A stretch of 64,000 nt of DNA, from contig JALRHH010000002.1 in assembly GCA_023253175.1 (NCBI GenBank), positions 199 through 64,198 of the forward strand, written 5' to 3'. The position numbers and the translations under genes are program-made. A model generated the notes under the pieces. It saw only the letters and a list, made by a program, of their open reading frames with translations. It was not told the origin of the DNA and did no database searches. Within the stretch, counting starts at the first letter, position 1. Every line of letters starts with the position of its first letter. Positions 1-64,000 of this stretch are shown here, piece after piece. This DNA comes from Candidatus Saccharimonadia bacterium. GTDB taxonomy: Bacteria > Patescibacteriota > Saccharimonadia > Saccharimonadales > JALRHH01.

Positions 1-489
1 CGCATTCTGAGTTGCATTGTTCGTAATGTCAGTTGCACCAAATGAGATAGTTGCACCACTGAGGCTCTGGCCAGTATCTTCAGTTGTCTTAGTAATAGTG
101 TACTGGTTGTTACTGCTACCAGGTGCTGTAGCACTTGTGCTTCGGGTCGTACTTGTTACACCGTTAGTCGTAAAGTTAGTCAGCGTAGCAGTAGGTGTGT
201 TACTGAGAGAAGGTACTTTTGACACACCACAAGCACCGAGCGGCGTGTCACAGAACTCAATCTCAATCGTAGATACGTTACCCGTGTCCGAGGTTGTATT
301 GAACGACCAGGTCAGGTCCGTTGGCTGACTTGGGCGGGCGGTGGTAGACGTAAGTGCCCTGTCCGTAACTGTCGGCGCGGCATAAGCCTTGCCCACCACT
401 AAAATTGGTAATATCGCCGAAACTGAAAGCACGAATGCTATCAGCATAAGCGTCGCTCTACGCGATTGCAGAGCCATAGTTTGAAGCAT
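1..489 (-). CDS. secreted hypothetical protein (3' end lies outside window)
   Basis: Absent from the ORF track because it runs off the left edge. ATG at 489 follows an AGGAGA-type RBS (minus strand caaggagaagtatcATG). Translation MLQTMALQSRRATLMLIAFVLSVSAILPILVVGKAYA/APTV... is a signal-peptide-like N-terminus followed by Thr/Ser/Asn-rich sequence. Track ORF 17..328(+) is its antisense shadow. Confidence 0.6.
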   Translation of the reverse strand, partial: MLQTMALQSRRATLMLIAFVLSVSAILPILVVGKAYAAPTVTDRALTSTTARPSQPTDLTWSFNTTSDTGNVSTIEIEFCDTPLGACGVSKVPSLSNTPTATLTNFTTNGVTSTTRSTSATAPGSSNNQYTITKTTEDTGQSLSGATISFGATDITNNATQNA

Positions 490-694
490 GATACTTCTCC
501 TTGTAACTATGCCCAACAACAAACCAAAACACTCGTCGACTTATATAGTCGCGATTCTGTTGGCTTAGATCCCGGATGGGATACGTATAAAGTGTGAGGC
601 ATAATTTTTGTTTTATATTAATACGCCACTAATTAATAACATACTATGAGTAAACATAACAAGTATTTTTTATATACGATGTTGTTAATTTAGT

Positions 695-1444
695 CTAAAA
701 GGTTCCTGTTACCACTATATCGTGAACCATTTTGTATGATCCAGCTGGTGTCACGGGGCTCACGTTTGCAATGTAAGAAATCGTAAAATCAGTTCGCCCC
801 ACAGCCTGATTGCCCGCAGTTGCCGCCGATCGAGCAATAATATCTCCCTGCGCATATTTAAACTGGTTTGGGGTACTATAGCCTGGCGCAGCTTCGGCAT
901 CGGCAAAATTATTATCAGGTACATTAAAAGGACTGGATCCTAGATCAGGTGATGAGTTATCGACCAGATTTATGCCAAACTCTTCGGTACCGACACTAGA
1001 AACACCGGCGGTACTTTTACCTGGAATCACCCTACCACCCTCACTAGTTAAGGATGGGCTCATGGTCTGAACTATGTAACTACTAGACAGATATGTCCGA
1101 ACCCAAAATGTTCCAGATCCTGTTCCAGTAGTAGTTGGATCTAATGTTCCAAGGTCTATGCTTGAGAAGTTAATGAAAAGCTCAAGAAACGGCTCGCTTG
1201 GCGTAATAAGACCTGCCTCTAGGTCATAATTAGTACTAGATGATCGTCCTACCCCCAAGCTGCCAATTGAGGCGTTTGCATTGTAACTAGAAGAATTTAG
1301 ATCAGGATTGCCACCCGTACCAAATTGGTATTCTTGTACTTGATAGTTATTAGATGAGGATGTTTGGGCCGAAACGGTTGCACTAAACACAACACTAGAC
1401 ACGACACCGAGTACAAGCAGTTGTTTTATTTTTTTCCGCCACAT
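695..1444 (-). CDS. secreted hypothetical protein
   Basis: Track ORF 695..1471. The internal Met at 1444 gives MWRKKIKQLLVLGVVSSVVFSATVSAQ, a typical signal peptide. The rest is Ser/Thr/Gly/Asn-rich. No recognisable catalytic motif. Confidence 0.6.
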   Translation of the reverse strand: MWRKKIKQLLVLGVVSSVVFSATVSAQTSSSNNYQVQEYQFGTGGNPDLNSSSYNANASIGSLGVGRSSSTNYDLEAGLITPSEPFLELFINFSSIDLGTLDPTTTGTGSGTFWVRTYLSSSYIVQTMSPSLTSEGGRVIPGKSTAGVSSVGTEEFGINLVDNSSPDLGSSPFNVPDNNFADAEAAPGYSTPNQFKYAQGDIIARSAATAGNQAVGRTDFTISYIANVSPVTPAGSYKMVHDIVVTGTF

Positions 1445-1489
1445 ATCTTGTCCTGCATTATAGCATGACACTTATGCTTTAAAGACCAG

Positions 1490-2182
1490 CTATCTTGTCT
1501 CGAAAGTTTCAATAATATCTACGAAATCACCGGGTCCAGGATTTGCAGTCATATTGTGGTATTGAATTTTATACGGAGCTGTTTTACCGCTCGGTCGAGT
1601 AAGTGTCATTACGTTCCCTCCACCGACAAGTCCTACAACTGCCTTGTAGATAGTGGTATCCGGCGTACATGGGAATGAAACTTTTTGCATTGTCACCATC
1701 AAAGGGCTCTTCTGCGACCCGGCGGCTTTTTTACAGTGCTCTAGAGTAGAGTCAACAATAGTAAAACCATTCCTTTGATTGACACTCACAGGTAAAACCC
1801 TGCTGATATTAGCAAGAGGAACTATTAGCTGCGCGGAATCATTAACGTCAATTATTAATTCTTGCTCAACCAAAGGACCATTAAGCTGACGGTATACGTA
1901 GTGGCCATCTCTCGTTTCATTTGCAATTGCACGCCATTTCATGGGAGTCTGTATTTGGAAATAAGGCGTGGTCTGAACCTGTACATCTCTTGCAAGGACT
2001 GAAGATACCGGGCGAGTACTAGCCGATGAAGTCTCGGACACATCGTTTTGGCTAAAAATATCGTATGCAAAAAAACTACCTAGTACTATAAATACAACTA
2101 GAGTTAACGCGACAATAGGACGAACAATACGAATACTTCTGTGTCGTTTTGTCTCGCCCTGATGTCGGTAGTATTTTGCCAC
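1490..2182 (-). CDS. membrane-anchored hypothetical protein
   Basis: 230-aa ORF with a basic N-terminus, one TM helix (IVALTLVVFIVLGSFFAY) and a soluble domain. Sits 19 nt upstream of the neighbouring secreted-protein gene. Confidence 0.55.
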   Translation of the reverse strand: MAKYYRHQGETKRHRSIRIVRPIVALTLVVFIVLGSFFAYDIFSQNDVSETSSASTRPVSSVLARDVQVQTTPYFQIQTPMKWRAIANETRDGHYVYRQLNGPLVEQELIIDVNDSAQLIVPLANISRVLPVSVNQRNGFTIVDSTLEHCKKAAGSQKSPLMVTMQKVSFPCTPDTTIYKAVVGLVGGGNVMTLTRPSGKTAPYKIQYHNMTANPGPGDFVDIIETFETR

Positions 2183-2404
2183 TGTTGCCTACTACGTCTG
2201 TTAGTGTTTGTTACTGTATGGTATTTCGAGTCAGTGTGAGAACGGTCAGTCATGTTCGTTTTGCTTTTGACCCGAAATAGCAATGTACAACCGAAGCGTA
2301 CCATAAGTGACTAAAAAACACAAGCGTAATAGATACGCGGGGTTTATAAGAATTTGGTCAATTAAGCATAACCGTAGTATTATTAACCAGAAGTAGGGTG
2401 AATA

Positions 2405-3367
2405 GTGGAAAACAAACCAGAAGAGACAAATAACGAAGCAGCGAATACGCCGAGTCAGGCGCCTGCTGATGATGTCAACGCGCTGGAAAGCACCACTGAT
2501 GCGCTGGCGGAATCTGACGCAGAGAAAAAAGCTAAAGAAGCCGGTGGCAAAAAGAAAAAGTCTGGCAATATATTCCAGCGTATTATTTCGCACCTAAATA
2601 TTTACGTACTACTGTTTATACTTATCCTCGTGCTTGCGGGTGGTTTTGTATTAATCGGAATGCAGAAAAATAAAAAAGCTGCTAAAGAAACAACCGTTAA
2701 TACGCAGTCACTCTCTGCTGATGAGCTTAAAAAACTGAGCGAATCCGAACAGAAGATTGGTGACCCTAAATCAGTTCTTTCGATTGAATCAAACGCCATA
2801 TTTAGCGGCAAAGTCCTGGTTAGGGACAGTCTGGATGTAGCAGGAACCATCAAGGTTGGCGGCGCACTGAGCCTGCCTGGTATTAGTGTTTCTGGAGCCA
2901 GTACCTTTGACCAAATCACAGCCAATAACCTATCAATTACCGGTAACACAACCATTCAAGGTCAGCTTAATATTCAAAAAGGAATCACCAGTAGCGGCGG
3001 CGCAAGCTTTGGCGGCCCAATATCAGCACCTGCAATAACTACCGGAAGCCTGCAGCTCACAGGGGCACTTGAGATAGTTAACCATTTGGATGGTGGTGGC
3101 GGAACACCTAACATAACTGGCGGTGCAGGGCTCAGTGGCTCTGATGTAGCCGGCAAAATCAACAATGTCGGCGGCACGGGCTGTAACGTAAAAGTAACGT
3201 TTGCCAAGAGATACAACTCCACACCGTACGTTGTCATATCACCCGCCAATGCAGAAGCCGCAACAAGCAATTATTATGTGAGCCAAGAATCTCCCACCGG
3301 TTTCAGTGTATGTCTAGCTGGCGGCGGAGGCAGTGGTCTCAACTTCAGCTACATGGTTATAGAATAA
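2405..3367 (+). CDS. membrane-anchored surface protein with beta-helix-like Gly/Thr/Ser repeats and a lectin-like C-terminal domain
   Basis: GTG start. Acidic disordered N-terminus, a KKKK stretch, then a TM helix (IYVLLFILILVLAGGFVLIG). Repetitive SLDVAGTIKVGG/LSITGNTTIQGQLNIQKGITSSGG segments follow. The C-terminal block VTFAKRYNSTPYVVISP...GFSVC...SYMVIE resembles H-type-lectin or tail-fibre tip domains by eye. Confidence 0.55.
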   Translation: MENKPEETNNEAANTPSQAPADDVNALESTTDALAESDAEKKAKEAGGKKKKSGNIFQRIISHLNIYVLLFILILVLAGGFVLIGMQKNKKAAKETTVNTQSLSADELKKLSESEQKIGDPKSVLSIESNAIFSGKVLVRDSLDVAGTIKVGGALSLPGISVSGASTFDQITANNLSITGNTTIQGQLNIQKGITSSGGASFGGPISAPAITTGSLQLTGALEIVNHLDGGGGTPNITGGAGLSGSDVAGKINNVGGTGCNVKVTFAKRYNSTPYVVISPANAEAATSNYYVSQESPTGFSVCLAGGGGSGLNFSYMVIE

Positions 3368-3372
3368 CCCTG

Positions 3373-3681
3373 TTACACATCGAGGAAGACGATGATTTCG
3401 TCGGCCTTGACGTGCATGATGCCACGCGTAATTGGAATCTTTTCTTCGTTGCCGCCTGAACGCACGATCACATCACAAGCGTCGAGCAGTGTCATAAAGT
3501 TATGGTGCTTTGGCAAAATGTCAAAGGGACCTGTTTCGTTAACTGCAGAGATACTCTCTGCCTCGCCATCGAAATAGACCTTGAATGGAGCATACACTTT
3601 AACGTGCATAGTCTTGCCATCAACATGCTCTGATGCGGCTGGCTTTTCTTCGCCCTCTGTCTTTTGTGGTTCTTCTGCCAT
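3373..3681 (-). CDS. atpC: F1 ATP synthase epsilon subunit
   Basis: Last gene of the atp cluster. Core sequence MHVKVYAPFKVYFDGEAESISAVNETGPFDILPKHHNFMTLL is epsilon-like. Start set at MAEEPQ (3681) so it does not overlap the atpD stop at 3695; the track ORF extends to 3759. Confidence 0.8.
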   Translation of the reverse strand: MAEEPQKTEGEEKPAASEHVDGKTMHVKVYAPFKVYFDGEAESISAVNETGPFDILPKHHNFMTLLDACDVIVRSGGNEEKIPITRGIMHVKADEIIVFLDV

Positions 3682-3694
3682 ATATTGTTCCCGG

Positions 3695-5858
<2,164 letters not shown>

Positions 5859-5862
<4 letters not shown>

Positions 5863-7460
5863 TTTTTGTCCTCTTTCTTGTCATCCTTGGGGGCTTCTTT
5901 GTCTTTTTCCTCGGATTTTTTGTCCTTATCTTCTTTAGAACCGTCTTTTTTATCACCTTCCTTGGCGTCTTTAGATTCTGCGCCGTCTGTCGCAGGAAGC
6001 GCTTCTGCGGGAGCCTCTGGAGCTGGCGGTTTGTAGCTTGGACTACACTTGATTAATAGCTCTTCCTTAACCGTATCGTACTGCGACTCATCAGTGATCT
6101 TTGCAGCGAACTCTGCAACGTTAAGCTTTAACGTACCGATATCAAGCGGTGAGGTGGAGTCTGCATGCAGCACAATATCGAGCATGAGCTGCTGCGACAA
6201 TAATGAATATGTATCGGTTGGTGTCTGGGTCATCATTTCGAACAAACGCTTACCGACCTCAAGCGCACGCTTCGCTTCTGCGGCAAGCTCTGAACCAAAG
6301 TGCGAGAATTCCTCTGCCTGACGATAATCTGCAAGGAGCTTTAGGGTTTCTGACGCCAAGGCTTTTTGGCGTTTATTGTGACCGATACCACCGGCACGAG
6401 TCACCGATAGACCAATGTTTACCGCTGGACGAATACCATTACGGAAGATGTTCATGTCCAAAATCCACTGTCCGTCAGTAATGGACATGACGTTTGTTGG
6501 GAGATACGCTGTAATATCACCACCAGCGGCATTAATAACCGGAACACTCGTAAGGTGCGCACCGGTACTATCGAGGCGTCCTGCACGCTCCAAGAGGCTG
6601 GAGTGGGCATAGAACATATCTCCTGGGTATGAGTCACGACCCGGGCTGACGCCAGACATCAGGGCCACCTCACGGTAGGCATGCGCGTGACTACTGAGGT
6701 CGTCATAAATAATAATCGTATCTTGGTTGAGCTGCTGCCACAGATATTCTGCCATTGCACAGCCCACATACGGCGCAATATAGCTCGTGATAAGCGATTC
6801 GAACATAGTACTTACCACTACAATCGCCTTGTCCATACTGCCTGTTTCTTGCAGACGACTTAGTAGTGTATCAACATCAGTACGACGCTTTGCAATCAGT
6901 ACATACACTACGACCTGGTCAGTGTTTTTCTGGTTAATTGCAAGCTGTGTCACAACCGTACTCTTACCAGATTTATTGTCACCCAGGAGCGCCATACGCT
7001 GACCACGAACGATCGGGAACAATGAATCAAGTGCGGTCACACCGCTTTCCAGCTGATCGCTTAGTAGTTTACGCTCGTACAGTGGCGGCGCGGTATTAAA
7101 CACCGGCCAGGCAGCATCAGCTGCAATCGGGCCCTTACCATCAAGGGGTTCTCCGGTAACAGAAACAACGCGTCCAATAAAGTCCTTTCCGACTTTACAG
7201 ACGAGCTCCTGGTGCTGCACAACACCAACCATACCGATCTCAAGTACATTGTCACCAAGATGAAGAATCGTGACGTGATCATTGGCGACTTGGTGCACAA
7301 AGCCCTTACTACCATCCTCAAACATTACAAGTGCATGCACGGCTACGGGATTGAGTCCTGACATGTGAACGAGGAATTTATCAACCGCAATCACTTCACC
7401 AACTGGATTTCCACTGGCGATCAATCGATCAAAGTGTTGGTTACCACTTGTTGAGGCCAT
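5859..7460 (-). CDS. atpA: F1 ATP synthase alpha subunit with a charged C-terminal extension
   Basis: P-loop GDNKSGKST, the [10 protein letters not shown] block and PGRDSYPGD. Carries an extra ~55-aa Pro/Ala then Lys/Glu/Asp-rich tail (…[34 protein letters not shown]). Confidence 0.9.
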
Positions 7461-7969
7461 TAGCTCATCGCCCCCTTCAAAATACTGGCAAGAATATCAC
7501 CCTTTTGCTCGAGACGGCGACGAAGACTGAAATCAAAATATTTGTTGGTGGTACGCAGCACGGAACCTGCCCCAATATTTGGCTGAAGGCCAAGCTGCAA
7601 TAGCACCAACGGATGGACATCTGAACGAAGCCGCGTGATCAGTTTCTGCGTAAAGGCAGGTGATGGATCCGCGCTAAAACTAATATGCATGATCGGAGCC
7701 TTGGCACGGACGTGCGTAATGAATCCAATAAGCCTGTTCCTGTCATCTTCATGCAGTAAATTCAGTTTGTTGATAGCCACTGTTTCATCGAGCAGTCGAC
7801 TTGTCTTTGGCATCTGAGCGCCTGCGCCAGGATTTCGAATCGCAGCCTCGTTTAAAAAATTATCAATTTGCTGCAATTCGCGCATCAATCGCCCCACATC
7901 AACTTTTGTTGCCACAGACAACGGAAGGCTGAGGTACGCGTCAGTCGCAGTCTCCTGCTTAGGCGCCAT
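7460..7969 (-). CDS. atpH: F1 ATP synthase delta (OSCP) subunit
   Basis: 169 aa, positioned between atpF and atpA. C-terminal ...[31 protein letters not shown] is delta-like. Confidence 0.65.
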
Positions 7970-8582
7970 TTCTGAGATCCTGTATTATAGCTTCTTTGTT
8001 CGCCTCGATATCACTGAGGATAAATTCAAGCTGGTCATTCAGGTCAATCTGATCGCCAATAGCTGCCAGCACGTAGTGATTCACGATATCAGCCATGTTT
8101 TCTTCAAATCGTTTTACGAGTCGAGCTTTCTCGGTCTCTATCTCTTTAACAATCTGCTGGCCCATGAGTTCACGCTGTTGTTCGATTGCTTCCTGAGTCT
8201 TAGAAATAGACTCAAGCGCCATCTGCTTAGCATCAGTAATAGACTGTTCATACTTGGTAAACTCTTCCTGAAGCTTCTTGGTAATCTCTGACTTCATGTA
8301 CTCATTAAGCTGCGAAGTTGTCAGCTGCAAATCCTGTTGCAGGAACATCGCATTTTCACCAATAATCTTCTCGAAGTGCAGACGACCACGGTTACGAAGC
8401 TCCTCTCGGAATTCCTCGTTAAATATGTGCTCAACGTCCTTTTCTGCAGCATCAACAACACCGTCAACGACTGTTTTACCCTTACCCCCTTGTAAGCCAC
8501 TGAGGCGCACTGCGAGCCAAATGAAGGAAACCGTTGCTGACAGTAAACTGATTAAGATTAGACCAAGCTGTACGCTGTTCAC
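7959..8582 (-). CDS. atpF: Fo ATP synthase b subunit
   Basis: A single N-terminal TM helix (LGLILISLLSATVSFIWLAV) followed by a long charged coiled-coil. Located immediately upstream of atpH. Confidence 0.6.
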   Translation of the reverse strand: MNSVQLGLILISLLSATVSFIWLAVRLSGLQGGKGKTVVDGVVDAAEKDVEHIFNEEFREELRNRGRLHFEKIIGENAMFLQQDLQLTTSQLNEYMKSEITKKLQEEFTKYEQSITDAKQMALESISKTQEAIEQQRELMGQQIVKEIETEKARLVKRFEENMADIVNHYVLAAIGDQIDLNDQLEFILSDIEANKEAIIQDLRNGA

Positions 8583-8601
8583 AAATTCCCACCCATTTGT
8601 T

Positions 8602-9450
8602 TCATATCTTTAGTAGTAAATATACCCCAAAAATACCTAAAATGAAAACAATAAGCCCAGTTATTATCACCTGGAACATGCCACGAATAATAATTTTCTT
8701 GCCAAGCGGGTTACGGCCGATCGAAATAATTGCGCTCCGAACGCCGCCGTACATCAGTACACCAGAGATAATTGTACAGACAAGGAACACGAACAAGCTC
8801 ATGTAAATACGCGCTGTTGGCACCGGCTTACCAGCAACCGCCTCGGCTGCCTTTCGAAGGAATTCCGGAACATTGGCCTGTTCTGGTTTCATCAGGGGAT
8901 TACCCGCAACAAGTACGTCAGCCTGGACACGGCCAATCATGACTTCTTTTTCGCTATTATCGCTCAGTTTTACCTTAGAGGTGCCGATCTTATTGATACT
9001 ACCGTCAAAATCAGCAACTGCACGCCCGATAATAAATGACTCCTTGGCACCAGCTTTCATGCCAATACCATCAATTGCTGATACTGCAATATAGTCGCCA
9101 GCCTTGATATTACCGTTTTGGGTGCTCACAAGCACGTCGTACTTACCTGCCGTAGCCACGAATGCCTTCTTGCCGTCAGCGGAAAGCGTAACAGGAGCAT
9201 CATTTGCATCAACCGCAACGCCGAACAGTTTATCTGCTGTCGCCTGAGTCACCGGCTCAACCTTAGATGGATCATCCTTCTTAAGCTGCACCAACATGCC
9301 ACGCTGCATGACCTGATCGGTGCCGTATCCCTGGGTTACGGCCTGCGCAAAAATCGGATAATTAATACTTACTACAGATAATGCAGCCAACACCGAAACC
9401 GCGAACACACGCTGCAGTGTACATAGCTTTTTTATTTTTGTCTTAAGCAT
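8602..9450 (-). CDS. secreted-domain protein with a C-terminal two-helix hairpin resembling an ATP synthase c subunit (no carboxylate)
   Basis: Signal peptide MLKTKIKKLCTLQRVFAVSVLAALSVVSINYPIFAQA, then a ~190-aa soluble domain. C-terminus is IYMSLFVFLVCTIISGVLMYGGVRSAIISIGRNPLGKKIIIRGMFQVIITGLIVFILGIFGVYLLLKI: two TM helices joined by a G-R-N-P loop. Ends 20 nt upstream of atpF. Confidence 0.6.
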   Translation of the reverse strand: MLKTKIKKLCTLQRVFAVSVLAALSVVSINYPIFAQAVTQGYGTDQVMQRGMLVQLKKDDPSKVEPVTQATADKLFGVAVDANDAPVTLSADGKKAFVATAGKYDVLVSTQNGNIKAGDYIAVSAIDGIGMKAGAKESFIIGRAVADFDGSINKIGTSKVKLSDNSEKEVMIGRVQADVLVAGNPLMKPEQANVPEFLRKAAEAVAGKPVPTARIYMSLFVFLVCTIISGVLMYGGVRSAIISIGRNPLGKKIIIRGMFQVIITGLIVFILGIFGVYLLLKI

Positions 9451-9491
9451 GATTGACTACAGTATATCCACCGGCGTAAGTAGATGCAATA

Positions 9492-10631
9492 TTAACCAAT
9501 AAGTTTGCCGAGAGAGTCAACCACGTAGTCGATATCTTCCTTATTCGTGCTTCGACCCATGGTAAATCGAAGGCTCGACTGAGCGTCAGCTTCGCTGAGT
9601 CCCATTGCCATAAGCACATGGGACGGCTCGTCGTTACTTGCACTGCAAGCAGAGCCGACCGCACACTGGATACCCATATCATCAAGCTGCATCATTAATG
9701 TCTCGTTGTCCTTGCCGGCAATCGTAATATGCACGTTATTCGCAAGCCTGTGCTTATGAGACCCATTTATGGTCACACCGGGCAATCTACTAACTCGTTC
9801 TATAAAATGTTTTTGGACTTCAGAAAGCCGCTCTGTCTCATTGTACCGATTTTCCTGGGCAAGCTTGAGTGCAGCAGCCAGTCCAATAATCGAAGGTACG
9901 TTTTCGGTACCACTCCGAAGTCCACGCTCTTGCCCGCCGCCCTGAGCCAAAGGTTCGAGCACGATCCCAGACTTAACGAACAAACATCCAATCTGCTTGG
10001 GACCATAGAGCTTACTGCCGTTAATGGTCATCAGGTCAACGCCGAGTCGACTGACGTGAATATCAAGATACGCCGGGACCTGACAGGCATCTGTGTGGAA
10101 GTACAAAGGCATAGTATTGCCAGACGCACGCCTCTCTGCCCGTACGGCTTCAACAACTTGTGCAATATCTTTGATGGGCTGAATTGTACCAACTTCGTTA
10201 TTGGCGTACTGCACACTAACAAGCACCGTATCGGCAGTAATTGCCCTTGCGGTAGCTTCTGGGGTAATTGTACCATCAGCCGCAGCTTTAATTTCAGTAT
10301 GATTGTATTTCTGAGCGGGCAAAAGCACAGAGTCGTGCTCTACACTTGCGACCGCAATATGGGCATCCGGAAAGCGCTGCATGATGCCATGAATCGCAAT
10401 ATTATTTGCCTCTGTTCCGCCTGCAGTAAAGACGACTTCAGAAGGCCGCGCCCCAAAATATGAAGCAATGGTGGTGCGGGCAGCGGAGATGTCTTTCTTA
10501 ACCTGACGGGCCGCCTCGTACTGAGCCGAAGGATTATATGACTTTTCTGTAAAATACGGCATCATCGCCTGAATCACCGACTCGTCGAGTGGTGTTGTGG
10601 CTGCATGATCTAGATAAATCGGCCTTGTCAT
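9492..10631 (-). CDS. cysteine desulfurase (class V aminotransferase, NifS/IscS-like)
   Basis: PLP-enzyme blocks HTDACQ, INGSKLYGPKQIG (Lys) and SGTENVPSIIG, plus the active-site Cys loop VGSACSA. Confidence 0.85.
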   Translation of the reverse strand: MTRPIYLDHAATTPLDESVIQAMMPYFTEKSYNPSAQYEAARQVKKDISAARTTIASYFGARPSEVVFTAGGTEANNIAIHGIMQRFPDAHIAVASVEHDSVLLPAQKYNHTEIKAAADGTITPEATARAITADTVLVSVQYANNEVGTIQPIKDIAQVVEAVRAERRASGNTMPLYFHTDACQVPAYLDIHVSRLGVDLMTINGSKLYGPKQIGCLFVKSGIVLEPLAQGGGQERGLRSGTENVPSIIGLAAALKLAQENRYNETERLSEVQKHFIERVSRLPGVTINGSHKHRLANNVHITIAGKDNETLMMQLDDMGIQCAVGSACSASNDEPSHVLMAMGLSEADAQSSLRFTMGRSTNKEDIDYVVDSLGKLIG

Positions 10632-10647
10632 AGCACTATGGTATCAG

Positions 10648-10992
10648 CTAGCGAGCGAAAGTATACAGCTCGCTACGTACTGCATCCTGATACATGCGGG
10701 CCGCACTGTACAGGCGATTAGCTTCATCGACCGTAACGGGCTGGTATTTACCGTGTTGTGACTTTAAGATACCGTCTGGACGGACATCGTAACGCGTCGT
10801 CTGGACATGTGTTTCGCCTTGTTTGTCGATCCATTCTTCGTGCCACACCCACGTGCGCTCATCAAGACAAAAGAACTCGCGGCGCACACTAGGATTGGTT
10901 GGACCGAAAATACGTCCACCAATCTTCGCCTCATGACGAATGAGGTTACGGTACAAATCAGCGCGGTGCTGTTCGCTGCGCTGAGTTGACAT
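10648..10992 (-). CDS. hypothetical protein
   Basis: Track ORF 10648..11064. Start moved to MSTQRSEQ (10992) to remove overlap with the upstream small ORF. No motif recognised. Confidence 0.45.
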   Translation of the reverse strand: MSTQRSEQHRADLYRNLIRHEAKIGGRIFGPTNPSVRREFFCLDERTWVWHEEWIDKQGETHVQTTRYDVRPDGILKSQHGKYQPVTVDEANRLYSAARMYQDAVRSELYTFAR

Positions 10993-11008
10993 CCCTTTCA
11001 GCAGCTTC

Positions 11009-11224
11009 TTAAGCACTGAGTCGCTCCTGATCGTTGACTGCATTATTTGTTGCAACCTGAGCAAGCACCTGGTTGTGATGACGATATGAGTCTAAGTTTG
11101 CAACATTATCACTCACCATAGTTGCTTTACCCATATTTTGTATGGCGATATCAATAACCTGATCACGCTGCTGCATGATCTCAGACGCATCTAACTGACG
11201 TTCCTTCTCAGGACTGTCAAACAT
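11009..11224 (-). CDS. small hypothetical protein (71 aa)
   Basis: ORF only. Same orientation as its neighbours and tightly packed between them. Confidence 0.35.
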   Translation of the reverse strand: MFDSPEKERQLDASEIMQQRDQVIDIAIQNMGKATMVSDNVANLDSYRHHNQVLAQVATNNAVNDQERLSA

Positions 11225-11232
11225 ATGTACTC

Positions 11233-12045
11233 CTACACATTAAATAATTTACGAGCATTTTGCGTTGTTGTGCGGGCCAGTTCTTCGACTGATTCGCCGC
11301 GGAGATCTGCTAGAAATTGAGCAGTTAACGCAATATGTTTTGGCTCGCAAATTGTACCACGAAATGGTACCGGAGTCAAGAAGGGTGCATCTGTTTCTAA
11401 AACCAAGTTTTCAAGCGGGATTGCCTTATACATCGCAAGCTGGGATTCACTCTTTGCAAACGTTGCAATACCATTTACCCCTATATACAGTCCCTGAGCC
11501 ACCGCACGCTGCATATTATCGATTGAATCAGTAAAGCTGTGAAGAACGCCCCTTACACCAGAAAACTGCTCAAATATAGGCCAAAAGTCGTCAAAAGCCT
11601 CTCTAACATGAAAAATCATCGGTAAATCATGCTTTTGCCCCAATTCCAGTTGAAATTTCAGAATCTCTACCTGGGCTTCCTTCGATGAATGAGTGTAAAA
11701 ATAATCAAGGCCGCATTCACCAACGGCAATTACTTTCTCGTGCTCGGCAAGCTGCGAAAAGCGAGTTTTCTCTGCTTCGTCACTAACATAGCGCTGTGCT
11801 TCGTGGGGATGGATCCCAATGCTCGCATACAGATTTTCGCGGTCTTTCGCAGTTTCAAGTGCGAGCTGGCTATCATCGACGTCACAGCCAACACAGATCA
11901 TTCTAGCGACACCAGCCTCGCGTGCACGATCGATAATCTCATCAACCGATGTATTGCCGGCTTTCGCCCACATATCACGAGTGCTACGCTCGCCTTCGCT
12001 TAGGCCGGCAGACTGAATATGACAGTGCGTGTCAAAAAGCTCCAT
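11233..12045 (-). CDS. TatD-family metal-dependent hydrolase/DNase
   Basis: Motifs MELFDTHCH, GECGLDY, IFHVREA, HSF and ETDAPFL. Start at 12045 (MELFD) sits just after the metG stop; the track ORF extends into metG. Confidence 0.85.
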   Translation of the reverse strand: MELFDTHCHIQSAGLSEGERSTRDMWAKAGNTSVDEIIDRAREAGVARMICVGCDVDDSQLALETAKDRENLYASIGIHPHEAQRYVSDEAEKTRFSQLAEHEKVIAVGECGLDYFYTHSSKEAQVEILKFQLELGQKHDLPMIFHVREAFDDFWPIFEQFSGVRGVLHSFTDSIDNMQRAVAQGLYIGVNGIATFAKSESQLAMYKAIPLENLVLETDAPFLTPVPFRGTICEPKHIALTAQFLADLRGESVEELARTTTQNARKLFNV

Positions 12046-12049
12046 TAAT

Positions 12050-13495
12050 TTATCCAACGACGGGTTCTTCGATACGAGGGAAAAGTGTACCATCGATTGG
12101 GCGAACAACGCCTTCTTCGAATACCTGCTTAATCTTAGTAGCTGCGTCCGGCAAGAATGGTAATAGCAATTCGGCAATCTCGAGCAAACAGCTCACCTGG
12201 TATGCCAATACTTCACGGAGATGATCAGTATCACCTGTTTTACTAATCTCCCAGGGCTTTGCTTCATCAATGTACTGGTTCAGTCCCCTGACCTGTTCCC
12301 AGACTTCGTCGAGTGCTCGGTCAAAACGGCACTGCTTCATTGCAGCATCGTATTCACCAACGTCGTGCTCTGCTTCTGGAATTGGACCAATCAGTCCGTT
12401 CTGATAGCGCTGGATCATAGCCGCGGTACGCTGGACAGCATTACCCAGCTCGTTACCGAGTTCGTTGTTGTACGCTTGGTGGAGACGTGCCCAACTGAAA
12501 TCACCGTCCTCATACGATGGGATATGACGGAGGAAATAATAACGGTACGCGTCGACACCATACGCATCGATCACCTGCTTTGGATGAATAACGTTACCAA
12601 GTGACTTACTCATCTTTTTGCCCTCAACGGTAATAAAGCCGTGCACAAAAAGCTGCTTTGGCAGTGGCAAACCAAGCGCCAGCAGCATTCCCGGCCAAAT
12701 TGCAGCATGGAATCTAATAATATCTTTACCAATTACCTGCACATTAGCTGGCCAGAACTCCTTAAAATCCTGGTGTTCCGGGTAACCAAGTACCGTAATA
12801 TAGTTCATCAGCGCCTCGAACCAGACATACATAACCTGCGTCTTGTCGCCCGGAACAGGTACACCCCAGCCGATCTTATCTTTCGGACGAGAGATACTAA
12901 TATCTTTCAAGCCGTCTTTGATCACACTGAGAATTTCTTGCTTGCGGGTTGCAGGCACGATATCAAACGAACCGTCTGTAATAGCCTTTTCAATCTGTCC
13001 GCTATAATTACTGAGCTTGAAGAAATAGTTTTCTTCTTCGATCTTTTCATATGGTCGATCGTGGTTTGGGCAGATACCACCATTTTCTTTTACAACTGCC
13101 TCTGTGAAGAAAGCTTCGTCGCCCGTACAGTACCAGCCCGTGTAAGAATCCTTGTAAATGTCCTTTTCAAGGTTTTTCCATATGATCGCTGCGCGCTGCT
13201 CGTGACCAGGATCGGTCGTACGAATAAAACGATCGTTGCTGACATGCGAAAGTGATGCCAATTCGCGGAACGGAGCGCTCATCTTGTCAGTAAATTCTTT
13301 TGTCGAGATACCAAGCTCGGCTGCCTTTTCTTCAATCTTGCCACCATGTTCGTCACTGCCGGTAGAGAAAATGACAGGCTTACCCTGCTGACGGGCCGCC
13401 CGGGCGAGTACATCTGCCTGCAGCAGCTCCATGCCGTAACCAATGTGGGGTTCGCCGTTTACATAGGGAATAGAAGTTGTGATGTAGTAGTTCAT
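12050..13495 (-). CDS. metG: methionyl-tRNA synthetase
   Basis: Class I signatures PYVNGEPHIGYG (HIGH) and KMSKSLGN. Start taken at MNYYITTSIPY (13495). Confidence 0.92.
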   Translation of the reverse strand: MNYYITTSIPYVNGEPHIGYGMELLQADVLARAARQQGKPVIFSTGSDEHGGKIEEKAAELGISTKEFTDKMSAPFRELASLSHVSNDRFIRTTDPGHEQRAAIIWKNLEKDIYKDSYTGWYCTGDEAFFTEAVVKENGGICPNHDRPYEKIEEENYFFKLSNYSGQIEKAITDGSFDIVPATRKQEILSVIKDGLKDISISRPKDKIGWGVPVPGDKTQVMYVWFEALMNYITVLGYPEHQDFKEFWPANVQVIGKDIIRFHAAIWPGMLLALGLPLPKQLFVHGFITVEGKKMSKSLGNVIHPKQVIDAYGVDAYRYYFLRHIPSYEDGDFSWARLHQAYNNELGNELGNAVQRTAAMIQRYQNGLIGPIPEAEHDVGEYDAAMKQCRFDRALDEVWEQVRGLNQYIDEAKPWEISKTGDTDHLREVLAYQVSCLLEIAELLLPFLPDAATKIKQVFEEGVVRPIDGTLFPRIEEPVVG

Positions 13496-13618
13496 TAGTA
13501 GTAGTGTACCTTTGTTTAAGAGATGAATCAAAGCCGGTCAAAGAAATAATATGCCCTAGGGCATCATCATAAACTGAGTAGCTGCATAGATCCTTTGCAT
13601 CGTAGGTCTAGTATAGCA

Positions 13619-13750
13619 CTAATCTGTTGGCTGGCTCGATAGGTGCCATAGATGGCAATAACGGCACTGGTACGCCTTCAGGCTTGCACCGTGCTGCCAG
13701 TCAGCCGCGAGCGCAGTCGACTGCGCATCTTTCTGATTATCAAACACCAT
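13619..13750 (-). CDS. possible small Cys-containing (zinc-ribbon-like) protein
   Basis: Track ORF 13619..13825 overlaps the trehalase 3' end, so the start is uncertain (M at 13789 or 13750). The C-terminal ...AYQCRYCHLWHLSS contains a CxxC. ORF-only evidence. Confidence 0.3.
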   Translation of the reverse strand: MVFDNQKDAQSTALAADWQHGASLKAYQCRYCHLWHLSSQPTD

Positions 13751-13775
13751 CTTTTCGGCGCACGGCAATGCGTCA

Positions 13776-15041
13776 CTATCTTCGTTCATCGATAAACTCC
13801 TGGCATAGCCGCTCGAATACGGCATTCGTCCAGCCGAAGCCAGTCTGGGACGGATACACGCCCTTCATTGGTGGCTTATCTGGCTGCACAACATTGTATT
13901 TCTCAAGAAACACGCCATGTTGATTAAACCAATCGAGATTTGTCTTGATCCACTTTCGGGCGATACGCTCTGCGTCAGCATGATAATCATAGCGCTGCAG
14001 ACCTTTTATGATCACGTAATGCAATGGTGCCCAGCCGTTCGGATACGCCCACTGAGTTGGCATGCGTCCTGGCACCATCTGATTAAGCTGCTGACTGTCA
14101 GTCGTCGACAAGCCACCGCGGTGTTCAAAACGACGAAGGGCACGCACCATTTGCCGCGCCTGCTTGTCGTCTGCAATACCGGCCCACATTGGATAAAAAC
14201 CAGCCAAGGATGCAACACTGCCGCGACGTTCTTTGGCGTAGTTATAATCAAAGTACATGCCACGAATATTGCTCCACATCAATTCATCAATAGATTCCTT
14301 ACGGTGAAATGCAGTATTTTCCCATTTGGCAGCCTCTCGCTTGTCATCAAAAATACGCTCTGCACGAGCAAAGTCGATTTCGTATTTGTATAGCAAACTA
14401 TTGAGGTCAACCGGCAGATAATTCAGCGCCTTACGGCTGAAACGCGGCGTCATATCCCAGCCGCTCTCTGCCTCTGCCAAATCATGCAGATAATTAATAT
14501 CGTAATAGCGCGACAATCCCCTATACACTAATCGTGCATTTGGCTTTACGCTACCCATCCAGACAGTCTGGTATTCATCTTTGGCAATATCGATCGCTGC
14601 TTTAAGCCACTTCTTATCAAGCTTGTAGCGGTCATAGAGTTCAAAAATAAACGTTGTTAGAAATGGGGGCTGTGATCGACCGGTCAGGTAAGCCCTCGAT
14701 GCATTTGGAATAATGCCGAGTCTTTTCTGCATTGCGAGCAAGTTCTCGAGCATACCTAGCACCAAATCCTTATGTCCGTCGTCCATCAGGCCAATTGCCA
14801 TGAAGTAGGTATCCCAGTAGTACATCTCATTAAAGTCAAACTCATGACCTTCCTCGTGGGCCGGCACAAGATAGGGCTTTGGCAAGCCGTACAAGCTATC
14901 GTCATCTTTTGGATGATGACGCTCTAATTTCTGCCAATACTGAGCTATATACTGTCTGGCCTCCGCAACATCTGCGGCAGTCAGATCTTCACTGCGGCGA
15001 AAGATTTTTTTCACCAAGGAGCCGGGGTTCTTTTTGATCAT
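13776..15041 (-). CDS. trehalase (glycoside hydrolase family 37)
   Basis: Both GH37 signature blocks are present: FNEMYYWDTYF and PTQWAYPNGWAPL. Confidence 0.85.
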   Translation of the reverse strand: MIKKNPGSLVKKIFRRSEDLTAADVAEARQYIAQYWQKLERHHPKDDDSLYGLPKPYLVPAHEEGHEFDFNEMYYWDTYFMAIGLMDDGHKDLVLGMLENLLAMQKRLGIIPNASRAYLTGRSQPPFLTTFIFELYDRYKLDKKWLKAAIDIAKDEYQTVWMGSVKPNARLVYRGLSRYYDINYLHDLAEAESGWDMTPRFSRKALNYLPVDLNSLLYKYEIDFARAERIFDDKREAAKWENTAFHRKESIDELMWSNIRGMYFDYNYAKERRGSVASLAGFYPMWAGIADDKQARQMVRALRRFEHRGGLSTTDSQQLNQMVPGRMPTQWAYPNGWAPLHYVIIKGLQRYDYHADAERIARKWIKTNLDWFNQHGVFLEKYNVVQPDKPPMKGVYPSQTGFGWTNAVFERLCQEFIDERR

Positions 15042-15094
15042 ATAACTAGCCTACGGCAAACGCAGACAAGCGGTCAAGATCGTAGGTGGGAAAA

Positions 15095-16321
15095 TTATCG
15101 TACAGACACGAATGTCAACGCGTGACCAACGCGGCCCGCACGTCCGGCGCGGCCGATTCGGTGTACGTAGTCTTCGTATGACTGAGGAGTCGAGAAGTTA
15201 ATAACGTGTGTAACGTCAGCGACATCAATACCACGGGCCGCAACGTCTGTCGCAACGAGGATTGAGATATCGCTCTTCTTGAACTTCTGCAGTGCGCGCT
15301 GACGCTGTCCCTGGTTCTTACCACCGTGGATTGCATCAGCCTTGAAACCGCGCTCTACGAGCTCGTCGCTCAGACGTTCTACACTTCGCTGCGTATCGTC
15401 AAAGATAATAACTTTTTCAACTGCTTCGTCCAATAGGATATTGTGAAGCTGGATAATCTTATCACCAGTTGTTTCGTATGCAACGATATCCTGGTGCACG
15501 TTCTCGCTCGTTTCACCCTGCTTCACAGATACACTCACTGGTTCAGTAGAGAAACGGTCAATAAGATCACGAACCTTGCGGTCCATTGTTGCAGAGAAGA
15601 AGAGTGACTGACGATCAGCAGGCATACCACTGAGGATCTCAGTCATGTCGTTAATGAATCCCATGTCGAGCATTCGGTCGACTTCGTCTAAGACAACCGT
15701 ATCGAAATCAGAAAGATCAAGCGTACCGCGTTCCATGTGGTCCTTGATACGACCTGGCGTACCAATCACAACCTGAGGGTTCTCACGAAGGTCACGGAGC
15801 TGAGGGCCCATTGAAGCACCACCAATAAGTAAGGCACCGCGGAGACGGCTTCCCTTGCCAATTTCACGGCATTCTTGTTCAATTTGCTGCGCCAGCTCAC
15901 GGGTCGGCGCCATAATAATTGCACGGCTACCCGGCAAAAGCATCAGCTTGTTGATCATAGGAATCGCAAATGCAGCTGTTTTACCGGTACCAGTATTAGC
16001 GATACCAATCAGGTCGCAGCCCGTCAAAATAACTGGGATAGCCTGGTCCTGAATTGGGGACGGTGTCTCGAATCCCTTATTTTTAAGGTTAGTCTTAATA
16101 AGATCGGCGACCATGAAATCGTCAAACTTATGTGTAGGCACATATTCCTCACGTTCTACTGGCTTTGCAGCCTGCACAAAACGAGATGGGTGAATATAGT
16201 CCTTTTTAGGGCCGCGGCGATTGCCACCCGTGTTACGACGACGGTTGCCCCCAAAACTCTGTCCGCCACTACGGCGGGTATTAGTACGGTTAAATGACCG
16301 TGTTTTAGTCTGATAAGGCAT
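15095..16321 (-). CDS. DEAD-box ATP-dependent RNA helicase
   Basis: Q-motif FETPSPIQ, motif I ANTGTGKT, PTRELA, DEVD, SAT and HRIGRAGRAG. Arg/Gly-rich N-terminal tail. Confidence 0.92.
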   Translation of the reverse strand: MPYQTKTRSFNRTNTRRSGGQSFGGNRRRNTGGNRRGPKKDYIHPSRFVQAAKPVEREEYVPTHKFDDFMVADLIKTNLKNKGFETPSPIQDQAIPVILTGCDLIGIANTGTGKTAAFAIPMINKLMLLPGSRAIIMAPTRELAQQIEQECREIGKGSRLRGALLIGGASMGPQLRDLRENPQVVIGTPGRIKDHMERGTLDLSDFDTVVLDEVDRMLDMGFINDMTEILSGMPADRQSLFFSATMDRKVRDLIDRFSTEPVSVSVKQGETSENVHQDIVAYETTGDKIIQLHNILLDEAVEKVIIFDDTQRSVERLSDELVERGFKADAIHGGKNQGQRQRALQKFKKSDISILVATDVAARGIDVADVTHVINFSTPQSYEDYVHRIGRAGRAGRVGHALTFVSVR

Positions 16322-16591
16322 AAAAATAGAATCCTTTTGGTTTGTAGGAATTTCGAATATCCTGGCTTCTAAGGCAAAACTGTCTGACTACGTTTCTTAC
16401 GTTCTATGCCAGGTAGATTGTCTTGATCAAGAGAAACTTGATGATCGGTACGTTCCTGATTAATACATTGATTGTCGATATGAATTCAAGGAAATTAATC
16501 TACGAACAGACCCGGATTCATCAATAACAATACTCTAATATTAGCACAAACCGTTCTAAAAGTCAATCGAGACCATGCAAATTTTCATCTA

Positions 16592-17155
16592 TTAGCAGTT
16601 AATGCTCTTAAGCTGATTCTTGAGCTGCTGGGTAAGCTGGGCAATAATCAAATCGTGTCTTTTTGTCTCGAGAGATTGGGCAGCTTTCTGTTTAGTACTA
16701 AATGATAGATTGGCGCTACTGTATTTATTTATAATGGATTGCTGGGCTTCTTTGTAACGCGTATCTTCTGCCGCTTGTTTGGCGGTATTTTCACTGAGAT
16801 ATAGCTGTTTAAGCTTTTGGCAGGCGGTCTGATAGGTTGACTCAGTATTAGATGGCATAGCCTGTTCGGCGCTCGTGACGGCTTTTGACGGCTCTACTGC
16901 AATCAGTTCTGTTTGCGAAAGCTCTACTTTGTCTGTTTCCTGGAGTTGTTCTGCCTTCACCTGGCCTGATGTGTCATGTTTGGTTTGTGTAGACGAAGAT
17001 ATATTGGTTTGATGAAATCTCGCAAAGATAATTGCACCAAATGCCAAAATACCAATCACCATAAACAGCAAAAAACCCATGCTGTGCAAGCTTTTTTTCT
17101 GCAGCATACGCGGAAAGTGCCTTCGTTTAACGTTTAAAAAATACCATAAGCCCAA
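16592..17155 (-). CDS. membrane-anchored hypothetical protein
   Basis: One TM helix (GFLLFMVIGILAFGAIIFA) followed by a Gln/Ala/Ser-rich helical region. The start may be the internal Met at 17107. Confidence 0.5.
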   Translation of the reverse strand: MGLWYFLNVKRRHFPRMLQKKSLHSMGFLLFMVIGILAFGAIIFARFHQTNISSSTQTKHDTSGQVKAEQLQETDKVELSQTELIAVEPSKAVTSAEQAMPSNTESTYQTACQKLKQLYLSENTAKQAAEDTRYKEAQQSIINKYSSANLSFSTKQKAAQSLETKRHDLIIAQLTQQLKNQLKSINC

Positions 17156-17245
17156 AGCAAATTTAGTGAAATAAATTACAATCTTTTAGAAAGAAGCATC
17201 ATTGTAAATGTAACTTACGAAAGGTTAGATGCACTGGGTATGCAG

Positions 17246-17518
17246 TTATTGGGCCTTCTGCTCAGCAACGATTGTCTCTATAAACGCTATTTCAGCGAGA
17301 TGTTCGTCAGCTTTTACTCGCTGCTCGGCTATCATCTGCTCGGCATTTTCTGCTACAAATTGCTCATAATCTTCAGCTACCAACCGATCGAAAAGCTCTT
17401 GTATAGTTTTGCCGTCAAGCTGACATAGTCTTGGAATCCACCGGGCAGTGCTAGGCCTCATACGTACGTTTACCTGCCGGGTAAACTTCTCGTCGCCAAA
17501 TTCATTACTCTTCAACAT
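17246..17518 (-). CDS. hypothetical protein (90 aa)
   Basis: ORF only, with an acidic helical C-terminus. Track ORF 17240..17428(+) is antisense to it. Confidence 0.4.
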   Translation of the reverse strand: MLKSNEFGDEKFTRQVNVRMRPSTARWIPRLCQLDGKTIQELFDRLVAEDYEQFVAENAEQMIAEQRVKADEHLAEIAFIETIVAEQKAQ

Positions 17519-17641
17519 AAATATTACATTACCATTTTTTCATCCATATGTCTAACTGGCAAAAACGTCATGGCGACAATTAGAATCCACGATCAACACA
17601 TCATACTGCGCTGTCGTGTTGACTTTTAAATCCAACGGCTA

Positions 17642-18586
17642 CTACTCGGTCATGCTCTGGGCTGCTGCTAGATAATCATTCAGGATAGCTTCGACTTCGG
17701 GCGGAGTAAGCTTGCTACCACCAACACGCGGGCTACCACCAATGATCGTAGCACCTCCCCACTTATCATCAGTGGCACCTTCCGCTTCATTCAGTCTTGC
17801 GATAAGTGACGGAATGTCAAAAGGTATAAATTCTGATTTCCTACCAATCGTATAGCGCCATTTTCCACCGGCTAGCTCTTGCGCCGCCACGTACGCATCC
17901 ACGCCGTCGACTAGGGCACCTACCCTACCGTCCTTGCCTAATTCCTGTATCATACTCCATGTTTTGCCGCCACCAATCCTCTTGTATCTCGTATCCAATT
18001 CTATAGATTCACCACGGCCCATTAAATGCTGAGAAATACGACTTTCTACACTTTGTATAACCGAACGATATTGCCCATTGTCCTTTTTAGCCATCTCGCC
18101 ACTGGCCCGAAACAGCGTATAAGGCTCGAATACCCATGCCAATTCACCAATGATTTTCAGATTCTTATCATACGGAAAGGCACCAGCAGTAACATCTAAA
18201 GTCCCCGCAACATTGATAAACCTGTTCAAAGCCGGAGAAGGATTTTTTGTTTGGCTCATATTGTTGAGCAGAAACCATGCGGCGCACACATCTTGGTCAC
18301 AGTCATTTACAAACACCTTCGGCGCAAAGACACCCTCAGGGCTAAATGCCTTATCTAGTCCCATTCGGGTGTACATCAGTATCTGTTGGGCAGTCGAGAG
18401 TGTAGCCAGCCTATCAACATCTTCGTGGTGATTGGCATTTAAGTATGGTCCTTCTGCATTATACCGGGGCACACCCGAAACATATCCGTCTAAGGCAATA
18501 GACCCTACTGGATGGGTTACTATAAACTCATCCCAATTTACTGGAGGAACTTCTGATCTAACATGCAGTTCAGCACTCATAAGCAC
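17642..18586 (-). CDS. hypothetical protein (314 aa)
   Basis: Long ORF with no shadow competitors. Contains a His/Asp cluster (NANHHEDVD ... NDCDQD) that could bind metal. No family recognised. Confidence 0.55.
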   Translation of the reverse strand: MLMSAELHVRSEVPPVNWDEFIVTHPVGSIALDGYVSGVPRYNAEGPYLNANHHEDVDRLATLSTAQQILMYTRMGLDKAFSPEGVFAPKVFVNDCDQDVCAAWFLLNNMSQTKNPSPALNRFINVAGTLDVTAGAFPYDKNLKIIGELAWVFEPYTLFRASGEMAKKDNGQYRSVIQSVESRISQHLMGRGESIELDTRYKRIGGGKTWSMIQELGKDGRVGALVDGVDAYVAAQELAGGKWRYTIGRKSEFIPFDIPSLIARLNEAEGATDDKWGGATIIGGSPRVGGSKLTPPEVEAILNDYLAAAQSMTE

Positions 18587-18667
18587 ACTGTAACATATTT
18601 ATATATGTGCAGATAAGTCATGAACCCTATGAGGGACGGCTACAAAAATGTCCGCAGGATATCCTGG

Positions 18668-18745
18668 CCCTCACGGGCAGTACCCTCAGATACTCACCAA
18701 AGTAAAAAGCCCATCCTATGATGAGCCTTTTACTTTGGTGGAGCT
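18668..18745. repeat. 78-bp direct repeat, copy A (duplicate of tmRNA 3' tip plus its terminator and downstream sequence)
   Basis: ccctcacgggcagtaccctcagatactcaccaaagtaaaaagcccatcctatgatgagccttttactttggtggagct matches 19698..19775 with 3 mismatches by hand alignment. Confidence 0.9.
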
Positions 18746-18897
18746 TATAGATAAAAGTTGGCATTTATTTGAAGCAGAACTGGGGAGATTGAGAGATTTA
18801 ATGCCCTACGGCGTATGGGAACAAACTCCTATAGTATGCCTGGGGATTAGAGCGCTAAAAAGGGGCTTATGTGTACTGTCATTAAACGAGATCTGAA

Positions 18898-19509
18898 TTA
18901 ATACAAACTATCAAGATCAGCTATAGACTCTCGAATTTGCCTAAGCATTTCATCTTGGTTGAAGCTACGCGGTGCAGAGCTAGGGTCATTAATAAACCCG
19001 TGTGCTCGTTCTATATACTCGCCTACACGACGATTCCGCAGTGTAGTCTTGAGGCTCTGGAGACTAAAAAGTCCTTCTCCTGACGTACCGAGACGAGTCC
19101 AACCCTTAACTTCAATACAGCCCTGATAGTTACCCTCTTCATCTCTGGCGCTTACATTACAAGTTTCAATGTAAGGAAAGTAGTCTCCATCTGAAAGGAA
19201 GATATCAAGCAAGCGATTGATACGCCTGAGCTCTACGTGTGCGGATTCCATTACTTCGCTAGCTTTTCGATCAGGGTCTACTACAGCGTAACCTTTAACT
19301 AGGCTATATACGTAAGATTGGATTTGGTAAGGACCTATGCCCTGCTGCAAATACCACGAGACTACCTCTCTGTCCTGCTCATCAAGCCCTCTGAAGAAAG
19401 TCTCTGCTCTCCCCCCCCCTGAATAATCGGGTATGCCAGAAAGAACCATGCTCGCTGTGTTATGAGCGTCCTGCGGGCGTTCTTGGGGATTTTCGATGCC
19501 TACTGTCAT
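18898..19509 (-). CDS. hypothetical protein (203 aa) bracketed by the 78-bp repeats
   Basis: Clean ORF with no recognised motif. It is the only gene between repeat copies A and B. Confidence 0.55.
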   Translation of the reverse strand: MTVGIENPQERPQDAHNTASMVLSGIPDYSGGGRAETFFRGLDEQDREVVSWYLQQGIGPYQIQSYVYSLVKGYAVVDPDRKASEVMESAHVELRRINRLLDIFLSDGDYFPYIETCNVSARDEEGNYQGCIEVKGWTRLGTSGEGLFSLQSLKTTLRNRRVGEYIERAHGFINDPSSAPRSFNQDEMLRQIRESIADLDSLY

Positions 19510-19697
19510 AAAGTTATATCATATAACATATATTCGTAATTTGTAAATGATTGGCAAAACAAAAACCTCTGTGTTAACAGGGTTTAAAGTGCTTATGGTG
19601 GGCACGAACTCTTATTGATCCGCTCGGCAACATTTTGCCAAGCCAAAATGCTCGCAGGGCAAGCAAGGAAAACTCAAACTGCCGCTGGCAGTTCTCA

Positions 19698-19775
19698 CCC
19701 TCACGGGCAGCACCCTCAGATATTTACCAAAGTAAAAAGCCCATCCTATGATGAGCCTTTTACTTTGGTGGAGCT
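19698..19775. repeat. 78-bp direct repeat, copy B (native tmRNA 3' tip plus terminator)
   Basis: Overlaps the last 10 nt of ssrA (AGCTCCACCA on the minus strand) and the terminator hairpin. Confidence 0.9.
19727..19765 (-). terminator. intrinsic terminator of ssrA
   Basis: Minus strand AAAAGGCTCATC-ATAG-GATGGGCTTTTT followed by ACTTTGG, directly after the encoded CCA. Confidence 0.7.
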
Positions 19776-20148
19776 GGTGGGTACTGCCCCCACGTCCGCT
19801 AGTTCAACTGATTAGTCTGTCCTACAGGTTTAGGCTATTTAATCACTTCTACAGCTGATAATAGCCAAAACGCAGTAGAAGTTTGATTCTTGTCTTAAGC
19901 CAACTTCGAATCAAGAGTTAGCAGCGTCCAGAAAAATATAAAACGCTATTGTACTATCTGGCATCGAACAAAAGCATTGCTGTTAATTAAATTAAGCAGC
20001 TAGCGCAAAGGCTGCGCGACGTCCGAGAACGTTGTCAACCATTGCTGTAAGTGAATCTTTTGCATCTATTCAGATGTATCTATGACGCTGATAAGCGACC
20101 TGCTGATCTAACCGTTAAAGTCCAACGTCGAGCTTAAAATTCAGCCCC
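19766..20148 (-). ncRNA. ssrA: tmRNA (SsrA)
   Basis: Minus strand begins GGGGCTGAATTTTAAGCTCGACG and ends GGACGTGGGGGCAGTACCCACCAGCTCCACCA. The acceptor stem GGGGCTG/CAGCTCC includes the G3:U wobble used by AlaRS. An internal reading frame ...GTT CTC GGA CGT CGC GCA GCC TTT GCG CTA GCT GCT TAA gives a tag ending ...LGRRAAFALAA-stop. Confidence 0.9.
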
Positions 20149-20210
20149 GTATCATCGACTAAACTGTACTTTAGTCGAATCTCTACTATAACAGATTTAC
20201 ATGCAAAATG

Positions 20211-20642
20211 CTAGTGCTCTCGCTGACAAATAGAGGTGTGTACGGTTGCAAGCAGATCACTGAGCTGCTGTTGCTGTTTTTCTGATAATCCAGCAAATAC
20301 TGGCGCATGATAGTTATTTAAAATCTCAAGTGATCTATCAATAACTTTCGTGCCCTTGGCCGTAAGGTATGTCAGATGTTCGCGGCGGCTACGCGGACTA
20401 ACCTGACTACTAGCTAAACCACCATCAATGAGTAATTTTATCTGACGACTCACACTTGCCTCGGTCTGTCCAAGTCGCTCTGCAAGCGTTTTCTGACGCA
20501 CGCCAGGAGATTCCTGAAGGATAAGTAAAATCTTGAACTGAGAGAATCCGATACCAAGCTGCTCCAAGAGAACCTGGTCGGAGTTACGTGCCAGGACCGA
20601 CGTAATATGATGGAGTAAATAACCAACATTTTGGCTGCTCAT
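20211..20642 (-). CDS. MarR-family transcriptional regulator
   Basis: 143 aa. Winged-helix segment RQKTLAERLGQTEASVSRQIKLLIDGGL and a typical MarR length. Confidence 0.75.
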   Translation of the reverse strand: MSSQNVGYLLHHITSVLARNSDQVLLEQLGIGFSQFKILLILQESPGVRQKTLAERLGQTEASVSRQIKLLIDGGLASSQVSPRSRREHLTYLTAKGTKVIDRSLEILNNYHAPVFAGLSEKQQQQLSDLLATVHTSICQREH

Positions 20643-20683
20643 ATAAACACTTTACTTGTTAAGTATTAACAAAGCAAGTGTTG

Positions 20684-21478
20684 CTACTGGGCGCGATTAG
20701 ACACTACTTTATACAGTGAGTACCATTCCTGAAGTGATAGTTCCTGTGGCCTTGCTGTTGGTTTGATTGTTGCCTGATCAAGGATTTCTTGCACTGCCGG
20801 CTTAGCAAGTTGCAGCCCCCCATTTAATGAATTAAGCAGCGTTTTACGGCGATTACTAAATCCGGCTTTTACTAATCTAAAGAATTGCTTGACGTCTACA
20901 TCAGGGAATAATGGCTCATTCCTACGATTTAAAATAAGGATCTGTGAATCAACCTTTGGCGGGGGTGTAAATAAATGAGCTGGCATGACGAGACCGAGTG
21001 ACGCCTCCCAATAATACTGGGCAGTTACAGAAAGTAAAGACATGCTGCCTGGCTTTGCGGCAACGCGTTCGGCAACTTCTTTTTGAATCAAAATAGCAGC
21101 CGCTACGGGCGGATTACTACTTTCGGAAAGGACCCTTATAAGATTACTGGTAAGGTAATACGGGATATTTGCGACGAGTTTGTAACCAGCAGGTAGTGAG
21201 GTTAGATCGAAGCTCAGAATATCTTGTTCAACAACTTCTAGATTACTTTCCGGGACACGACCAGGTAGTTCTTTGGCAAGCTTCTTGTCAAATTCAACAG
21301 CAATAACCCTATCAGCCCGTTCGCACAACAGCTCCGTCAGTGTTCCAAGCCCAGGCCCAACCTCAAGTACCGTGTCACCGTCCTTAACATCAACCGCCTC
21401 ACACATAGCAGACAAACTCATAAAATCAGTCAGCCAGTGCTGGCCGAGACTTTTGTTAGCGTACGGTAGTTCTTTCAT
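20684..21478 (-). CDS. rsmA: 16S rRNA (adenine1518/1519-N6)-dimethyltransferase
   Basis: LGQHWL, SAM motif VLEVGPGLGTLT and ANIPYYLT. Confidence 0.9.
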   Translation of the reverse strand: MKELPYANKSLGQHWLTDFMSLSAMCEAVDVKDGDTVLEVGPGLGTLTELLCERADRVIAVEFDKKLAKELPGRVPESNLEVVEQDILSFDLTSLPAGYKLVANIPYYLTSNLIRVLSESSNPPVAAAILIQKEVAERVAAKPGSMSLLSVTAQYYWEASLGLVMPAHLFTPPPKVDSQILILNRRNEPLFPDVDVKQFFRLVKAGFSNRRKTLLNSLNGGLQLAKPAVQEILDQATIKPTARPQELSLQEWYSLYKVVSNRAQ

Positions 21479-21510
21479 CCCCAGTATTGTACCAGTTCCC
21501 TTTACCAGAA

Positions 21511-21789
21511 TTAGTATCCATACTGTTTTGGTGGTTCAGCTGGTAGCGAATCGGGCAAGTCCACTTCCTCATTTACCTTAACAATATTAGCAAGTCCCCT
21601 AAGAGACAGAACCCTTAGGTCCATTCCTGCGATAATCCATGCACTAAACTCTTCATAGTCCATATTAAATACCCCAGGACCCTCAGACCATAACTCTACG
21701 ACACCTACCGTTTGTTCATCTTTTGACCCAATCCAGTCTACTATTCGTTCCAGTGGGTGCCGCTCCGCATGCTCCATACCGTCAACCAT
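21511..21789 (-). CDS. hypothetical protein (92 aa)
   Basis: ORF only. Confidence 0.4.
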   Translation of the reverse strand: MVDGMEHAERHPLERIVDWIGSKDEQTVGVVELWSEGPGVFNMDYEEFSAWIIAGMDLRVLSLRGLANIVKVNEEVDLPDSLPAEPPKQYGY

Positions 21790-21909
21790 AACGTTCTCCT
21801 ACCTATGTTTAATAGTAAAAACCTATATTTTATATAATGCAAGCATAAGGATAATCTCAAAATTATATATCTTTGTCAGGAAAAGCAATCCGAGACTTTG
21901 GCTACACCA

Positions 21910-22045
21910 AAGCCCAGCACGACCGGCGTCCCCGCTACACCATCGTAGCTGCGTAACAGGGTTTGATGTCCAGTCGCTACCACAGCAGACGCCATCTTGG
22001 CTACCCGGAAGTGCCTGACACAGCCCAAATGCACCACTGCTGCCC
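21910..22045 (-). pseudogene. degraded fragment of a cell-wall hydrolase C-terminal domain (paralogue of the 22728..23954 3' end)
   Basis: The minus strand translates to SSGAFGLCQALPGS...GSDWTSNPVTQLRWC with frameshifts and a TAG just upstream. Compare SSGAYGLCQALPGNKMATAGSDWQSNPVTQLKWC at the end of the 408-aa protein. DNA-level similarity to 22790..22910 is visible by eye. Confidence 0.6.
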
Positions 22046-22070
22046 TAAAGACTTGTTGGTACCTGGGAGA

Positions 22071-22523
22071 CTATCCATAATACTCACCTTTGATTACAAG
22101 TTGCGGACTATTGTGCGCATCGATTACGTCAATGTTCTTCAGGAATTCAGGTAAAACTATGTCTAATTCACGCGGATCGTAAAAACCAATCTCAGCGATC
22201 TCATCTATGCCATGTGTTGTCTTAGTTAGATCTATGTTTAGATAATCATTGGTGTTTTCAACGTTAAAGAAGAATTCTGGTCCTTGATAAACTCCGTCCA
22301 AGGTGTATTGATAAATATATAGCAATTTACCTATTTTAGGTTGGATGCCTGTTTCTTCCATTATTTCACGAGTAAGCGCGTCTAACAGCATCTCGCCATC
22401 ATCTATACCGCCGCCCGGCAGCGACCAAGTATTGTATGATCCGCCCGTTTCCGGGTTTCTATGACGAACAAGCAGAAGCGTGTTGCCCCGCTTAATGATT
22501 GCGCGTACTCGTATCTTCATCAA
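22071..22523 (-). CDS. NUDIX hydrolase
   Basis: Nudix box GGGIDDGEMLLDALTREIMEETG. Confidence 0.85.
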   Translation of the reverse strand: MMKIRVRAIIKRGNTLLLVRHRNPETGGSYNTWSLPGGGIDDGEMLLDALTREIMEETGIQPKIGKLLYIYQYTLDGVYQGPEFFFNVENTNDYLNIDLTKTTHGIDEIAEIGFYDPRELDIVLPEFLKNIDVIDAHNSPQLVIKGEYYG

Positions 22524-22727
22524 CTGTATTATATCAATATGTGCTTTCTTTCAGAATTTACTTGTGGAAGAAAGCTTCAATATTCAGGAAAGAGCAGCTT
22601 CGCAGATAATTGGAGTGATGAACGACAATTATATGATAAACCGGAGCAATTCCAGTCCATAAAGAAATCAAAGAATTGCCCCGAGAGAAGCTATATGAGA
22701 GAACCTATCTCAGTTCTCTCATTACCG

Positions 22728-23954
22728 TTACCACCAGTGTTTGCTTACCCAGGTATTGTATGCGGCCGCCCAACTGCCATAACGACCCTTAGCGTAGCCA
22801 TCACACCACTTCAGCTGGGTGACGGGATTCGACTGCCAGTCGCTACCAGCAGTTGCCATCTTATTACCCGGCAAAGCCTGACACAGACCATAGGCGCCGC
22901 TGCTATTGCGTGCCGCTGCATTCCAACCCGATTCGCGGCTGACAATATAATTTACATATGCAAAGTCGGACGAAGCGATACCAGCCGCACGCATAACCGC
23001 TTCTTTATCCGCAGGAATAAATACCGTTTTACCCTTGGCGATAATCTGTTTAACGGGCTCAACCGCAACCACTGACTGAATCTCCTTACGGGCTACTTCT
23101 TTACCGTTCTGAAGGTCTATCTGATAGGTCACGAGGCGCTTACCGGCCGAACCCTTTTGGCGCACCGCAGTTGACCCGAATGACAGTGAAGCATCTTCGA
23201 TAGTCTCGGTTTGCATCGGAATTTCCTCTTCGACAGTTGCGACCTGGCTACCATTACGAACCACAAACACTTGTGTCTGCGCGGTGATCTTGGTTTCCTT
23301 AGATGGCTGCACCGTATCATCAGCAGCAAGCTTGATTTGCTTTTCATTGAGCAGTTCGCCAACAGTTTCTGCATGGGTCCTTACCGGCACCTGCGTGCCG
23401 TAAAGGTTAATGTTGGTTGGCGTGGCGCGGTCAATAACAACCTTTTCACCAATTGCGCCATCCTTGAGGAAATCGGTCTCCATTTCACTTTCTATCTTGT
23501 CCTCTGGATAGACCTGTACCCCAGCCTGACTCGCAACACTACGAGCAGTCGTTGCGGCACTAAATGCAAACGTCTTTTTACCGTTATCGACAACTGTCAC
23601 CGGACGTGCGCGGTACACATTGACACGGAATTTTTGATCAGCGATTTCGGTATCCTGACTTGGCTCAACAACGTCACCTTCATTGAGCCTAACGTTGGCG
23701 CGCTCCAAAAACTCTCCTACTGTTTTTGCACGGGTAGGAAGCGTTTCTTGTTTTTTATCATGCGTAAACACAACGAGGTGGGAATCAGAGGCCACAACTT
23801 CGTGACTATCCGACATGACAATAAATATCAGACCAGCAAAAAACAGCACAAACAAGGTCGCCAAAGGAATTGCGAATGGATGTTTATGCCAATTGTGCTT
23901 GAGAAGCCATTTTAGTGGCTGTTTCTCGGATAATGATGTCAGTAGTTTCTTCAT
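22728..23954 (-). CDS. RpfB/YabE-like cell-wall hydrolase (TM anchor, repeated DUF348-like modules, G5-like region, transglycosylase-like C-terminus)
   Basis: N-terminal TM helix. Three repeats of the ...TVGE(F/L)L...(N/Q)(V/I)xLxxxDxVxPSxxTxI pattern. C-terminal VSRESGWNAAARNSSGAYGLCQALPG...WW block typical of Gram-positive muralytic domains. Confidence 0.7.
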   Translation of the reverse strand: MKKLLTSLSEKQPLKWLLKHNWHKHPFAIPLATLFVLFFAGLIFIVMSDSHEVVASDSHLVVFTHDKKQETLPTRAKTVGEFLERANVRLNEGDVVEPSQDTEIADQKFRVNVYRARPVTVVDNGKKTFAFSAATTARSVASQAGVQVYPEDKIESEMETDFLKDGAIGEKVVIDRATPTNINLYGTQVPVRTHAETVGELLNEKQIKLAADDTVQPSKETKITAQTQVFVVRNGSQVATVEEEIPMQTETIEDASLSFGSTAVRQKGSAGKRLVTYQIDLQNGKEVARKEIQSVVAVEPVKQIIAKGKTVFIPADKEAVMRAAGIASSDFAYVNYIVSRESGWNAAARNSSGAYGLCQALPGNKMATAGSDWQSNPVTQLKWCDGYAKGRYGSWAAAYNTWVSKHWW

Positions 23955-24038
23955 ACAATGACTTCGTATGAGGGCAGATTAATGTTAGTGAAACCACCTC
24001 TGTGCCTGCCTCGAAGCCAGGTTATATGGTACCAAATT

Positions 24039-24515
24039 TTAACGATTTAACCAAGTTCCAACAGATTGCTTGACGGTACTGCCAACACCCTTTTGGGCAT
24101 TCTGCACATGCTGAAAGTCAAACCAGGCATGATCGACGATTTCTGATTGTGCGGGTGTAATTACTGGCTCCTCAGTAAGTTCTAAAGCGAATAAATAGTA
24201 CCGCCCGACTAGCCAACCTCGCTCAACTGCAGTGTTTTCGCCGACTAGCAATAGGTCCGCTGGGTCTATGGAAACTCCCAGCTCTTCTGCGATCTCCCTA
24301 ACGGCAGCTTCGTTAGGCTGCTCACCATGCTCAATCCCGCCACCTGGCAACGACCAATCGCCTGCACTCAGCCAATTTTTAACCAGCAGTACCTCATCTT
24401 GCCAAATCAACATAACCCTGGCACGCGGTTTTGTTTTCTTTGCATACACCCATATTGCCGGCAACATAATCCAGTATAGCGTGACGCCAACTATTGCCCA
24501 GATTTTTCGTCTCAT
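24039..24515 (-). CDS. NUDIX hydrolase with an N-terminal TM segment
   Basis: Nudix box GGGIEHGEQPNEAAVREIAEELG. 4-nt overlap with the end of pcrA. Confidence 0.85.
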   Translation of the reverse strand: MRRKIWAIVGVTLYWIMLPAIWVYAKKTKPRARVMLIWQDEVLLVKNWLSAGDWSLPGGGIEHGEQPNEAAVREIAEELGVSIDPADLLLVGENTAVERGWLVGRYYLFALELTEEPVITPAQSEIVDHAWFDFQHVQNAQKGVGSTVKQSVGTWLNR

Positions 24516-26662
24516 AGCTTTTTCAGCGGTGCAAATGCCACATTAATTTTCTTTGCGCCCTTGCCCACAAAGAAAATCGTTGCCGTATCGCCTTGCATCT
24601 CCACAACTGTACCGCGCCCAAAGATGTCATGTTCGACACCATCGCCTTCATTGAGTTCCGGGACGTAGCGCGGCTCTTGGTTAAAATCATCGCTAGGAGT
24701 TTGGTCATAAGTACTCTGCCACATAGAACCGCCGAGGCTCACGCTCTCTACCTGGAATGATGCATCAATTTCACTAAGGAATCTTGAAGGCGGATTATGC
24801 TGCACATTTCCGTAAAGCAATCGACCTGTTGCGTAGCTGAGATACAGCTCTTCTTTCGCGCGGGTCATACCCACATAACACAGCCGGCGCTCCTCTTCCA
24901 TTTCCGACTGGTCATACAGCGCCCTTGAGTGCGGGAAAATCGTCTCTTCCATGCCAACCATAAATACCACTGGGAACTCCAGACCCTTCGCAGCGTGCAG
25001 TGTCATGAGCGTCACTGCATTGGCACCAGATTCCATCGTATCAACATCACTGACCAGCGAGACCTCCTCTAAGAATCCATCAAGGCCAAGGTCCTGGTAG
25101 CTCTTAGCCACACCGACCAGTTCACGAACGTTCTCTTGGCGTGCATCGGCCTGCGGAGTCTTGTCATCAAGATATGCATAGTAATCGATGCGGCGAAGCA
25201 GGCTTTCAAGCAGTACCGGCACAGCAGCCTCATCGACCATTTCGCGGCTCCGAAGTAAAATATCGCCAAGCTCGCTGAAGCCCTTCTTGGCCTTTGGCGT
25301 GATGCCTGGCGCCTCATGAATTGTCTCGAGTGCCTGCTGAAGTGTCTGTTCACCTGCTGCCTGCCATGCGTAGAATTGCTGCAGCGATTTAGTACCAATA
25401 CCTCTTGTCGGCACGTTAACAATACGTTCGAAACTGACGCGGTCTTCTGGCTGATAAATAAGTCGCAGATACGCCAGAATATCTTTAATTTCCTTACGGT
25501 CATAGAATCTCTGACCACCAATAATACGGTACGGAATGCCGTAGCGCACAAAAGCCTCTTCCACTGAACGACTCTGTGCGTTTGTGCGGTACAGCACCGC
25601 AAAATCTTGATATCGACGGAACTTGGCATCCACACTGTTTTGGACCCTTCGGATGATAGACTCTGCCTCGGCACGCTCGTTTGCGACCTGCAAAATATCA
25701 ACTGGCTTACCATCGCCAGCCTCTGTCCATAGCTCCTTGTCCGAACGCTGCTGGTTTTTGGTGATAACCGCATGGGCAGCATCAAGAATTGATTTAGTAC
25801 TACGGTAATTCTGTTCTAGTTTTACAATTGTGACTTCTGGGTAGTCTTTCTCAAAATTCAGAATGTTCCTGAAGTCTGCACCACGCCAACTATAAATAGA
25901 CTGCCAGTCGTCACCGACAACTGCGATGTTATGCGCTTCGCCCGTGAGAAGTTTAATAAGTTTGTACTGCGCCGCATTGGTGTCCTGATACTCGTCTATC
26001 ATGATGTATCTAAACTGGTTGACCCACTTTTCGCGTACTAGCTTGTTTGTTTGCAGCAGATTTACCGTTCGAGCAATCAGGTCATCAAAGTCAAGTGCGC
26101 CGGCATCTTTTAGTACCTTTTGATACAGCGGATACACCTGCGCGGCAGCACGCTGAATCGGACTATTACCGGCATCGTATTCGCCAGGAATTGTGAGGTC
26201 ATTTTTGGCATTACTAATAATCGCGGAAAGGCTCCGTGCCGGATATGTCTTTTCATCCAGCATTAGTTGCTTGGCAGCCTGCTTGATTGCGGCCTGTCTG
26301 TCAGATTCATCAAAAATAACAAAGTTTTTGGGGATATGAATCGCCTCGCCGTCCTGACGAAGTAACCGCACACAAATAGAGTGGAATGTACCCATGTACG
26401 GCATAAAGCTACGATTGTCTGGGTTTTCACCGAGCAGCACCGCAACACGCTCCCTCATTTCGCGGGCGGCTTTGTTTGTAAAGGTAACTGCCAGGATATT
26501 AAACGGTGTTGCGCGGCGACTCGCGATTAGGTGAGCGATCCGGTGGGTCAGCGTCTTGGTCTTGCCGGAACCAGCGCCGGCCAGTATCAAAAGCGGACCT
26601 TCCGTTGATTCAACGGCTCTGGCCTGTTCGCTGTTTAATCCCCTAGTTAATTCCTCTAGCAC
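24512..26662 (-). CDS. pcrA: ATP-dependent DNA helicase PcrA/UvrD
   Basis: AGAGSGKT, DEYQDTN, TLHAAKGLEF and YVGMTRAKE. 716 aa. Confidence 0.92.
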   Translation of the reverse strand: MLEELTRGLNSEQARAVESTEGPLLILAGAGSGKTKTLTHRIAHLIASRRATPFNILAVTFTNKAAREMRERVAVLLGENPDNRSFMPYMGTFHSICVRLLRQDGEAIHIPKNFVIFDESDRQAAIKQAAKQLMLDEKTYPARSLSAIISNAKNDLTIPGEYDAGNSPIQRAAAQVYPLYQKVLKDAGALDFDDLIARTVNLLQTNKLVREKWVNQFRYIMIDEYQDTNAAQYKLIKLLTGEAHNIAVVGDDWQSIYSWRGADFRNILNFEKDYPEVTIVKLEQNYRSTKSILDAAHAVITKNQQRSDKELWTEAGDGKPVDILQVANERAEAESIIRRVQNSVDAKFRRYQDFAVLYRTNAQSRSVEEAFVRYGIPYRIIGGQRFYDRKEIKDILAYLRLIYQPEDRVSFERIVNVPTRGIGTKSLQQFYAWQAAGEQTLQQALETIHEAPGITPKAKKGFSELGDILLRSREMVDEAAVPVLLESLLRRIDYYAYLDDKTPQADARQENVRELVGVAKSYQDLGLDGFLEEVSLVSDVDTMESGANAVTLMTLHAAKGLEFPVVFMVGMEETIFPHSRALYDQSEMEEERRLCYVGMTRAKEELYLSYATGRLLYGNVQHNPPSRFLSEIDASFQVESVSLGGSMWQSTYDQTPSDDFNQEPRYVPELNEGDGVEHDIFGRGTVVEMQGDTATIFFVGKGAKKINVAFAPLKKL

Positions 26663-26683
26663 TAAGATATTTTAACACCTTGG

Positions 26684-27253
26684 CTAGTTTTTAATGAGAT
26701 CAAATGGCAATGTAAATTCAGTTTTAATAATTCCCGCATCGACAGCAAGCGCAGCGCCAACAAGCACCAGCAGAACGAATGCAAGAAGGGCCGTGTTGCG
26801 AGCAGTACGACGTTTCTGAACCGCACCGATTGGTACAAAATATTTCTTTTGTTCGACAAGCTTTTCAACAAGCTCTGCTTGCTGCTGCTCTTCCTTGGAC
26901 AACACAGCCTGCGCGGCAGCAGCGATTTCTTCCGGACTCTGATCGGTTTCTGCCTCAATAGGGAGTGCTTCCTCTTTTGAGTCCGCTTCCTCTGGCTTAT
27001 CAACAATTTTGTCAGTAGGCTCAGAATCAGTTGGTGTTTCAGGTTCCTTATCTGCGGCAGATAGTGGCGCAATCGTCTTTTTAGCAGCAGAAGGCGGCAG
27101 CCTAACAGGCTCGGCGCCCATTGGCTCATCATTTGATACCATTGGATCTTTGACGACCGGTGTCTTACTGATAATTATTGGGCGCGAAGTTGCATGAGCC
27201 GGTGTAGTACCTGGCTTTTCGACATCTGTTAAGGTTTTGTTTTTGTCTATCAC
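26684..27253 (-). CDS. hypothetical protein with a Pro/Glu-rich disordered N-terminus and a C-terminal TM helix
   Basis: 189-aa ORF with TM helix ALLAFVLLVLVGAALAV. The overlapping track ORF 26662..27132 in another frame is judged spurious. Confidence 0.5.
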   Translation of the reverse strand: MIDKNKTLTDVEKPGTTPAHATSRPIIISKTPVVKDPMVSNDEPMGAEPVRLPPSAAKKTIAPLSAADKEPETPTDSEPTDKIVDKPEEADSKEEALPIEAETDQSPEEIAAAAQAVLSKEEQQQAELVEKLVEQKKYFVPIGAVQKRRTARNTALLAFVLLVLVGAALAVDAGIIKTEFTLPFDLIKN

Positions 27254-27255
27254 TT

Positions 27256-28047
27256 TTATTCCTTCGCGCTGTTCTGAACTCGGTACGCAGCATCAATGAT
27301 ACCCGAAAACTTGTGGTAATTCAGACTTGCACTGCCGACGAGTACGCCATCACAGCCCGGAATCTGAAGATAACCACCCGCCAGCTGATCGTCAACACTT
27401 CCGCCGTACAGTACACGCACGGCCTTGCTCGCCTTCTTGGTATACAGTTCTGCGATCTGATGCCTAATAAATTCAAATTGCCGCTGGATATCATCTGGCT
27501 TTGCAAGTTCTCCTCCAAAGGTACTAATAGCCCAGACTGGCTCGTAGGCAATTACAACCTGCTCAACCTCTGCGGCAGTTAGATGGCTCAGGGCAGTAGT
27601 AATCTGATCATGTAGCACCTGCTTCGTTTCGCCGTTGTGGCGCTCTTCCTGCGTTTCACCCACACAAAGGACCGGCGTAATTCCGTTTCGAACCGCAGCG
27701 GCCACCTTTTGTGCAATCTCTTCATATGATTCATGAAAATGAATTCGGCGCTCAGAATGCCCAATGATGACATAGTGTACGAGGTCACGTAACATTGTGA
27801 AGCTTACCTCACCCGTAAAGGCACCTTCATCCTTATAGAATGCATTTTGAGCCGCCAATCGGAACTTACGGCGATCAATTTGCATACTTAACGGCTGTAG
27901 CACCAACATGCTTGGTGCCAACACGACTTCGATGTCACGGTGAATCTTGATTCGTTCGTGAAGCCTATGCAGTAGTAAGCTCGCCTGACTCGTATTAAGA
28001 TGCATCTTCCAGTTTGCGATAACAAGTTTTCGACGTGTAGTATTCAT
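27256..28047 (-). CDS. tpiA: triosephosphate isomerase
   Basis: VIANWKMH, IIGHSERR and AYEPVWAI. Start at MNTTRRK (28047) avoids overlapping the pgk stop at 28058. Confidence 0.9.
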   Translation of the reverse strand: MNTTRRKLVIANWKMHLNTSQASLLLHRLHERIKIHRDIEVVLAPSMLVLQPLSMQIDRRKFRLAAQNAFYKDEGAFTGEVSFTMLRDLVHYVIIGHSERRIHFHESYEEIAQKVAAAVRNGITPVLCVGETQEERHNGETKQVLHDQITTALSHLTAAEVEQVVIAYEPVWAISTFGGELAKPDDIQRQFEFIRHQIAELYTKKASKAVRVLYGGSVDDQLAGGYLQIPGCDGVLVGSASLNYHKFSGIIDAAYRVQNSAKE

Positions 28048-28057
28048 AACGCTAATG

Positions 28058-29350
28058 CTACTCCTTATCCTGCAATGCTTCAACACCTGGCAGCTTTTTA
28101 CCGCTCATAAGTTCCATGCTTGCACCACCGCCCGTTGATACATGGTTAAAGTGTTCTGATAATTTTCGCTCTTCAACATATCCGACTGTGTCGCCACCGC
28201 CCAGCACCGTAAACGGCTTGTGCCCAAACTGACCAAGCATTGCCTCGACTAAGGTCTCGGTGCCGTGTGCAAATGGCCCAGTGGGGCCCTGCACGCCAGC
28301 AACCTCAGTAACACCGAGTGCACCGTTCCAGATAACCGTATTGGCCAGCTGAATACCGCCGGCGATAAATGCACCCGAAAACGGACCAACGTCCAGAATC
28401 ATTTCATCTTCAAGCACTTGTCCTGTTTCCGCACTTGGCTGCTTTGGATAATCCTCGATTGCTGCGATAACATGCGCATCCCAATCAACAATTCGCGTCT
28501 GGGTATTACTGTCCACACTCTTTGCAACAACACCGTCTTGCGGCAGGTAAAATATAAAATGTTCTTTCTGCGATTTCTCTTTTGCTTTAACAAGTATTTC
28601 CTTGGCCAGCGGTACTTCGTCATGATCTGCCTTACTCTTGCCAACAGAAATACCTTCAGCAAGTAAGAACGTATTGGCCATTGCACCGCCCACTGCAATA
28701 AAGTCAGCAACATCTACAAGGCGATTCAAGATATCAATTTTATCGGCAATTTTTGAGCCACCAATCACCGCCATCAGCGGACGCTTGGGATTCTCCATGA
28801 CACTAGAAATTGTGTCGACTTCTGCTTCGACCAGCAGACCGGCAACACCTGGAATATGTTTTGGTATTTCGGAAACAGATACTGCACCGTGGTGAACGAC
28901 ACCAAAGGCATCCTGCACAAACACATCAGCGTATGATGCGAGTTCCTTTGCAAATCCTTCGTCATTAGATTCTTCGCCTGGATTAAAGCGAATATTCTCA
29001 AGCATTAATATGTCGCCCGGCTGCAGGCTATCAACTTTTGCCCTTGTTTCATCACCTACACAGTCTTCAGCAAAACCAACTTGTCTATCAAGCAAAGTGC
29101 TTAGCCTCTCGGCGCACGCCTTCAGGCTAAACCTTAGATCACGCTTACCTTCTGGACGGCCGAGATGTGAACACAAAACGATCTTACAGTTTTGAGAGAG
29201 TAAATATTCGATTGTAGGAAGTGACTTTTTAATACGATAGTCGTCGGTAATTTCACCACTATCATTCATCGGCACATTGTAGTCAACGCGAACAAGCACT
29301 CGCTTGCCCTGCAGATCAATGTCCTTAATTGTCTTTTTAGTAAAGCTCAA
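28058..29350 (-). CDS. pgk: phosphoglycerate kinase
   Basis: LVRVDYNVP and STGGGASMELM. 430 aa. Confidence 0.93.
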   Translation of the reverse strand: MSFTKKTIKDIDLQGKRVLVRVDYNVPMNDSGEITDDYRIKKSLPTIEYLLSQNCKIVLCSHLGRPEGKRDLRFSLKACAERLSTLLDRQVGFAEDCVGDETRAKVDSLQPGDILMLENIRFNPGEESNDEGFAKELASYADVFVQDAFGVVHHGAVSVSEIPKHIPGVAGLLVEAEVDTISSVMENPKRPLMAVIGGSKIADKIDILNRLVDVADFIAVGGAMANTFLLAEGISVGKSKADHDEVPLAKEILVKAKEKSQKEHFIFYLPQDGVVAKSVDSNTQTRIVDWDAHVIAAIEDYPKQPSAETGQVLEDEMILDVGPFSGAFIAGGIQLANTVIWNGALGVTEVAGVQGPTGPFAHGTETLVEAMLGQFGHKPFTVLGGGDTVGYVEERKLSEHFNHVSTGGGASMELMSGKKLPGVEALQDKE

Positions 29351-29368
29351 TTCCCACCCCCGTTATTT

Positions 29369-30805
29369 TTATTCTAAGACTCGAACCTTAATGGTGTCTG
29401 TAGTTCCAACCACGCCCGGATATTTACCAGATGCCGTTACGACCATGTCGCTCTTTGCAAATAATTTGGATTCACGAAGCCAATCAGTCAGCTTGTTTGC
29501 AGCATACTTATCAACTGGACGCACAAAACTCTTTGTACCATACACGAGTGCCAACTGGTGTGCAGTTAAGCGATCTGACGTCACCGCAATCAGCGGCACC
29601 TGCGAACGATGAGATGCGATCTGACGTGCCGTCGCACCAGTCAGTGTTTCGGCAACAATTGCCTTTGCCTCGAGCTGCGCTGCGAGTGAAATCACCGCAG
29701 AACTAATCGCAGTCTGGCGATCGGCTGCTTCGAATTCCTTAAAGTACACCTCTACCGGTTCATTCTCCTGTGCATACAAAATAACTCGCTTCATGGTTTC
29801 TACGGCTTCTATCGGGTAATTACCATTTGCAGTTTCATCACTGAGCATGACACAGTCGGTACCAAGCAGTACCGCGGTCGCCACGTCAGATACCTCTGCA
29901 CGGGTTGGCTCTGGCATATCAGTCATGCTCGCAAGCATTTGTGTAGCCACAATCACGGGACGAGCATACTTCATACCAAGACCAATGATTTTTCGCTGCA
30001 CAATTGGCACTGATTCTGGTAATGTTTCGATTGCAAGGTCACCTCGGGCAACCATTACGGCGTCAGTTTCAAGTACGATACGCTCGATATTTTCCACGGC
30101 CGCACTGGTTTCAATCTTGGCGATAATCTTTGATTGACTGCCAAGGTTCTTAAGCATCTTTCGGAGCGTACGAATATCATTTTCTGTCTGCACAAAACTG
30201 AGTGCAACATAATCGATATCGTGCGTAGAACCAAAGGCAATGTCTTTCTTATCCTTAGCCGTAATAATGTCGCCACCAAAATCGGTGTCAGGTAGGTTAA
30301 TACCCTTTCGTTTGATCAGTACTCCATCGTTTTCGGCACGTACGTGTACGATGCCATCTTTGACGCTTGTTACAGTCGTGCGAACCTTACCATCAAATAG
30401 ATAGAGCCGTTCGCCGCGCTTCATTTTCTTACTGAGATCATACTGCGTTGGGATAATGCCAGAACGTTCAAAGTCCGCACCGTATTTAAACTGCAGACTT
30501 TTGCCTTTAGTTACATTAATGACGCCCTCGAAATCACCAAGACGAATTTTTGGACCCTGCAAGTCTTGCACAATCGCAATTGGCTTGCCGTACTCTTCAC
30601 TGGCTTTACGTATCCACGCGATTTGCTCTTCACGTTCTTCGTAGCTACCGTGGCTAAAGTTCAGTCTAATACCGTTAGCCCCGGCCTTGATAAGCGCCAG
30701 GATCTTTTCATAGCTATTGGTTGATGGGCCAACGGTTGCAAGGATTTTTGTTCTTTTGAATTGTGTTATTGGCACATTCGGTGCCGCGAGTGTAGTTTCT
30801 TTCAT
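29369..30805 (-). CDS. pyk: pyruvate kinase
   Basis: KILATVGPS and the MVARGDLAIE signature. 478 aa. Confidence 0.93.
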   Translation of the reverse strand: MKETTLAAPNVPITQFKRTKILATVGPSTNSYEKILALIKAGANGIRLNFSHGSYEEREEQIAWIRKASEEYGKPIAIVQDLQGPKIRLGDFEGVINVTKGKSLQFKYGADFERSGIIPTQYDLSKKMKRGERLYLFDGKVRTTVTSVKDGIVHVRAENDGVLIKRKGINLPDTDFGGDIITAKDKKDIAFGSTHDIDYVALSFVQTENDIRTLRKMLKNLGSQSKIIAKIETSAAVENIERIVLETDAVMVARGDLAIETLPESVPIVQRKIIGLGMKYARPVIVATQMLASMTDMPEPTRAEVSDVATAVLLGTDCVMLSDETANGNYPIEAVETMKRVILYAQENEPVEVYFKEFEAADRQTAISSAVISLAAQLEAKAIVAETLTGATARQIASHRSQVPLIAVTSDRLTAHQLALVYGTKSFVRPVDKYAANKLTDWLRESKLFAKSDMVVTASGKYPGVVGTTDTIKVRVLE

Positions 30806-30938
30806 TAGTATAAGTGTACCTGTTTAGAGGTAATTTGAGTAGCCTTTGAGGTAGATGTTTTTTTGGATTGGAGGGGGATCAGCTATCATGCACACTTAAG
30901 GCAAACATACTCTGGAATCGACCTACCTACGGCAGGCC

Positions 30939-31045
30939 CGAAATTTCGCGACTGAAAACAAGTTTTCATCGGAAAGTTTCCTTGCGAATTGCCACAGGCA
31001 ATTCTCACCCTGTTGCGGCAACAGGATTTCGATTTCGCCCGGCGA
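30939..31045. promoter_or_regulatory. run of six short near-perfect palindromes upstream of the pyk-pgk-tpiA operon
   Basis: The six are cgaaatttcg (30939-48), tgaaaac-aa-gttttca (30953-68), ggaaa-g-tttcc (30971-81), gaattgcc-aca-ggcaattc (30986-31004), cctgttgc-g-gcaacagg (31009-25) and tcgcc-c-ggcga (31035-45). Function unknown. Confidence 0.3.
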
Positions 31046-31052
31046 GCGACAT

Positions 31053-31087
31053 AGAAAAACACCCATCACATGGATGGGTGTTTTTCT
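31053..31087 (-). terminator. intrinsic terminator of tRNA-Glu
   Basis: agaaaaacacccatc-acat-ggatgggtgtttttct. On the minus strand the stem is followed by a T-run. Confidence 0.75.
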
Positions 31088-31088
31088 A

Positions 31089-31163
31089 TGGTGATCCCGA
31101 GGGGAATCGAACCCCTGTTGCCAGGATGAAAACCTGGTGTCCTAACCGTTAGACGACGGGACC
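31089..31163 (-). tRNA. tRNA-Glu (anticodon UUC), CCA encoded
   Basis: Minus strand GGTCCCGTCGTCTAACGGTTAGGACACCAGGTTTTCATCCTGGCAACAGGGGTTCGATTCCCCTCGGGATCACCA. Folds as a cloverleaf by eye and is closely similar to bacterial tRNA-Glu. Confidence 0.9.
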
Positions 31164-31317
31164 ACGTCGTCACTTGCGCGCCTGTCTCGTTTTGCCATAC
31201 TTGGCAAAAGCTTCAACTTAGCGCTAAGATCCTCCTTTCGTCTATCCAAACAGCCGCAGGCTTGGTCTGGCTAGTCGGGTCAGAATCTCAGACCGAAAAA
31301 TAATATCATAACAGAGG

Positions 31318-31355
31318 CCAAAAGAAAACCCCTCTGTGAGGTATGAGGGGTTTTC
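31318..31355 (-). terminator. intrinsic terminator after the LPXTG protein gene
   Basis: Minus strand GAAAACCCCTC-ATACCTCACA-GAGGGGTTTTC followed by TTTTGG. A second hairpin lies at 31366-31390. Confidence 0.7.
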
Positions 31356-31424
31356 TTGCCATGAGACTCCCCAGAGATTATCTGGGGAGTACCTGCGAGC
31401 GGTCAGTCATGCTCTTATATCAAA

Positions 31425-32855
31425 TTAGCGACGAGCTAATACGATACGGTGTGCGATGGCACCAGCTACGCTAATGGCAGCAAAGAGACCAATCACGCTA
31501 CCGACACCAGTGTTTGGCAGAACGGTAGGAGTTTCAGGTGTCGTAGGAGTTACAGGAGTACCGTTTTGGTAAATTACCTTGGCAGTACATGTAGCTGACT
31601 TAACCTGATCATTTACCATAAAGTTTACTGTCGCAACGACGTTGTATTCACCGTCCTTTGCGTACGTGTGGTCAACACCAGTTACCTTGTCGGTAACCAT
31701 TGGAGTTGTACCATCACCCCAGTCGTAGCTAACATTCTTGAACGTAGCACCACCGGTAACAGTGTACTTCAGGTTATCGACAGTAATCTGGCGACCAGCC
31801 TTCTTAGTAATATTGAGTAAGTCACATTTGTAAGTAGGAACGTTTGCACATTCCTTGTTAACTGTAACGATAGAGTTGTTGTTGTACTCACCAGTCTGGT
31901 CAGTATCTACAACAGCAATGTTCTTGAACGCGTTAGCGCCACAAGCAAGCTTGTCGGCAGTAGGTGTCGTTGCAATAAATGTAAAGAACACTGTTGCACC
32001 AGGACCCATGCTACCTGCACTCACACCACCCTTAAATAGGTAGTCATTGTTAATCGTAACACCGCTTGGGTTTGGACCGTTAAATAGCTTAACAGTACCA
32101 GGAACGAATGTTAGACCAGCAGGCAGTGCGTCACGCACCATTACGTTACTAAGTGTGTCATTACCGAGGTTCTTAACAGTGATGAGGTATTCAAGACGAG
32201 CATTTGGCTGAGCTGAAAGGTTAACAGCAGCCGCATCGTTGGTACCAGCAGCACGAACCTTCTTGGTAATTGAAACACTTGGAATCTTTACACGAGCCAT
32301 GAATGAAACAGTCGCTTCAAACTCATGACAAGGCTTAACATTTTCTAGAACAGTACCATTAAGAATGATGCTGTCGTTGATTTTTTCAGAAGTCTTCTGA
32401 ATGTTTTCACGAGTACCGGTGTTGTGTGTCCAGTACACGCTACCAGGGATGAACTCAAGACGAGCGTCAGCACGGTCAAGATTTACAGTTGCTGTATCAG
32501 TAACCGTATTAGTGTTACTTCCCTTGATAGTAACCTTTACTACCTGGCTTGTGCCAGCAGCAGTAGGCATGTCAACTTTGATTTTTAGATCTTCCGCAAC
32601 TTTATTAGAGTCAGGAAGTTGTCGGTTGTGGTAGTACACAGAGAACTTAACTACTTCGTCGTACTTAGCATTAGTACTTGGCTTGTAGGTAGTCTCACCC
32701 TTAGTCTGGTTAGCAACGCCGATTGAACCTTCAATCGTAACGTCGGCAGCCAAAACAGAGTTAATTGGCAGCGCAACGAGCGCGAAGAATGCAAATAATG
32801 CAATCATCGCACGCTTTGGGGCTGCAGCAATTTTTGAAAAAACTTTCATAATCAC
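31425..32855 (-). CDS. LPXTG-anchored surface protein with a PKD-like domain
   Basis: Signal peptide (…ALVALPINSVLAADV), Ig-like repeat sequence, and a PKD-type block YDWGDGTTPMVTDKVTGVDHTYAKDGEYNVVATV. C-terminal LPNTG is followed by a hydrophobic helix and an RR tail. Confidence 0.8.
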   Translation of the reverse strand: MIMKVFSKIAAAPKRAMIALFAFFALVALPINSVLAADVTIEGSIGVANQTKGETTYKPSTNAKYDEVVKFSVYYHNRQLPDSNKVAEDLKIKVDMPTAAGTSQVVKVTIKGSNTNTVTDTATVNLDRADARLEFIPGSVYWTHNTGTRENIQKTSEKINDSIILNGTVLENVKPCHEFEATVSFMARVKIPSVSITKKVRAAGTNDAAAVNLSAQPNARLEYLITVKNLGNDTLSNVMVRDALPAGLTFVPGTVKLFNGPNPSGVTINNDYLFKGGVSAGSMGPGATVFFTFIATTPTADKLACGANAFKNIAVVDTDQTGEYNNNSIVTVNKECANVPTYKCDLLNITKKAGRQITVDNLKYTVTGGATFKNVSYDWGDGTTPMVTDKVTGVDHTYAKDGEYNVVATVNFMVNDQVKSATCTAKVIYQNGTPVTPTTPETPTVLPNTGVGSVIGLFAAISVAGAIAHRIVLARR

Positions 32856-33124
32856 TCCTTATAGTAATTGGTCCCACCCTCTTACTTAACGCCACATCAC
32901 TGTGGCAGCTTATGGTTTCGCGATTGGCTCTTTAGCTTGTTAACGAACTCCTCCCGGAAGAGTACACAAATCGAATCATTTCAATATACATGGGTGAAGC
33001 AGAGGGAACGAGTTTAGACAAAAGATTAGGTAGGTGTCATGTGACAACTAAACTCTCTTGAATGCTCAGTTCCCGCTGCTTTTTGCAGATACTTCACCCA
33101 TAAAGGTACTTCTATACTTACATA

Positions 33125-34470
33125 AAAAACCACGTGGGTCCCCGACACAGAGTGCGGCAGCGTGTGCTGTCACTCTTTGCAATTGAATGCAGTGCCGGGG
33201 ACCCGTCTTACGATCCGTTATGTCTGTATACACAGACGATTCATCTCCCGAAGGAAATGAACACGGATCTGGTCAGCAGTTCCCGGGTCCCAGGGGGCAC
33301 GGGGGGCTGTCGGTGTGGGTCGTGTCGTCGCCACCGTGAGTGGTGTCCGAAGGACCTTCAGCCGGACCAGCGCCGCCGTCACCGGGGGAACCCACGCCGG
33401 ACTGACCGTTGTCGTCAGGAGTCCTGACGGGGTCGTCGTCCTTGGGCGGAGTACCACTGGTGCCGCCGGTGGGGCCCTGCGGGTGGTTCTTGACCGGGTC
33501 CTTGTAGGGACTGCCGTTGCCACCGCTGCCGCCGGGGTCGTTCTGACCCTTGGGCTTGAGGCAGCCGGTCGGGCTGTCGACGGTACCGGGCGGGCACTTC
33601 TCCGGCGGCGGAGGCGTGCAGTTGTGCTTGCAGCCACCGCTCGGGGTGTCACCGGGTCGATCCGGCTTGGGAGGCAGGAACTGCGGGTTGACGCAGCCAC
33701 CACGAACGAGAGCCACGCGGAGCTCGATCTTGGCGGCGTCCTTGGACGATGCCTTCTCGACCTCCTTGCAGTCGTCGGGGTTGATGAGCACCCAGCCGAG
33801 GTCGCCCTTGGCGTTGCTGCGGGTGCCCACCTGCTTGACCTCGCCGTCGGAGTAGGCGGTGTTGCCCTCCCACTTCGACTTGACGAGCATCTGGAACCCG
33901 ACCCAGTTGGTGGGATCGAGCGCCTGCTCCTTGGTCACGCCCGCCGCGTCGATGCTGTGCTGCAGCACCTCCTGGGCGGCCGAGTCGTCGGTCGCGAGGA
34001 ACTCCGTCAGGTCCTTGGCAGTCGTCGCCGACGCGCCAAAGTTGCCGGTGCCCTCCTCGGTCGCCTCCTTCAGAGACAGATCGAAGTTGGCCTCGCCGAC
34101 GACGAACTCCTTCTTCTTGAACCCCTGCTTCAGCAAGAGGTTCTCGACGGCGGCGTCCGGGTTCTCGCACATCTGCGAGACGAGGACCACCGTGGAGTCG
34201 TCGTTGGCGGCAGCCCCAGCGCTCCTGTTGTCGAAGATGACGCTGGAACCCCAGATCGCGGCGATCACGACGACGAGAGCGACGACGAGCACCAGACGCT
34301 TTCTGGACTTGAGGTACTGCATGACCTTCGCGCGCCGACCGGTAACCGGGGGCATGGAAGCGGTGTCATGACTGGTCATGATTTTCTCCTTCCTGGGAGA
34401 AATGTAGAGTTACGCACAGAGTAGCGCGCAGCTGTGTAATCTCCCATTCAGGGACAGCACGCTGATGACA
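33125..34470. other. compositionally foreign high-GC block
   Basis: Hand count: 33421-33480 has 44/60 G+C, against 21/60 for 34801-34860. The ORF track shows long ORFs in most frames here, reflecting stop-codon depletion. Bounded by inverted repeats 33136-33148/33192-33204 and 34449-34460/34490-34501. Confidence 0.8.
33273..34379 (-). CDS. membrane-anchored protein with a Pro/Gly/Cys-rich C-terminus and high-GC3 (actinobacterial-style) codon usage
   Basis: RBS ggaaggagaaaatcATG and an N-terminal TM helix LVLVVALVVVIAAIWGSSVIF. Third codon positions are almost all G/C. Chosen over the overlapping frames because of the RBS, the TM helix and the non-repetitive composition. Confidence 0.65.
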   Translation of the reverse strand: MTSHDTASMPPVTGRRAKVMQYLKSRKRLVLVVALVVVIAAIWGSSVIFDNRSAGAAANDDSTVVLVSQMCENPDAAVENLLLKQGFKKKEFVVGEANFDLSLKEATEEGTGNFGASATTAKDLTEFLATDDSAAQEVLQHSIDAAGVTKEQALDPTNWVGFQMLVKSKWEGNTAYSDGEVKQVGTRSNAKGDLGWVLINPDDCKEVEKASSKDAAKIELRVALVRGGCVNPQFLPPKPDRPGDTPSGGCKHNCTPPPPEKCPPGTVDSPTGCLKPKGQNDPGGSGGNGSPYKDPVKNHPQGPTGGTSGTPPKDDDPVRTPDDNGQSGVGSPGDGGAGPAEGPSDTTHGGDDTTHTDSPPCPLGPGNC

Positions 34471-34933
34471 ATATATTGACATCACCAGAGTGCTATCCCT
34501 GATGTGGAATGAGAAAGTAAGTACAAAATGTAGAAGTATCTGCTTCTGCAAGGGAGTCTCTGGAGTAGAACTACTCAACAGATACTGCAACCAATGCAGA
34601 CTATCCAGCACCAGAAAACAAGCCATCTAATACTAGTTAGCCTGCACTGGGTAACAGTTCCATGCAGAAGAGATGTATTTCAAAATGATTCGACTTGTTA
34701 ATGTACCCACCACTTAAGGGCTCCGGGACAAAACGAACAGCAAAACAGTTAAGCTAAAATACTTACTGTTTTCACCTCTGTTAACGTCCAGTTACGGGCT
34801 AAGACCTCACACCCATAAGCAAGGATACTTACATATTATCACAAAACGCTTAAATTGTCAATATATACCATAAGCTTTTTTGTTATTAATCAATAGTTGT
34901 TCACCTCTGATACGGAGTGGTGGGATTATCCGG

Positions 34934-37123
34934 CTACGCTTGAGCTGGCTCGTCGACCTTGAGTTTATCTTTTGCGAAGCTAAATCCAAAGGTACTTCCC
35001 TTGCCGACTTTACTTTCGAATATTAGTGCGCCCCCCTGGGCGACAATAACTTTCTTGGCCATAAAGAGTCCAAGACCCGTTCCATCCGGACGAGCCTTCT
35101 GCGCATTCTTAGCCCGGAAGAACTTGTTGAACAGATTATGCTGCTCTGACTCTGGGACACCAATACCGTTGTCTTTGACCCTGAACTCTACTGATTTGTC
35201 ATTTTCCGTCAAAGAAATATCAATCTTGCCGCCTGCTGGCGTGTAGTAGATCGCATTATCAACAAAGTTCATAATCACCTGCCGGATCTTGGTCTCATCT
35301 AACATAAGCGTAGGGAAGCTATCCGGCTGATTATATGTCAATGTCATATTCTTACCAGCCGCAGTCTCCCGGAGTTGCTGCACCTCACCCGCAATCACAT
35401 CTGACAAGTTAGTAGGCAGTGCGTCGATCACAAATTTACCTGTCTTGAGGCGAGAAAGGTTCAAAAGATCAGCAATCAAAAACACCATTCGTTGGCTACT
35501 GATAAACGACTGTTCCAGCAGTTTCTTTTGCATATCGGTTATCGGACCAGCATCGCCTTCTAGTACCATCGATACATAACCTTTGACAGAGGTGAGCGGG
35601 GTACGTAGCTGGTGAGAAGCCATACTAATAAACTCATCCTTTGTCTCATCCATGGCCTTCAACTTATCATTGGCTTTCTTTAATCGCTTCGTCGCATCAT
35701 TTACTTTTTGCTGCAATGTAACGTTAAAGTTCTCGATCTCTTCGAACCTTAGGCCATTCTGGACTGCGATTACCAATTCACCTGAAATTATCTTAATTAC
35801 GTCGACGTCCTGCTTATTGTAAGGATTCCCTGACTTCTTGTATCCAAGAGCAAGGTAGCCGACGCCTTCTGTATCAATTCCATAATCAGTAACGAGCCTT
35901 GAAATTAATGCAATATCATACTTACGCATCAGCTTCCTAAGGGCGCTCTGCTCCTCTAAATCTTCAGCAACTAGAATTTTTTGACTTGAGTCTGCAATAG
36001 TATCTGCAACAATCATTAAGTCCTCAATGCTCAGCTGTCGGCTATCAACACCGAGCATACGAGGGCTGGAATACTCTGTACTCCTAAGGTAGAACAATAC
36101 TGATGTAGATTTAATATAACTATTGATAATTCCGGCACTGTCTCTAAGTAGCTTTTCTACGTCCACATTAGCGACTACAGCCTTGTTTATGTCGTTAAGA
36201 AACGTCTGCGCATCGTACGCATCACGATAAAACAACTTATCAGAAACCCTATTAAACGTACGCTTTACGGGACCGTAAGATACGGCCGCGAATATCACAA
36301 GTATGACATTCGTAAGCGTACGCCAGTTCTCGTTGCCGGATCCGTTAAACAGATACTTTGAGGCCTCAAATGATATAAGGGCATATATGGTTAAAATAAG
36401 ACCAAGCGTAAACACATAGGCCAATGATCGAACCACGACCAACCTGAGATCAAATAACCTGTGTTTAAACACGGCGTAGTACATTCCGCCGACAAAAGCC
36501 GCCATTGGCACAATACCTATATTGGTAAGCCCAAACCAGCCCGTTGCCACAGGAAGTATGAAAAGCATTAAAACCAGCAGAGGCAGAGAGTAGGCAAAAC
36601 TGCGGTAGATAGTCTTTAGTCTTGTTTTTTGGGCGCCCTTACTGCGTTTAATATTCTTCTTTAAGACCACAAATATTGCAGCAATCATTGACACTAAAAA
36701 TACAAAATACACAGGCAAACCGGCCCCAAATTCAACTGCATAGACATTGTCCTGGAGATGGACTCCCGCAGGCACAAGTGCGGTAAACGACATTAAGCCT
36801 ACCAGAAAAATAGGCACATAGAGTGCCTTGAATATTTTTCTGGCCCTTTCGTCCTGAACCAGGCTAATGGTGAAGTGAAGCAGGTTAACTGCAGTAAAAT
36901 AACTAAAGAAGAAGACAAAATAATTAGCCTTGAGCGCTGTCTCGGGAGAGCGGCCTATGTCATTGCTTATATAGTTAGCAATGATCCACACAGCAACAGA
37001 TGCAGCCAAAGCAGCGAAAGTAATGCTTGTAACTGACTTTGCCTTCTGTACCAAAACGGCTGCCGAAAGTACGATCAATGCGACAATAATTATAAGATCA
37101 ATTATTAGGTATACATCCAGCAT
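34934..37123 (-). CDS. sensor histidine kinase with a polytopic N-terminal membrane domain
   Basis: About 7-8 predicted TM helices in the first ~300 aa, then a cytoplasmic linker/sensor region. H-box MASHQLRTPLTSV; ATPase boxes VDNAIYYTP, DNGIGVP and GTGLGLFMAK. Confidence 0.9.
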   Translation of the reverse strand: MLDVYLIIDLIIIVALIVLSAAVLVQKAKSVTSITFAALAASVAVWIIANYISNDIGRSPETALKANYFVFFFSYFTAVNLLHFTISLVQDERARKIFKALYVPIFLVGLMSFTALVPAGVHLQDNVYAVEFGAGLPVYFVFLVSMIAAIFVVLKKNIKRSKGAQKTRLKTIYRSFAYSLPLLVLMLFILPVATGWFGLTNIGIVPMAAFVGGMYYAVFKHRLFDLRLVVVRSLAYVFTLGLILTIYALISFEASKYLFNGSGNENWRTLTNVILVIFAAVSYGPVKRTFNRVSDKLFYRDAYDAQTFLNDINKAVVANVDVEKLLRDSAGIINSYIKSTSVLFYLRSTEYSSPRMLGVDSRQLSIEDLMIVADTIADSSQKILVAEDLEEQSALRKLMRKYDIALISRLVTDYGIDTEGVGYLALGYKKSGNPYNKQDVDVIKIISGELVIAVQNGLRFEEIENFNVTLQQKVNDATKRLKKANDKLKAMDETKDEFISMASHQLRTPLTSVKGYVSMVLEGDAGPITDMQKKLLEQSFISSQRMVFLIADLLNLSRLKTGKFVIDALPTNLSDVIAGEVQQLRETAAGKNMTLTYNQPDSFPTLMLDETKIRQVIMNFVDNAIYYTPAGGKIDISLTENDKSVEFRVKDNGIGVPESEQHNLFNKFFRAKNAQKARPDGTGLGLFMAKKVIVAQGGALIFESKVGKGSTFGFSFAKDKLKVDEPAQA

Positions 37124-37174
37124 ATACCTAATATTCTACTATTGCTCACATAATCGCAAGACGGTTATGGTAAA

Positions 37175-38104
37175 TTACACGCCCTTCCGACGATCTCTGT
37201 CGGCCTTTGTGAAGCTGGCGCTGGAATTAATACCAAGCTTTTCTCGAATCATCATAGTGCCAAGTCGACGATAAAATGCGGTGCGAGGCATCCTAATAAC
37301 TCCACTCTCAAGGGTCATCGAGTCCATAAAGCCAAAGCGTGGAGCCCAAATTGGATCTTTGCGATGATTCTTCACGTCCTTAGTCATGTGCAAAAATGCC
37401 TGAGACGAACCTAAGGCAGAGGCAACATCAACACCCTGAGATATTGATGGAAGTGGCGCATCCTCATCATTGGCAACCGCCTCTAAGGTGCGCATATCAG
37501 CATATGAAGGCAGACTTGGTAAGCACCGGCTTATGTCCAGCTTAAGATCCTTAACCTCATCAATTGGCATATCCTTCGGGATTCCCATCATAGTCCTGAA
37601 AGAATGTCGTCCCTCTGGATGAAAAGAAGTAATCTGCGCAGCAAACCCGACGTTCATAATGAAAACATCAGGAATACTACGACGGCGTGCTTCATCGGAA
37701 ACCATTGTTCCAAGATCAAGGTGCGTTAACTCGGTCTCGTCAAAAACGAGCGTAGAACGGCTCATGAACTCCTGGACGTTATCTTCGGTGATACCATCGG
37801 TATAGACACGAACTTTTGCCTCAGGGTTGATCTCATGGACCATATCACGAAATACTTCGGCCTTATTTTGTCCAAGAGTTTTATTAGTTGCACCAGGAAC
37901 ACGGTTAATGTTTTCTGCCTCAAAAACCTCTGGGTCAGCGATATCAAATGACTGGACGCCCATTCGTGCAAGCTTTTGACCAAGCTGGAAACCATCGCCA
38001 CCAACACCTGCAATAGCTACGGATGCATTCATAATAGCTTGTTGTTCCGCCTCATTCCAAAAACCATAGTTACGGGCAAATTCGGGACTATTAACAGAAT
38101 TCAT
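37175..38104 (-). CDS. ThiF/MoeB/E1-like adenylyltransferase family protein
   Basis: Rossmann motif VAIAGVGGDGFQLGQKLARMG followed by DIADPEVFEAENINR (compare the D.D..E.SNLNRQ block of the ThiF family). 309 aa. Confidence 0.7.
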   Translation of the reverse strand: MNSVNSPEFARNYGFWNEAEQQAIMNASVAIAGVGGDGFQLGQKLARMGVQSFDIADPEVFEAENINRVPGATNKTLGQNKAEVFRDMVHEINPEAKVRVYTDGITEDNVQEFMSRSTLVFDETELTHLDLGTMVSDEARRRSIPDVFIMNVGFAAQITSFHPEGRHSFRTMMGIPKDMPIDEVKDLKLDISRCLPSLPSYADMRTLEAVANDEDAPLPSISQGVDVASALGSSQAFLHMTKDVKNHRKDPIWAPRFGFMDSMTLESGVIRMPRTAFYRRLGTMMIREKLGINSSASFTKADRDRRKGV

Positions 38105-38133
38105 AATTACCTACCTTTAATTTAACCGAGTTG

Positions 38134-38922
38134 TTACGCGGCAGTCCTATTAATGTCGGTATTTAGGCTAAAGTGTTCTATATTCTGTTCTGTTGCACGA
38201 ATCCGGTTAACTGCTTGATCACTATCAAAACCAAGACCCTTAGCCATAGCAGGCACATCTACTGAGATACCAAGATTGTCAGCTGCATACTCTGGCACAA
38301 ACTTAGGATCAGCAATGCGCTCTAGCGGCACACCAAGACCACTCTTCAAGTAACGCTCGACAGTCGGCTCAACAACACCAAATGTCGGAACAAGGCCATG
38401 AGCAGTAATATGAGCTACTACTTTCTTGAATAATGGAGCGCTCATCTGCGCCTGAACCCTTGGGTTTTCATGGCGTGCAATGTACCGAGAGACCTCTGTT
38501 GAACCTATAGGAAGTGGGTTATCAGTAAATTTTTCTGGGAAAAATTCTTCAATAGGAAGTGGTCGTGGATCCATCGCGCGCTTCTCGATAGTACGAATAC
38601 TACCAACAACCCTCGCAAGACCCTCGCCTTCCTTTGACCTCTCAAGAAGAGCCCAGTGAGTAGAGCGAACATCGTCATTATCAACCTCAGTACCATCCTC
38701 ACGCACATCTGAATGAGGAATCATCTGAGTCTGGTATGCATACACGTTCGCACGAAGCTTAAGGTATCCGTCATGTTCTTGTTCGCGGCCAGGCAAAATC
38801 TGGTCACCAACAGCGATCATACCAACAGCAAAGTTTGTCTCTGGGCGCTGGTTAATAAACCAGGTACTTTCTACCGTTGGGATAACCATCTCGTTCGAAA
38901 TTGTGAGGTCGATCTTTGACAT
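38134..38922 (-). CDS. LuxI/FeeM-like GNAT-fold N-acyltransferase (autoinducer-synthase-like)
   Basis: By-eye alignment to LasI/LuxI blocks: YLKLRANVY (cf. KLRAQVF), an acidic cluster EDGTEVDNDD, VVGSIRTI (cf. GCWRIL), STEVSRYIA (cf. WELSRFAI), and FGVVEPTVERYLKSGLGV (cf. TVTTVGVEKMMIRAGLDV). Confidence 0.55.
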   Translation of the reverse strand: MSKIDLTISNEMVIPTVESTWFINQRPETNFAVGMIAVGDQILPGREQEHDGYLKLRANVYAYQTQMIPHSDVREDGTEVDNDDVRSTHWALLERSKEGEGLARVVGSIRTIEKRAMDPRPLPIEEFFPEKFTDNPLPIGSTEVSRYIARHENPRVQAQMSAPLFKKVVAHITAHGLVPTFGVVEPTVERYLKSGLGVPLERIADPKFVPEYAADNLGISVDVPAMAKGLGFDSDQAVNRIRATEQNIEHFSLNTDINRTAA

Positions 38923-38940
38923 TGGATTCCTTAATTATTA

Positions 38941-38993
38941 CTAAAATAAAAACGACATGACTGTTAGGCCTTTTGGGCTGTCAGTCATGTCGT
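38941..38993 (-). terminator. terminator-like hairpin plus T-tract inside the 5' leader of the acyltransferase operon
   Basis: Minus strand ACGACATGACTG-(18 nt)-CAGTCATGTCGT followed by TTTTTATTTT. Then comes RBS AAGGAA and the ATG at 38922. Confidence 0.5.
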
Positions 38994-39016
38994 AGTCTTG
39001 TAAAGAACTGTTTGCT

Positions 39017-39044
39017 ATTATACGCTTTTTTGCATATTTGTCAA
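39017..39044 (-). promoter_or_regulatory. consensus sigma70-type promoter for the acyltransferase-ThiF-kinase operon
   Basis: Minus strand TTGACA-(16 nt)-TATAAT, with -35 at 39039-39044 and -10 at 39017-39022. Confidence 0.55.
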
Positions 39045-39270
39045 TATACTTTTGTAAATACATAATTGCTTATGATAATAAAAAGACACCGGACATAGCA
39101 AAGCGCCATATCTAGTGTCTAATTGTGCTGCAAAAGTACTATCTTAGTTGTACTCCTTATACTCCTCCAAGTCAACAAAGATTTGTTAGTCTTCTATTTT
39201 AAAGTTATATAGAACTAATTGATACAAGTTTAATATATAATCCTTTTACGGATAGCTAAATGGATGTAAC

Positions 39271-39792
39271 ATGAAAACGAAGAATCTTCTTGGCGATAGT
39301 AAAAGCAAAACTTTTGGTAACAAAACCAATGAGGCGACCAGCAGGCAAACGGTAGTGGCGGTCATATTCGACCCTTCATCAGATACATATCTTTGTCAAT
39401 ACTGGGAAGAATACAGTGGACTTACGTGTCTATTATCGGGAGGTATAGAAGATGATGAAGACAGCTATGAGGCTCTAAGAAGAGAAATTCGTGAAGAAAC
39501 TGGCTACATCGACTTCGATATTATAGGCATCCTTGGAGGCACCCTAAACACTTATTACGTGAAAGGCTCGACAGGAGAAAGCCTTGTCAAACACATAACC
39601 CCCTACCTTGTTCGGTTAAACTCATCTCGACAAATAGAAACTACTAAAGAAGAAGATGAAAGATTTGAGAACCTTTTCCTAGACCACAAGAATATTAATG
39701 AATTGATGACAAAATATGAAAAAAATAGCGGATCGACTCTTGCTGATCATAAAGAAATTTTATCAAGGGCGGTTAGGTATTTAAACCAATAA
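39271..39792 (+). CDS. NUDIX hydrolase
   Basis: Nudix box GGIEDDEDSYEALRREIREETG. Confidence 0.8.
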   Translation: MKTKNLLGDSKSKTFGNKTNEATSRQTVVAVIFDPSSDTYLCQYWEEYSGLTCLLSGGIEDDEDSYEALRREIREETGYIDFDIIGILGGTLNTYYVKGSTGESLVKHITPYLVRLNSSRQIETTKEEDERFENLFLDHKNINELMTKYEKNSGSTLADHKEILSRAVRYLNQ

Positions 39793-39847
39793 TTGACATA
39801 TATTGATTTGTGTTTTATAGTTTTCCTAATTTAACATAGGTTGAGCC

Positions 39848-42808
39848 GTGGAAAAGCCAGTACTAGATCAAGCAATAGATATGCCTCCAGCAAATATTAT
39901 CATTCTTGGCTTGCCGGGTTCAGGCAAGACTACCCTTGGCGAGCTAATGGCAGAAGGCAATGGCGAAATGGAGTACATTTCAGTTGGCCAAATCTCACGC
40001 GAGCTACCTGATGACGATGAGCGCCGTCATTATGTAGATAATCTCTATAAGGAACACAATCGTCCGGTAGGAAGTCCGGATTTTTTTGTTGAACTCGTCA
40101 GACCAGCAATCAAAAAAGCGCATAGTGAGAATAAAGGCATAATCTTAGATGGCATTCCAAAAAAACCAGAAGAAATAGAACCACTTAATCGACTCCTCGA
40201 AGAAGAGGGCATCAAAATTGATGGCATCGTAATTTGTGAAGTTTCACCGTTTACAGCCCTACAGCGGGTTATAGACAGAGGGCCCCGTGAAGGAGGGCTT
40301 GATACCGTAGACACGGCCATAAACCGAGGCGCAGCTTACTGGGAGGCTATTGAGGGATTTCGGGGCAGACTCGGTGGGTTTCTTGGGCTTAAAATTGTGA
40401 ATGTTGATACGGAGCATTTAGACCCACAAACGGCAGTACATAAAGCGAATGAGATTTTGGAATCGATACGCCTTAAAGAGGCATCTGCCAATGTAATAGA
40501 TATAAAAACAAAAGAAGTAACGCTAGAAAAAGCTGAAATTGATCAAGTTCTGCAGTCAATCGAGAAACGTAACGACAAAGAGACTATGTTGTTGCTTTCT
40601 AGGCTATTTGTAGATACAAAATATGTACCCTTAATCGAGAAAATCCTTGATTCTAACCCGGACATAACACCATCTGACGTAAGTCATGAATTAGTTGCAG
40701 CAATGCCGGAGTTTAAATATCTACCCCTATCTGCAGGACGTTATGCTGATATGCTGATCAGAAATGTCTATGAACCCCTAAGAAACCTAGCTAATACCAT
40801 ACCCAAAGAAGCCAGGCTGCGAGCTAGTGGCAGACTGGATTCAGAAGTGTTAGGCGTCGTCATCAGAGAGGCTCTTGTTACCAAGGAGATTATTCGATGC
40901 TATCAAGGAAAAGCTAATAAAGTAAAAAGCTCTGAAGAGTTTGTAAATGAGGAATTCGAGATAAGAAAAGCAGACCTCGAGTACACAGAGTCTTTCCTTA
41001 GAAAAGCCAATGCACTACCAGACGGTATGACATTAAGAACACTCATGATGATACAACCACGATATTGGAACATCTTCACCTCCAGTGCATTACTTGGGTC
41101 AGTTGACGGCAACTATCAAAAGCATATCAATAGCCTTCCTGGCTCTCATCACTCACTATCAGTGCCTGTTGATATGCCGAGGCGAATGATAGCCAACTCC
41201 ATGGGAGAGTATCAACCATTCATTGAAGCCGTATCAACAAGCGAGAGAAGCGGCTTTGACACAAGCCTAGGATTCCTACACGTGATAGGTATGGACGAGA
41301 ATGGCAAAGCGTTTCAAGTTGAATGGCCTTTGTTGATGCAGGATTCGAGACTGGCGATGCATCCAAATGCATTATTAAGAGACATGCTCGCGCGAGGACA
41401 TGGGATATATTTTAATCATGATTTCTGGCATAACATTGTACCCGTATATGCTGAAAGCTTTAACTTATATCATCCTCACGCGCCTATTGCATATGGTGGA
41501 CTAATGCCAGAATATTTAGATTTCGGTAAAAGTCTACGATCGGAGAAAGAGGAATACGAGATTTTTGTTGCCATGACGCACGCACAGGCACAGCGATACA
41601 GAATGGAGCACGACCCTGAATACAAAAGATCACAAATAGAAGCAGCGTTGACAATCATTAATGATATACCCCACTTGAAGCAACAGCTTATTCAAAGTGA
41701 CGGCGAGAAATTTGCAGAAGATGTTTCAAAGTATTTCATGACCGTTACCATCGGCAGATTGTTGAATATCATCCCGCCTGATTCAAACGATCTTCTTCCC
41801 ATTGTAGATAAGCTTGAGAAAGACCCTTACCTTTCTCAAGACATATCAAAGTCAGACTTCTTAAAGCTTCTCTTTACTCAACGAATGGCCCTTGCAACAA
41901 AAGATAGTAGGCTAAGTTTTATGCAGGATATTCTGTCCGAGAGCAGCATAGATGAAGCCATAAAAGAAAGAATCATCGAAAGTCTTCTGCCCACAATCAA
42001 TAATATTGAACGTAAGCCAGCTCTTTCTCATGAGCTTATTGAGGAGCTCTGCCAACACAAAGCCATCGTCTCTATCGCGCTACAGTACATTGAACCCGCT
42101 AATCCCCATGCAGAATCAGGTTCAGTCGCACTATACAAATCCCTGGAAGATATGGGTCTCAAAGCACTTCTAGACAATGACACTCAACACATTAACCTAC
42201 GAGGCCTTTCGCTACTACGATGGCTAGCAATAGTCGCGCCACAAAGAGATCCCTTAAAAGGTCATATGGAAAAAGTACACGGCAAGAACGGGATTATTTT
42301 TGGAAACGAAATAGTTCCGCCTACAGAAGTTATCAGACGACACACTGAAACAATAATTCAAAATCAAGACGTATATGAATACAGAAAATGGGCCCGAGAA
42401 TTTGGTCAGAGTTTGGCGGCTAGTATCTACGATCTACTCCTGCACGACGGTCAAGCCAATAACAAAGACCAACGTACCGCCTTGTACATTCTCTCCAACT
42501 ACAATGGAGTAGACCCCGCTCAGCGACAGATCATAAACAATGGCATTAGAAAGCTAGATTTAATGTTAGAGGACTTAGTAAATGCAAAATACTCTCTTGA
42601 TATTTCTGATCTTGAAGAAATATCTGAACTCGCTGATGTGTGTAATGAGTATAGCCCCGAGCTCAGTGAGACAATCGCAGACAACCTAAAGCGCTACTCA
42701 TTCCTACAGCAGCAAGAAGTTGCCTATCAGACATTCGCAAGCACAAACTATGCTACGTCAAAAGCCGCCATAGAGAATTCAACCATGGATCTACTAGATA
42801 ATACATAA
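39848..42808 (+). CDS. 986-aa protein: N-terminal adenylate-kinase-like P-loop NMP kinase domain fused to a ~780-aa domain of unknown function
   Basis: IIILGLPGSGKTTLGELMA (P-loop), ISVGQISR, GIILDGIPKKPEEIEPL and RVIDRGPREGG parallel the adenylate kinase blocks GxPGxGKGT / ISTGDxLR / ILDGFPRT / R..R.DD. The remainder is largely helical with His-rich patches (FNHDFWHN, YHPHAP). GTG start at 39848; an alternative ATG lies at 39881. Confidence 0.6.
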   Translation: MEKPVLDQAIDMPPANIIILGLPGSGKTTLGELMAEGNGEMEYISVGQISRELPDDDERRHYVDNLYKEHNRPVGSPDFFVELVRPAIKKAHSENKGIILDGIPKKPEEIEPLNRLLEEEGIKIDGIVICEVSPFTALQRVIDRGPREGGLDTVDTAINRGAAYWEAIEGFRGRLGGFLGLKIVNVDTEHLDPQTAVHKANEILESIRLKEASANVIDIKTKEVTLEKAEIDQVLQSIEKRNDKETMLLLSRLFVDTKYVPLIEKILDSNPDITPSDVSHELVAAMPEFKYLPLSAGRYADMLIRNVYEPLRNLANTIPKEARLRASGRLDSEVLGVVIREALVTKEIIRCYQGKANKVKSSEEFVNEEFEIRKADLEYTESFLRKANALPDGMTLRTLMMIQPRYWNIFTSSALLGSVDGNYQKHINSLPGSHHSLSVPVDMPRRMIANSMGEYQPFIEAVSTSERSGFDTSLGFLHVIGMDENGKAFQVEWPLLMQDSRLAMHPNALLRDMLARGHGIYFNHDFWHNIVPVYAESFNLYHPHAPIAYGGLMPEYLDFGKSLRSEKEEYEIFVAMTHAQAQRYRMEHDPEYKRSQIEAALTIINDIPHLKQQLIQSDGEKFAEDVSKYFMTVTIGRLLNIIPPDSNDLLPIVDKLEKDPYLSQDISKSDFLKLLFTQRMALATKDSRLSFMQDILSESSIDEAIKERIIESLLPTINNIERKPALSHELIEELCQHKAIVSIALQYIEPANPHAESGSVALYKSLEDMGLKALLDNDTQHINLRGLSLLRWLAIVAPQRDPLKGHMEKVHGKNGIIFGNEIVPPTEVIRRHTETIIQNQDVYEYRKWAREFGQSLAASIYDLLLHDGQANNKDQRTALYILSNYNGVDPAQRQIINNGIRKLDLMLEDLVNAKYSLDISDLEEISELADVCNEYSPELSETIADNLKRYSFLQQQEVAYQTFASTNYATSKAAIENSTMDLLDNT

Positions 42809-42894
42809 AAACCCTGATCTCTATTTTATATTATTCTTTAATTTTCATCAGGAGTGGGGTAAGATGTCAACAACTTAAGTTAAAACACATAATT

Positions 42895-43287
42895 ATGCTA
42901 AAGATTGCGGTCATAGAAGACGACAAGCCGATCCAGATGCTCTACAAGACAAAGTTAGAGGTTGATGGTTTTGCCGTGGTGACAGCAGACAATGGCAAGC
43001 AAGGGCTAGAACGGCTCGAAGCTGAACTGCCTGATTTGGCCCTAGTTGACCTGCGCATGCCAGAAATGGGCGGAGATGAAATGCTGTCTCGCCTGCGTGA
43101 AACAGAGTGGGGGGCGAGCATTCGCGTGATCATTCTGACCAATATTAGCCGTGACGAAGCGCCCAGTGCGCTTCGTTTCTTAAATGTAGACCGCTACCTC
43201 GTCAAGGCGCATCACACCCCAAAACAGGTTGTTGACGTCGTAAATGAAGTACTGAACATTAAAAAGCATTCTAATCAAGGACGCTGA
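42895..43287 (+). CDS. single-domain (CheY-like) response regulator 1
   Basis: Receiver residues are intact: EDD, phospho-acceptor D in LALVDLRMP, T in ILTN, K in LVKA. No output domain. Confidence 0.85.
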   Translation: MLKIAVIEDDKPIQMLYKTKLEVDGFAVVTADNGKQGLERLEAELPDLALVDLRMPEMGGDEMLSRLRETEWGASIRVIILTNISRDEAPSALRFLNVDRYLVKAHHTPKQVVDVVNEVLNIKKHSNQGR

Positions 43288-43331
43288 CGAAGTTGCTTGC
43301 CGAAAGTCAGTAATTCACTTACGATAAGACT

Positions 43332-43700
43332 ATGCCTAAAATTGCAATTATCGAAGACGACCAAGCTATTAGCCAGATGTACCGCATGAAGTTCGAAGCC
43401 GAGGGCTTTGAGGTTGAAACTGCGGCTAATGGAAAGCTCGGACTTGAACTCGCCGATAAAATGCGACCAGATATTATCCTTTTGGACCTTATGATGCCAG
43501 AAATGACCGGTGATGAGATGTTAGTTAAGCTCCGTGAAGCCGACTGGGGCAAGAACATCCGCGTGATTATCCTGACAAATATGGGCGAACAAGAAGCCCC
43601 ACCAGTCATCAAAACACTTGGCGTAAAGCGCTTCATCATCAAAGCAGAGATGACCCCGCGGCAAGTTGCCGAAATGGTAAAGAACGAGCTTGCAGCGTAG
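43332..43700 (+). CDS. single-domain (CheY-like) response regulator 2
   Basis: Paralogue of RR1 with EDD, ILLDLMMP, ILTN and IIKA. Confidence 0.85.
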   Translation: MPKIAIIEDDQAISQMYRMKFEAEGFEVETAANGKLGLELADKMRPDIILLDLMMPEMTGDEMLVKLREADWGKNIRVIILTNMGEQEAPPVIKTLGVKRFIIKAEMTPRQVAEMVKNELAA

Positions 43701-43703
43701 CCT

Positions 43704-44084
43704 ATGGCGCATATTGTTTTAGTCGAAGACGACGCACTGCTGTCGGAGATGTATCAAGCCGCACTCATCAGCGAAGGCTTTCAGTGCTCTGTTGCGCTTG
43801 ACGGTACAACCGGCCTTGACCTGATCACCCACACCCAGCCAGACTTGGTTCTACTGGATCTGATGCTTCCACAAATGAGTGGCGACGAGGTACTTGCGAA
43901 AATGCGACAGCTAGATCGCACCAAGCATACTCGTGTCATAATTATGACCAATATCAGCGAAAGCGAAGCCCCTGAACAGCTTAAACACCTTCAGTTTGAG
44001 CGTTACATCGTAAAAGCCAACACGTCACTACTCGAAGTTATCGAAATTATTAAAAAAATGTTCGTATCCCAACCTGTTAAGTAG
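43704..44084 (+). CDS. single-domain (CheY-like) response regulator 3
   Basis: Paralogue of RR1/RR2 with EDD, VLLDLMLP, IMTN and IVKA. Starts 3 nt after the RR2 stop. Confidence 0.85.
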   Translation: MAHIVLVEDDALLSEMYQAALISEGFQCSVALDGTTGLDLITHTQPDLVLLDLMLPQMSGDEVLAKMRQLDRTKHTRVIIMTNISESEAPEQLKHLQFERYIVKANTSLLEVIEIIKKMFVSQPVK

Positions 44085-44119
44085 TGGCGTAATTGCCGTA
44101 AAACAGATACACTTGCAAT

Positions 44120-45415
44120 ATGAATATAGCTATTGTTGGCTTTGATACTGAAGGCAAAGCGACCTACGAGTTTTTATCCGCACAAGGGCATGAGCTTACA
44201 ATTTGCGACCAGAAGACTGATCTTGTCTTGCCGGAAAATACGACTTCGCAGCTGGGAGAAGGATACCTTGATGACCTTGATCGATTCGATCGTATCGTTC
44301 GTACGGCTGGGCTCCACCCTGCGAAGATTCTGGAAAAAAACCCGGACGTATTGGATAAAATCACCAGCCATATAAATCTTTTTTTTGAAAACACCCCGAC
44401 CAAAAATATTATTGGCATTACAGGTACGAAGGGTAAAGGCACGACAAGCACGCTCGTCGCGAAGATACTTGAGGCCAGTGGAAAAGATGTGAAGCTCGGC
44501 GGAAACATAGGGGTTCCACCGCTAACATTTCTAGACCGACTAACTGATCAATCATGGGTAGTGTTAGAACTCTCCAGCTTTCAGCTGATAGACCTTCGTG
44601 AATCACCGCATATTGCGGCAGTACTTATGATTGTTCCAGAACACCTAAACTGGCACGAAGATATGGAAGAATACATTGCCGCAAAGCAGCAACTCTTCAT
44701 TCATCAGTCCCCTGATGACATCGCAATTTACTTTGATGGCAACGAAGACTCATTAAGTGTTGCCGACGCCTCAGAGGGCCAACTGATACCATACTTTTCT
44801 GAACCCGGGGCGGTCATTCAGGATAATGTTATTCAAATAGACGACAATACTATATGCCACATGGATGAATTAAAGCTACTCGGTGCACATAATTTACAAA
44901 ATGTGTGCGCAGCTGTGACGACAACCTGGCAGGTTACTCATGACACCAAGGCAATGAAGCAAGTACTCACCTCCTTTACCGGGCTTCCCCACCGTCTGGA
45001 ATTTGTACGAGAGCTCGATGGCATCAAATACTATGATGATTCGTTTGGTACCACACCTGAAACCGCAATAGTTGCGATTGAATCATTTGAGCAGCCAAAA
45101 GTTGTTATCCTCGGTGGGTCCGACAAGGGGGCATCGTTTGAAGCATTGGCGGATAGTGTGATCAAACATGCAGTTCGCGCGGTTATTTACATAGGAGCAA
45201 CCGGACCAGCCATTGCTGACATCCTTCGAAAAAAGGGATATACCAACCTCCACGAAGGTGGCAGTACAATGGACTCAATCGTTACGGCCGCGCGCAACGT
45301 AGCCCAGCCTGGGGACGTCATATTATTATCGACAGGCTGCGCAAGCTTTGGGCTGTTCAACGATTACAAAGACCGTGGCAATCAGTTTATCGAAGCTGTC
45401 AAACAGCTAAACTAG
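44120..45415 (+). CDS. murD: UDP-N-acetylmuramoylalanine--D-glutamate ligase
   Basis: Mur ligase P-loop GITGTKGKGTT, plus LPHRLE and SFG(T/L) blocks. 431 aa. Confidence 0.88.
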   Translation: MNIAIVGFDTEGKATYEFLSAQGHELTICDQKTDLVLPENTTSQLGEGYLDDLDRFDRIVRTAGLHPAKILEKNPDVLDKITSHINLFFENTPTKNIIGITGTKGKGTTSTLVAKILEASGKDVKLGGNIGVPPLTFLDRLTDQSWVVLELSSFQLIDLRESPHIAAVLMIVPEHLNWHEDMEEYIAAKQQLFIHQSPDDIAIYFDGNEDSLSVADASEGQLIPYFSEPGAVIQDNVIQIDDNTICHMDELKLLGAHNLQNVCAAVTTTWQVTHDTKAMKQVLTSFTGLPHRLEFVRELDGIKYYDDSFGTTPETAIVAIESFEQPKVVILGGSDKGASFEALADSVIKHAVRAVIYIGATGPAIADILRKKGYTNLHEGGSTMDSIVTAARNVAQPGDVILLSTGCASFGLFNDYKDRGNQFIEAVKQLN

Positions 45416-46052
45416 CCAGTACGCGGTTAAGCTGCCTAATAATTGCAGGCTCAGGCTGCAGAACGATTGCTCTTCCCTTTGCGAGCTTTTGAATATCTTG
45501 TTCAATCCAGTGATAATGCGTGCATCCAAGCACGATCACATCAGCACCAGCATCAAGCACTTCGATAATTCGGCCGTCGACTTTTTTCCTATCCACGTTA
45601 TTTGCCTGGATCATTGCCGCCCAGTCACTGCAGTCAGGCTCTAATACCGTGGTATCTTTTGCATAAGTATCCTTGAGCCAGCCATACCGCTTGCTCTTAA
45701 GCGTGGCAGGCGTTGCACAGACAGCAACTATACCAGTTTTAGTTTGCTGTGCCGCTGGCTTAACCATTGGTTCGATACCTACCAATGGCACACTTATCTG
45801 CTCCCTAAGCTGCCTGATGATTGTAGTCGTCACGGTATTGCATGCGATCACGATAACCTCACACCCCTGCTCTATCATTTCCTGTAAGATTGGAGTAACG
45901 AGGTCTAGTAGCTGCTCAGGCGTCTTATTGCCATAGGGTAGATGAGCGCTATCATCTCTAAAGATAACTTCACTATCTGGGAAAGTCTCTCTTATCGCCC
46001 GCGCAACAGACTCACCACCCCTGCCAGAATCAAACACACCAATAGTATGCAT
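45399..46052 (-). CDS. murI: glutamate racemase (short form, 217 aa)
   Basis: FDSGRGG, IACNT and LGCTHY catalytic-Cys blocks. Convergent 17-nt overlap with murD. Confidence 0.8.
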   Translation of the reverse strand: MHTIGVFDSGRGGESVARAIRETFPDSEVIFRDDSAHLPYGNKTPEQLLDLVTPILQEMIEQGCEVIVIACNTVTTTIIRQLREQISVPLVGIEPMVKPAAQQTKTGIVAVCATPATLKSKRYGWLKDTYAKDTTVLEPDCSDWAAMIQANNVDRKKVDGRIIEVLDAGADVIVLGCTHYHWIEQDIQKLAKGRAIVLQPEPAIIRQLNRVLASLAV

Positions 46053-46864
46053 TATGAATCCTGGATAGTATTACGAGCGGCGCGGAGTACGTTATCGAAT
46101 AAAGCACAGACGGTTAGTGGACCAACGCCGCCTTTTGCTGGGGTGATCGTAAGGTCATCTCTGTCATAAAGCTCCGGTGCAACATCGCCGACAGTCTTGC
46201 CGTCTTCACTGGCCACACCCGCATCAACCACGACGGCACCTTCCTTGATCATATCCGGATACAGGATTGCAGGGCTGCCAGTTGCAGTCACAATTACGTC
46301 AGCATCCTGAGTTTTTTCACCAAGATTTTCGGTATTTCTATCGGCAACCGTTACGTCAACTTCTGAACTTTTCAATATTTTTTCAAGCGGTGCGCCGACA
46401 AGCTTACCACGCCCAATAAGGAGTACTTTTTTGCCGCGAAGATCTACATTATACCCAGCCAGCAGCCACATGATTGCCATCGGTGTTGCGGGTTCAAACA
46501 CTGCATCCTTACCAAGCGCATCAACATCTTTTTCCGGAGCAACCAGATTAACAATAGCGTCTGTTTCTGATGGATCAGCTAAAGGAAGCTGTACGATAAT
46601 GCCATGCACGGAGTCATCCTCGTTAAGCCGCTGGATCACTTGTGGTGCCTCTTCTTGCTTTGGGTGATGGGACTCAACCTCTATATCAATATCTGCGCCG
46701 TATCGCTTTTTAAGACGTACATAGGTATCAATTACGGGGTCTTGCTTGACTTGTACTATTGCGAGCTTTGGCGTAATGTCATGAGCCTGAATGAGAGCAC
46801 GAGCCTGCTGCGCCTGACGAAGCTTAATAAAGTCAGCTAATTCTTTGCCATTGAGTAGTTTCAT
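46052..46864 (-). CDS. folD: bifunctional methylenetetrahydrofolate dehydrogenase/cyclohydrolase
   Basis: MKLLNGKELA start at 46864, GRGKLVGAPL and PAKGGVGPLTV. Confidence 0.88.
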   Translation of the reverse strand: MKLLNGKELADFIKLRQAQQARALIQAHDITPKLAIVQVKQDPVIDTYVRLKKRYGADIDIEVESHHPKQEEAPQVIQRLNEDDSVHGIIVQLPLADPSETDAIVNLVAPEKDVDALGKDAVFEPATPMAIMWLLAGYNVDLRGKKVLLIGRGKLVGAPLEKILKSSEVDVTVADRNTENLGEKTQDADVIVTATGSPAILYPDMIKEGAVVVDAGVASEDGKTVGDVAPELYDRDDLTITPAKGGVGPLTVCALFDNVLRAARNTIQDS

Positions 46865-46944
46865 ATCTGGGATATTATACGTCAAAGGGGCTTGCAAAAA
46901 CAGAGGTAATTTGTTACAATCGTCTGGTCCTAACATAAAAGTTT

Positions 46945-47021
46945 GGGCCTGTAGCTCAGTTGGTTAGAGCAGCGGACTCTTAATCCGCGTGTCGTGGGTT
47001 CGAATCCCACCAGGCCCTCCA
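46945..47021 (+). tRNA. tRNA-Lys (anticodon CUU), CCA encoded; integration target of the island
   Basis: GGGCCTGTAGCTCAGTTGGTTAGAGCAGCGGACTCTTAATCCGCGTGTCGTGGGTTCGAATCCCACCAGGCCCTCCA. Anticodon loop is CTCTTAA. Confidence 0.9.
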
Positions 47022-48602
47022 AATATCCAGTTTTGAATCTGAATACCAATCTATATCTGTAGATTGGTATTTTTGTTTAGTTCGTCCCTTTACAGCCAAG
47101 GGCTTAAGCCATTCATTAGGTTCGATAGTTAATTTGCCATTCATTAGGGTTATAGATTTGCTGAATGATGTAATAATTTTTCTCTTATCTAGGATCGTCC
47201 CACTACTGAATTTTGAAGCCGCAGTAAAGGCTAATTCTATGGTGTCTTCCGCAATTTTAAGCCAATCAGTTGTCCGCTTATTGCAATCAATCAACTCTTC
47301 GTCTAATTTACGAAGGTTTTGCTTAAAAATGCCGGACCTTGTGGTATATTCAGAGTCGTTTATAAGCTTTAATGCGCGCATTTCGATAAGGCCATTCAAC
47401 TTATCCATCTCGACCTCTTTCCTGTCCATCACATTCTGCCTAAATGCCTTATTAAATTTACTCTCAGCAGCATGCTTACTGCGCAAAATAGAAAGTGCGA
47501 TGTCTTTAAACTCAGGTACAATTTGATATTGCGATATTATCTCCCTGATCTGATTTTCGATTGACTCGAGACGTGTATATTTCTTTTGGGTACAAACTTT
47601 CGACTGGCTCTTCCTGGTACAGTGATAATGCACATAAGTTTTATACTCATTCAACGACTTAATATATTTAGTATTAGACTTTCCCACTACGCTACAGCCA
47701 CACTCCCCACATCTAATCAAACCCGTAAAAGAGTAGGCGTGGGTATTTGATCTAGGCTTTCCTCTATCTTTAAGAATACGTTGAGCAAGATCAAACTGCT
47801 CTAGCGATATCATAGCCTTGTGATTTCCTTTGTAGAGTTCACCATTGTGCGATATATAACCTGCGTAGAACGGATTAGTAAATATGTTATAGATCATGCT
47901 CGTGGGCATTTTCTTGCCACCAGCACGCTTTGTTCTTCGTGTTCTAAAACCCCATTCTTCATTCGCAATACGACATATTTGGCCAGGAGTATAAATTCCA
48001 CTAAACAACATATCCCACATTTTTAAGATTAAGTCGTAAGGCTTTTGGTCAATCTCAGTAGACGTAATAATTTTGTCTTTATTGGTCTGCAGCCTACCGA
48101 ATTGATCAAGTAAGGGAACTTTCATATATCCCTGCGGAACCTGACCGGGACGCTCACCGTTTGACGCTTTCTGTTCCATACCCCGCTTAACATCGCGGCC
48201 TTGTTTTGCGGACTCGTACTGTGATTGGTTCATCGTCATTTGAAGCATCATTATGCCCTCGGCACTATTGTCAAAACCGAATGTACAGAATTTTAAATCT
48301 TTTAACGTTGATCTGAGCCTGTATGTTATGGCAGCTGAATCTATTTCATTACGAGATAGTCTATTTGGATGCCAACATACTATTCCATCTGCAAATCCTT
48401 CATCTATTAGATCGAGCATTTCATTAAAAATGCTCCGACCAGGCTTAAAAGCAGTTTTACTTTCAGGTTCCATCCACTTCACTATCTCAATATTCGGATA
48501 GTATTCCTTGATTTTACTTATCTGTGACTGAAGTGAAAGCTCCTGCCGCTCTGCCCGCTCTTCAGACTTTCTAACATATGCGATGTATCTTAGGTTTGTC
48601 AT
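46980..48602 (-). CDS. large serine recombinase (integrase)
   Basis: N-terminal resolvase-type catalytic region IAYVRKSEERAERQELSLQSQ, a recombinase domain, a zinc ribbon CGECG...HYHC and a long coiled-coil C-terminus. The last ~13 codons are encoded by the reverse complement of the tRNA-Lys T-arm (…WRAWWDSNPRHAD). Confidence 0.85.
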   Translation of the reverse strand: MTNLRYIAYVRKSEERAERQELSLQSQISKIKEYYPNIEIVKWMEPESKTAFKPGRSIFNEMLDLIDEGFADGIVCWHPNRLSRNEIDSAAITYRLRSTLKDLKFCTFGFDNSAEGIMMLQMTMNQSQYESAKQGRDVKRGMEQKASNGERPGQVPQGYMKVPLLDQFGRLQTNKDKIITSTEIDQKPYDLILKMWDMLFSGIYTPGQICRIANEEWGFRTRRTKRAGGKKMPTSMIYNIFTNPFYAGYISHNGELYKGNHKAMISLEQFDLAQRILKDRGKPRSNTHAYSFTGLIRCGECGCSVVGKSNTKYIKSLNEYKTYVHYHCTRKSQSKVCTQKKYTRLESIENQIREIISQYQIVPEFKDIALSILRSKHAAESKFNKAFRQNVMDRKEVEMDKLNGLIEMRALKLINDSEYTTRSGIFKQNLRKLDEELIDCNKRTTDWLKIAEDTIELAFTAASKFSSGTILDKRKIITSFSKSITLMNGKLTIEPNEWLKPLAVKGRTKQKYQSTDIDWYSDSKLDIWRAWWDSNPRHAD

Positions 48603-48745
48603 TTAAACTCCACTTAAAAGGACGGCCCTGGTTCACCCAATAAGATAGAAATCTACTGGCAAGGCCGCCCTTAAAAGGCAGTATGTATGATTCTCTATCT
48701 ATATGGGTGAACTCGTTAATTATACGCTATTTATATATTCTTAAG

Positions 48746-49261
48746 TTAGTTCTGAACGTCATTGCCGAACAGTAACTCTGCTTCGGATACTTGCCTCTTC
48801 TGATGTCGTTGTATTAAACCTAATTTAGATTGGTAAGGTTTCTTGGTATTCTTTGTAATAGATTTCCTATGCTCCTCAATCTTTATATCTACCTCCCTTA
48901 GAGCAAGATGGTTGCTTTTCATTAAACTGGTTATGATTAATGTAAGCTTACTGATTTCCACCCTATAATGGTGTTTTGCTGGAATTGAAGCCAGTTTATG
49001 GCTAACAACCCCATAGTTAATCAATATATTTAAGGCAGTCCTCTGATTATTTCTGGAAAGCCCCGTCTCTATAAACATTTCATCTGCAGTCTTATAGAAA
49101 TATCCATCTTTTCTACTGGTTTTATCTTGCCAGTAGAGCAGCTGGTTGAACATAATCGCAGCATCTCGAGATTTAAAACATATTGCAAGCGCGCCTGAGT
49201 ATGCTATTGGCCTTTGCTTAATTAAGCTATATACAACTTGCTGATGTTTGCTCAGACTCAC
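48746..49261 (-). CDS. island-encoded putative winged-helix DNA-binding/replication-organiser-like protein
   Basis: The block YFYKTADEMFIETGLSRNNQRTALNILINYGVV resembles DnaD/phage replication-organiser N-terminal wHTH proteins. Start taken at the GTG at 49261, preceded by AAGGAG; the track ORF starts at 49303. Confidence 0.45.
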   Translation of the reverse strand: MSLSKHQQVVYSLIKQRPIAYSGALAICFKSRDAAIMFNQLLYWQDKTSRKDGYFYKTADEMFIETGLSRNNQRTALNILINYGVVSHKLASIPAKHHYRVEISKLTLIITSLMKSNHLALREVDIKIEEHRKSITKNTKKPYQSKLGLIQRHQKRQVSEAELLFGNDVQN

Positions 49262-49266
49262 TCCAG

Positions 49267-49413
49267 TCACTCCTTTGGTGTTATTGATTCTATAAACATA
49301 CAAAGCTCTGCTATCTTCATTCGCGCCTCCTCATTACTAATATCCATAGAGTAGAGGTCTTTAAAAGTCCTTCTAAATATCTTTATATGTTCAGTAGTAA
49401 TGTCTGCGTTCAT
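49267..49413 (-). CDS. small island ORF (48 aa), possible excisionase/regulator
   Basis: Below the track cutoff. Reads MNADITTEHIKIFRRTFKDLYSMDISNEEARMKIAELCMFIESITPKE. Its stop sits 3 nt before the proposed GTG start of the downstream gene. Confidence 0.3.
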   Translation of the reverse strand: MNADITTEHIKIFRRTFKDLYSMDISNEEARMKIAELCMFIESITPKE

Positions 49414-49427
49414 ATCTTAAGTAATCT

Positions 49428-49471
49428 AAAAGCCCTCATTCTTATGACTGGTATAGAACGAGGGCTTTTTT
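49428..49471. terminator. hairpin flanked by A/T runs separating island cargo genes from the recombination module
   Basis: aaaagccctc-(22 nt)-gagggctttttt. Could act as a terminator in either direction. Confidence 0.4.
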
Positions 49472-49700
49472 CTTCCAGTCATATTTTCAGTATATGCATC
49501 CATTCCCAAAAAGCGTGTTGTGAAAGTGCGCAGCAGCATATTAGCCTCGGCCCAGACTGTATTGTTGTATAATCCTGGTAAGTGGATTTCCACTGAGACC
49601 TAAAGCCACTCCTAAAAAAGAAGGTATGGTCACCAAATCTATAGCGAAAAAAATCCCGTCGTTTGGGTACTTTTCGCTATAGTCATAGTCCGAAAGGAAT

Positions 49701-49964
49701 ATGGGCGGCCGAAAGGTCGTCGCCCAGCGGCGGGTTTTTTGTATGCCGAAAATCCAGGAGAGCAAAATTAATATGCCCAACTTAGTTAAAGATAAATCTA
49801 GTTACCTACCCGTACTGCTTGTAGCCACTATAGTCATACTAGTAGGTATTGTGCTGTACGCTTTATACGGACCATCAGAGGCTGACAAACTGCCTAATAC
49901 ACCAGATATTCACCAGCAGATGCTAGACGAAACTGTTCGCCAAAACGAATTAAACTCTAACTGA
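49701..49964 (+). CDS. possible small membrane protein
   Basis: Contains TM helix YLPVLLVATIVILVGIVLYALY. The likely start is an internal Met at 49743 or 49773. It is the only plus-strand ORF in the island. ORF-only evidence. Confidence 0.3.
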   Translation: MGGRKVVAQRRVFCMPKIQESKINMPNLVKDKSSYLPVLLVATIVILVGIVLYALYGPSEADKLPNTPDIHQQMLDETVRQNELNSN

Positions 49965-49989
49965 AGCTTACGTAGGCAGACGGTACGAA

Positions 49990-50559
49990 CTATGAGCTAC
50001 TCTGATCGGGTAGCCCAATACGAGATAGGAAGTTTGCAAAGCGTTGTGATAAAGCTTCACGATAAATCTCATTAATAGATGTAACGTAGCTCCTCTTGCG
50101 AGCATCGTACAAAACCTCTCTCGGTGCTGTTATGAAGTGTTTAAAATCAAGCACCAATTCAGGGACCCCATTATCAAGGTCCTCTTGTAAATAATGGTAT
50201 CTCTTGTAAGTATCATTAGCTCTAATTTTAGCCATCAACTTTTCGCCGAATACTTCCATTTGACGCGTTGCGATATGTTCCCCCCTTGAGAAATCATCAA
50301 GCTGGTACGCTGGACAAACAAGTATAGTATCAATATTTTTGTCTGTTTTAACTGGTTTAGGCTTCTTGTTTCTTTCTTCATAATCTTGCTGCAAGTCACA
50401 ATCTTGAGTCAGTACAACCGCGTATTTTAAATTAGCCTCTATATGTAATGTATTACTCCCACTTCCAATAGAGATTAAAAGATCCTCAAAGATGTCCCCT
50501 TGGCATATTCGGGCCTTTCTGTAGTATCTATACGGACTTTTTATTAGACTTGTGTACAT
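49990..50559 (-). CDS. island cargo protein D (189 aa, unknown function)
   Basis: No recognised family. The N-terminal pattern QGDIFEDL...(~20 aa)...YAVVLTQDCDL is loosely reminiscent of the GD(I/L)(W/F)...RPxVV(L/I)S pattern of MazF/PemK-fold proteins; this similarity is weak. Confidence 0.5.
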   Translation of the reverse strand: MYTSLIKSPYRYYRKARICQGDIFEDLLISIGSGSNTLHIEANLKYAVVLTQDCDLQQDYEERNKKPKPVKTDKNIDTILVCPAYQLDDFSRGEHIATRQMEVFGEKLMAKIRANDTYKRYHYLQEDLDNGVPELVLDFKHFITAPREVLYDARKRSYVTSINEIYREALSQRFANFLSRIGLPDQSSS

Positions 50560-50737
50560 ACCTGGTGTGGTTATAAGAAGTATTGGTTCTAGAATAAACT
50601 ACAGCTTTGTCACTGGGTTGTGTCGAAGAGGTCCTAGCAGAAACAGACTGTTTTGCTGGCTTTTTTCGGGTATCCTCCGATGGCTTAGTATATCTGCCTG
50701 ATTCAGCCATCCTGTAATGAATATAGTCTTCGCTCAT
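50528..50737 (-). CDS. island cargo protein E (69 aa, basic, Ser/Thr-rich)
   Basis: Starts 2 nt after the stop of the upstream gene and overlaps the downstream gene by 32 nt, suggesting translational coupling. Confidence 0.4.
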   Translation of the reverse strand: MSEDYIHYRMAESGRYTKPSEDTRKKPAKQSVSARTSSTQPSDKAVVYSRTNTSYNHTRYVHKSNKKSV

Positions 50738-50739
50738 TT

Positions 50740-51489
50740 TTATTTTTCCATTTCTTTTCTAACTTTATCGGTAATTGATAATTCGAATATACTTTCTGCC
50801 TCATCCTTTAAATCAGTAAATGACTTTAAGATTGCATCTAAATCTGTGTCTACTGGCCGAGGGGTATAACAGTCAATGTCTAAAATATAAGATGATCTCA
50901 AGATAGGACTAGGGTACTTATCATTCCAAATACCGTATTTAAATATCGCGCTACAGCTATCTGTCTTATATTCGAACTGATTTAATATCCTGAGCGGAAC
51001 CCTATCTTTTGAACCAATAAATTCATGAACGACAAGTAAGTCGCTAGATATGTAGGCCTTCCAGTCCTGCAACTTTCGGACAGAATCAAATTCAAGATTA
51101 TTTATATACCTTAGGCCCATACGAATTAGTTGCTTTACACTGTGATCGTTCAAAAATTTTATACACATTTTAGATATGTAATCTTTAATGGCACTTGAAT
51201 CTTTATATGAAAAATATTCTAGAACAAGATAAGATGGTCCTATTTCTAATCTGTTTCCATTTGTAGTATTAAGGAAGTGCCAAACATCAATTTCTTCTAC
51301 GGAATTAATAACCTCTCCTGAATCAACCTGAAACTCAAAATTCCCAACTTTGCCTTTTTTCTTAGAGATATCATCAAATAAGTCGCCAGCTAGTTGTCTG
51401 TACTCTTCAAAATTAGTAAGCTCCGTAGATTCAAAATCTAGTCGAAAAATCACTTGCTTCAGATAATTTTTCTTATATGTATGGCTCAT
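50740..51489 (-). CDS. island cargo protein F (249 aa), possibly TIGR04255-like
   Basis: The N-terminus MSHTYKKNYLKQVIFRLDFES resembles, from memory, the conserved N-terminal strand of the sporadically distributed TIGR04255 family. No catalytic motif recognised. Confidence 0.5.
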   Translation of the reverse strand: MSHTYKKNYLKQVIFRLDFESTELTNFEEYRQLAGDLFDDISKKKGKVGNFEFQVDSGEVINSVEEIDVWHFLNTTNGNRLEIGPSYLVLEYFSYKDSSAIKDYISKMCIKFLNDHSVKQLIRMGLRYINNLEFDSVRKLQDWKAYISSDLLVVHEFIGSKDRVPLRILNQFEYKTDSCSAIFKYGIWNDKYPSPILRSSYILDIDCYTPRPVDTDLDAILKSFTDLKDEAESIFELSITDKVRKEMEK

Positions 51490-51542
51490 ATCGTCTAAGA
51501 TTAATATAACACGATTGCTAGTCGCCGTCTTAATTAAGGTCC

Positions 51543-52304
51543 CTATTCCTTAATTTGAACTCTTTTCTTAAGCTCCAAAGTATCATTCATTTCCATAATA
51601 TAAAAGCCATCTTCAAACTGCCTACTTACTGTGTTGAAATCTTTTAGTATATATCTTTCACCGTAATTTTTGATTAATAAACGAGATGAATCATTTTGGG
51701 CTGAAATCACATATAGACCGTTCTGAGAGCTGGCAAAATACTTTCCAGTACCTAATGCAATAGCAAATACTAGAGTTAGTAAATAAATATAGTAAGCATT
51801 TCGTTCAGCCAACGTTTTATATGGTTTATTGAGATCTTCTTCCCTGCTTTTCTGGGCTTTTTCTAGTGCCTTATCCAAGTTACGGTAACGTATAAGATTA
51901 AAAATAAAATCTATTTCAAAGGTAAGCAGAAGTAGACAAATGATACCCGCCATTGTCAGCCAGTTATGTCCGCCCATACCATAGTAAACGAGTGCAGAAA
52001 TTACGGAAGCTATGGCCATACCTACCACTCTTCTCATCTCACGCTTAATTGATTCCCGTTTTATACCATCCGTCATTTCAATCATCGCTACTTTAATATG
52101 ATCAATCATAAAAAATCCATAGCTTAATAATGCGATGCTGACTATGAGAGTGATTACGTTTACCTCTATAAATTTGTAACTTACATTGAAATGATTTAAA
52201 TAAGCATATTCAAAAATGTAAGCAACCGCATAACTGGTTGCCGTAATCAACAGGACTTGTATACCACTATTTTCTAAAAATCCTTCTTTATTATTTTTTG
52301 GCAT
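51543..52304 (-). CDS. island cargo protein G (253 aa, polytopic membrane protein with a small C-terminal soluble domain)
   Basis: About 5 hydrophobic helices (e.g. VLLITATSYAVAYIF, VITLIVSIALLSYGFFMI, GMAIASVISALVYYG, MAGIICLLLLTFEIDFIF, YYIYLLTLVFAIALG), then ~70 soluble residues. Confidence 0.55.
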   Translation of the reverse strand: MPKNNKEGFLENSGIQVLLITATSYAVAYIFEYAYLNHFNVSYKFIEVNVITLIVSIALLSYGFFMIDHIKVAMIEMTDGIKRESIKREMRRVVGMAIASVISALVYYGMGGHNWLTMAGIICLLLLTFEIDFIFNLIRYRNLDKALEKAQKSREEDLNKPYKTLAERNAYYIYLLTLVFAIALGTGKYFASSQNGLYVISAQNDSSRLLIKNYGERYILKDFNTVSRQFEDGFYIMEMNDTLELKKRVQIKE

Positions 52305-52594
52305 TCCTACTCCTACGCTTCATATTGTGTGATTATCCGGCATCGAATAATAAGCAGCAAGCATAACAAGAATCATCTATTCTGATATTAATAATTGACG
52401 CATCTAATCTAGATAATGTGCATATTATAAAAGTTGTTGCAATTACTACAAATATAATTACTACGTTAAGAAGTAAGGAACGTGTTTATGTTGCATTCTG
52501 TTGAATAAAGAGAATGCTCCGGTAGCTATACTTCCACCTAAATGCCCCGCATCGCTTAGCTGATTCTAGTTGCTGTAAGCTCCACTATGGCCCT

Positions 52595-52632
52595 CCAAAA
52601 TAAAAACTCCCTTCTCGGGAGTTTTTATTTTG
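52595..52632 (+). terminator. strong intrinsic terminator, probably the original tRNA-Lys terminator displaced by the island
   Basis: ccaaaataaaaactccc-ttct-cgggagtttttattttgg, starting inside the second copy of the 11-nt core. Confidence 0.75.
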
Positions 52633-52769
52633 GAAAGTTTACGTGAATTCGAAACCAGTACCACGAAGTGGTGGGTTCGATAGCTAGGAGCTCACGCAGG
52701 AGCTTGCTCCGAGTAAGCAACGTAGATATATGCAATAATCCCACCAAAGTAATTTGCTATCATAGCTAC

Positions 52770-53039
52770 ATGTGTAGAAACATTAAACCACTCTATAATT
52801 TTGAACCACATGCTACCAATGATGAAATCATGGCTGCCGCAACACAGTTTGTTAGAAAGATTTCTGGGTTCCAGAAACCATCAGCTGCAAACGAGGCTGC
52901 TTTTAACAAAGCGATCGGAGAGATAGCGCACGCGAGTCATCACCTGCTCGAAGATCTTGTCACGCAAGCCGCGCCCCGAAACCGCGAAATAGAAGCAGCC
53001 AAAGCACACGCACGTGCAGTAAAGCGTTTCGGAAATTAA
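52770..53039 (+). CDS. DUF2277-like small protein
   Basis: Starts MCRNIKPLYNFEPHATNDEIMAAATQFVRKISG, matching my recollection of the conserved DUF2277 N-terminus. The track ORF starts earlier, at 52668. Confidence 0.6.
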   Translation: MCRNIKPLYNFEPHATNDEIMAAATQFVRKISGFQKPSAANEAAFNKAIGEIAHASHHLLEDLVTQAAPRNREIEAAKAHARAVKRFGN

Positions 53040-53043
53040 GACA

Positions 53044-53346
53044 CTAGTCCTGCCAGGCAAGTTCGTGTCGAGCAGGATTCTTATACTGAGGTGACAAGCA
53101 TGCCATAATAAAATGTGCCTCGCCTTCTGTTATCAAACCCTCATCCCGGTCTTTCTGGGCGGCCGCACATCTTGCCTCATATTGATCGTTTCCTAGAATA
53201 TCTACCACCATCTTTTCCTTCGTCTCGGGCGCAGAGTGCGGAGATTCCTCGTCAACTTCAGCCCGCACCTCTTCAGCTGAACGTGATCCGTATTGACCCT
53301 TCATAAGCTTTTCAAAGTTGGTATCTAATTCCATGATAAGTTCCAT
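53044..53346 (-). CDS. hypothetical protein (100 aa)
   Basis: ORF only. Confidence 0.4.
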   Translation of the reverse strand: MELIMELDTNFEKLMKGQYGSRSAEEVRAEVDEESPHSAPETKEKMVVDILGNDQYEARCAAAQKDRDEGLITEGEAHFIMACLSPQYKNPARHELAWQD

Positions 53347-53603
53347 TATATGTAACTGTGGCGCCTATGCAACCATGAGCAATACAATCTGAAAAATATT
53401 TTTGTTTTAGCCATAAGTACGATACTATACAGATATCTGCTAACAGCAGCATCAAGAGTACGGTTAGAGATCTAGCTCGATGATCCGTCGGCAACCTGCG
53501 AAATGTAAGGTGCTCCACCTAGACCAATTACTAACAATAATTGGAAGGATGTGGTTACAACATACTTGAAGCCCATCCTTTCTAGAGATAGAAGGGATTT
53601 TTA

Positions 53604-54233
53604 ATGTCAGAAGCACTGCACATTACAGAACAAACATTCACGAACGATATTACCTCTGAACAGGTGCTGCATGCACTCCGGAGCGAAGGCGCCATCTGGC
53701 TAAAAGGCTTTGTATCGCCAGATGATCAAGCCGCAATAGTAGAAGAAGTTCTGTCACATGAGCTTACAGAAGTAGACAGAACAAATCATCGAATTCGAGA
53801 ACAATTCAAAGATGTTGACTGGAAGTTTGAGGAAACGCCACCGCTCTCAAAAATACTAGGACAGCGCATCGTGCAGCTTGTGCAACCGGCTGTCCGGGCC
53901 TGGGAGGTTAATCACGTTCGTGCGCAGCTATACTCACCCGGCGAGGTTGGCATTGAGTGGCACTACGACTATAAACGTGATCTTAGAGTTGTTGCGGTTG
54001 CTTCATTCCTTGGCCCCGCACTATTCCAAGCAAAGCTTGACTCTGGCCAAGTAGATTGGCAACTACAACCCGGTGACCTCACGCTCATGCGCGGCGCACT
54101 ACTGAACGGCAACATTGATGATAGGCCGCACCACCGAGTAGAAGCACCACTATCAGGACAACGCCTATCAATTGCCTACCGAGAGTTTACGGAAATAGTA
54201 CCTGAACTGGAGCCAAGAAATGTCACAAGTTGA
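53604..54233 (+). CDS. putative 2OG-Fe(II) oxygenase superfamily protein
   Basis: HxD...H...RxS pattern: WHYD, HHRVEAP and RLSIAY. Overlaps the folE start by 14 nt. Confidence 0.5.
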   Translation: MSEALHITEQTFTNDITSEQVLHALRSEGAIWLKGFVSPDDQAAIVEEVLSHELTEVDRTNHRIREQFKDVDWKFEETPPLSKILGQRIVQLVQPAVRAWEVNHVRAQLYSPGEVGIEWHYDYKRDLRVVAVASFLGPALFQAKLDSGQVDWQLQPGDLTLMRGALLNGNIDDRPHHRVEAPLSGQRLSIAYREFTEIVPELEPRNVTS

Positions 54234-54762
54234 AACAAGCATTGAAACAATCCTACGGCACATAGATAACAACCCTACTCGAGAAGGCCTGCAGGACACA
54301 CCAAAGCGGTACGCTAAATTTATTACAGAATTTACGAGTCCGCCGGAATTTACCCCCACTACCTTTCAGAGTGAAGGTTACAACGAGATGATCGTGCAAG
54401 ATAACATTGCCTTTTATAGCCTGTGCGAGCATCATCTCCTTCCCTTCTTTGGAACCGGTACGATCGCCTATATTCCAAATGATCGGATCATTGGACTATC
54501 CAAACTAGCCAGAACGCTGGAACACTTCAGTCGGCGATTACAGAATCAAGAGCGCATCACTGAACAAGTGGCTGAATACCTACAAGACATCTTGAAACCG
54601 AAGGGTGTTGGTGTGGTTCTAACCGCGCGGCACTTATGCATGGAAATGCGCGGTGTCAGCAAACCGAATGTTTGTACGAGCACCTCCACACTCAGGGGTA
54701 TATTCAAAACAAATCCGCGAACTCGGGCTGAGTTTTTGAATCTCAAAAGTAGCAGACCATGA
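54220..54762 (+). CDS. folE: GTP cyclohydrolase I
   Basis: CEHHLLPF motif, TPKRYAKF and QERITEQV blocks. 180 aa. Confidence 0.9.
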   Translation: MSQVETSIETILRHIDNNPTREGLQDTPKRYAKFITEFTSPPEFTPTTFQSEGYNEMIVQDNIAFYSLCEHHLLPFFGTGTIAYIPNDRIIGLSKLARTLEHFSRRLQNQERITEQVAEYLQDILKPKGVGVVLTARHLCMEMRGVSKPNVCTSTSTLRGIFKTNPRTRAEFLNLKSSRP

Positions 54763-55520
54763 CAGAATTAGTGGGCATTCTTAATATAACACCTGATAGC
54801 TTTTCGGATGGCGGTCAATGGAGCGACCCATATAAAGTCCTGGGACGAGTTAATGCGCTGCGACTAGAGGGCGCAGATTTGATTGATATTGGAGCGGAGT
54901 CAACCAGACCCGGAGCGCATGAAATTACAGCAAATGAGGAATGGCAGAGACTTAGACCGGTAATAGGAATTCTGCGGGAATATTATCCCGCTTGCATATT
55001 CTCCATCGATACACGGCATGCCCAGATCGCACGACGAGCCATTAATAGCTGGTCAAGTGATCTAATCATCAATGACGTTACGGGTGTCCATGATCCTGCA
55101 ATGGCAGAAGTACTTGCCGAACATGGGTCACGTGCCATCGTCAGCCACCTACCAGCTGCAAGCGGTGGTGATATCGCAAAAGCCCATACCGTCACAGAGA
55201 CAAATCTCAACCGAGTTATAGACGAACTTCATACACAAATTGAAGTACTTGTGGGTCAAGGTATTGAGCGGGGTAAGATTATTGCAGATCCGGGGATTGG
55301 ATTTGGCAAGCACCGAGATTTAAACCGAGAGCTGGTAACTTTTGCCCAGTATACTGACTATCCAGTGACGATTGGATATTCAAGGAAACGATTTCTTGGT
55401 GAGCGGCGACTCGACCCGGCTTATAATGCAGAAATTGGCAAGATCGCAGCTGCAAGTGGCGCCGCCTACCTCCGAGTACATGATGTAACGGCGCACCGTG
55501 GAGCACTACGCTCGACATAG
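54759..55520 (+). CDS. folP: dihydropteroate synthase
   Basis: GILNITPDSFSDGG, DIGAESTRPG and YLRVHDV. Confidence 0.9.
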   Translation: MTELVGILNITPDSFSDGGQWSDPYKVLGRVNALRLEGADLIDIGAESTRPGAHEITANEEWQRLRPVIGILREYYPACIFSIDTRHAQIARRAINSWSSDLIINDVTGVHDPAMAEVLAEHGSRAIVSHLPAASGGDIAKAHTVTETNLNRVIDELHTQIEVLVGQGIERGKIIADPGIGFGKHRDLNRELVTFAQYTDYPVTIGYSRKRFLGERRLDPAYNAEIGKIAAASGAAYLRVHDVTAHRGALRST

Positions 55521-55531
55521 TATCCCGGAAT

Positions 55532-56071
55532 TTAGGGGGCGAGCGCTATACCTTCGTTAATTTCTGATACTTGATATTCAATAGTTTTTTCTTTTGGCGA
55601 TACAACGACGCTCACAATAGTACGTGAATCTTCGCTCACGCCTGACTTGAGCACAACAGGGGATTTGGTATCAAGTTTAAATGACAGGGGCTTCCTAATA
55701 ATATCTTTGCACCACGCTACGGTCGGTGGCTGCGCTGTAGACGCAAAAGTAATGGTAAATTTCTTTCCTTCGGGTAATATGGTGAATAGTTCTTCGCAAA
55801 TCTTTGCTTCATCGGAGTAGCTGTATAGACGATATAGATAGCCGCACTTATCAAAGCAGTGAGATTTAGGATCATAGCCTTCGGTCACTAGTTGTGTATT
55901 TTTAGGTGCAGCTGGCATAAGCAGTGCCAGTGATTCATTACGAGATAATTTGGGCGAATCTGAACCCAGCGACATGAAGAATGTAAATACCGCGACCTGT
56001 AGGCCTATGGCCAGTAGAACAGCCCCAACGATAATCAATACTTTCTTAGTGGTGCCGGAATTCTGATTCAT
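55532..56071 (-). CDS. membrane-anchored hypothetical protein
   Basis: N-terminal TM helix VLIIVGAVLLAIGLQVAVFTFF followed by a soluble domain. Confidence 0.5.
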   Translation of the reverse strand: MNQNSGTTKKVLIIVGAVLLAIGLQVAVFTFFMSLGSDSPKLSRNESLALLMPAAPKNTQLVTEGYDPKSHCFDKCGYLYRLYSYSDEAKICEELFTILPEGKKFTITFASTAQPPTVAWCKDIIRKPLSFKLDTKSPVVLKSGVSEDSRTIVSVVVSPKEKTIEYQVSEINEGIALAP

Positions 56072-56156
56072 ATCCTATAGTGTACGCCTATATAATCCCT
56101 TTGCGAAGCAGGTACCACAATACAATTGAAGTAGGAATTAATGAGGTAATACCGAA

Positions 56157-56660
56157 TTAATTAGCCCTACTCACTAATTGGACGGCATTTTGACACATAG
56201 TAGGTAAATCTTCGGCAATCTTGACCTGAGGGCAGTCCTGACCAAAGCGTCTTTTAATATAACGTGCGTTTCCGAAACCTTCGTCAATGCCGATAGTTAG
56301 CTTGATACCTTCGTATTCGTGTCGCATTTTCCACTCCGCAAGCTCAAAACGTGAAGTCTAGGCATATGCACGTCCTGGAGTGTCTTCAGCCTGGGCTGCA
56401 AGCCAAAAGCTCACTACACCGAGTCTTCCTGCTTCGCGCAAAAAGTGTGTTTCCCAATCAACTTGATTTTCGTATACGAATGTTCCCTCTGGGTAATCTT
56501 TTCGGGGCGATGCAACTATAATTGATGAATCTAGATCATGAATAATAGAGGTGGCTTCAGTCTGCCAATCTGGCGCCCCTTGGATAGGTCCTGCCAAGAA
56601 AATAACTGCGCCGTCTGCTTCGACAATTTCTGGAGGTTGAAGCAAGAGTCGTTCAGGCAT
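56157..56660 (-). pseudogene. nucleoside 2-deoxyribosyltransferase-like gene interrupted by one in-frame TAG
   Basis: Track ORF 56358..56660 ends ...TPGRAYA-TAG. The same frame continues TSRFELAEWKMRHEYEGIKLTIGIDEGFGNARYIKRRFGQ...SRAN-TAA (hand-translated to 56157). The N-terminal VIFLAGPIQGAPDWQ and the YA-x-TSRFELAEW block span the stop. Confidence 0.55.
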
Positions 56661-56769
56661 AACTTAATTATACCAAAAAGACGTCAGCACTGATGTCTAT
56701 TCATTGAGCCTCATGCAGTACGGCATTCTTGCACGGGCTAGAGATGGTTTAGCTTCAACCCTGGGCGCT

Positions 56770-57573
56770 TCAAGCTACCGTTTCCGTCAGTAATAGCTGG
56801 ACTTTATTATTCCTAGTGTCAAAAACCGTTGCGCCAAACCTGATAAGTTGTGCCGTATCTGCAGCAAGCACATGATTTACTACTGCTAAATCTTCGGTCT
56901 GTGCGGGTTTTACGATAGCAATATTCATAACTCTAGCGCCAATTTGGCGCGCAAAAGCTCGTTCTGTTTGCGAACCTAACGACATGTCCGTATCAATCAT
57001 TCGAACGACAGTAGTTATTGGGTTAGCATCTTTACCGTCAGTAATAAGCCCAGCAAACACACTCGACATCTTAAAGTATTCTGAAGCTCGAATTTCGGCA
57101 CTTGCCTTACTCGTCATTAAATTTGTATCGAGTTCGATGGCGTCAAAGGCCTGATGTGCGGCTTTGCGTAAAGCGTCCACATCACGGGCCACGAATCCTG
57201 GGGTAAATTGGTATCCCCCGATAACACTAAGCCAAAATTCCATGAACTCTGCCTGGTTCCAGTGCGTTTTGCCAACGAACACAGGTTCGATTGCCGATCT
57301 AGGGTCTATCTGAGCATCAGCTGCAAGCTGTTCCGCTAGTAGACGTGCAGACTCTGTATTTCGAGAAATTACATCCTTCATCTCTAAGCTATCATCACGA
57401 GCGTGACCTCCACTCGTTATCGACGTGCTGAGATAAGTTTCTGGCGTAATACTTTGAGAAACTTGATTTTCATAGAGCCACCAATATGCCTCATACGGAT
57501 CGAGTCCTTCAGCATTAACCACCCCAGTAAGCTCCTGAAGTAGTGGCCGGTAACGGAATTCGGGATTTCTCAT
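56770..57573 (-). CDS. hypothetical protein (267 aa)
   Basis: Clean ORF with no motif recognised. Confidence 0.5.
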   Translation of the reverse strand: MRNPEFRYRPLLQELTGVVNAEGLDPYEAYWWLYENQVSQSITPETYLSTSITSGGHARDDSLEMKDVISRNTESARLLAEQLAADAQIDPRSAIEPVFVGKTHWNQAEFMEFWLSVIGGYQFTPGFVARDVDALRKAAHQAFDAIELDTNLMTSKASAEIRASEYFKMSSVFAGLITDGKDANPITTVVRMIDTDMSLGSQTERAFARQIGARVMNIAIVKPAQTEDLAVVNHVLAADTAQLIRFGATVFDTRNNKVQLLLTETVA

Positions 57574-57622
57574 ATAGACTTAATTATTACTGAGAAGATC
57601 GACATCTACAAGCATAAGCGAA

Positions 57623-57641
57623 CTGGTACACCCGGCAAGAT
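57623..57641. repeat. 19-nt duplicate of the tRNA-Arg 3' end
   Basis: ctggtacacccggcaagat is identical to 57771..57789, which covers the tRNA 3' acceptor/T-stem plus CCA. Confidence 0.85.
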
Positions 57642-57771
57642 AATGCACATTAATCTGTGCGCCGAGAATACTCGGGCAGCAGACTAATGACCGAACTTTA
57701 GCTCGAATCTTGTCTCGATAAATCGAGCAGAAAACAAAAACCACCCACAGGGGATGGTTTTAATTTTCTCC

Positions 57772-57848
57772 TGGTACACCCGGCAAGATTCGAACTTGCG
57801 ACACCTGGTTCCGAAGACCAGTGCTCTAATCCGCTGAGCTACGGGTGC
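57772..57848 (-). tRNA. tRNA-Arg (anticodon UCG), CCA encoded
   Basis: Minus strand GCACCCGTAGCTCAGCGGATTAGAGCACTGGTCTTCGGAACCAGGTGTCGCAAGTTCGAATCTTGCCGGGTGTACCA. Anticodon loop is CTTCGGA. A terminator hairpin lies at ~57738-57765. Confidence 0.88.
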
Positions 57849-57978
57849 ATAAAGGCTTTTACAGATTAGCACATCTGTTACAAAGTTGGTAGTATCGTGC
57901 GCTTCTGTGGGGTATCTAACAGCCCTCATGGCCTAATACCGTTATCATAGATGATGCTAACCTAATAAAGGAGGAATT

Positions 57979-58140
57979 ATGGCTCTATCAGACCGCGGTT
58001 TTGCATCTATGAGCAAGTCCAAACAACGAGAAATTGCCAGCATGGGCGGCAAGGCAACCGCTGGCAAGAACCTCACTAAGGAAGCACGAGCTAAAGGTGG
58101 ACGCGTCAGCCGACGTGGCCCAGCACGCTCAAGCATGTAG
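57979..58140 (+). CDS. small KGG-repeat general stress protein (53 aa)
   Basis: Below the track cutoff. RBS aaaggagg 5 nt upstream of the ATG. MALSDRGFASMSKSKQREIASMGGKATAGKNLTKEARAKGGRVSRRG... matches the GFASM...REIASKGGK stress-protein repeat. Track ORF 57957..58148(-) is its shadow. Confidence 0.65.
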   Translation: MALSDRGFASMSKSKQREIASMGGKATAGKNLTKEARAKGGRVSRRGPARSSM

Positions 58141-58178
58141 ATTATCAAAATCCACCCTTTCCCTAAAAGAGCCGTAGT

Positions 58179-58928
58179 TTATGCGGCTCTTTTTGTTTTG
58201 CGGCGCGCCTTTTCGCCGCGCCTGCTCAAATGATCCGCCGCTTCGTCAATAAGGAACAGGCTCACGTCGTCCTGTGTTTTACCCTGTGCTTGGAATGGTG
58301 TGCTGATGACCTGGATCAACCGGAGCATGTAAACCAGAATAAAAGAGATAACAGCTGTAATAATAATTCCACCGGTCAGTGGTTCGATTTCTGTAAAGAG
58401 GATAAATGCAATAACAATTGGGATGATTGATTTCGCAAGAATCGATGCCGACGGAATGAAAGTAATCCGTTGAATATACGTTACGCGGAACAAGATCTTA
58501 AGGAGCTGAGCCTGTTGCTGCTTGAGTTTTACGATGTAATTTGGTGGTACGCCAGCCTTTTCCATCTCAACAAATAACTCATTCAGCCTATGAATATCGA
58601 ATCTTGCGGTGTGGTTTTTGTTCCTAATTCCGTCCCCGAATGACCGTGCGACATCTGACAAAATCGTTCTGAATTTCTCTAGATTAAACTTGGGGTACAC
58701 CGCATGTGTCGCCTCGGCGTCTTCGTACATATTCTCTAGAATCGAGGAGAATTCCGAAGGTACACGTTCACTCTCTTTATAGTCAGCAATGGTCGTTGAA
58801 AGCAAGAAACCGAGTACGAAGAACGTTCCCGTGATAACACCAGTGTGGAGCGAACCAAGCGTCAACACCTCGTTCCCAGTGTTATGTAGGATTATCTTAG
58901 CCACCACGACAATGATCGTTGCCAGCAA
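58179..58928 (-). CDS. integral membrane protein (possibly bestrophin/UPF0187-like)
   Basis: Two hydrophobic helices near the N-terminus, a ~110-aa soluble helical region, then two more TM helices. TTG start in the track, so the true start is uncertain. Confidence 0.45.
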   Translation of the reverse strand: MLATIIVVVAKIILHNTGNEVLTLGSLHTGVITGTFFVLGFLLSTTIADYKESERVPSEFSSILENMYEDAEATHAVYPKFNLEKFRTILSDVARSFGDGIRNKNHTARFDIHRLNELFVEMEKAGVPPNYIVKLKQQQAQLLKILFRVTYIQRITFIPSASILAKSIIPIVIAFILFTEIEPLTGGIIITAVISFILVYMLRLIQVISTPFQAQGKTQDDVSLFLIDEAADHLSRRGEKARRKTKRAA

Positions 58929-59065
58929 ACTGATAATAAAAATGTTAAAACGCGAAAGACTCAGGGTACACTCCTTTAGTTACTTTTAGTTTATATAGTA
59001 TACAAAACTACACGAAACAGCATTGTTATGTATCTTACACGTAATACTTAACATGTTAAGTATTA

Positions 59066-59632
59066 CTATTCAGCTGATTTTTCTTCAGATTTCTTGCGTT
59101 CTACCGGACTTGGTAGTGCCTTCTGCTGCGGAGCATCCGCGCCTTTTAGGGCCTGCTGCAAAAGCTCCACCAAATTAGCTGCGTGTTCTCTGCTCATGCC
59201 CAGGCGTGAAACCATGAGCGGCTGAGTTGCCGGACCGTTAGTCTGCATGAAGTTAAGCACCAATCCGTGCTGGTTCATGACGGCGTGTGCCATATCGGTA
59301 TAGATCACCCGAGCGTCAACTGGCATCACCATGACGGTGTTCTTAAGGCCGTTGTCGTCTCCAAGGCCGTCAAGCTTTTCGTAGCCAGCAAGCTCCCAGA
59401 GCTTCGTCGCTTCTTCTTCCTTAACCGCAAAATGGCTGATGAGCAAGAGCAGGATGTCTTCACTTGGGCGCTGTCGGCCTTGCTCAATTTCATCAATAAG
59501 ACTTAAGTCAACTTCAACACTGCCGGCAACCTCAGCAACACTTTCGCTGAGCGTTTCCCGCATCCGACGCAGGCGCGCGCCGAGTAATTTGTATGGTACC
59601 TCTGAGTTTGTGTCTGCCATGTCTATATCCAT
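59066..59632 (-). CDS. XRE-family HTH protein with a C-terminal domain
   Basis: LLGARLRRMRETLSESVAEVAGSVEVDLSLIDEIEQGRQRP is an HTH_XRE-type segment. Confidence 0.6.
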   Translation of the reverse strand: MDIDMADTNSEVPYKLLGARLRRMRETLSESVAEVAGSVEVDLSLIDEIEQGRQRPSEDILLLLISHFAVKEEEATKLWELAGYEKLDGLGDDNGLKNTVMVMPVDARVIYTDMAHAVMNQHGLVLNFMQTNGPATQPLMVSRLGMSREHAANLVELLQQALKGADAPQQKALPSPVERKKSEEKSAE

Positions 59633-59706
59633 GGTACACCGCTACCTGCCACGAAGCAACAGACCAGCTATCTTGAATCCAAAGACGTAGGCTATAATAA
59701 ATCTAT

Positions 59707-60732
59707 ATGTACATCCTAGAAAACGTCCCGCTTCGCAATTATTCAACTATGAGACTTGGTGGCACCGCCGCATTTCTAACAGAAGTAAACAATCGACATG
59801 AACTGGTTGAGGCAGCCGAGTGGGCAGCCGACAAGAACGTCCCAATCATGGTCATTGGCGAAGGCAGCAATATTATCTGGGATGATGACGGCTACCCCGG
59901 AATTGTCGTGGTTAATAAAATCACTGGTATCACCAGCAGTGGTGACTACGACACTGGCGTGTATATTACTGCCGCCAGCGGTGAAAACTGGGATAATTTC
60001 GTCGCCCATACGACAAAGCAAGGCCTTACCGGCATTGAATTTCTTTCCCTTATTCCTGGCACAGTTGGTGCAACCCCTGTTCAAAATGTTGGGGCGTACG
60101 GCGCAGAAGTATCAAGTACCATCACAACAATCGAGGCATACGATACCGTAGAAAAGAAACTGGTCATTTTAAGGGGTAGTGATTGTCAATTCGGCTACCG
60201 AACGAGCCGCTTTAAGACAACCGACAAAGGCAGGTATCTTATAACTGCAGTGACATTCTTCCTGCAAAAAGGCAGCCCAGAAGGACCGTTTTATGGAGCG
60301 CTTGAAACCTATTTACGCGAGCACAACATCACCGATATAGACCCAGGCACCATTAGGGAAGCAGTGATAGCAATTAGATCCAGTAAGCTGCCCGATCCGA
60401 AGCTCGTCGCCAACAACGGCTCGTTCTTCGCCAACCCAATTGTTGCTGCGGGCGAACTTACACAGCTACTGGCTGATTACCCGACTATACCGTACTGGGA
60501 GCTGGGGAACGAGCGAATTAAGTTATCTGCCGCCTGGCTGATTGAGCAAGCTGGCTTTAAGGATTACCACGACGAAGAGACTGGTATGGGGACATGGCCA
60601 AAGCAGCCACTTGTACTCGTCAACGAACACGCTGAAACCACAGCCCAACTAAAAGCATTCCGCAAAAAGATTTTAGACGCTGTTCATATCAAATTTGGCG
60701 TTACCCTCGAACAAGAACCCGAACTCGTTTAA
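59707..60732 (+). CDS. murB: UDP-N-acetylenolpyruvoylglucosamine reductase
   Basis: FAD-binding N-terminus (MRLGGTA..., VIGEGSNIIW), a GYRTSRFK block and the MurB C-terminal domain. Confidence 0.88.
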   Translation: MYILENVPLRNYSTMRLGGTAAFLTEVNNRHELVEAAEWAADKNVPIMVIGEGSNIIWDDDGYPGIVVVNKITGITSSGDYDTGVYITAASGENWDNFVAHTTKQGLTGIEFLSLIPGTVGATPVQNVGAYGAEVSSTITTIEAYDTVEKKLVILRGSDCQFGYRTSRFKTTDKGRYLITAVTFFLQKGSPEGPFYGALETYLREHNITDIDPGTIREAVIAIRSSKLPDPKLVANNGSFFANPIVAAGELTQLLADYPTIPYWELGNERIKLSAAWLIEQAGFKDYHDEETGMGTWPKQPLVLVNEHAETTAQLKAFRKKILDAVHIKFGVTLEQEPELV

Positions 60733-62012
60733 ACGTCGCTGGGGAGTGGGAATTGTTCCGCAAAGGTTTCGACTTCGATTCTTAACTTGTTAAGTGTTTC
60801 TTGGTCTTCCCTGGAGTCAATCGCCTGTTTCATCCATTCAGCAATTTGCTCCATATGCTCTTCCTTGAGACCACGAGACGTAATTGCCGGCGTACCGAGG
60901 CGTATGCCGCTCGGCCTAAATGGCGGCAACGGATCGTCTGCTACCGCATTTTTGTTGAGCGTAAGACCAATTTCATCGAGTGCAGTCTCTGCTACATTTC
61001 CGTCAATACCAAAGCTTTTGTGTACATCAGCCAAAATAAGGTGATTGCTTGTACCACCGGTGACGAGTTCGAAACCGCGCGCTTTCAGCGCATCCGCCAA
61101 AGCCGCTGCATTCTTTACAATCTGCTGTGCATAATCTTTGAATTCTGGCTGCAAGGCTTCACCAAATGCGACTGCCTTGGCTGCAATGACATGCATGTGT
61201 GGGCCGCCCTGCATTCCAGGGAAGATTGAACGATCAATCAGGGTTGGGATATTTTCGATGGTTTTTTCTGGGGCTTTCAGGGGATTACCGACCACGCCCT
61301 TACTCAAAATCAAGCCACCACGTGGACCACGCAGCGTCTTATGTGTGGTAGTGGTGATTACATGGAACCCGTAGTCAAACGGATTCTTTGCCACGCCGCC
61401 AACAATCAACCCCGCAATATGCGCCATATCCGCCATCAGTAGACACTGATCACCAACCTCTTTCGCAATAGCAGCGAACTTTTCGTAATCGAGTTCACGT
61501 GGATACGCACTGAAGCCGGCCAGGATAATCTTTGGCTTGTGTTCCAGGGCAAGTTCACGCAGCTCATCGTAATCAATCTCTCCGGTTGCAGGATCCTTCA
61601 TCTTGTAGCGGATGAAGTTATACAGCTTGGCACTACGGGTAACAGGCGCACCGTGTGTTAAGTGACCACCGTGGCCAAGGTCCATCGCGAGCACGGTATC
61701 ACCAGGCTCTAACCATGCGCTGTAGACCGCTTCGTTCGCAGGAGCACCAGAGTGTGGCTGCACGTTGGCATGATCTGCACCAAAGAGCTGCTTGGCACGA
61801 TCAATCGCAAGCTGTTCTACCTGATCAGTAAATTCCTGCCCGCCGTAGTAACGTCGACCCGGGTAACCTTCTGAATACTTGTTTGTAAAAACACTACCGA
61901 GTGCCGTCAGCACGTCACGGCTCACATAATTCTCTGATGGAATGAGTTCCAGACCCTTTCGCTGACGAGTCTCTTCTTTTTGTATCAAATCCCAAATAGT
62001 CGTGTCATTCAT
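60729..62012 (-). CDS. glyA: serine hydroxymethyltransferase
   Basis: LELIPSENY, GGHLTHG and the PLP-Lys block TTTHKTLRGPRGG. Confidence 0.93.
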   Translation of the reverse strand: MNDTTIWDLIQKEETRQRKGLELIPSENYVSRDVLTALGSVFTNKYSEGYPGRRYYGGQEFTDQVEQLAIDRAKQLFGADHANVQPHSGAPANEAVYSAWLEPGDTVLAMDLGHGGHLTHGAPVTRSAKLYNFIRYKMKDPATGEIDYDELRELALEHKPKIILAGFSAYPRELDYEKFAAIAKEVGDQCLLMADMAHIAGLIVGGVAKNPFDYGFHVITTTTHKTLRGPRGGLILSKGVVGNPLKAPEKTIENIPTLIDRSIFPGMQGGPHMHVIAAKAVAFGEALQPEFKDYAQQIVKNAAALADALKARGFELVTGGTSNHLILADVHKSFGIDGNVAETALDEIGLTLNKNAVADDPLPPFRPSGIRLGTPAITSRGLKEEHMEQIAEWMKQAIDSREDQETLNKLRIEVETFAEQFPLPSDV

Positions 62013-62185
62013 AGCTGTTCCCTCTTTGCTATGTATTGTACATGAGCGAAATAGCGGCTACTGATGTAGTTTTCGCTATAGACCCTAAAAGGGGTTGAAC
62101 GGCCAGTATATGGGCGTACAATAGGAGTAAGCACACGAAACTTCTCTTGATTATTTATATCCCCTGTGATATAATAAAAGACACT

Positions 62186-63706
62186 ATGTCTACTACGAAT
62201 GAAAAAATTGGTCAACTTATTTATCAAGTAAGGCAAGAACGCAGCATGACGCAAGCAGAGTTTGCGCGCAAGCTCGGCACCAGCCAATCTGCCGTAAATC
62301 GCATCGAACACGGCAAACAGAACCTCAGCCTTGAGACACTCGGCCGCATCAGCGATGTGCTTAAGAAGCCGCTCATCAGCCTCGGTACCAGCGCCGTTAA
62401 CCTCCGCATCGAAGGTGGCCGCGAACTGAGCGGCAGCATCAAAACTAATGTCTCAAAGAACGCAGCCGTTTGTCTGTTGTTCGCTGCGCTCCTTAATAAG
62501 GGTACGACCCGATTCAAGCACATGCCTCGCATCGAAGAGGTCTACCGAATTATCGAGGTACTTGTGAGCCTGGGCGTGTCCGTTAAATGGATGCCGGGCA
62601 ATGACCTGGAGATCAAGCCGCCAGCAGAGCTGAACCTCGCCAAAATGGACAAGACTGCAGCCCGCAAGACGCGCAGCGTCATTATGATGCTTGGCCCACT
62701 AATGCATCTGTTTGACGATTTCAAGATCCCGTACGCAGGTGGCTGTAAGCTCGGTACCCGTACCGTGCAGCCGCACCTCTTTGCACTTGAGGAATTTGGC
62801 GTCGATATTATCGCCAAGACTGGTCACTACCACGTAACTGTTAACAAGAAGCAGCCGGAAGAAATTGTTCTGTACGAATCTGGTGACACTACAACCGAAA
62901 ACGTTATTATGGCCGCCGCAAAATTTGAAGGCGAAGTTACGATCAAGATGGCCAGCGCCAACTACATGGTCCAGGACCTCTGTTTCTTCCTAAAGAAGCT
63001 TGGCGTTAAGATCGACGGCATCGGCACAAGTACGCTTCGCATTCGCGGCGTCAAGGACATCAAAAAGAACGTTACCTATTACCCAAGTGAAGACCCAATT
63101 GAATCAATGACTTTCGTAGCAGCAGCTGTTGCGACTAACTCGAAGCTTACGATTACGCGTTCCCCTATCGATTTTCTTGAGCTCGAACTTTTGAAGCTCA
63201 AGAAAATGGGTCTCAAGGTTGAAGTGTCAGAACGATACAAAGCCAACAACGGCCACACCGAACTTGCTGATGTGACAATTCACAAGCATGACGGAATGTT
63301 GAAGGCATTAGACGAAAAGATCTATGCCCGTCCATTCCCTGGACTGAACATCGATAACCTCCCATACTTTGTACCGGTTGCAGCAGTAGCAAAAGGCCGC
63401 ACCCTTATCCATGACTGGGTATACGAAGAGCGCGCACTTTACTACACCGAGATGCGAAAACTTGGTGCGAACGTCACCCTAGCCGATCCGCACCGTGCAT
63501 ACATTGATGGGCCAACTAAGTGGAGTGCCGCAGACATCGTATGTCCACCTGCACTTCGCCCCGCCGTGCTACTACTTATTGGTATGCTTGCAGCCAATGG
63601 CGTTTCAATTTTGCGGAACGTATACTCGATCAACCGTGGCTACGAAGATCTGGCGGAACGCCTCAACAGCGTTGGCGCAAGTATCACCGTTATGCACGAA
63701 CTTTAG
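62186..63706 (+). CDS. murA: UDP-N-acetylglucosamine 1-carboxyvinyltransferase with an N-terminal XRE-type HTH fusion
   Basis: Residues ~1-70 are IGQLIYQVRQERSMTQAEFARKLGTSQSAVNRIEHGKQNLSLETLGRISDVL (HTH_XRE). The MurA body follows: LRIEGGRELSGSI..., the catalytic-Cys loop GGCKLGTRTVQPH, and YEDLAERL. Confidence 0.85.
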   Translation: MSTTNEKIGQLIYQVRQERSMTQAEFARKLGTSQSAVNRIEHGKQNLSLETLGRISDVLKKPLISLGTSAVNLRIEGGRELSGSIKTNVSKNAAVCLLFAALLNKGTTRFKHMPRIEEVYRIIEVLVSLGVSVKWMPGNDLEIKPPAELNLAKMDKTAARKTRSVIMMLGPLMHLFDDFKIPYAGGCKLGTRTVQPHLFALEEFGVDIIAKTGHYHVTVNKKQPEEIVLYESGDTTTENVIMAAAKFEGEVTIKMASANYMVQDLCFFLKKLGVKIDGIGTSTLRIRGVKDIKKNVTYYPSEDPIESMTFVAAAVATNSKLTITRSPIDFLELELLKLKKMGLKVEVSERYKANNGHTELADVTIHKHDGMLKALDEKIYARPFPGLNIDNLPYFVPVAAVAKGRTLIHDWVYEERALYYTEMRKLGANVTLADPHRAYIDGPTKWSAADIVCPPALRPAVLLLIGMLAANGVSILRNVYSINRGYEDLAERLNSVGASITVMHEL

Positions 63707-63822
63707 TTCAAGATATTTTCAAGACCCGACTGATAGCCTGTCTTTAGATAGACGATATACCCTACCGCGATAGCCAGTAGTACCAGCAGGATAATTGTTC
63801 GGTGCCATTCTGTAAGTTTCAT
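63703..63822 (-). CDS. possible small membrane protein (39 aa)
   Basis: Below the track cutoff. MKLTEWHRTIILLVLLAIAVGYIVYLKTGYQSGLENILN. Its ATG overlaps the sortase stop (TAAATG). Confidence 0.3.
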   Translation of the reverse strand: MKLTEWHRTIILLVLLAIAVGYIVYLKTGYQSGLENILN

Positions 63823-64000
63823 TTATTCCACCACCAATCGTGCAGTTATAACCAATCGATCCTTCGCAGACCAGAGCGGTGTACAGGTATAAATTGTAAG
63901 GACGGGGGCAGTCGTTGGCGCAACCAATGAAGTATCGGTTGGTGGCACTACATTAGTTGCCTCAACAACATATTCGTAGCGCTTGCCCTCCCAGTATATG
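63823..64000 (-). CDS. sortase (C-terminal part; 5' end outside window)
   Basis: The minus strand translates to ...IYWEGKRYEYVVEATNVVPPTDTSLVAPTTAPVLTIYTCTPLWSAKDRLVITARLVVE-stop. It contains the sortase TLxTC active-site block. Confidence 0.7.
   Translation of the reverse strand, partial: IYWEGKRYEYVVEATNVVPPTDTSLVAPTTAPVLTIYTCTPLWSAKDRLVITARLVVE

Follow-up and report, generated by a model that had tools for sequence, protein, structure and literature searches.

Cis-mobilizable elements (CIMEs) and their accretion at att sites have been described for the ICEs of Streptococcus, and a CIME derives from a recognisable ICE with which it shares its att sites. The attC sites of integrons and the attP(+) site of CTX phage are recombination sites that act as folded single strands. 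Saccharibacteria and other bacteria of the candidate phyla radiation (CPR) have genomes of about 1 Mb and an epibiotic lifestyle, and their mobile DNA is poorly charted. [quoted passage not shown] Islands in tRNA genes duplicate their target from the T-loop or the anticodon loop onward (PMC4383910, PMC3146451), and the Islander definition of an island rests on an integrase gene inside it (PMC4383910).

Here we describe the region downstream of the tmRNA gene in a 64-kb stretch of DNA from a Candidatus Saccharibacteria genome, the whole of which is referred to as the window. There is a direct repeat at the 3' end of this gene, and the features that make it up are as follows.

19766..20148, minus strand: ssrA, the tmRNA gene, full length with the CCA encoded (Rfam RF00023, model positions 1–374)
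19682..19775, minus strand: repeat copy B, made up of the last 10 nt of ssrA, the terminator hairpin, an inverted T-arm copy and the start of the module centre
19727..19768, minus strand: bidirectional-type terminator hairpin formed by inverted repeats, the stem of which takes in the CCA of ssrA
18898..19509, minus strand: 203-aa ORF, belonging to a small protein family without known function
18652..18745, minus strand: repeat copy A, made up of the right half of a split direct copy of the ssrA 3' end, DR2 (AGCTCCACCA, 18736–18745), a second terminator hairpin (18697–18738) and a second inverted T-arm copy (18668–18685)

The tmRNA gene scores 72.7 bits in comparison with an Rfam gathering score of 47; it was not called by ARAGORN. 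The repeat search aligned 18652–18745 with 19682–19775 (94 nt, 89 %) at an offset of 1030 bp, and on recounting 84 of the 94 positions are identical. A preliminary description of this locus had reported a 78-bp repeat containing the ssrA tip and terminator, with its copies 1030 bp apart and a single gene between them. Our recount gives the same 75 identical positions out of 78 (mismatches at 18681, 18693 and 18695), and the 203-aa ORF is the only long ORF between the copies. The content given for the repeat (the last 10 nt of ssrA, the terminator and some flank) is also right, but its extent needs correcting because outside the 78-nt core similarity tapers off over another 16 nt. The last 10 nt of ssrA, AGCTCCACCA, form the end of an exact 50-nt block (19726–19775 and 18696–18745), the terminator hairpin has 21-nt arms in both copies and the repeat runs about 68–85 nt beyond the end of the gene. 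No third copy of the 50-mer was found in the window with up to 8 mismatches allowed, and the repeat had no match in phage and plasmid collections. The terminator hairpin is the tip of a longer imperfect hairpin in which the T-arm pairs with its inverted copy; folded as DNA, 19690–19800 gives −28.2 kcal/mol (z = −5.9) and none of 200 shuffles was as stable. Two plus-strand ORFs, 18648..18896 and 19615..19815, share the peptide KVKSPSYDEPFTLVEL and are read-throughs of the repeat, as had been proposed. The base composition of the region is unremarkable. Termination of ssrA today is at copy B, and copy A probably terminates the 203-aa gene.

The sequence directly after ssrA is a unit of about 170 nt without an ORF (19596–19765), which we call a module. 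The order of its parts after the gene is terminator hairpin, inverted T-arm copy, conserved centre and DR2, an 18–21-nt direct copy of the host gene 3' end that always starts in the T-loop. There are further modules at two tRNA genes of the window.

19698..19715, minus strand: inverted T-arm copy 'd', GGGTGCTGCCCGTGAGGG, matching the T-arm reverse complement at 10 of 11 positions
19620..19697, minus strand: module centre, with hairpins P1 and P2 in the RNAalifold consensus
19596..19609, minus strand: X, the left half of DR2 (GTTCGTGCCCACCA), a direct copy of the ssrA 3' end cut after CCCACCA, as aligned with L018
57624..57848, minus strand: second module, at tRNA-Arg (57772–57848), with a terminator, an inverted T-arm copy at 57701–57714 and an 18-nt direct copy at 57624–57641
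30910..31163, minus strand: decayed module, at tRNA-Glu (31089–31163), with an inverted T-arm copy at 31019–31042, a centre-like hairpin at 30980–31010 and a degenerate direct copy at 30910–30923

P1 is a hairpin of the form GAGAACTGCC-loop-GGCAGTT followed by a U-rich run, and it scores as terminator-like. In P2, TTGCTTG pairs with CGAGCRG to close a variable hairpin. A 24-nt block, GGCAGTTTGAGTTTTCCTTGCTTG, is identical in all five instances that have this centre ('type-A' copies). Three more tmRNA genes and one tRNA-Leu gene are followed by the same core, and it is invariant although the KsgA proteins of these genomes are only 59–86 % identical to that of the window. The tRNA-Glu module was found by nhmmer with a profile of the centre; tRNA-Glu modules of the same architecture are also present in L035 and L036, in the latter as two identical tandem copies. 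Of 19 tRNA genes, 4 are followed or preceded within 450 nt by a copy of their own last 16 nt. Since the module recurs behind other tmRNA and tRNA genes, in other Saccharibacteria as well as in the window, duplicated 3' ends are commonplace in these genomes.

The inverted T-arm copy is matched to its host gene, beating at least 95 % of shuffles in 10 of 11 instances (in 8 of them no more than 1 of 500 shuffles did as well), and it is absent at the tRNA-Lys control. At ssrA in the window the score of 'd' was reached by 20 of 500 shuffles; its counterpart is clearer in L018, L080 and L078, and its position is constant across the other module instances. Behind DR2, L080 has the native ssrA terminator that is seen in L033, L022, L035 and L020, which have no module there (score 65, 0 of 200 shuffles). 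This shows the module to be an insertion. L033, L022 and L035 thus give a clean empty/occupied pair with L080, for the module only. The distribution is patchy: L019, L033, L022 and L035 have no module and both closer and more distant genomes have one.

No description of such a module was found in a literature search, and no Rfam family matches it. There was no match in phage and plasmid collections by blastn, and nothing was found when viral contigs were scanned with the module core. Matches of viral contigs to the ssrA tip look like permuted (two-piece) tmRNA genes, and those to the inverted T-arm motif look like chance matches in unrelated sequence; both were set aside. By eye there are no terminal inverted repeats of the MITE or IS type between the post-CCA and pre-DR2 sequences. 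The duplicated segment is 18–21 nt long and gene-specific, and the sole inverted relation is that to the host T-arm. A small ORF within the module is unlikely, given a 1-nt insertion in the hairpin loop of L081.

L018 is the closest species representative (KsgA 86 % identical). Its gene order is G5–KsgA–MarR–ssrA–(262 nt)–membrane protein–DEAD helicase, and the 262 nt between ssrA and the membrane-protein gene do not contain the 203-aa gene or the 312-aa and 90-aa genes that follow it in the window. The region is lineage-specific. The module, however, is there in L018 too, and in it the second copy of the ssrA end (19–23 nt) is unbroken. The parts of the window that bear on this comparison are listed below.

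18746..19595, minus strand: cassette within DR2, 850 bp, abutted exactly by X and AGCTCCACCA
19553–19595, minus strand: left end of the cassette, resembling a tRNA trailer and with a terminator-like hairpin
19518–19547, minus strand: promoter-like site of the cassette, TTTACA-18-TATGAT
17642..18580, minus strand: 312-aa protein, DHH/DHHA1 phosphoesterase-like
17246..17518, minus strand: 90-aa ORF of unknown function, within the stretch missing from L018
17166..17181, minus strand: TTGTAATTTATTTCAC, from which point the window is again homologous to L018; the membrane-protein gene 16592..17155 is downstream of it

The window and L018 are identical at 118 of 133 positions across the inverted T-arm copy, the centre and DR2, and the similarity stops exactly at CCCACCA. 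In L018 the intact DR2 is GTTCGTACCCACCAGCTCCACCA, and joining X to AGCTCCACCA with a 1-nt overlap rebuilds this 23-nt sequence. The junction in copy A, GGTGAG, agrees with the sequence after DR2 in L018 (GGTGAT) and not with copy B. The alignment therefore indicates that the cassette split a pre-existing DR2 and that insertion of the 1-kb unit did not make the repeat. Consistent with this, copy A consists of the right half of DR2, the second terminator and an inverted T-arm copy, which means that the repeat predates the cassette. The view that the locus is an ssrA-targeting remnant thus stands in so far as there is a recombination scar at the ssrA 3' end, but not in so far as the repeat was taken as the product of the 1-kb insertion. 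Past its inverted T-arm copy, copy A does not go on into anything that can be recognised as a module centre (212 of 300 shuffles reach its score), so that a 'second module' is at best a truncated one. We gave up the simpler arrangement, an intact module with the 203-aa gene behind it, and prefer insertion into DR2; the match of the sequence after X to the second terminator of L018 is not significant (100 of 300 shuffles).

The left end of the cassette (TAAGCACTTTAAAC...) resembles sequences found after other CCA ends, namely the tRNA-Met trailer in L063 and L066 and a 3' flank in L010 (0 of 500 shuffles each). On the other side, the 3' flank runs for 152 nt past the 203-aa ORF. There are CCCACCA and CCACCA microhomologies at the joins, and the duplication flanking the cassette is of 1 nt only. 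The pseudo-3'-ends of the array are at 19766–19775, 19596–19609 and 18736–18745.

The preliminary description had asked whether relatives lack the unit, and L018 does lack the three genes; its junction, however, does not have the form of a clean site from which the 1030-bp unit is missing. Among the relatives the distance from ssrA to the next conserved gene ranges from 0.26 to about 9.5 kb. Judged from their ORF sequences, the longer stretches appear to hold ordinary genes. L078 and L079 differ by a 1391-bp indel that has no repeats at its ends and lies about 120 nt past a module.

No integrase or recombinase was found in the window or beside ssrA in the relatives, in agreement with the preliminary description. 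This is a weak negative, as it rests on the lack of Pfam matches for the three ORFs and on tblastn with XerD and lambda Int sequences. Contigs with the exact 203-aa gene (13), the 312-aa gene (13) or the exact MarR gene beside ssrA (16) are either occupied or end inside the repeat. The same-species contigs carrying the 203-aa or 312-aa gene have no alternative arrangement, and the excision junction that had been suggested as a check was not seen in them; neither this nor an empty site for the cassette was found in the contigs examined. The remnant appears to be fixed, and nothing indicates present mobility.

The locus resembles the Dehalococcoides ssrA-GIs in having tandem units downstream of a single-copy tmRNA gene (PMC3146451). 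In contrast with them, its units are only 0.17–1.5 kb with no recombinase found, its repeat runs about 70–85 nt past the gene and its smallest unit has no ORF and contains an inverted T-arm copy. The likeness to Islander islands is that the insert regenerates the target gene and leaves the displaced 3' fragment at the far end, as the module does in L080, L018, L081 and L078. In the window the target gene is intact at one end, as a full-length tmRNA gene to the encoded CCA. The displaced fragment in copy A is 10 nt of acceptor stem; together with X it is 19–23 nt from the T-loop, but it then bounds the ORF-less module and not the 1-kb unit. In contrast with such islands, no integrase was found among the three ORFs or elsewhere in the window, and the module is smaller than any attP-plus-int unit. 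As in CIMEs and accretion, there are units flanked by att-like repeats of the same target in which no recombination genes were found. No autonomous partner element is known here, in contrast with CIMEs; the search covered the 64-kb window, out of a genome of about 0.95 Mb, together with viral contigs and phage and plasmid collections. There was no within-species excision or presence/absence polymorphism in the contigs examined. The likeness to attC and attP(+) is one of shape only: a long imperfect hairpin made from inverted copies of the target, with small gene cassettes adjoining. Neither GTT nor AAC occurs as a triplet in the exact 50-nt repeat, which leaves no attC core GTTRRRY and no complement of it; neither paired RYYYAAC and GTTRRRY boxes nor IntI was found, and the cassette has a promoter-like site of its own. 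There is no dif-like site.

Taken together, the data suggest that the DNA downstream of ssrA is a fixed array in which pseudo-3'-ends delimit the units, an integrase-less scar of recombination that took place there repeatedly, and we hold this reading with about even confidence. It builds on the layout of the locus as observed, the precise break in DR2, the host-matched recurrence of the module, one clean module pair and the absence of three genes from the nearest species. Modules would insert at the T-loop of tRNA and tmRNA genes, bringing a replacement 3' end and terminator, so that the former 3' end (DR2) comes to lie further downstream. A second terminator and an inverted T-arm copy would already have been present behind DR2 in this lineage, and about 80–94 nt would be repeated because this tandem-module structure pre-existed. 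The 850-bp cassette with the 203-aa gene would have recombined into DR2 later, splitting X from AGCTCCACCA. We infer this order of events; the joins may have been made by a recombinase acting in trans at tRNA-like 3' ends, and gene conversion or recent duplication may keep copies A and B 96 % alike. The 1-nt duplication at the cassette is unlike the signature of a tyrosine recombinase, with its 6–8-bp overlap, and counts against this reading. So do the unremarkable base composition, the failure to find a recombinase, an empty site for the cassette or an excision junction, the missing centre in copy A and the resident behaviour of the 312-aa gene.

A classical single integration would explain the same repeat as attR and attL (copies A and B) around a 1030-bp circular cassette that carried the ssrA tip, terminator and flank, with its integrase lost or acting in trans. 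A direct repeat with the ssrA tip does bracket one gene, that gene is missing from the nearest species, and a Logan contig, L008, has 1060 nt (1030 + 30), as expected of a circular unitig at k = 31. L008 starts at the first base of the exact repeat, however, which points to a branching low-coverage graph and not to an arbitrary cut in a circle. Moreover, 19596–19765 is orthologous to the module of L018, where there is no 203-aa gene, and is therefore older than the cassette; the break is inside DR2, away from the repeat boundary; and just 10 nt of the repeat lie in ssrA, whereas tRNA-gene islands duplicate from the T-loop or anticodon loop on. We consider single integration distinctly improbable. 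It is also unlikely that no site-specific process was involved, in which case the region downstream of ssrA would be a hotspot and copy A would have arisen by illegitimate or microhomology recombination or by gene conversion and been kept as a bidirectional terminator for the 203-aa gene. The variable length of this region, in which tblastn with XerD and lambda Int revealed no recombinase, the repeat-less indel between L078 and L079 and the microhomologies at the joins are all in keeping with such an origin. In contrast, the exact split of DR2 with nothing lost, the 18–21-nt direct copies that recur and always start from the T-loop, the inverted copies matched to each host at several genes, the clean pair of L080 and L033 and the perfect tandem module in L036 argue for a directed process.

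The module itself might not be mobile DNA but a conserved element with a function at tRNA and tmRNA loci, as a structured RNA transcribed past the terminator or as a site to which a protein binds. Selection would then maintain its inverted and direct copies of the 3' end, and the 203-aa gene would simply have landed in it. Conservation between the window and L018 is higher for the module (136 of 162 positions, 84 %) than for the tmRNA gene (277 of 408, 68 %); in the comparison of the window with L081, module and gene are conserved to the same degree (64–65 %). The invariant 24-nt core, the G–U pairs of the consensus fold on the sense strand and one compensatory change from C–G to T–A in P1 at tRNA-Glu would fit a functional element, and the insertion in L081 speaks against a coding role. 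This explanation is nevertheless distinctly unlikely: the module is patchily distributed, L036 has identical tandem copies, DR2 is broken here with no visible consequence, no Rfam family matches, and P1 and P2 are invariant and so provide no covariation. Alternatively, and we regard this as possible but rather doubtful, the module is an undescribed non-autonomous miniature element with the T-loop of tRNA and tmRNA genes as its homing site, with target-rewritten copies and a trans-acting enzyme. Its inverted T-arm copy would fold with the gene 3' end into a long hairpin, its 18–21-nt direct copy would span from about T-loop position 56–59 to the CCA, and these target-matched copies would flank a strongly conserved structured core. 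Such an element might be mobilised in trans by a recombinase of folded DNA or by RNA- or tRNA-primed copying, and DR2 might then be a landing site for small gene cassettes, that of the 203-aa gene among them.

If the reading as an array of units is true, the 3' ends of tRNA-type genes in Saccharibacteria are recombination sites that accumulate integrase-less units down to 170 nt, and such units can deliver single orphan genes beside essential RNA genes. In practice, a duplicated tRNA or tmRNA tip in these genomes should then not be read as a sign that an island or prophage lies close by, and the invariant 24-nt core offers a way to search for the partner enzyme or for an RNA product, should one exist. 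The finding as first made yields something more modest, a fixed remnant whose orphan gene has no known role.

The 203-, 312- and 90-aa proteins have no match in Pfam, PHROGs, PADLOC or NCBIfam, so the suggested search for phage relatives of the first two gave nothing, and PDB sequence-profile searches gave nothing credible. The 203-aa protein has three matches among 5.8 billion proteins, and its family comprises 29 representative clusters among 1.84 billion, from the members of which an alignment was built. The AlphaFold2 model, made from 3 sequences, has a pLDDT of 50 and was left out of the fold search. There is a G9 tract inside the ORF (19411–19419). Members of the family lie beside ssrA here and in housekeeping contexts elsewhere; the idea that they are always beside a tRNA gene was rejected, as two distant members are among housekeeping genes. 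The repeats of about 35 nt around a 79 %-identical homologue in L010 were considered as tRNA ends, but their geometry is not that of a tRNA, and the start of the cassette in the window is similar to the 3' repeat only. smpB was not found in the window or beside ssrA in the relatives with the query sequence used.

The genes to the left had been thought possibly part of the same remnant, and both the 312-aa and 90-aa genes are indeed missing from L018. The ORF had been called with 314 aa from a GTG start at 18586; we take the protein as 312 aa. Its AlphaFold2 model (pLDDT 92.5) has as top Foldseek matches pAp phosphatase, NrnA-type phosphodiesterases, GdpP and RecJ, with probabilities close to certainty for pAp phosphatase (8a8k) and high for the group of NrnA, TM1595 and GdpP, at TM-scores of only 0.3–0.35. 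The invariant columns include H51 H52, D93 D95 D97 and D129. The protein has at least 687 homologues in varied contexts, and the named ones are from CPR bacteria. The model thus suggests a DHH-phosphoesterase fold, and on the basis of this fold the protein, which is conserved across the CPR, was rejected as the missing recombinase. The gene behaves as a resident gene and not as typical island cargo, and its loss in L018 is as possible as its gain here.

The 3' end of the tmRNA gene (ssrA) is duplicated, and the two copies of the duplicated end enclose a single ORF. The features concerned are as follows:

17642-18580: gene for a 312-aa protein with no annotation, assessed from its predicted structure and homologues
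18898..19509, minus strand: 203-aa ORF, between repeat copies A and B
19766..20148, minus strand: ssrA, complete tmRNA (Rfam, 72.7 bits)
30910-31163: decayed module behind tRNA-Glu, with a 24-nt inverted T-arm copy (31019-31042) and a degenerate direct copy
57624-57848: module behind tRNA-Arg, with a terminator and an inverted T-arm copy (57701-57714); its centre differs from that of the ssrA module

ARAGORN makes no tmRNA call at 19766-20148 despite an Rfam score well above threshold, and island finders that depend on ARAGORN for tmRNA genes would overlook this locus. Copies A (18652-18745) and B (19682-19775) form the sole long direct repeat within 16-22 kb (94 nt, 89%). On recount they are identical at 84 of 94 positions, and at 75 of 78 across the span first reported, with an exact common block of 50 nt (18696-18745 = 19726-19775). 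In the orientation of ssrA each copy consists of AGCTCCACCA, which is the final 10 nt of ssrA, a hairpin with 21-nt arms and CCA within the stem, and a further ~30-45 nt past the hairpin. There is no third copy in the window. At ssrA, an inverted copy of the T-arm and the terminator can fold into a long hairpin with imperfect pairing (-28.2 kcal/mol, z = -5.9). The preliminary description of a tmRNA-tip repeat around one 203-aa ORF therefore holds, and the two plus-strand ORFs with a common peptide are, as it proposed, read-throughs of the repeat.

In L018, the nearest species representative, the ssrA end occurs again (GTACCCACCAGCTCCACCA) 177 nt past the true end, and the sequence between the two is 89% identical (118/133) to window positions 19596-19725. 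A scan of metagenome contigs with a 22-nt piece of the post-ssrA stretch found four further loci, which lie behind a tRNA-Leu gene (contigs L078 and L079) and behind two different tmRNA genes (L080 and L081). The order is the same in all instances. The 3' end of the RNA gene is followed by a hairpin with CCA in its stem, and then by an inverted copy of the T-arm of that same gene. Next come a conserved centre, whose 24-nt block GGCAGTTTGAGTTTTCCTTGCTTG does not vary among the five copies, and DR2, which repeats the last 18-21 nt of the gene in direct orientation and starts in the T-loop. A second terminator-like hairpin follows where the sequence is long enough. In 10 of 11 instances the inverted T-arm copy outscores 95% or more of the shuffles, and in eight it is equalled by at most 1 of 500; a tRNA-Lys control has no such copy.

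A like architecture with other or diverged centres is found behind tRNA-Arg and (decayed) tRNA-Glu in the window, and behind tRNA-Glu in L035 and L036. An exact 18-nt copy of the tRNA-Arg 3' end lies at 57624-57641, 132 nt downstream, and the hairpin of the window's tRNA-Glu module (GAATTGCC-TGT-GGCAATT) is one compensatory pair apart from that of the ssrA module. For 4 of 19 tRNA genes in the available sequences, the last 16 nt recur within 450 nt. L036 (265-717) has two identical 166-nt tandem units, each with the tRNA 3' end, terminator and module, followed by a third 3'-end copy, which suggests that they were gained in tandem recently. L078 and L079 are otherwise identical contigs that differ by a 1391-bp indel (L078 6271/6272; L079 2310-3700) about 120 nt beyond the tRNA-Leu module, and no repeat flanks the indel. 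At the end of the extra piece is an ORF whose product, going by its sequence alone, we take to be SRPBCC/Aha1-like.

The sequence following DR2 in L080 matches the sequence directly 3' of ssrA in four relatives with no module (L033, L022, L035 and L020), across the terminator and the subsequent GCTCATGCTTGCA (score 65, 0/200 shuffles). This indicates that the module is an insertion, with L080 and the module-less genomes as an occupied-versus-empty pair. Such a pattern is expected where an insert replaces the 3' end with its own and moves the original one away from the gene (PMC4383910), and the join in Dehalococcoides is likewise placed in the T-loop (PMC3146451). The distribution of the module across relatives is patchy. 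The module of L081 is as far from that of the window as the two tmRNA genes are from each other (64-65% identity), and in the comparison with L018 the module is more conserved (84%) than the tmRNA gene (68%); these identities count against a simple recent spread. Two helices are proposed by RNAalifold, their G-U pairs being on the sense strand; both are invariant and therefore allow no covariation test. No Rfam family matches the module. The core could be an RNA, or else a site for protein binding or recombination.

In the window DR2 is in two halves, GTTCGTGCCCACCA (19609-19596) and AGCTCCACCA (18745-18736). Joined with an overlap of one A, they rebuild the GTTCGTACCCACCAGCTCCACCA of L018, so the 850 bp between them (18746-19595), which carry the 203-aa ORF, are a clean insertion into DR2. 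Copy A is therefore the right half of DR2 plus the sequence already behind it. It follows that the A/B repeat arose from a tandem-module structure or from later gene conversion and not from the insertion of the cassette itself. In L018 a weak resemblance remains between the sequence behind DR2 and the one behind ssrA, and the former has GGTG in common with copy A; copy A has no recognisable module centre after its inverted T-arm copy. The left end of the cassette (TAAGCACTTTAAAC-hairpin-TTTTTGTTTTGCC) resembles three sequences elsewhere (0/500 shuffles each): the tRNA-Met trailer of L063, the beginning of L066, and the 3' flank of a 79%-identical homologue of the 203-aa gene in L010. In every case a ...CCA end precedes this sequence, and the cassette may have joined at a sequence mimicking a tRNA 3' end. 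A promoter-like site (TTTACA-18-TATGAT) lies within the cassette, 9 nt upstream of the start codon.

The 203-aa protein matches no family in four libraries; its relatives number three in a set of 5.8 billion proteins and 29 representative clusters in one of 1.84 billion. The family alignment has conserved PD, DRE-x-VxWY, VDPxR, FFP, GW and DDP motifs. Two distant members are situated among housekeeping genes, and one member (L011) starts 22 nt past a tRNA-like 3' end. In a 302-aa member, P0131, the N-terminal ~40 residues are SmpB (Pfam PF01668, E = 6.8e-6), followed by ~80 residues aligning to nothing in the family and then the family domain, so in that genome the gene abuts a truncated smpB. 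SmpB is the partner of tmRNA. Within the 203-aa ORF, a G9 tract on the coding strand (19411-19419) encodes GGG where homologues carry GG. The tract could be slippage-prone; the contigs retrieved with the exact protein are all in-frame by selection, which makes length variants invisible among them.

Phage and plasmid collections hold no sequence similar to the repeat. The 90-aa protein drew no hit in the libraries searched. The 312-aa protein matches no Pfam model, but its confidently predicted structure (pLDDT 92.5) matches DHH/DHHA1 phosphoesterases (pAp phosphatase, NrnA-type), which suggests a fold of this kind. Its family has invariant HH and DxDxD motifs and at least 687 homologues, whose contexts vary; those few for which a source is named are from CPR bacteria. 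It looks like a resident gene. We considered it as a recombinase and rejected this on account of the phosphoesterase-like fold.

Compared by KsgA with the loci of species-representative genomes, the window falls in Candidatus Saccharibacteria/Saccharimonadales, with L018 as the top match (86%). The order G5-KsgA-MarR-ssrA is kept among relatives. The next conserved gene lies 0.26 kb to about 9.5 kb past ssrA and encodes a membrane protein, DEAD helicase, trehalase or MetRS; the longer stretches hold ORFs that look like ordinary genes, judged only on the ORF sequences, and tblastn with XerD and lambda Int hit no recombinase in them. The membrane-protein gene of L018 begins 262 nt past ssrA. Homology with L018 extends from ssrA to ...CCCACCA (window 19596) and picks up again at 17181-17166, so ~2.4 kb are particular to the window's lineage, and may reflect either gain there or loss in L018. 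The post-ssrA region of L018 is without the 203-, 312/314- and 90-aa genes; it has the module and an intact second ssrA end.

Public-assembly contigs were read for the exact 203-aa protein (n=13), the 312-aa protein (n=13) and the neighbouring MarR protein (n=16). All those that cross the region have one arrangement, and neither an empty site nor the excision junction envisaged earlier was seen among them. Short k = 31 contigs stop within the 50-nt exact repeat, as expected of assembly-graph breaks, and the length of one (L009) fits such breaks (980 + 30 + 30 = 1040 nt). The Logan contig L008 (window 18696-19755) is 1060 nt long. This equals one 1030-bp repeat period with 30 nt of overlap, and a circular unitig would have that length at k = 31. 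A low-coverage branching-graph artefact is more likely than a circle because the contig begins at exactly the first base of the repeat.

The locus belongs to a theme already known, scars left by recombination at the 3' ends of tmRNA and tRNA genes. Among known systems it comes closest to the tandem ssrA islands of Dehalococcoides and to cis-mobilizable units that lack an integrase. In contrast with these, the units here are 0.17-1.5 kb, the smallest has no gene but an invariant core and an inverted T-arm copy matched to its target, and the orphan-gene cassette sits inside the 3' end that the module displaced. Recombination acting in trans at tRNA-like ends, with its product since fixed, would account for the locus, and we give this mechanism roughly an even chance. 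A single classical integration remains as an alternative. The integration-scar reading is right as to a recombination scar at the tmRNA 3' end, but the split DR2 means that the repeat does not come from cassette insertion. Consistent with the earlier statement that no integrase is present, no recombinase domain was detected in the 203-, 312- or 90-aa ORFs, and tblastn with XerD and lambda Int (approximate queries, and so a weak negative) found none in the window or beside ssrA in close relatives. Base composition is flat throughout the region.

Undirected rearrangement also remains; the repeat-less ends of the 1391-bp indel speak for it and the ordered architecture of the module against it. 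So does the reading of the module as a resident functional element; its conservation relative to the tmRNA gene speaks for this and the module-less genomes against it.

Other RNAs were also seen. Three IMG/VR viral contigs (L067, L069 and L070) carry this clade's ssrA 3' tip within apparent permuted (two-piece) tmRNA genes, in which a CCA-ending acceptor piece is followed by a GGGGCTGA... 5' piece. Elsewhere in the window there is a LOOT RNA (Rfam RF03000, 67.8 bits) at 49597-49721 and a SAM riboswitch (Rfam RF00162, 48.7 bits) at 53446-53555.

Follow-up and report, generated by a model that had tools for sequence, protein, structure and literature searches.

The real unit at this locus is a module of four to six genes, not eight, in which an acyltransferase and a ThiF-like enzyme share one operon with a polytopic sensor histidine kinase and one to three receiver-only response regulators usually lie divergently upstream. 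This smaller module is common to about 40 Saccharibacteria loci. We consider it, with a probability of roughly one half, to be a quorum-sensing-like unit working on a labile N-acyl azlactone-type signal, of which we infer the chemistry, the ligand-sensor link, and the output. Within the window (the whole 64,000-nucleotide stretch of DNA analyzed), an earlier note had described a single 9-kb system. All eight of its ORFs are present where it placed them, profile matches agree with its domain identities (HisKA and HATPase_c, PF00899, NUDIX, ADK, and three Response_reg), and the two divergent arms were confirmed, with acyltransferase, ThiF, and kinase running leftward and NUDIX, the 986-aa gene, and RR1 to RR3 rightward. 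As a whole, the 9-kb observation is partly confirmed, and its interpretation is partly supported. The features are as follows.

34934..37123, minus strand: polytopic sensor histidine kinase, 729 aa (HisKA 2.8e-16, HATPase_c 8.5e-25)
37175..38104, minus strand: ThiF-like ATP-dependent adenylating enzyme, predicted cyclase, 309 aa (PF00899, 1e-28)
38134..38922, minus strand: LuxI/FeeM-fold acyltransferase, putative N-acyl amino acid synthase, 262 aa, at the head of the operon
38941..39044, minus strand: operon promoter and structured leader (promoter, box, hairpin, U-run, then Shine-Dalgarno and ATG)
39078..39175, minus strand: second upstream unit of the same design, candidate small RNA or attenuator (promoter-like site, box, hairpin, U-run)
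39271..39792, plus strand: NUDIX hydrolase, 173 aa, outside the module (3.2e-11; Nudix box intact by reading the sequence)
39848..42808, plus strand: 986-aa adenylate-kinase fusion, outside the module (adenylate-kinase match over residues 16-170 only)
42856..42870, plus strand: GGGGTAAGATGTCAA block, located some 25 nt upstream of RR1 (exact-match search)
42895..43287, plus strand: receiver-only RR1, 130 aa (Response_reg, 5.6e-19)
43332..43700, plus strand: receiver-only RR2, 122 aa (Response_reg, 1.3e-20)
43704..44084, plus strand: receiver-only RR3, 126 aa (Response_reg, 7.1e-19)

In all 20 non-redundant complete loci, and likewise in each partial one, the acyltransferase, ThiF, and kinase genes lay side by side in the same direction, an order kept though the identity of the acyltransferase drops to 31-39% and the outer flanks are not the same. 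The gaps between them range from -37 to 73 nt (acyltransferase-ThiF) and from 24 to 84 nt (ThiF-kinase), and the 29 and 51 nt reported for the window were borne out. An RR2 orthologue was found in nearly all loci at 59-89% identity (52% in one fragmentary locus), and in most of them the RR2-type receiver is divergent and upstream of the acyltransferase, where RR1 orthologues also lie in the clade with two or three receivers; four or five loci have no adjacent receiver (L022, L051, L052, and L061). The GGGGTAAGATGTCAA block also precedes RR1 in L002, L003, and L017 and probably represents a retained promoter of the receiver operon, with TAAGAT as its putative -10 element. No DNA-binding output domain is present at the locus, as the earlier note had said. 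The neighborhood is therefore conserved for the left arm and the receivers, which can stand as the signaling/biosynthetic module proposed, but not for the NUDIX and 986-aa genes.

The acyltransferase of the window had no Pfam match of its own above threshold, whereas members of its family matched Autoind_synth (31/43, the best at 4.4e-13), Acetyltransf_5 (29/43), and FeeM (16/43); among the profiles proposed earlier, those for ThiF, ADK, and NUDIX matched the window proteins themselves. Its AF2 model (pLDDT 94.7) gave BjaI, RpaI, MesI, LasI, and FeeM as the best PDB folds, and its invariant residues R57, D81, D84, R110, E143, S145, and R146 run parallel to those of LuxI. The LuxI/FeeM-fold assignment, made already in the earlier note, is right on these three grounds. 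All 59 homologues are Saccharibacteria-type; the JGI annotation of homologues is AHL synthetase.

The ThiF-like enzyme matched PRK08223 best in NCBIfam, at 146 bits against a curated cut-off of 266, followed by PRK14851 and PRK14852, families also matched by ThiF-FDO fusions. It is 43% identical (E 1.7e-68) to the ThiF-FDO fusion P0198; among the fusions of this kind that were scanned, P0312 and P0279 exceed the PRK08223 cut-off and P0198 (188 bits) falls below it, and their C-termini match Acg-family FMN oxidoreductase and the Rv1355c/TrzS families. Its invariants are R11, GxGGxG33-38, N65, R68, K81, and D122. The C-terminal half is common to the PRK08223 family.

Other organisms encode the two enzymes as single-chain fusions of about 540-590 aa (P0196, P0202, P0204, and P0214), which is why we regard them as functionally linked. 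In the three fusions of 547-559 aa that were scanned, ThiF is accompanied by Acetyltransf_5, FeeM, or Autoind_synth, and for P0196 (587 aa), in which Pfam gives ThiF only, the N-terminal half was assigned by BLASTP, with 30% identity to the window acyltransferase (E 3e-18). The fusions and the kinship with ThiF-FDO proteins match the pair to a pathway that has an N-acyl amino acid synthase and a ThiF cyclase, and the two enzymes probably make a cyclized N-acyl amino acid. No flavin desaturase or oxidase was found in the window or in any fetched locus. Relatives of the pair have signaling genes as neighbors in other genomes, in keeping with a signaling link: a PAS-GGDEF-EAL gene adjoins P0196, a GGDEF-EAL gene lies near an acyltransferase-ThiF pair on a Leucobacter chromosome, and c-di-GMP genes flank trzAS (PMC12856293).

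According to the mechanism we propose, the promoter and structured leader would drive the acyltransferase-ThiF-kinase operon, with the terminator-containing leader adding a gate on its expression, and the one to three stand-alone receivers would be read divergently. The LuxI/FeeM-fold enzyme would N-acylate an amino acid, probably from acyl-CoA; Saccharibacteria reportedly lack fatty-acid synthesis, so the acyl donor is uncertain. The ThiF-like enzyme would then adenylate the carboxylate of the N-acyl amino acid with ATP, and the amide oxygen would close the ring to give an N-acyl oxazol-5(4H)-one (azlactone), a type of ATP-dependent cyclization experimentally established for TyzB, TrzS, and OxzB (PMC10404671, PMC12856293, bioRxiv 10.1101/2020.06.11.147165). 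Since there is no flavin desaturase, a saturated product prone to hydrolysis is expected, which may differ from that of the known oxazolone pathways, for which a signaling role has been proposed by the authors of those papers. The co-transcribed kinase would sense this lipophilic product or a derivative as an autoinducer-like signal and phosphorylate the receiver-only proteins, which would act through protein-protein contacts, not DNA binding.

The kinase has about six to eight hydrophobic segments in residues 1-255 (hydropathy), a linker or GAF-like region at about 300-470, and then HisKA and HATPase_c; its sensor part evolves fast and its core slowly. Between the window and L006, the acyltransferase is 66% identical, the receivers 76-89%, and kinase residues ~440-729 80-100%, whereas ThiF and kinase residues 1-415 are only about 31% and 27% identical, respectively, and form one contiguous hypervariable block. 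Another relative at similar distance kept ThiF at 83%. With the kinase core controlled for, ThiF identity and kinase-TM identity had a partial correlation of 0.60, over pairs that are not phylogenetically independent. The block represents a single event on contiguous DNA, and one neutral recombination could account for it.

There is a second reading, rather unlikely but of some weight, in which the metabolite of the pair is not the ligand of the kinase but could be a derivative of an N-acyl amino acid with antimicrobial or host-directed action, or else a membrane lipid, and the two-component system regulates its production on another cue (host contact or envelope state) or is merely syntenic. 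N-acyl tyrosine derivatives are reported to be antimicrobial (PMC12479983, PMC12856293), the core of the kinase is by NCBIfam similar to PhoR, WalK, and PnpS-type kinases, and the receiver genes run into murD (TIGR01087 at 1e-106), which starts 35 nt after RR3 in the window and follows at similar gaps in L006 and L018. Moreover, the L013/L036 lineage has two added aminoacyl-transferase-like (LPG_synthase_C) genes just upstream, which looks like a growing biosynthetic cluster, and the pair occurs without a kinase on the Leucobacter chromosome (ThiF 56% identical) and on a Rhodococcus plasmid. However, in every Saccharibacteria locus the kinase lies within the biosynthetic operon, an arrangement usual for autoinduction loops; joint variation is seen in ThiF and the sensor but not in the kinase core and the acyltransferase; and neither an exporter nor an immunity gene is conserved near the module loci.

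A classical AHL system appears doubtful. It would have a true LuxI-type synthase using SAM and acyl-CoA, a LuxN/AinR-like AHL receptor as the kinase, and a separate job for ThiF. The Autoind_synth matches in the family, the JGI annotation, the invariant Arg, Asp, Glu, and Ser residues kept much as in LuxI, and the CoA-dependent AHL synthases BjaI, RpaI, and MesI as the top folds agree with it, as does the AHL synthesis proposed for kinase-adjacent CPR LuxI homologues (PMC7567580). Nevertheless, the amino-acid N-acyltransferases FeeM and TyzA share the fold (PMC10404671), the window protein falls under every Pfam threshold, and there is no LuxR-type receptor. ThiF is always adjacent, and fused elsewhere, while AHL synthesis needs no carboxylate activation. 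In a manual alignment to LasI, the position of the conserved LuxI tryptophan was not aromatic, a weak point in the same direction.

Upstream of the operon, the promoter TTGACA-16-TATAAT (39017-39044) matches at 12/12 positions and is followed by a 5′ box, AGTTCTTTACAAG (38997-39009), a strong hairpin (38953-38992), and a U-run (38941-38952). For this leader the folding energy is -26.6 kcal/mol (z -4.7), and the 5′ box pairs with the Shine-Dalgarno region around the hairpin; its layout is kept at the nucleotide level in L005 and L006, and the stems differ in L004, L002, L015, and L014. The second unit has a promoter-like TTGACT-17-TACAAC (39147-39175), the box AGTACTTTTGCAG (39128-39140), and a hairpin (39084-39120), with a fold z of -3.85 and no Rfam match; the box occurs at just these two places in the window. 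Such a short promoter-to-terminator unit upstream of the enzymes recalls the microcin C operon, where mccA likewise lies upstream, and would suit a RiPP-like system in which ThiF acts, as an E1/MccB-type enzyme, on the C-terminus of a protein or ribosomal peptide and the acyltransferase modifies the peptide. Most characterized ThiF-like enzymes do act on proteins, peptides, or tRNA (PMC12596934). We nevertheless regard this as very improbable, given that the short ORFs in the upstream units overlap the hairpin and are not conserved among the window, L005, and L006, that the module has no conserved small ORF beside it, ThiS/MoaD-like or otherwise, and that ThiF has a single cysteine, no CxxC zinc motif, and small-molecule cyclases as its nearest relatives.

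Between the two divergent promoters, the NUDIX and 986-aa genes form an insertion at the species level, with no role in the module. No related locus has a homologue of the NUDIX gene, which, like the 986-aa gene, occurs at this position only in the species of the window. The 986-aa protein has an uncharacterized C-terminal region of about 780 aa, and its AF2 model (pLDDT 78.9) gave PDB matches for the N-terminal domain only; its 13 homologues are all in unrelated contexts. The single 9-kb system of the earlier note, with its role for two nucleotide-handling proteins and its nucleotidylated metabolite, falls with this failed co-conservation: that the two proteins make or turn over such a signal has a slimmer chance than any other reading, for, although both handle nucleotides and sit between the arms in this species, both are missing from all other module loci, the 986-aa gene lies at another location even at 82% identity (beside Maf, NDK, or LytR in others) and has its own promoter-like site (39793-39821, 11/12 positions), and their GC contents are 0.39 and 0.43 versus 0.46 for the window.

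The earlier note had also stated that no described system has this combination, which holds in part. The pairing of a synthase with a ThiF cyclase is that of the characterized pathways to N-acyl oxazolones, namely OxzAB of Pseudoalteromonas rubra (bioRxiv 10.1101/2020.06.11.147165), TyzACB of M. tuberculosis (Rv2336-Rv2338c; PMC10404671), and TrzAS (Rv1356c/Rv1355c; PMC12856293). What seems undescribed is that, in Saccharibacteria, a version of the pair without a desaturase is constantly joined to a kinase and receivers of its own; no account of a fixed coupling to a two-component system was found in the literature. As in those pathways, a LuxI/FeeM-fold synthase lies directly upstream of an ATP-using ThiF-like cyclase; the ThiF of the window, likened through families and fusions, is nearest to ThiF-flavin-oxidase fusions, the architecture of OxzB and TrzS, and TyzA has BjaI and FeeM as its best structural matches, the same as the window acyltransferase (PMC10404671). 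Unlike them, the module lacks a flavin-dependent oxidase of the nitroreductase superfamily, whether fused or in the neighborhood, and its expected product is a saturated azlactone, not a tyrazolone-type conjugated oxazolone. The oxazolone clusters occur in Pseudomonadota, Actinomycetota, and Planctomycetota and the module in Patescibacteria, and no known oxazolone cluster has a histidine kinase in its operon, as the module does.

LuxI-like genes beside sensor kinases in CPR have been proposed as complete quorum-sensing systems in 18 cases (Bernard et al. 2020, PMC7567580). The entries consulted come from Giovannonibacteria, WWE3, and Kerfeldbacteria; in them the kinase is an immediate neighbor, the homologues were read as AHL synthases, and the terms "ThiF" and "adenylyltransferase" never occur in the supplementary files searched; our module is from Saccharibacteria and has a ThiF. 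TcdA/CsdL, which cyclizes tRNA t6A to ct6A, is also ThiF-like and forms a five-membered ring after adenylating a small carboxylate. Its substrate, however, is tRNA, and although TcdA is the solved structure closest to the window ThiF by sequence (1e-12), the similarity covers residues 15-126 only and the C-terminal half is different.

The hypervariable region of staphylococcal agr comprises the 3′ end of agrB, agrD, and the sensor part of agrC. The module's divergent block is likewise contiguous and spans a predicted signal-maturation enzyme together with the sensor portion of a kinase, and between close relatives the kinase core flanking it diverges far less; but its predicted signal is not a peptide, and only a single event of this kind was seen. 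In LuxM-LuxN and AinS-AinR, the gene for the synthase of an acylated signal adjoins that of a histidine kinase that crosses the membrane several times, and a LuxR-type receptor is lacking. The module resembles them by analogy of wiring only, with its synthase, polytopic kinase, and lack of a LuxR-type receptor; it differs in that its synthase is not of the LuxM/AinS family, its kinase is not hybrid, it lacks an Hpt protein and a DNA-binding end regulator, and it has an ATP-dependent cyclase in addition.

All eight ORFs that the earlier note had combined into one signalling/biosynthetic system, including those for a NUDIX protein and a 986-aa adenylate-kinase fusion, were found at the positions it gave, with gaps of 29 and 51 nt in the left operon. 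The gene downstream of the receivers is murD. The features of the locus are as follows.

Features of the locus in the window (coordinates, strand, description)
34934-37123, minus strand: histidine kinase, with Pfam HisKA and HATPase_c domains after a hydrophobic N-terminal third
37175-38104, minus strand: ThiF (PF00899, 1e-28)
38134-38922, minus strand: acyltransferase, 262 aa, assigned by family-level Pfam matches and predicted fold
39017-39044, minus strand: sigma-70 promoter with perfect consensus, upstream of the acyltransferase gene
39078-39175, minus strand: second unit of like design (promoter, box, hairpin, U-run), further upstream, the two units together spanning 38941-39175
39271-39792, plus strand: NUDIX protein, by Pfam match, with the Nudix box intact on reading the sequence
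39848-42808, plus strand: 986-aa protein, its adenylate-kinase match limited to residues 16-170
42895-43287, 43332-43700, and 43704-44084, plus strand: three receivers, RR1, RR2, and RR3 (130, 122, and 126 aa), each with a receiver domain and no other domain in Pfam

We fetched the neighbourhoods of distant and close acyltransferase relatives, scanned species-representative genomes and metagenomes, and used tblastn to map the nine window proteins onto each locus. Wherever the contig was long enough, the acyltransferase, ThiF, and kinase genes followed one another in this order on the same strand, in the 20 loci that are complete and non-redundant as well as in every partial one, and the order was kept although the flanks farther out vary and the acyltransferase identity drops to as little as 31-39%. 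The intergenic gaps range from -37 to 73 nt between acyltransferase and ThiF and from 24 to 84 nt between ThiF and kinase. Most loci have an RR2-like receiver gene upstream in divergent orientation; the window clade has two or three receivers, and a few loci (L022, L051, L052, and L061) have none nearby. On the other hand, tblastn across all loci placed the NUDIX and 986-aa genes in no locus except those of the window's own species, and in relatives with a 66-68% identical acyltransferase, murD and three receivers are followed directly by the operon. The co-conservation that the earlier note had set as its test thus holds for the other six genes and fails for these two. These gene neighbourhoods rule out the eight-gene unit, from which the NUDIX and kinase-fusion genes should drop out. 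We conclude with high confidence that the real unit is a conserved four- to six-gene module, which two unrelated genes interrupt in the window's species. The system noted earlier does exist, but on a smaller scale and in a less unusual form than first proposed.

In a collection of 5.8 billion proteins, the family of the 986-aa protein has just 13 sequences, which are all of Saccharibacteria type. The neighbourhoods of its homologues are unrelated (beside Maf and NDK, or beside LytR), and an 82%-identical homologue lies in a variable region adjoining an APH kinase; the Maf and NDK neighbours hint at nucleotide metabolism. Its short-type adenylate-kinase domain is followed by ~780 aa with strongly conserved His-rich motifs, the conserved motifs of this region being NSxPGSHHSL, FNHDxWHN, YHPHAP, and EKEEYE. 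Nothing meaningful was found for the C-terminal region in Pfam at E ≤ 10, a PDB profile search with the protein returned adenylate kinases only, and Foldseek against the PDB matched the N-terminal domain of its model alone. The gene has a good promoter-like site of its own, and the insertion may have landed between two divergent promoters, as suggested by a 15-nt block upstream of RR1 that is common to the window and loci of the L002 type.

Other loci and other parts of the window show insertions or oddities of their own. In the locus L036 (661-4118), and likewise in L013 and L037, the divergent intergenic region has gained three genes: one for a HAD-type hydrolase and a pair of LPG_synthase_C paralogues (DUF2156, aminoacyl-transferase-like), the pair lying directly upstream of and co-directional with the acyltransferase gene. 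At 33273-34424 of the window, two ORFs of ~368 aa lie on opposite strands in near-complete overlap, in a stretch of locally high GC (0.53); neither has a Pfam match, and the strand called varies among assemblies of the same species. The window also has a large serine recombinase gene abutting a tRNA gene and then a low-GC stretch (0.36 at 50-52 kb), which may together represent an integrated element, and it carries a LOOT RNA, a SAM riboswitch, and a tmRNA gene; the recombinase and RNA features are located jointly at 46945-48602, 49597-49721, 53446-53555, and 19766-20148.

The window acyltransferase has no Pfam match of its own at E ≤ 0.01 and matches an NCBIfam exosortase-associated acyltransferase family weakly (5e-5). 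Its database relatives, 59 in number, bear Autoind_synth, Acetyltransf_5, and FeeM domains, found in 31, 29, and 16, respectively, of the 43 aligned family members, with a best Autoind_synth (PF00765) match of 4.4e-13. With its AlphaFold (AF2) model (pLDDT, 94.7), Foldseek gave as the best solved folds the CoA-dependent acyl-homoserine lactone (AHL) synthases BjaI, RpaI, and MesI, followed by LasI and FeeM, an N-acyl amino acid synthase (NAS). Seven residues (R57, D81, D84, R110, E143, S145, and R146) are invariant in the alignment and parallel the conserved set of LuxI. The relatives' domains, the BjaI/FeeM-type matches of the model, and these LuxI-like residues bear out the original acyltransferase call. 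Since NAS enzymes share the fold, a PF00765 match is compatible with an AHL synthase and an amino-acid N-acylase alike. No LuxR-type cytoplasmic receptor/transcription factor was found in the window region or the annotated neighbourhoods. The acyltransferase-family genes should probably not be read as AHL synthases; the family-level Pfam matches, the fold matches, and a ThiF gene that is always directly downstream identify the window gene as a putative NAS gene of the LuxI/FeeM fold (GNAT-related).

An exhaustive HMMER search with the window ThiF yielded orthologues from Saccharibacteria that stand alone, and fusions of two kinds. In the acyltransferase-ThiF fusions (~540-590 aa), the ThiF domain is C-terminal. 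The N-terminal half matches Acetyltransf_5, FeeM, or Autoind_synth in the three scanned (P0202, P0204, and P0214; 547-559 aa); in a fourth (P0196, 587 aa), Pfam sees ThiF only, and this half shares 30% identity with the window acyltransferase (E 3e-18). In the fusions with a flavin-dependent oxidase (FDO; ~625-670 aa), ThiF is N-terminal, and the C-terminal domain carries a PSxxNxQPW motif and matches the Acg-family FMN oxidoreductase and Rv1355c (TrzS) families. The window ThiF is 43% identical over its whole length to one of these (P0198; E 1.7e-68). Among curated families it matches PRK08223 best, under that family's cut-off (146 versus 266 bits), then PRK14851, and also PRK14852, whereas two ThiF-FDO fusions (P0312 and P0279) score above the cut-off for PRK08223 and align with PRK14851 over its full length, under the cut-off of the latter. 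In the 989-aa PRK14852 model of NCBIfam, ThiF aligns at positions ~314-590 and the ThiF-oxidase fusions at 314-797, leaving ~310 N-terminal positions over; this model may describe a triple acyltransferase-ThiF-oxidase fusion. The closest solved structure to ThiF by sequence is TcdA, the ThiF-like cyclase of t6A in tRNA. The window ThiF has a single Cys and no CxxC motif, so it does not qualify as a protein-adenylating enzyme of the E1/ThiF-MoeB type, and the module has no small beta-grasp (ubiquitin-like or ThiS/MoaD) ORF. Its ATP-site residues (R11, GxGGxG, N65, R68, K81, and D122) are invariant; GxGGxG, R68, K81, and D122 among them are ATP-binding and catalytic residues.

N-acyl oxazolones are made by OxzA/OxzB (bioRxiv 10.1101/2020.06.11.147165), TyzA/TyzB/TyzC (PMC10404671), and TrzA/TrzS (PMC12856293). 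In these pathways, an acyltransferase N-acylates Tyr, Phe, or Trp from acyl-CoA, a ThiF-like enzyme cyclises the N-acyl amino acid with ATP, and a flavin oxidase of the nitroreductase superfamily desaturates the cyclised product (bioRxiv 10.1101/2020.06.11.147165, PMC10404671, PMC12856293). Judged by homology, the window's enzyme pair is related to this pathway and is predicted to work like it. With three FDO domains as queries, tblastn gave no match at E ≤ 1 to the window or to any fetched locus, and no annotated neighbourhood had a Pfam nitroreductase match. The chemistry of the module is probably a desaturase-less version of the pathway described in 2020-2025. When the oxidase half of TrzS was disabled, the saturated cyclised intermediate was detected (PMC12856293), which makes a saturated N-acyl azlactone, by analogy, a plausible end product here. 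We hold with moderate confidence that the product of the pair is a cyclised N-acyl amino acid, and with lower confidence that this product is the ligand of the kinase.

The kinase lies inside the biosynthetic operon in all Saccharibacteria loci. Reading of the sequences showed the H-box SHQLRTPL and the N, G1, F, and G2 boxes in the kinase, and the DD, D52-53, T82, and K104-type residues in all three receivers. The HisKA/HATPase_c kinase, and receivers with an acidic pocket, a phospho-acceptor Asp, Thr/Ser, and Lys, constitute a predicted two-component phosphotransfer system. No Pfam match at E ≤ 1 was found for residues 1-300 or 290-493 of the kinase sensor region, and a weak GAF_2 match was recorded in one kinase orthologue only. 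A defence system was rejected, as PADLOC returned generic E1-E2 and receiver similarities only, and no match for the acyltransferase.

The sigma-70 promoter of the operon is followed by a 90-nt leader. Its 5′ box (AGTTCTTTACAAG) and the Shine-Dalgarno region pair with each other, enclosing a strong hairpin and U-run (-26.6 kcal/mol; z, -4.7). The box has two sites in the window, one per unit, and no others. This promoter-box-hairpin design is kept at the nucleotide level in the loci L005 and L006. L002, L015, L004, and L014 show it too, their stems being unrelated in sequence, and where the intergenic region is short, the promoter alone is present. The units had no Rfam match at E ≤ 1. A precursor peptide was rejected, the small ORFs being not conserved and within the hairpins. 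The two units are candidates for attenuators or a small RNA, and may be of importance in a system that lacks a DNA-binding regulator.

Across the loci, the acyltransferase and the membrane and linker regions of the kinase diverge fast, and ThiF and the kinase core diverge slowly. The comparison of the window with the locus L006 was as follows.

Identity between the window and L006
Receivers: 76-89%
murD: 70%
Acyltransferase: 66%
Kinase residues ~440-729: 80-100%
ThiF: ~31%
Kinase residues 1-415: ~27%

ThiF and the kinase sensor here form one contiguous, highly diverged block of ~2.2 kb (L006 6737-9100 versus window 35880-38104). ThiF is 83% identical in another relative at a similar distance, and elsewhere, locus pairs with comparable kinase-core identity have 58-91% identity in ThiF and 60-78% in the sensor. 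The partial correlation between ThiF and sensor identity, given the kinase core, was 0.60 over 210 locus pairs that are non-independent and to which L006 contributes much. The block resembles the agr hypervariable region and is consistent with an enzyme and a sensor that are matched to each other. One neutral recombination of neighbouring DNA would give the same picture, so the block could be an agr-like specificity cassette or the trace of one recombination. Taken furthest, the matched-pair reading gives a private, agr-like signalling system of Saccharibacteria, in which a desaturase-less NAS-ThiF pair would make an N-acyl azlactone as a short-lived autoinducer for a dedicated polytopic kinase to read, and ThiF and sensor cassettes would set pherotypes; we consider this full scheme unlikely.

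The enzyme pair has its nearest relatives in high-GC genomes of the Actinomycetota type; Actinomycetota are the hosts of Saccharibacteria. A pair without an oxidase lies on the chromosome of Leucobacter sp. (CP183188.1; L024 9231-10939), its ThiF 56% identical to that of the window, with transposase and group II intron genes nearby, and another, split by IS256, on the Rhodococcus qingshengii plasmid pN9T4-3 (L034 2852-5735). A recent transfer from Saccharibacteria to Leucobacter was ruled out, as the GC of the pair (0.65-0.67) sits within that of the flank (0.60-0.71). The location of Actinomycetota pairs beside mobile-element genes suggests horizontal exchange, in either direction, between Saccharibacteria and their hosts' phylum. 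Actinomycetota produce related oxazolones, and given this and the Actinomycetota-type relatives of the pair, the same receptor could also eavesdrop on host oxazolones.

Neighbours in other organisms independently hint at signalling. A GGDEF-EAL gene is one gene away from the Leucobacter pair, and the 587-aa acyltransferase-ThiF fusion at L031 2822-7764 (GC, 0.62) is divergent beside a 984-aa PAS-GGDEF-EAL gene, echoing the c-di-GMP genes that flank M. tuberculosis trzAS according to its authors (PMC12856293). What N-acyl oxazolones do for bacteria is expressly left open in published work, which puts forward signalling as a suggestion (PMC12856293, bioRxiv 10.1101/2020.06.11.147165). An NAS-ThiF pair that shares its operon with a membrane sensor kinase, together with the receivers, offers a candidate receptor and a testable signalling circuit for oxazolones, and an eavesdropping receptor, if true, would be the first receptor and give the first physiological role for these orphan lipids. 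Saccharibacteria live as obligate epibionts, and their genomes, of ~1 Mb, encode very few regulatory systems. If they make a conserved signal of their own, this would be relevant to the way in which they perceive density or contact with the host.

LuxI homologues beside sensor kinases of CPR bacteria have been reported and interpreted as AHL systems (PMC7567580); the entries of that study that we examined come from phyla other than Saccharibacteria, and ThiF was absent from the supplementary files that we searched. We found no literature linking Saccharibacteria, ThiF, and N-acyl amino acid chemistry, or describing the module in Saccharibacteria. The wiring of a synthase to a polytopic kinase is like that of the LuxM-LuxN type, by analogy only. 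The closest comparison is with the oxazolone pathway: the reported best structural neighbours of TyzA, FeeM and BjaI (PMC10404671), are those of the window acyltransferase, and the window ThiF is likened to the TyzB/OxzB/TrzS clade through the ThiF-FDO fusions and curated families. The single clear difference is the flavin oxidase, and because this defining feature is missing, we file the pair as a variant, not a member, of the pathway. The constant link between the pair and a two-component system, and the way in which ThiF and the sensor vary together, appear to be new.

What the first reader, a model, noticed from the sequence alone, without database searches (positions are those of the whole stretch)
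37175..38922. LuxI/N-acyl-amino-acid-synthase-like enzyme paired with a ThiF/E1-like adenylyltransferase
The 262-aa protein aligns by eye with the conserved blocks of acyl-homoserine-lactone synthases and the related FeeM/N-acyl amino acid synthases. The blocks are R in YLKLRANVY, an acidic cluster EDGTEVDNDD, R in VVGSIRTI, E-x-S-R in STEVSRYIA, and the C-terminal VVEPTVERYLKSGLGV segment. The Trp usually found after the first block is absent. Such enzymes are essentially unknown in CPR bacteria. The next gene encodes a ThiF-family protein (GVGGDG Rossmann motif, DIADPEVFEAENINR) that would adenylate a carboxylate on a protein, peptide or small acid. Together they suggest activation plus N-acylation chemistry, giving a signal, a modified peptide or a lipid-like amide. 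A microcin-C-like scheme (a ThiF-like MccB plus a GNAT) came to mind, but I found no convincing short precursor ORF ending in Asn nearby.
Basis: partly seen in the sequence, partly recalled or inferred. Interest (0 to 1): 0.7.

Follow-up and report, generated by a model that had tools for sequence, protein, structure and literature searches.

The report
Acyl-amino-acid signal operon with sensor kinase
A tiny epibiotic bacterium (Saccharibacteria) carries one operon with two enzymes predicted to build a cyclised fatty-acyl amino acid and a membrane sensor kinase that may detect it, and the same enzyme pair occurs in Leucobacter, a genus that includes a cultured host of such epibionts.

Summary
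The 262-aa protein has the LuxI/FeeM acyltransferase fold and motifs. The 309-aa protein is a ThiF-family adenylating enzyme.

The pairing is a known kind. An N-acyl amino acid synthase plus a ThiF-like ATP-dependent cyclase makes acyl-oxazolones in Pseudoalteromonas (OxzAB) and Mycobacterium tuberculosis (TyzACB, TrzAS). The window ThiF scores best against the ThiF domains of that group, not against MoeB or ThiF proper.

Two features differ:
- **No flavin desaturase.** None lies in the 64-kb window or in about 85 related loci.
- **A kinase in the operon.** In every Saccharibacteria locus the pair is followed by a polytopic histidine kinase and faces one to three stand-alone receiver genes. 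A scan using only the kinase's sensor motif retrieved 24 further loci, all with ThiF directly upstream.

The same two-gene pair, without the kinase, occurs in Microbacteriaceae (Leucobacter, Agreia and others).

My best reading is a lipid-like signal synthase and receptor module, a new variant of a known pathway. The chemistry and the ligand–kinase link are inferred, not shown. A 2020 survey had already listed the LuxI-like/kinase synteny in CPR as putative AHL quorum sensing.

The parts
39017..39044 (-). Promoter-like site, TTGACA-16-TATAAT (12/12 match), about 95 nt upstream of the acyltransferase ATG; a hairpin lies just upstream at 39092-39112
   Evidence: the only 12/12 match in 34.5-44.3 kb; sequence. 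This is a consensus match only, and function is not shown.
38134..38922 (-). LuxI/FeeM-fold N-acyl amino acid synthase-like acyltransferase (262 aa), first gene of the operon
37175..38104 (-). ThiF-family adenylating enzyme (309 aa) of the PRK08223/OxzB-type subgroup, predicted ATP-dependent cyclase; no Zn-Cys cluster and no N-terminal peptide-clamp domain
34934..37123 (-). Polytopic sensor histidine kinase (729 aa): at least 6 TM helices in residues 1-290, a middle region that is weakly GAF-like in homologues, then HisKA and HATPase_c. It starts 51 nt after ThiF with no terminator-like site between them.
42895..43287 (+). Stand-alone receiver (CheY-like) protein 1, 130 aa
43332..43700 (+). 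Stand-alone receiver protein 2, 122 aa. It is the most conserved of the three across loci (56-85% identity).
43704..44084 (+). Stand-alone receiver protein 3, 126 aa

Best explanation
The finding is the first two genes of a three-gene operon: acyltransferase, ThiF-like enzyme, then a polytopic histidine kinase. One to three stand-alone receiver genes sit on the other side of the promoter region. In this lineage a NUDIX gene and a 986-aa kinase-like gene have been inserted between the operon and the receivers.

Proposed mechanism:
1. The LuxI/FeeM-fold enzyme transfers a fatty acyl group from acyl-CoA or acyl-ACP to the alpha-amino group of a free amino acid, giving an N-acyl amino acid (inferred from fold, motifs and homology).
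2. The ThiF-like enzyme adenylates that product's free carboxylate with ATP. The amide oxygen or a side-chain nucleophile then attacks and closes a ring. By analogy with OxzB, TyzB and TrzS the ring is a 5(4H)-oxazolone. Because no flavin desaturase is present, it would stay saturated, and therefore labile and electrophilic (inferred from subfamily membership and conserved ATP-site residues).
3. The hydrophobic product, or its N-acyl amino acid precursor or hydrolysis product, is sensed in the membrane by the co-transcribed kinase. The kinase phosphorylates the CheY-like receivers (inferred from strictly conserved synteny only).

Microbacteriaceae carry the same enzyme pair without this kinase. 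The molecule may therefore be common to epibiont and host lineages.
For: **Enzyme 1.** The AF2 model has pLDDT 94.8. The best PDB folds are AHL synthases and FeeM. R57, D81, D84, R110 and E143-x-S145-R146 are invariant and E79 is nearly so, and the E-x-S-R block aligns to EsaI and TofI. Of 51 homologues, 37 hit PF00765 or PF13444 and 19 hit PF21926 FeeM. The only NCBIfam hit is TIGR03694.

**Enzyme 2.** PF00899 scores 1e-28. The NCBIfam order is PRK08223 (146 bits), PRK14851 (95), PRK14852 (72), then ThiF proper (71). PRK14851 and PRK07877 (the Rv1355c/TrzS family) are ThiF-FDO fusions, because a stand-alone Acg-type FDO matches their C-terminal halves. The closest solved sequence is TcdA, a cyclodehydratase. 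The ATP-site residues are invariant, including D122. I take D122 to be the counterpart of TrzS D217, whose D217A variant abolishes cyclisation; that equivalence was not tested by alignment.

**Coupling of the two enzymes.** They are adjacent in all loci that are long enough, about 85 in total. Their genes overlap in Actinobacteria. In one Acidimicrobiales contig they are fused in a single 562-aa frame. Distant actinobacterial relatives of both genes sit in NAS-FDO-ThiF clusters.

**Precedent.** OxzAB, TyzACB and TrzAS are biochemically characterised. TrzS lacking desaturase activity still releases the saturated cyclised intermediate.

**Kinase link.** There is a consensus promoter upstream of the acyltransferase gene and no terminator-like site at either gene junction, with gaps of 29 and 51 nt. 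The kinase follows ThiF in every Saccharibacteria locus that extends past ThiF. A metagenome scan seeded only with a sensor-domain motif returned 24 loci, 24 of 24 with ThiF directly upstream. The sensor is almost entirely membrane-embedded.
Against: - No product, substrate or ligand has been observed.
- The window proteins themselves fall below the curated cut-offs of every specific family: PF13444 E=0.04; TIGR03694 22.8 bits against 111.95; PRK08223 146 against 266, aligned only over residues 8-183.
- I could not obtain the TyzB, OxzB or TrzS sequences, so placement in their clade rests on NCBIfam models and on FDO-linked proxy clusters.
- The defining third activity of the known pathway, the flavin desaturase, is absent nearby. 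It could still be encoded elsewhere in the roughly 1-Mb genome.
- Saturated 5(4H)-oxazolones hydrolyse and racemise readily (my own knowledge), which makes them odd as end products.
- From general knowledge, Saccharibacteria lack fatty-acid synthesis, so the acyl donor is unclear.
- Synteny with a kinase does not show that the kinase binds the product. More distant members of the same sensor family occur without the enzymes.
Confidence: 0.55

Rival explanations
1. It is a genuine LuxI-type acyl-homoserine-lactone synthase. The enzyme uses SAM plus acyl-CoA or acyl-ACP to make an AHL that the nearby kinase senses, as Bernard et al. 2020 proposed for CPR. On this reading the ThiF gene is an unrelated passenger.
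For: The top structural matches are CoA-dependent AHL synthases: BjaI, RpaI and MesI. LuxI-type conserved residues are present. PF00765 hits 37 of 51 homologues, and JGI annotates homologues as AHL synthetase. The LuxI-like/kinase synteny in CPR has been published.
Against: ThiF lies between the synthase and the kinase in every Saccharibacteria locus and is fused to the synthase in L059, so it is not a passenger. An AHL has no free carboxylate for a ThiF enzyme to adenylate. The conserved LuxI Trp is replaced by Ile or Leu. The same fold and the same top hits were reported for TyzA, which is an N-acyl amino acid synthase. No LuxR-type gene is in the window.
Confidence: 0.1
2. The two enzymes do make a cyclised or activated N-acyl amino acid, but it is not a signal for the kinase. 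It could be a membrane lipid, an antibiotic-like compound, or an activated acyl-aminoacyl donor that modifies an amine on the envelope or on the host surface. On this reading the kinase merely regulates the operon or is a conserved neighbour.
For: The known oxazolones have no demonstrated signalling role and stay largely cell-associated. A saturated azlactone is a good acylating agent (my own knowledge). Microbacteriaceae keep the pair without this kinase. Distant members of the sensor family occur without the enzymes.
Against: Within the close sensor subfamily, co-location is 24 of 24 in an independent scan. All three genes look co-transcribed. The receivers have no DNA-binding domain, so simple transcriptional autoregulation of the operon is not the obvious output. 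In Microbacteriaceae the neighbours are again signalling proteins: a polytopic GGDEF-EAL protein and a weakly TetR-like regulator.
Confidence: 0.25
3. The ThiF-like protein is an E1-like or RiPP-type enzyme (MoeB/ThiF, MccB or PaaA). It adenylates the C-terminus of a small protein or peptide, and the GNAT then acylates that substrate.
For: It has the ThiF fold, with ThiF, PaaA, MoeB and MccB among the top structural hits. GNAT and ThiF occur together in microcin C clusters (my own knowledge).
Against: The Rossmann fold starts at about residue 25, so there is no N-terminal peptide-clamp or RRE domain of the kind that precedes the fold in PaaA (query 21-120 aligns to PaaA 127-228). There are no CxxC zinc motifs. 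No ThiS, MoaD or other small conserved gene is in the operon, and gaps of 29 and 51 nt leave no room for one. No ThiS/MoaD Pfam family appears anywhere in the window. The MoeB, ThiF and TcdA equivalog models score far below their cut-offs.
Confidence: 0.05

Closest known systems
Acyl-oxazolone biosynthesis: OxzA/OxzB (Pseudoalteromonas rubra), TyzA/TyzB/TyzC and TrzA/TrzS (Mycobacterium tuberculosis); related NasY clusters for stieleriacines, thalassotalic acids and kyonggic acids
   Same: A LuxI/FeeM-fold N-acyl amino acid synthase is encoded next to, upstream of, or fused with a ThiF-family ATP-dependent cyclase. The ThiF here scores best against the same NCBIfam group (PRK08223, PRK14851). 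ATP-site residues are conserved. Homologues of both genes occur in FDO-containing clusters in Actinobacteria.
   Different: No nitroreductase-superfamily flavin desaturase is fused or adjacent, so a conjugated tyrazolone-type chromophore is not expected. A polytopic histidine kinase sits in the operon, with receivers facing it; the papers read here do not mention a kinase next to the known clusters. The host is a roughly 1-Mb epibiont. The amino-acid and acyl specificities are unknown.
LuxI-type AHL synthases (LuxI, LasI, EsaI, TofI, BjaI)
   Same: The fold and the R / E-x-D-x-x-D / R / E-x-S-R residue pattern are shared.
   Different: The protein is below the Pfam threshold. It lacks the conserved Trp and has no LuxR partner. 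It is obligatorily paired with an enzyme that needs a free carboxylate.
Synthase-plus-membrane-kinase quorum-sensing pairs (LuxM/LuxN, CqsA/CqsS, LqsA/LqsS)
   Same: A small-molecule synthase gene is adjacent to a polytopic sensor histidine kinase that feeds receiver proteins. This is a resemblance in logic, drawn from my own knowledge of those systems.
   Different: The sensor domain has no detectable Pfam relationship to LuxN or CqsS. The synthase chemistry is different, and no ligand has been shown.
TcdA (tRNA ct6A cyclodehydratase)
   Same: It is the closest solved protein by sequence (E 1e-12 to 1e-15). It is a ThiF-family enzyme that uses ATP to cyclise an N-acylated amino acid moiety.
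   Different: TcdA acts on tRNA. Only the Rossmann half aligns (residues 15-126). The NCBIfam TcdA model scores 52 bits against a cut-off of 304.

Membership tests
LuxI-type AHL synthase (PF00765) | GNAT-like alpha/beta/alpha fold of AHL synthases | tested here: met
   Foldseek top hits are BjaI, RpaI, LasI, MesI and EsaI, E 1e-8 to 1e-5, with a model of pLDDT 94.8.
LuxI-type AHL synthase (PF00765) | Conserved catalytic and SAM-site residues: R, E-x-D-x-x-D, R, E-x-S-R | tested here: met
   R57, D81, D84, R110, E143, S145 and R146 are invariant and E79 is nearly invariant. E-x-S-R aligns with EsaI and TofI. The numbering of LuxI residues is from my memory.
LuxI-type AHL synthase (PF00765) | Score above the Pfam gathering threshold | tested here: not met
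   The window protein has no PF00765 hit at E<=1. Of 51 homologues, 37 hit at E<=0.01, best 4.4e-13.
LuxI-type AHL synthase (PF00765) | Conserved Trp (LuxI W35) after the first Arg block | tested here: not met
   The position ten residues after R57 is Ile in the window protein and mostly Ile or Leu in the homologues shown.
LuxI-type AHL synthase (PF00765) | Cognate LuxR-type receptor gene | tested here: not met
   No LuxR-type family is among the called genes across the 64-kb window.
LuxI-type AHL synthase (PF00765) | Produces an acyl-homoserine lactone from SAM | not testable with these tools
   This needs biosensor or LC-MS assays.
FeeM / N-acyl amino acid synthase (PF21926, TIGR03694) | Profile match above the curated cut-off | tested here: not met
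   TIGR03694 scores 22.8 bits against a cut-off of 111.95. PF21926 hits 19 of 51 homologues but not the window protein. FeeM (2g0b) is a top-10 structural hit.
FeeM / N-acyl amino acid synthase (PF21926, TIGR03694) | N-acylates a free amino acid | not testable with these tools
   This is inferred from the obligatory pairing with a carboxylate-activating enzyme.
Oxazolone synthetase system (OxzAB / TyzACB / TrzAS) | N-acyltransferase gene adjacent to a ThiF-like cyclase gene | tested here: met
   The two genes are adjacent in every locus long enough to show both. They are fused in L059.
Oxazolone synthetase system (OxzAB / TyzACB / TrzAS) | ThiF domain belongs to the TyzB/OxzB/TrzS cluster of the superfamily | tested here: inconclusive
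   The best NCBIfam models are PRK08223, then PRK14851 (a ThiF-FDO fusion), ahead of ThiF and MoeB. All are below cut-off, and the reference sequences for TyzB, OxzB and TrzS were not available here. It is 35-40% identical over its full length to ThiFs in FDO-containing clusters.
Oxazolone synthetase system (OxzAB / TyzACB / TrzAS) | Intact adenylation site, including the Asp equivalent to TrzS D217 | tested here: met
   GxGGDG, D57, N65/N67/R68, K81 and D122 are invariant in 51 sequences. The role of D217 is described. The D122-D217 equivalence is my assignment and was not aligned.
Oxazolone synthetase system (OxzAB / TyzACB / TrzAS) | Flavin-dependent oxidase (nitroreductase superfamily) fused or adjacent | tested here: not met
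   tblastn with two Acg-type FDOs finds nothing in the window or in the Saccharibacteria, Microbacteriaceae and Acidimicrobiales loci held at that point. No nitroreductase Pfam family appears across the window. The rest of the genome was not searchable.
MoeB/ThiF sulfur-carrier or E1-type activating enzymes | Ubiquitin-like partner (ThiS, MoaD or Ubl) and a Zn-binding Cys cluster | tested here: not met
   No such gene is in the window. There are no CxxC pairs. The equivalog models score 38-71 bits against cut-offs of 152-647.
MccB/PaaA RiPP-modifying ThiF enzymes | N-terminal peptide-binding (clamp or RRE) domain and a precursor peptide gene | tested here: not met
   The Rossmann fold starts at about residue 25. 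Query residues 21-120 align to PaaA 127-228. The intergenic gaps of 29 and 51 nt leave no room for a precursor gene.
Membrane-kinase quorum-sensing receptors (LuxN, CqsS type) | Sensor domain homologous to a known autoinducer-binding TM domain | tested here: not met
   The 330-aa sensor region has no Pfam hit at E<=10. It defines its own family of 3059 clusters at E<=1e-3.

The most novel reading that the evidence does not exclude
The operon is a complete, previously unrecognised chemical communication circuit of Saccharibacteria. An FDO-less acyltransferase/ThiF pair makes a short-lived cyclised N-acyl amino acid. This could be a saturated azlactone. If the acceptor is homoserine, ornithine or a similar amino acid, it could be a lactone or lactam made by an ATP-dependent route that needs no SAM. 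A dedicated polytopic kinase reads that molecule. Microbacteriaceae such as Leucobacter, a genus containing a cultured Saccharibacteria host, make the same class of molecule with the horizontally shared enzyme pair. The epibiont would then use the kinase to detect hosts as well as kin.
Probability: 0.2. Interest if true: 0.85.

Novelty: new variant of a known kind. Interest (0 to 1): 0.6.

Why it matters
How Saccharibacteria and other CPR epibionts find, recognise and regulate their association with actinobacterial hosts is largely unknown, and none of the Saccharibacteria papers read here describes a small-molecule signal made by them. This operon offers a concrete, compact hypothesis to test: two enzymes, one kinase and one to three receivers.

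The two enzymes can be expressed heterologously with methods already worked out for TyzAB and TrzAS. The same enzyme pair occurs in Leucobacter, a genus with a cultured Saccharibacteria partner, so cross-talk can be tested in co-culture.

It would also extend acyl-oxazolone-type chemistry to a desaturase-free form. It corrects the earlier in-silico reading of these CPR genes as AHL synthases. The physiological role of oxazolones is still open even in M. tuberculosis, and a receptor-linked variant could help answer that question.

Tried and rejected
- **AFDB50 fold search.** I wanted it to pull TyzB (P95234), but the library was unavailable.
- **Third homologue search.** I seeded it with an FDO-linked ThiF hoping to retrieve M. 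tuberculosis TyzB. It returned only MAG relatives, so no direct comparison with TyzB, OxzB or TrzS was possible.
- **Direction of transfer.** NJ trees of ThiF and the acyltransferase, with 100 bootstraps, separate the two-gene clade from the FDO-linked outgroup at 100%. Deep nodes have support of 50 or less, so the direction of transfer between Saccharibacteria and Microbacteriaceae is unresolved. The first attempt timed out. The GC content of the pair equals that of its flanks in both phyla, which gives no direction either.
- **Shared sensor in Microbacteriaceae.** I tested whether the polytopic N-terminus of the GGDEF-EAL neighbour is homologous to the kinase sensor. No hit was found.
- **TetR-like neighbour.** Pfam support is only E=0.08 in one of three orthologues.
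- **Literature.** A search for AclA (PDB 9egb, a top ThiF-fold hit) found nothing relevant. The Saccharibacteria genetics paper (PMC10633639) mentions none of these genes.
- **Rejected readings.** Microcin-C or RiPP, E1/ubiquitin-like, MoeB/ThiF orthologue and plain AHL synthase; the reasons are under rival explanations.
Full report
**1. Observation**

They are 38134-38922 (262 aa) and 37175-38104 (309 aa), separated by 29 nt. All quoted motifs are present.

Both are real conserved genes. The ThiF protein has an identical copy on 17 public contigs of up to 950 kb. There are 59 clusters of homologues for the 262-aa protein and more than 441 for the ThiF protein, many sharing contigs. Record titles place the close relatives in Candidatus Saccharibacteria / Saccharimonadales.

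**2. The 262-aa protein**

On its own it barely touches any profile. PF13444 scores E=0.04 and TIGR03694 scores 5e-5, far below its cut-off. No PDB sequence matches at all.

The family signal is much clearer:
- Of 51 aligned homologues, 37 hit PF00765 (Autoinducer synthase), 37 hit PF13444 and 19 hit PF21926 (FeeM).
- The alignment has invariant R57, D81, D84, R110, E143, S145 and R146, with E79 conserved in at least 90%. This is the R / E-x-D-x-x-D / R / E-x-S-R pattern of LuxI-type enzymes (numbering recalled from memory).
- A profile of the family aligns the E-x-S-R block to EsaI and TofI.
- The AF2 model (pLDDT 94.8) finds BjaI, RpaI, LasI, MesI, FeeM and EsaI as its best PDB folds, ahead of generic GNATs.

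Grigg et al. reported the same two nearest structures, FeeM and BjaI, for TyzA, which is a proven N-acyl amino acid synthase.

**3. The 309-aa protein**

It matches PF00899 ThiF at 1e-28. In NCBIfam it scores best against PRK08223 (146 bits), then PRK14851 (95) and PRK14852 (72). ThiF proper scores 71, and MoeB, TcdA and E1 models score lower. All are below their cut-offs.

I could work out what PRK14851 and PRK07877 (the 'Rv1355c family', that is TrzS) are. A stand-alone Acg-type flavin oxidase from a related actinobacterial cluster matches their C-terminal halves. They are therefore ThiF-FDO fusions, which is the OxzB/TrzS architecture.

Other properties:
- The ATP-site residues are invariant in 51 sequences: GxGGDG, D57, N65/N67/R68, K81 and D122.
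- There is no Zn-Cys cluster and no N-terminal peptide-clamp domain. The Rossmann fold starts at about residue 25, whereas the same region aligns to PaaA residues 127-228.
- By sequence, the closest solved protein is TcdA, an ATP-dependent cyclodehydratase.
- By fold, the top hits are ThiF, PaaA, AclA, MoeB and MccB.

**4. Known precedent**

A literature search for this pairing found the acyl-oxazolone pathway:
- OxzA/OxzB of Pseudoalteromonas rubra.
- TyzA/TyzB/TyzC and TrzA/TrzS of M. tuberculosis.
- The NasY clusters of Planctomycetota and Proteobacteria.

In these systems the acyltransferase makes an N-acyl aromatic amino acid from acyl-CoA. The ThiF-like enzyme cyclises it with ATP. A nitroreductase-superfamily flavin oxidase (FDO) desaturates it. 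When the TrzS desaturase is disabled, the saturated cyclised intermediate still forms.

**5. Surroundings and comparative genomics**

Across about 25 Saccharibacteria species from GTDB genomes and four further contigs, the order is always the same. One to three stand-alone receiver genes lie on the opposite strand. They are followed by the acyltransferase, ThiF and a 705-765-aa kinase, in every locus that extends that far.

The kinase has at least six predicted TM helices in its first 290 residues, a middle region that is weakly GAF-like in homologues, then HisKA and HATPase_c.

In the window, a 12/12 consensus promoter lies upstream of the acyltransferase gene. No terminator-like site lies at either gene junction.

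The receivers (42895-44084) are separated from the operon by a NUDIX gene and a 986-aa P-loop-kinase-like gene. These two were found only in contigs of this same organism.

As an independent test of coupling, I scanned metagenomes with a motif taken only from the kinase's sensor domain. All 24 confirmed loci have ThiF immediately upstream, and the acyltransferase too wherever the contig reaches that far.

The sensor domain has no Pfam match. It belongs to a large family of kinases, 3059 clusters at E<=1e-3, but only 37 are close relatives at E<=1e-30. One distant paralogue has no detectable acyltransferase or ThiF upstream.

**6. Distribution outside Saccharibacteria**

The same two genes occur in about 30 Microbacteriaceae species and in Acidimicrobiales. 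The Microbacteriaceae genera are Leucobacter, Agreia, Cryobacterium, Rathayibacter and Microbacterium. In these genomes the pair usually overlaps by a few bases and has no kinase. The ThiF proteins are 44-56% identical to the window's.

In one Acidimicrobiales contig the two domains lie in a single 562-aa reading frame.

In Leucobacter, Cryobacterium and Agreia the neighbours are a polytopic GGDEF-EAL protein and a divergent protein of about 285 aa with a weak TetR-like N-terminus.

Leucobacter aridicollis is the cultured host of Saccharibacteria strain TM7i. Trees separate this two-gene clade cleanly from the outgroup but cannot resolve who gave the pair to whom. GC content is fully ameliorated on both sides.

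**7. The missing desaturase**

More distant actinobacterial relatives do have an Acg-type FDO in the cluster. These are a Solirubrobacterales genome and a Mycobacteriales MAG, and their ThiFs are 36-40% identical to the window's. Their gene orders are NAS-FDO-ThiF, and FDO-ThiF-NAS with the NAS fused to a cNMP-binding domain. A Frankiales relative has ThiF followed by the NAS-cNMP fusion, with no FDO detected.

tblastn with these FDOs finds nothing in the window or in the Saccharibacteria, Microbacteriaceae and Acidimicrobiales loci held at that point. The Pfam families of all called genes across the 64 kb include no nitroreductase. The rest of the genome could not be searched.

**8. Interpretation**

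The enzymatic half is best explained as a desaturase-free relative of the oxazolone pathway, with N-acylation followed by ATP-driven activation and cyclisation of the product's carboxylate. I put this at about 0.65.

The strictly conserved, co-transcribed polytopic kinase and the receivers suggest that the product is a signal with its own receptor. I put this at about 0.4-0.5. It rests on synteny only.

The combined statement is given 0.55 as the leading explanation. The rivals are scored in their own section:
- A non-signalling lipid or acyl donor (0.25).
- A true AHL synthase (0.1).
- An E1-like or RiPP-type enzyme (0.05).

**9. Novelty**

The enzyme pairing is a known kind (papers from 2020 to 2025). 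The LuxI-like/kinase synteny in CPR was listed in 2020 as putative AHL quorum sensing. That list included a Saccharibacteria genome where the synthase is gene 598 and the kinase is gene 600. The intervening gene 599, presumably ThiF, went unremarked.

Three things appear to be new:
- Recognising that the intervening gene makes this an acyltransferase/ThiF (oxazolone-type) system.
- The system lacks the desaturase and is hard-wired to a specific kinase subfamily.
- The enzyme pair is shared with Microbacteriaceae, the family of a known host genus.

I classify it as a new variant of a known kind, with interest 0.6.

Noticed in passing
window 39271-39792 (+) and 39848-42808 (+): A NUDIX hydrolase and a 986-aa protein lie between the acyltransferase operon and its receiver genes. 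The large protein has an adenylate-kinase-like P-loop N-terminus followed by about 800 residues with no family hit. In other Saccharibacteria the receivers abut the operon, so this looks like a lineage-specific insertion.
   Followed up: partly
window 46980-48602 (-) and about 48700-52300: A large serine recombinase (Resolvase, Recombinase and Zn_ribbon_recom domains) sits next to a low-GC stretch (0.36-0.40, against about 0.46 elsewhere) of small genes with no family hits. This is probably an integrated mobile element or prophage remnant.
   Followed up: no
window 33273-34379 (-): A 368-aa protein has one N-terminal TM helix and a Pro/Gly/Thr-rich C-terminus, in a locally GC-rich patch (0.53) that throws up long spurious antisense ORFs. 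Weak homologues (23-35% identity) recur downstream of the kinase in several other Saccharibacteria loci, next to a CLIPPER-domain protein.
   Followed up: partly
L059 595-2265 (uncultured Acidimicrobiales, CAZTDG010000250.1): The acyltransferase (residues 38-251) and ThiF (266-554) domains lie in one 562-aa stop-to-stop frame, a natural fusion. There is only one instance, on a 3.5-kb MAG contig, so an assembly artefact is not excluded.
   Followed up: partly
L023 3687-7054, L031 3819-7014, L049 3192-7016 (Leucobacter, Cryobacterium, Agreia): Upstream of the actinobacterial pair is a conserved GGDEF-EAL protein with a 5-7-TM N-terminus. Next to it is a divergently transcribed protein of about 285 aa with a weak TetR-like N-terminus (PF00440 E=0.08 in one orthologue). 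This is a different signalling context around the same enzymes.
   Followed up: partly
L065 6876-8024 and L061 8881-9990: In the Mycobacteriales and Frankiales clusters the FeeM-like acyltransferase is fused to a cyclic-nucleotide-binding domain. That fusion suggests cNMP control of N-acyl amino acid synthesis.
   Followed up: no
L064 4720-5253 (Saccharimonadales DASTHW010000005.1): A basal Saccharibacteria version of the module has an extra 177-aa predicted membrane protein directly upstream of the acyltransferase gene. It might be an exporter or accessory protein. It is not an FDO.
   Followed up: partly
L062 12182-14407; L093 1944-4918: A second paralogue of the same kinase family lies 1 kb downstream of the module in the complete genome CP011211.1. 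A distant paralogue elsewhere (27% identity in the sensor) overlaps a 263-aa protein that I read as having a GNAT-like motif (HPQFRRPRGGAW). It has no acyltransferase or ThiF profile hit.
   Followed up: partly
window ThiF residue C194 (SRCLP), codon at about 37523-37525: A Cys is near-invariant (at least 90%) in the Saccharibacteria/Microbacteriaceae ThiF clade. It is replaced by Trp in the FDO-linked clade and in L064-type proteins, and by Val in Acidimicrobiales. Whether it has a catalytic role, such as forming a thioester, is unknown.
   Followed up: no
window 44120-46936 and L064 451-3757, L007 5831-6655: The module sits at a conserved chromosomal position next to Mur ligase, Asp/Glu racemase and FolD (THF_DHG_CYH) genes in distant Saccharibacteria. 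This points to long vertical inheritance within the class.
   Followed up: partly
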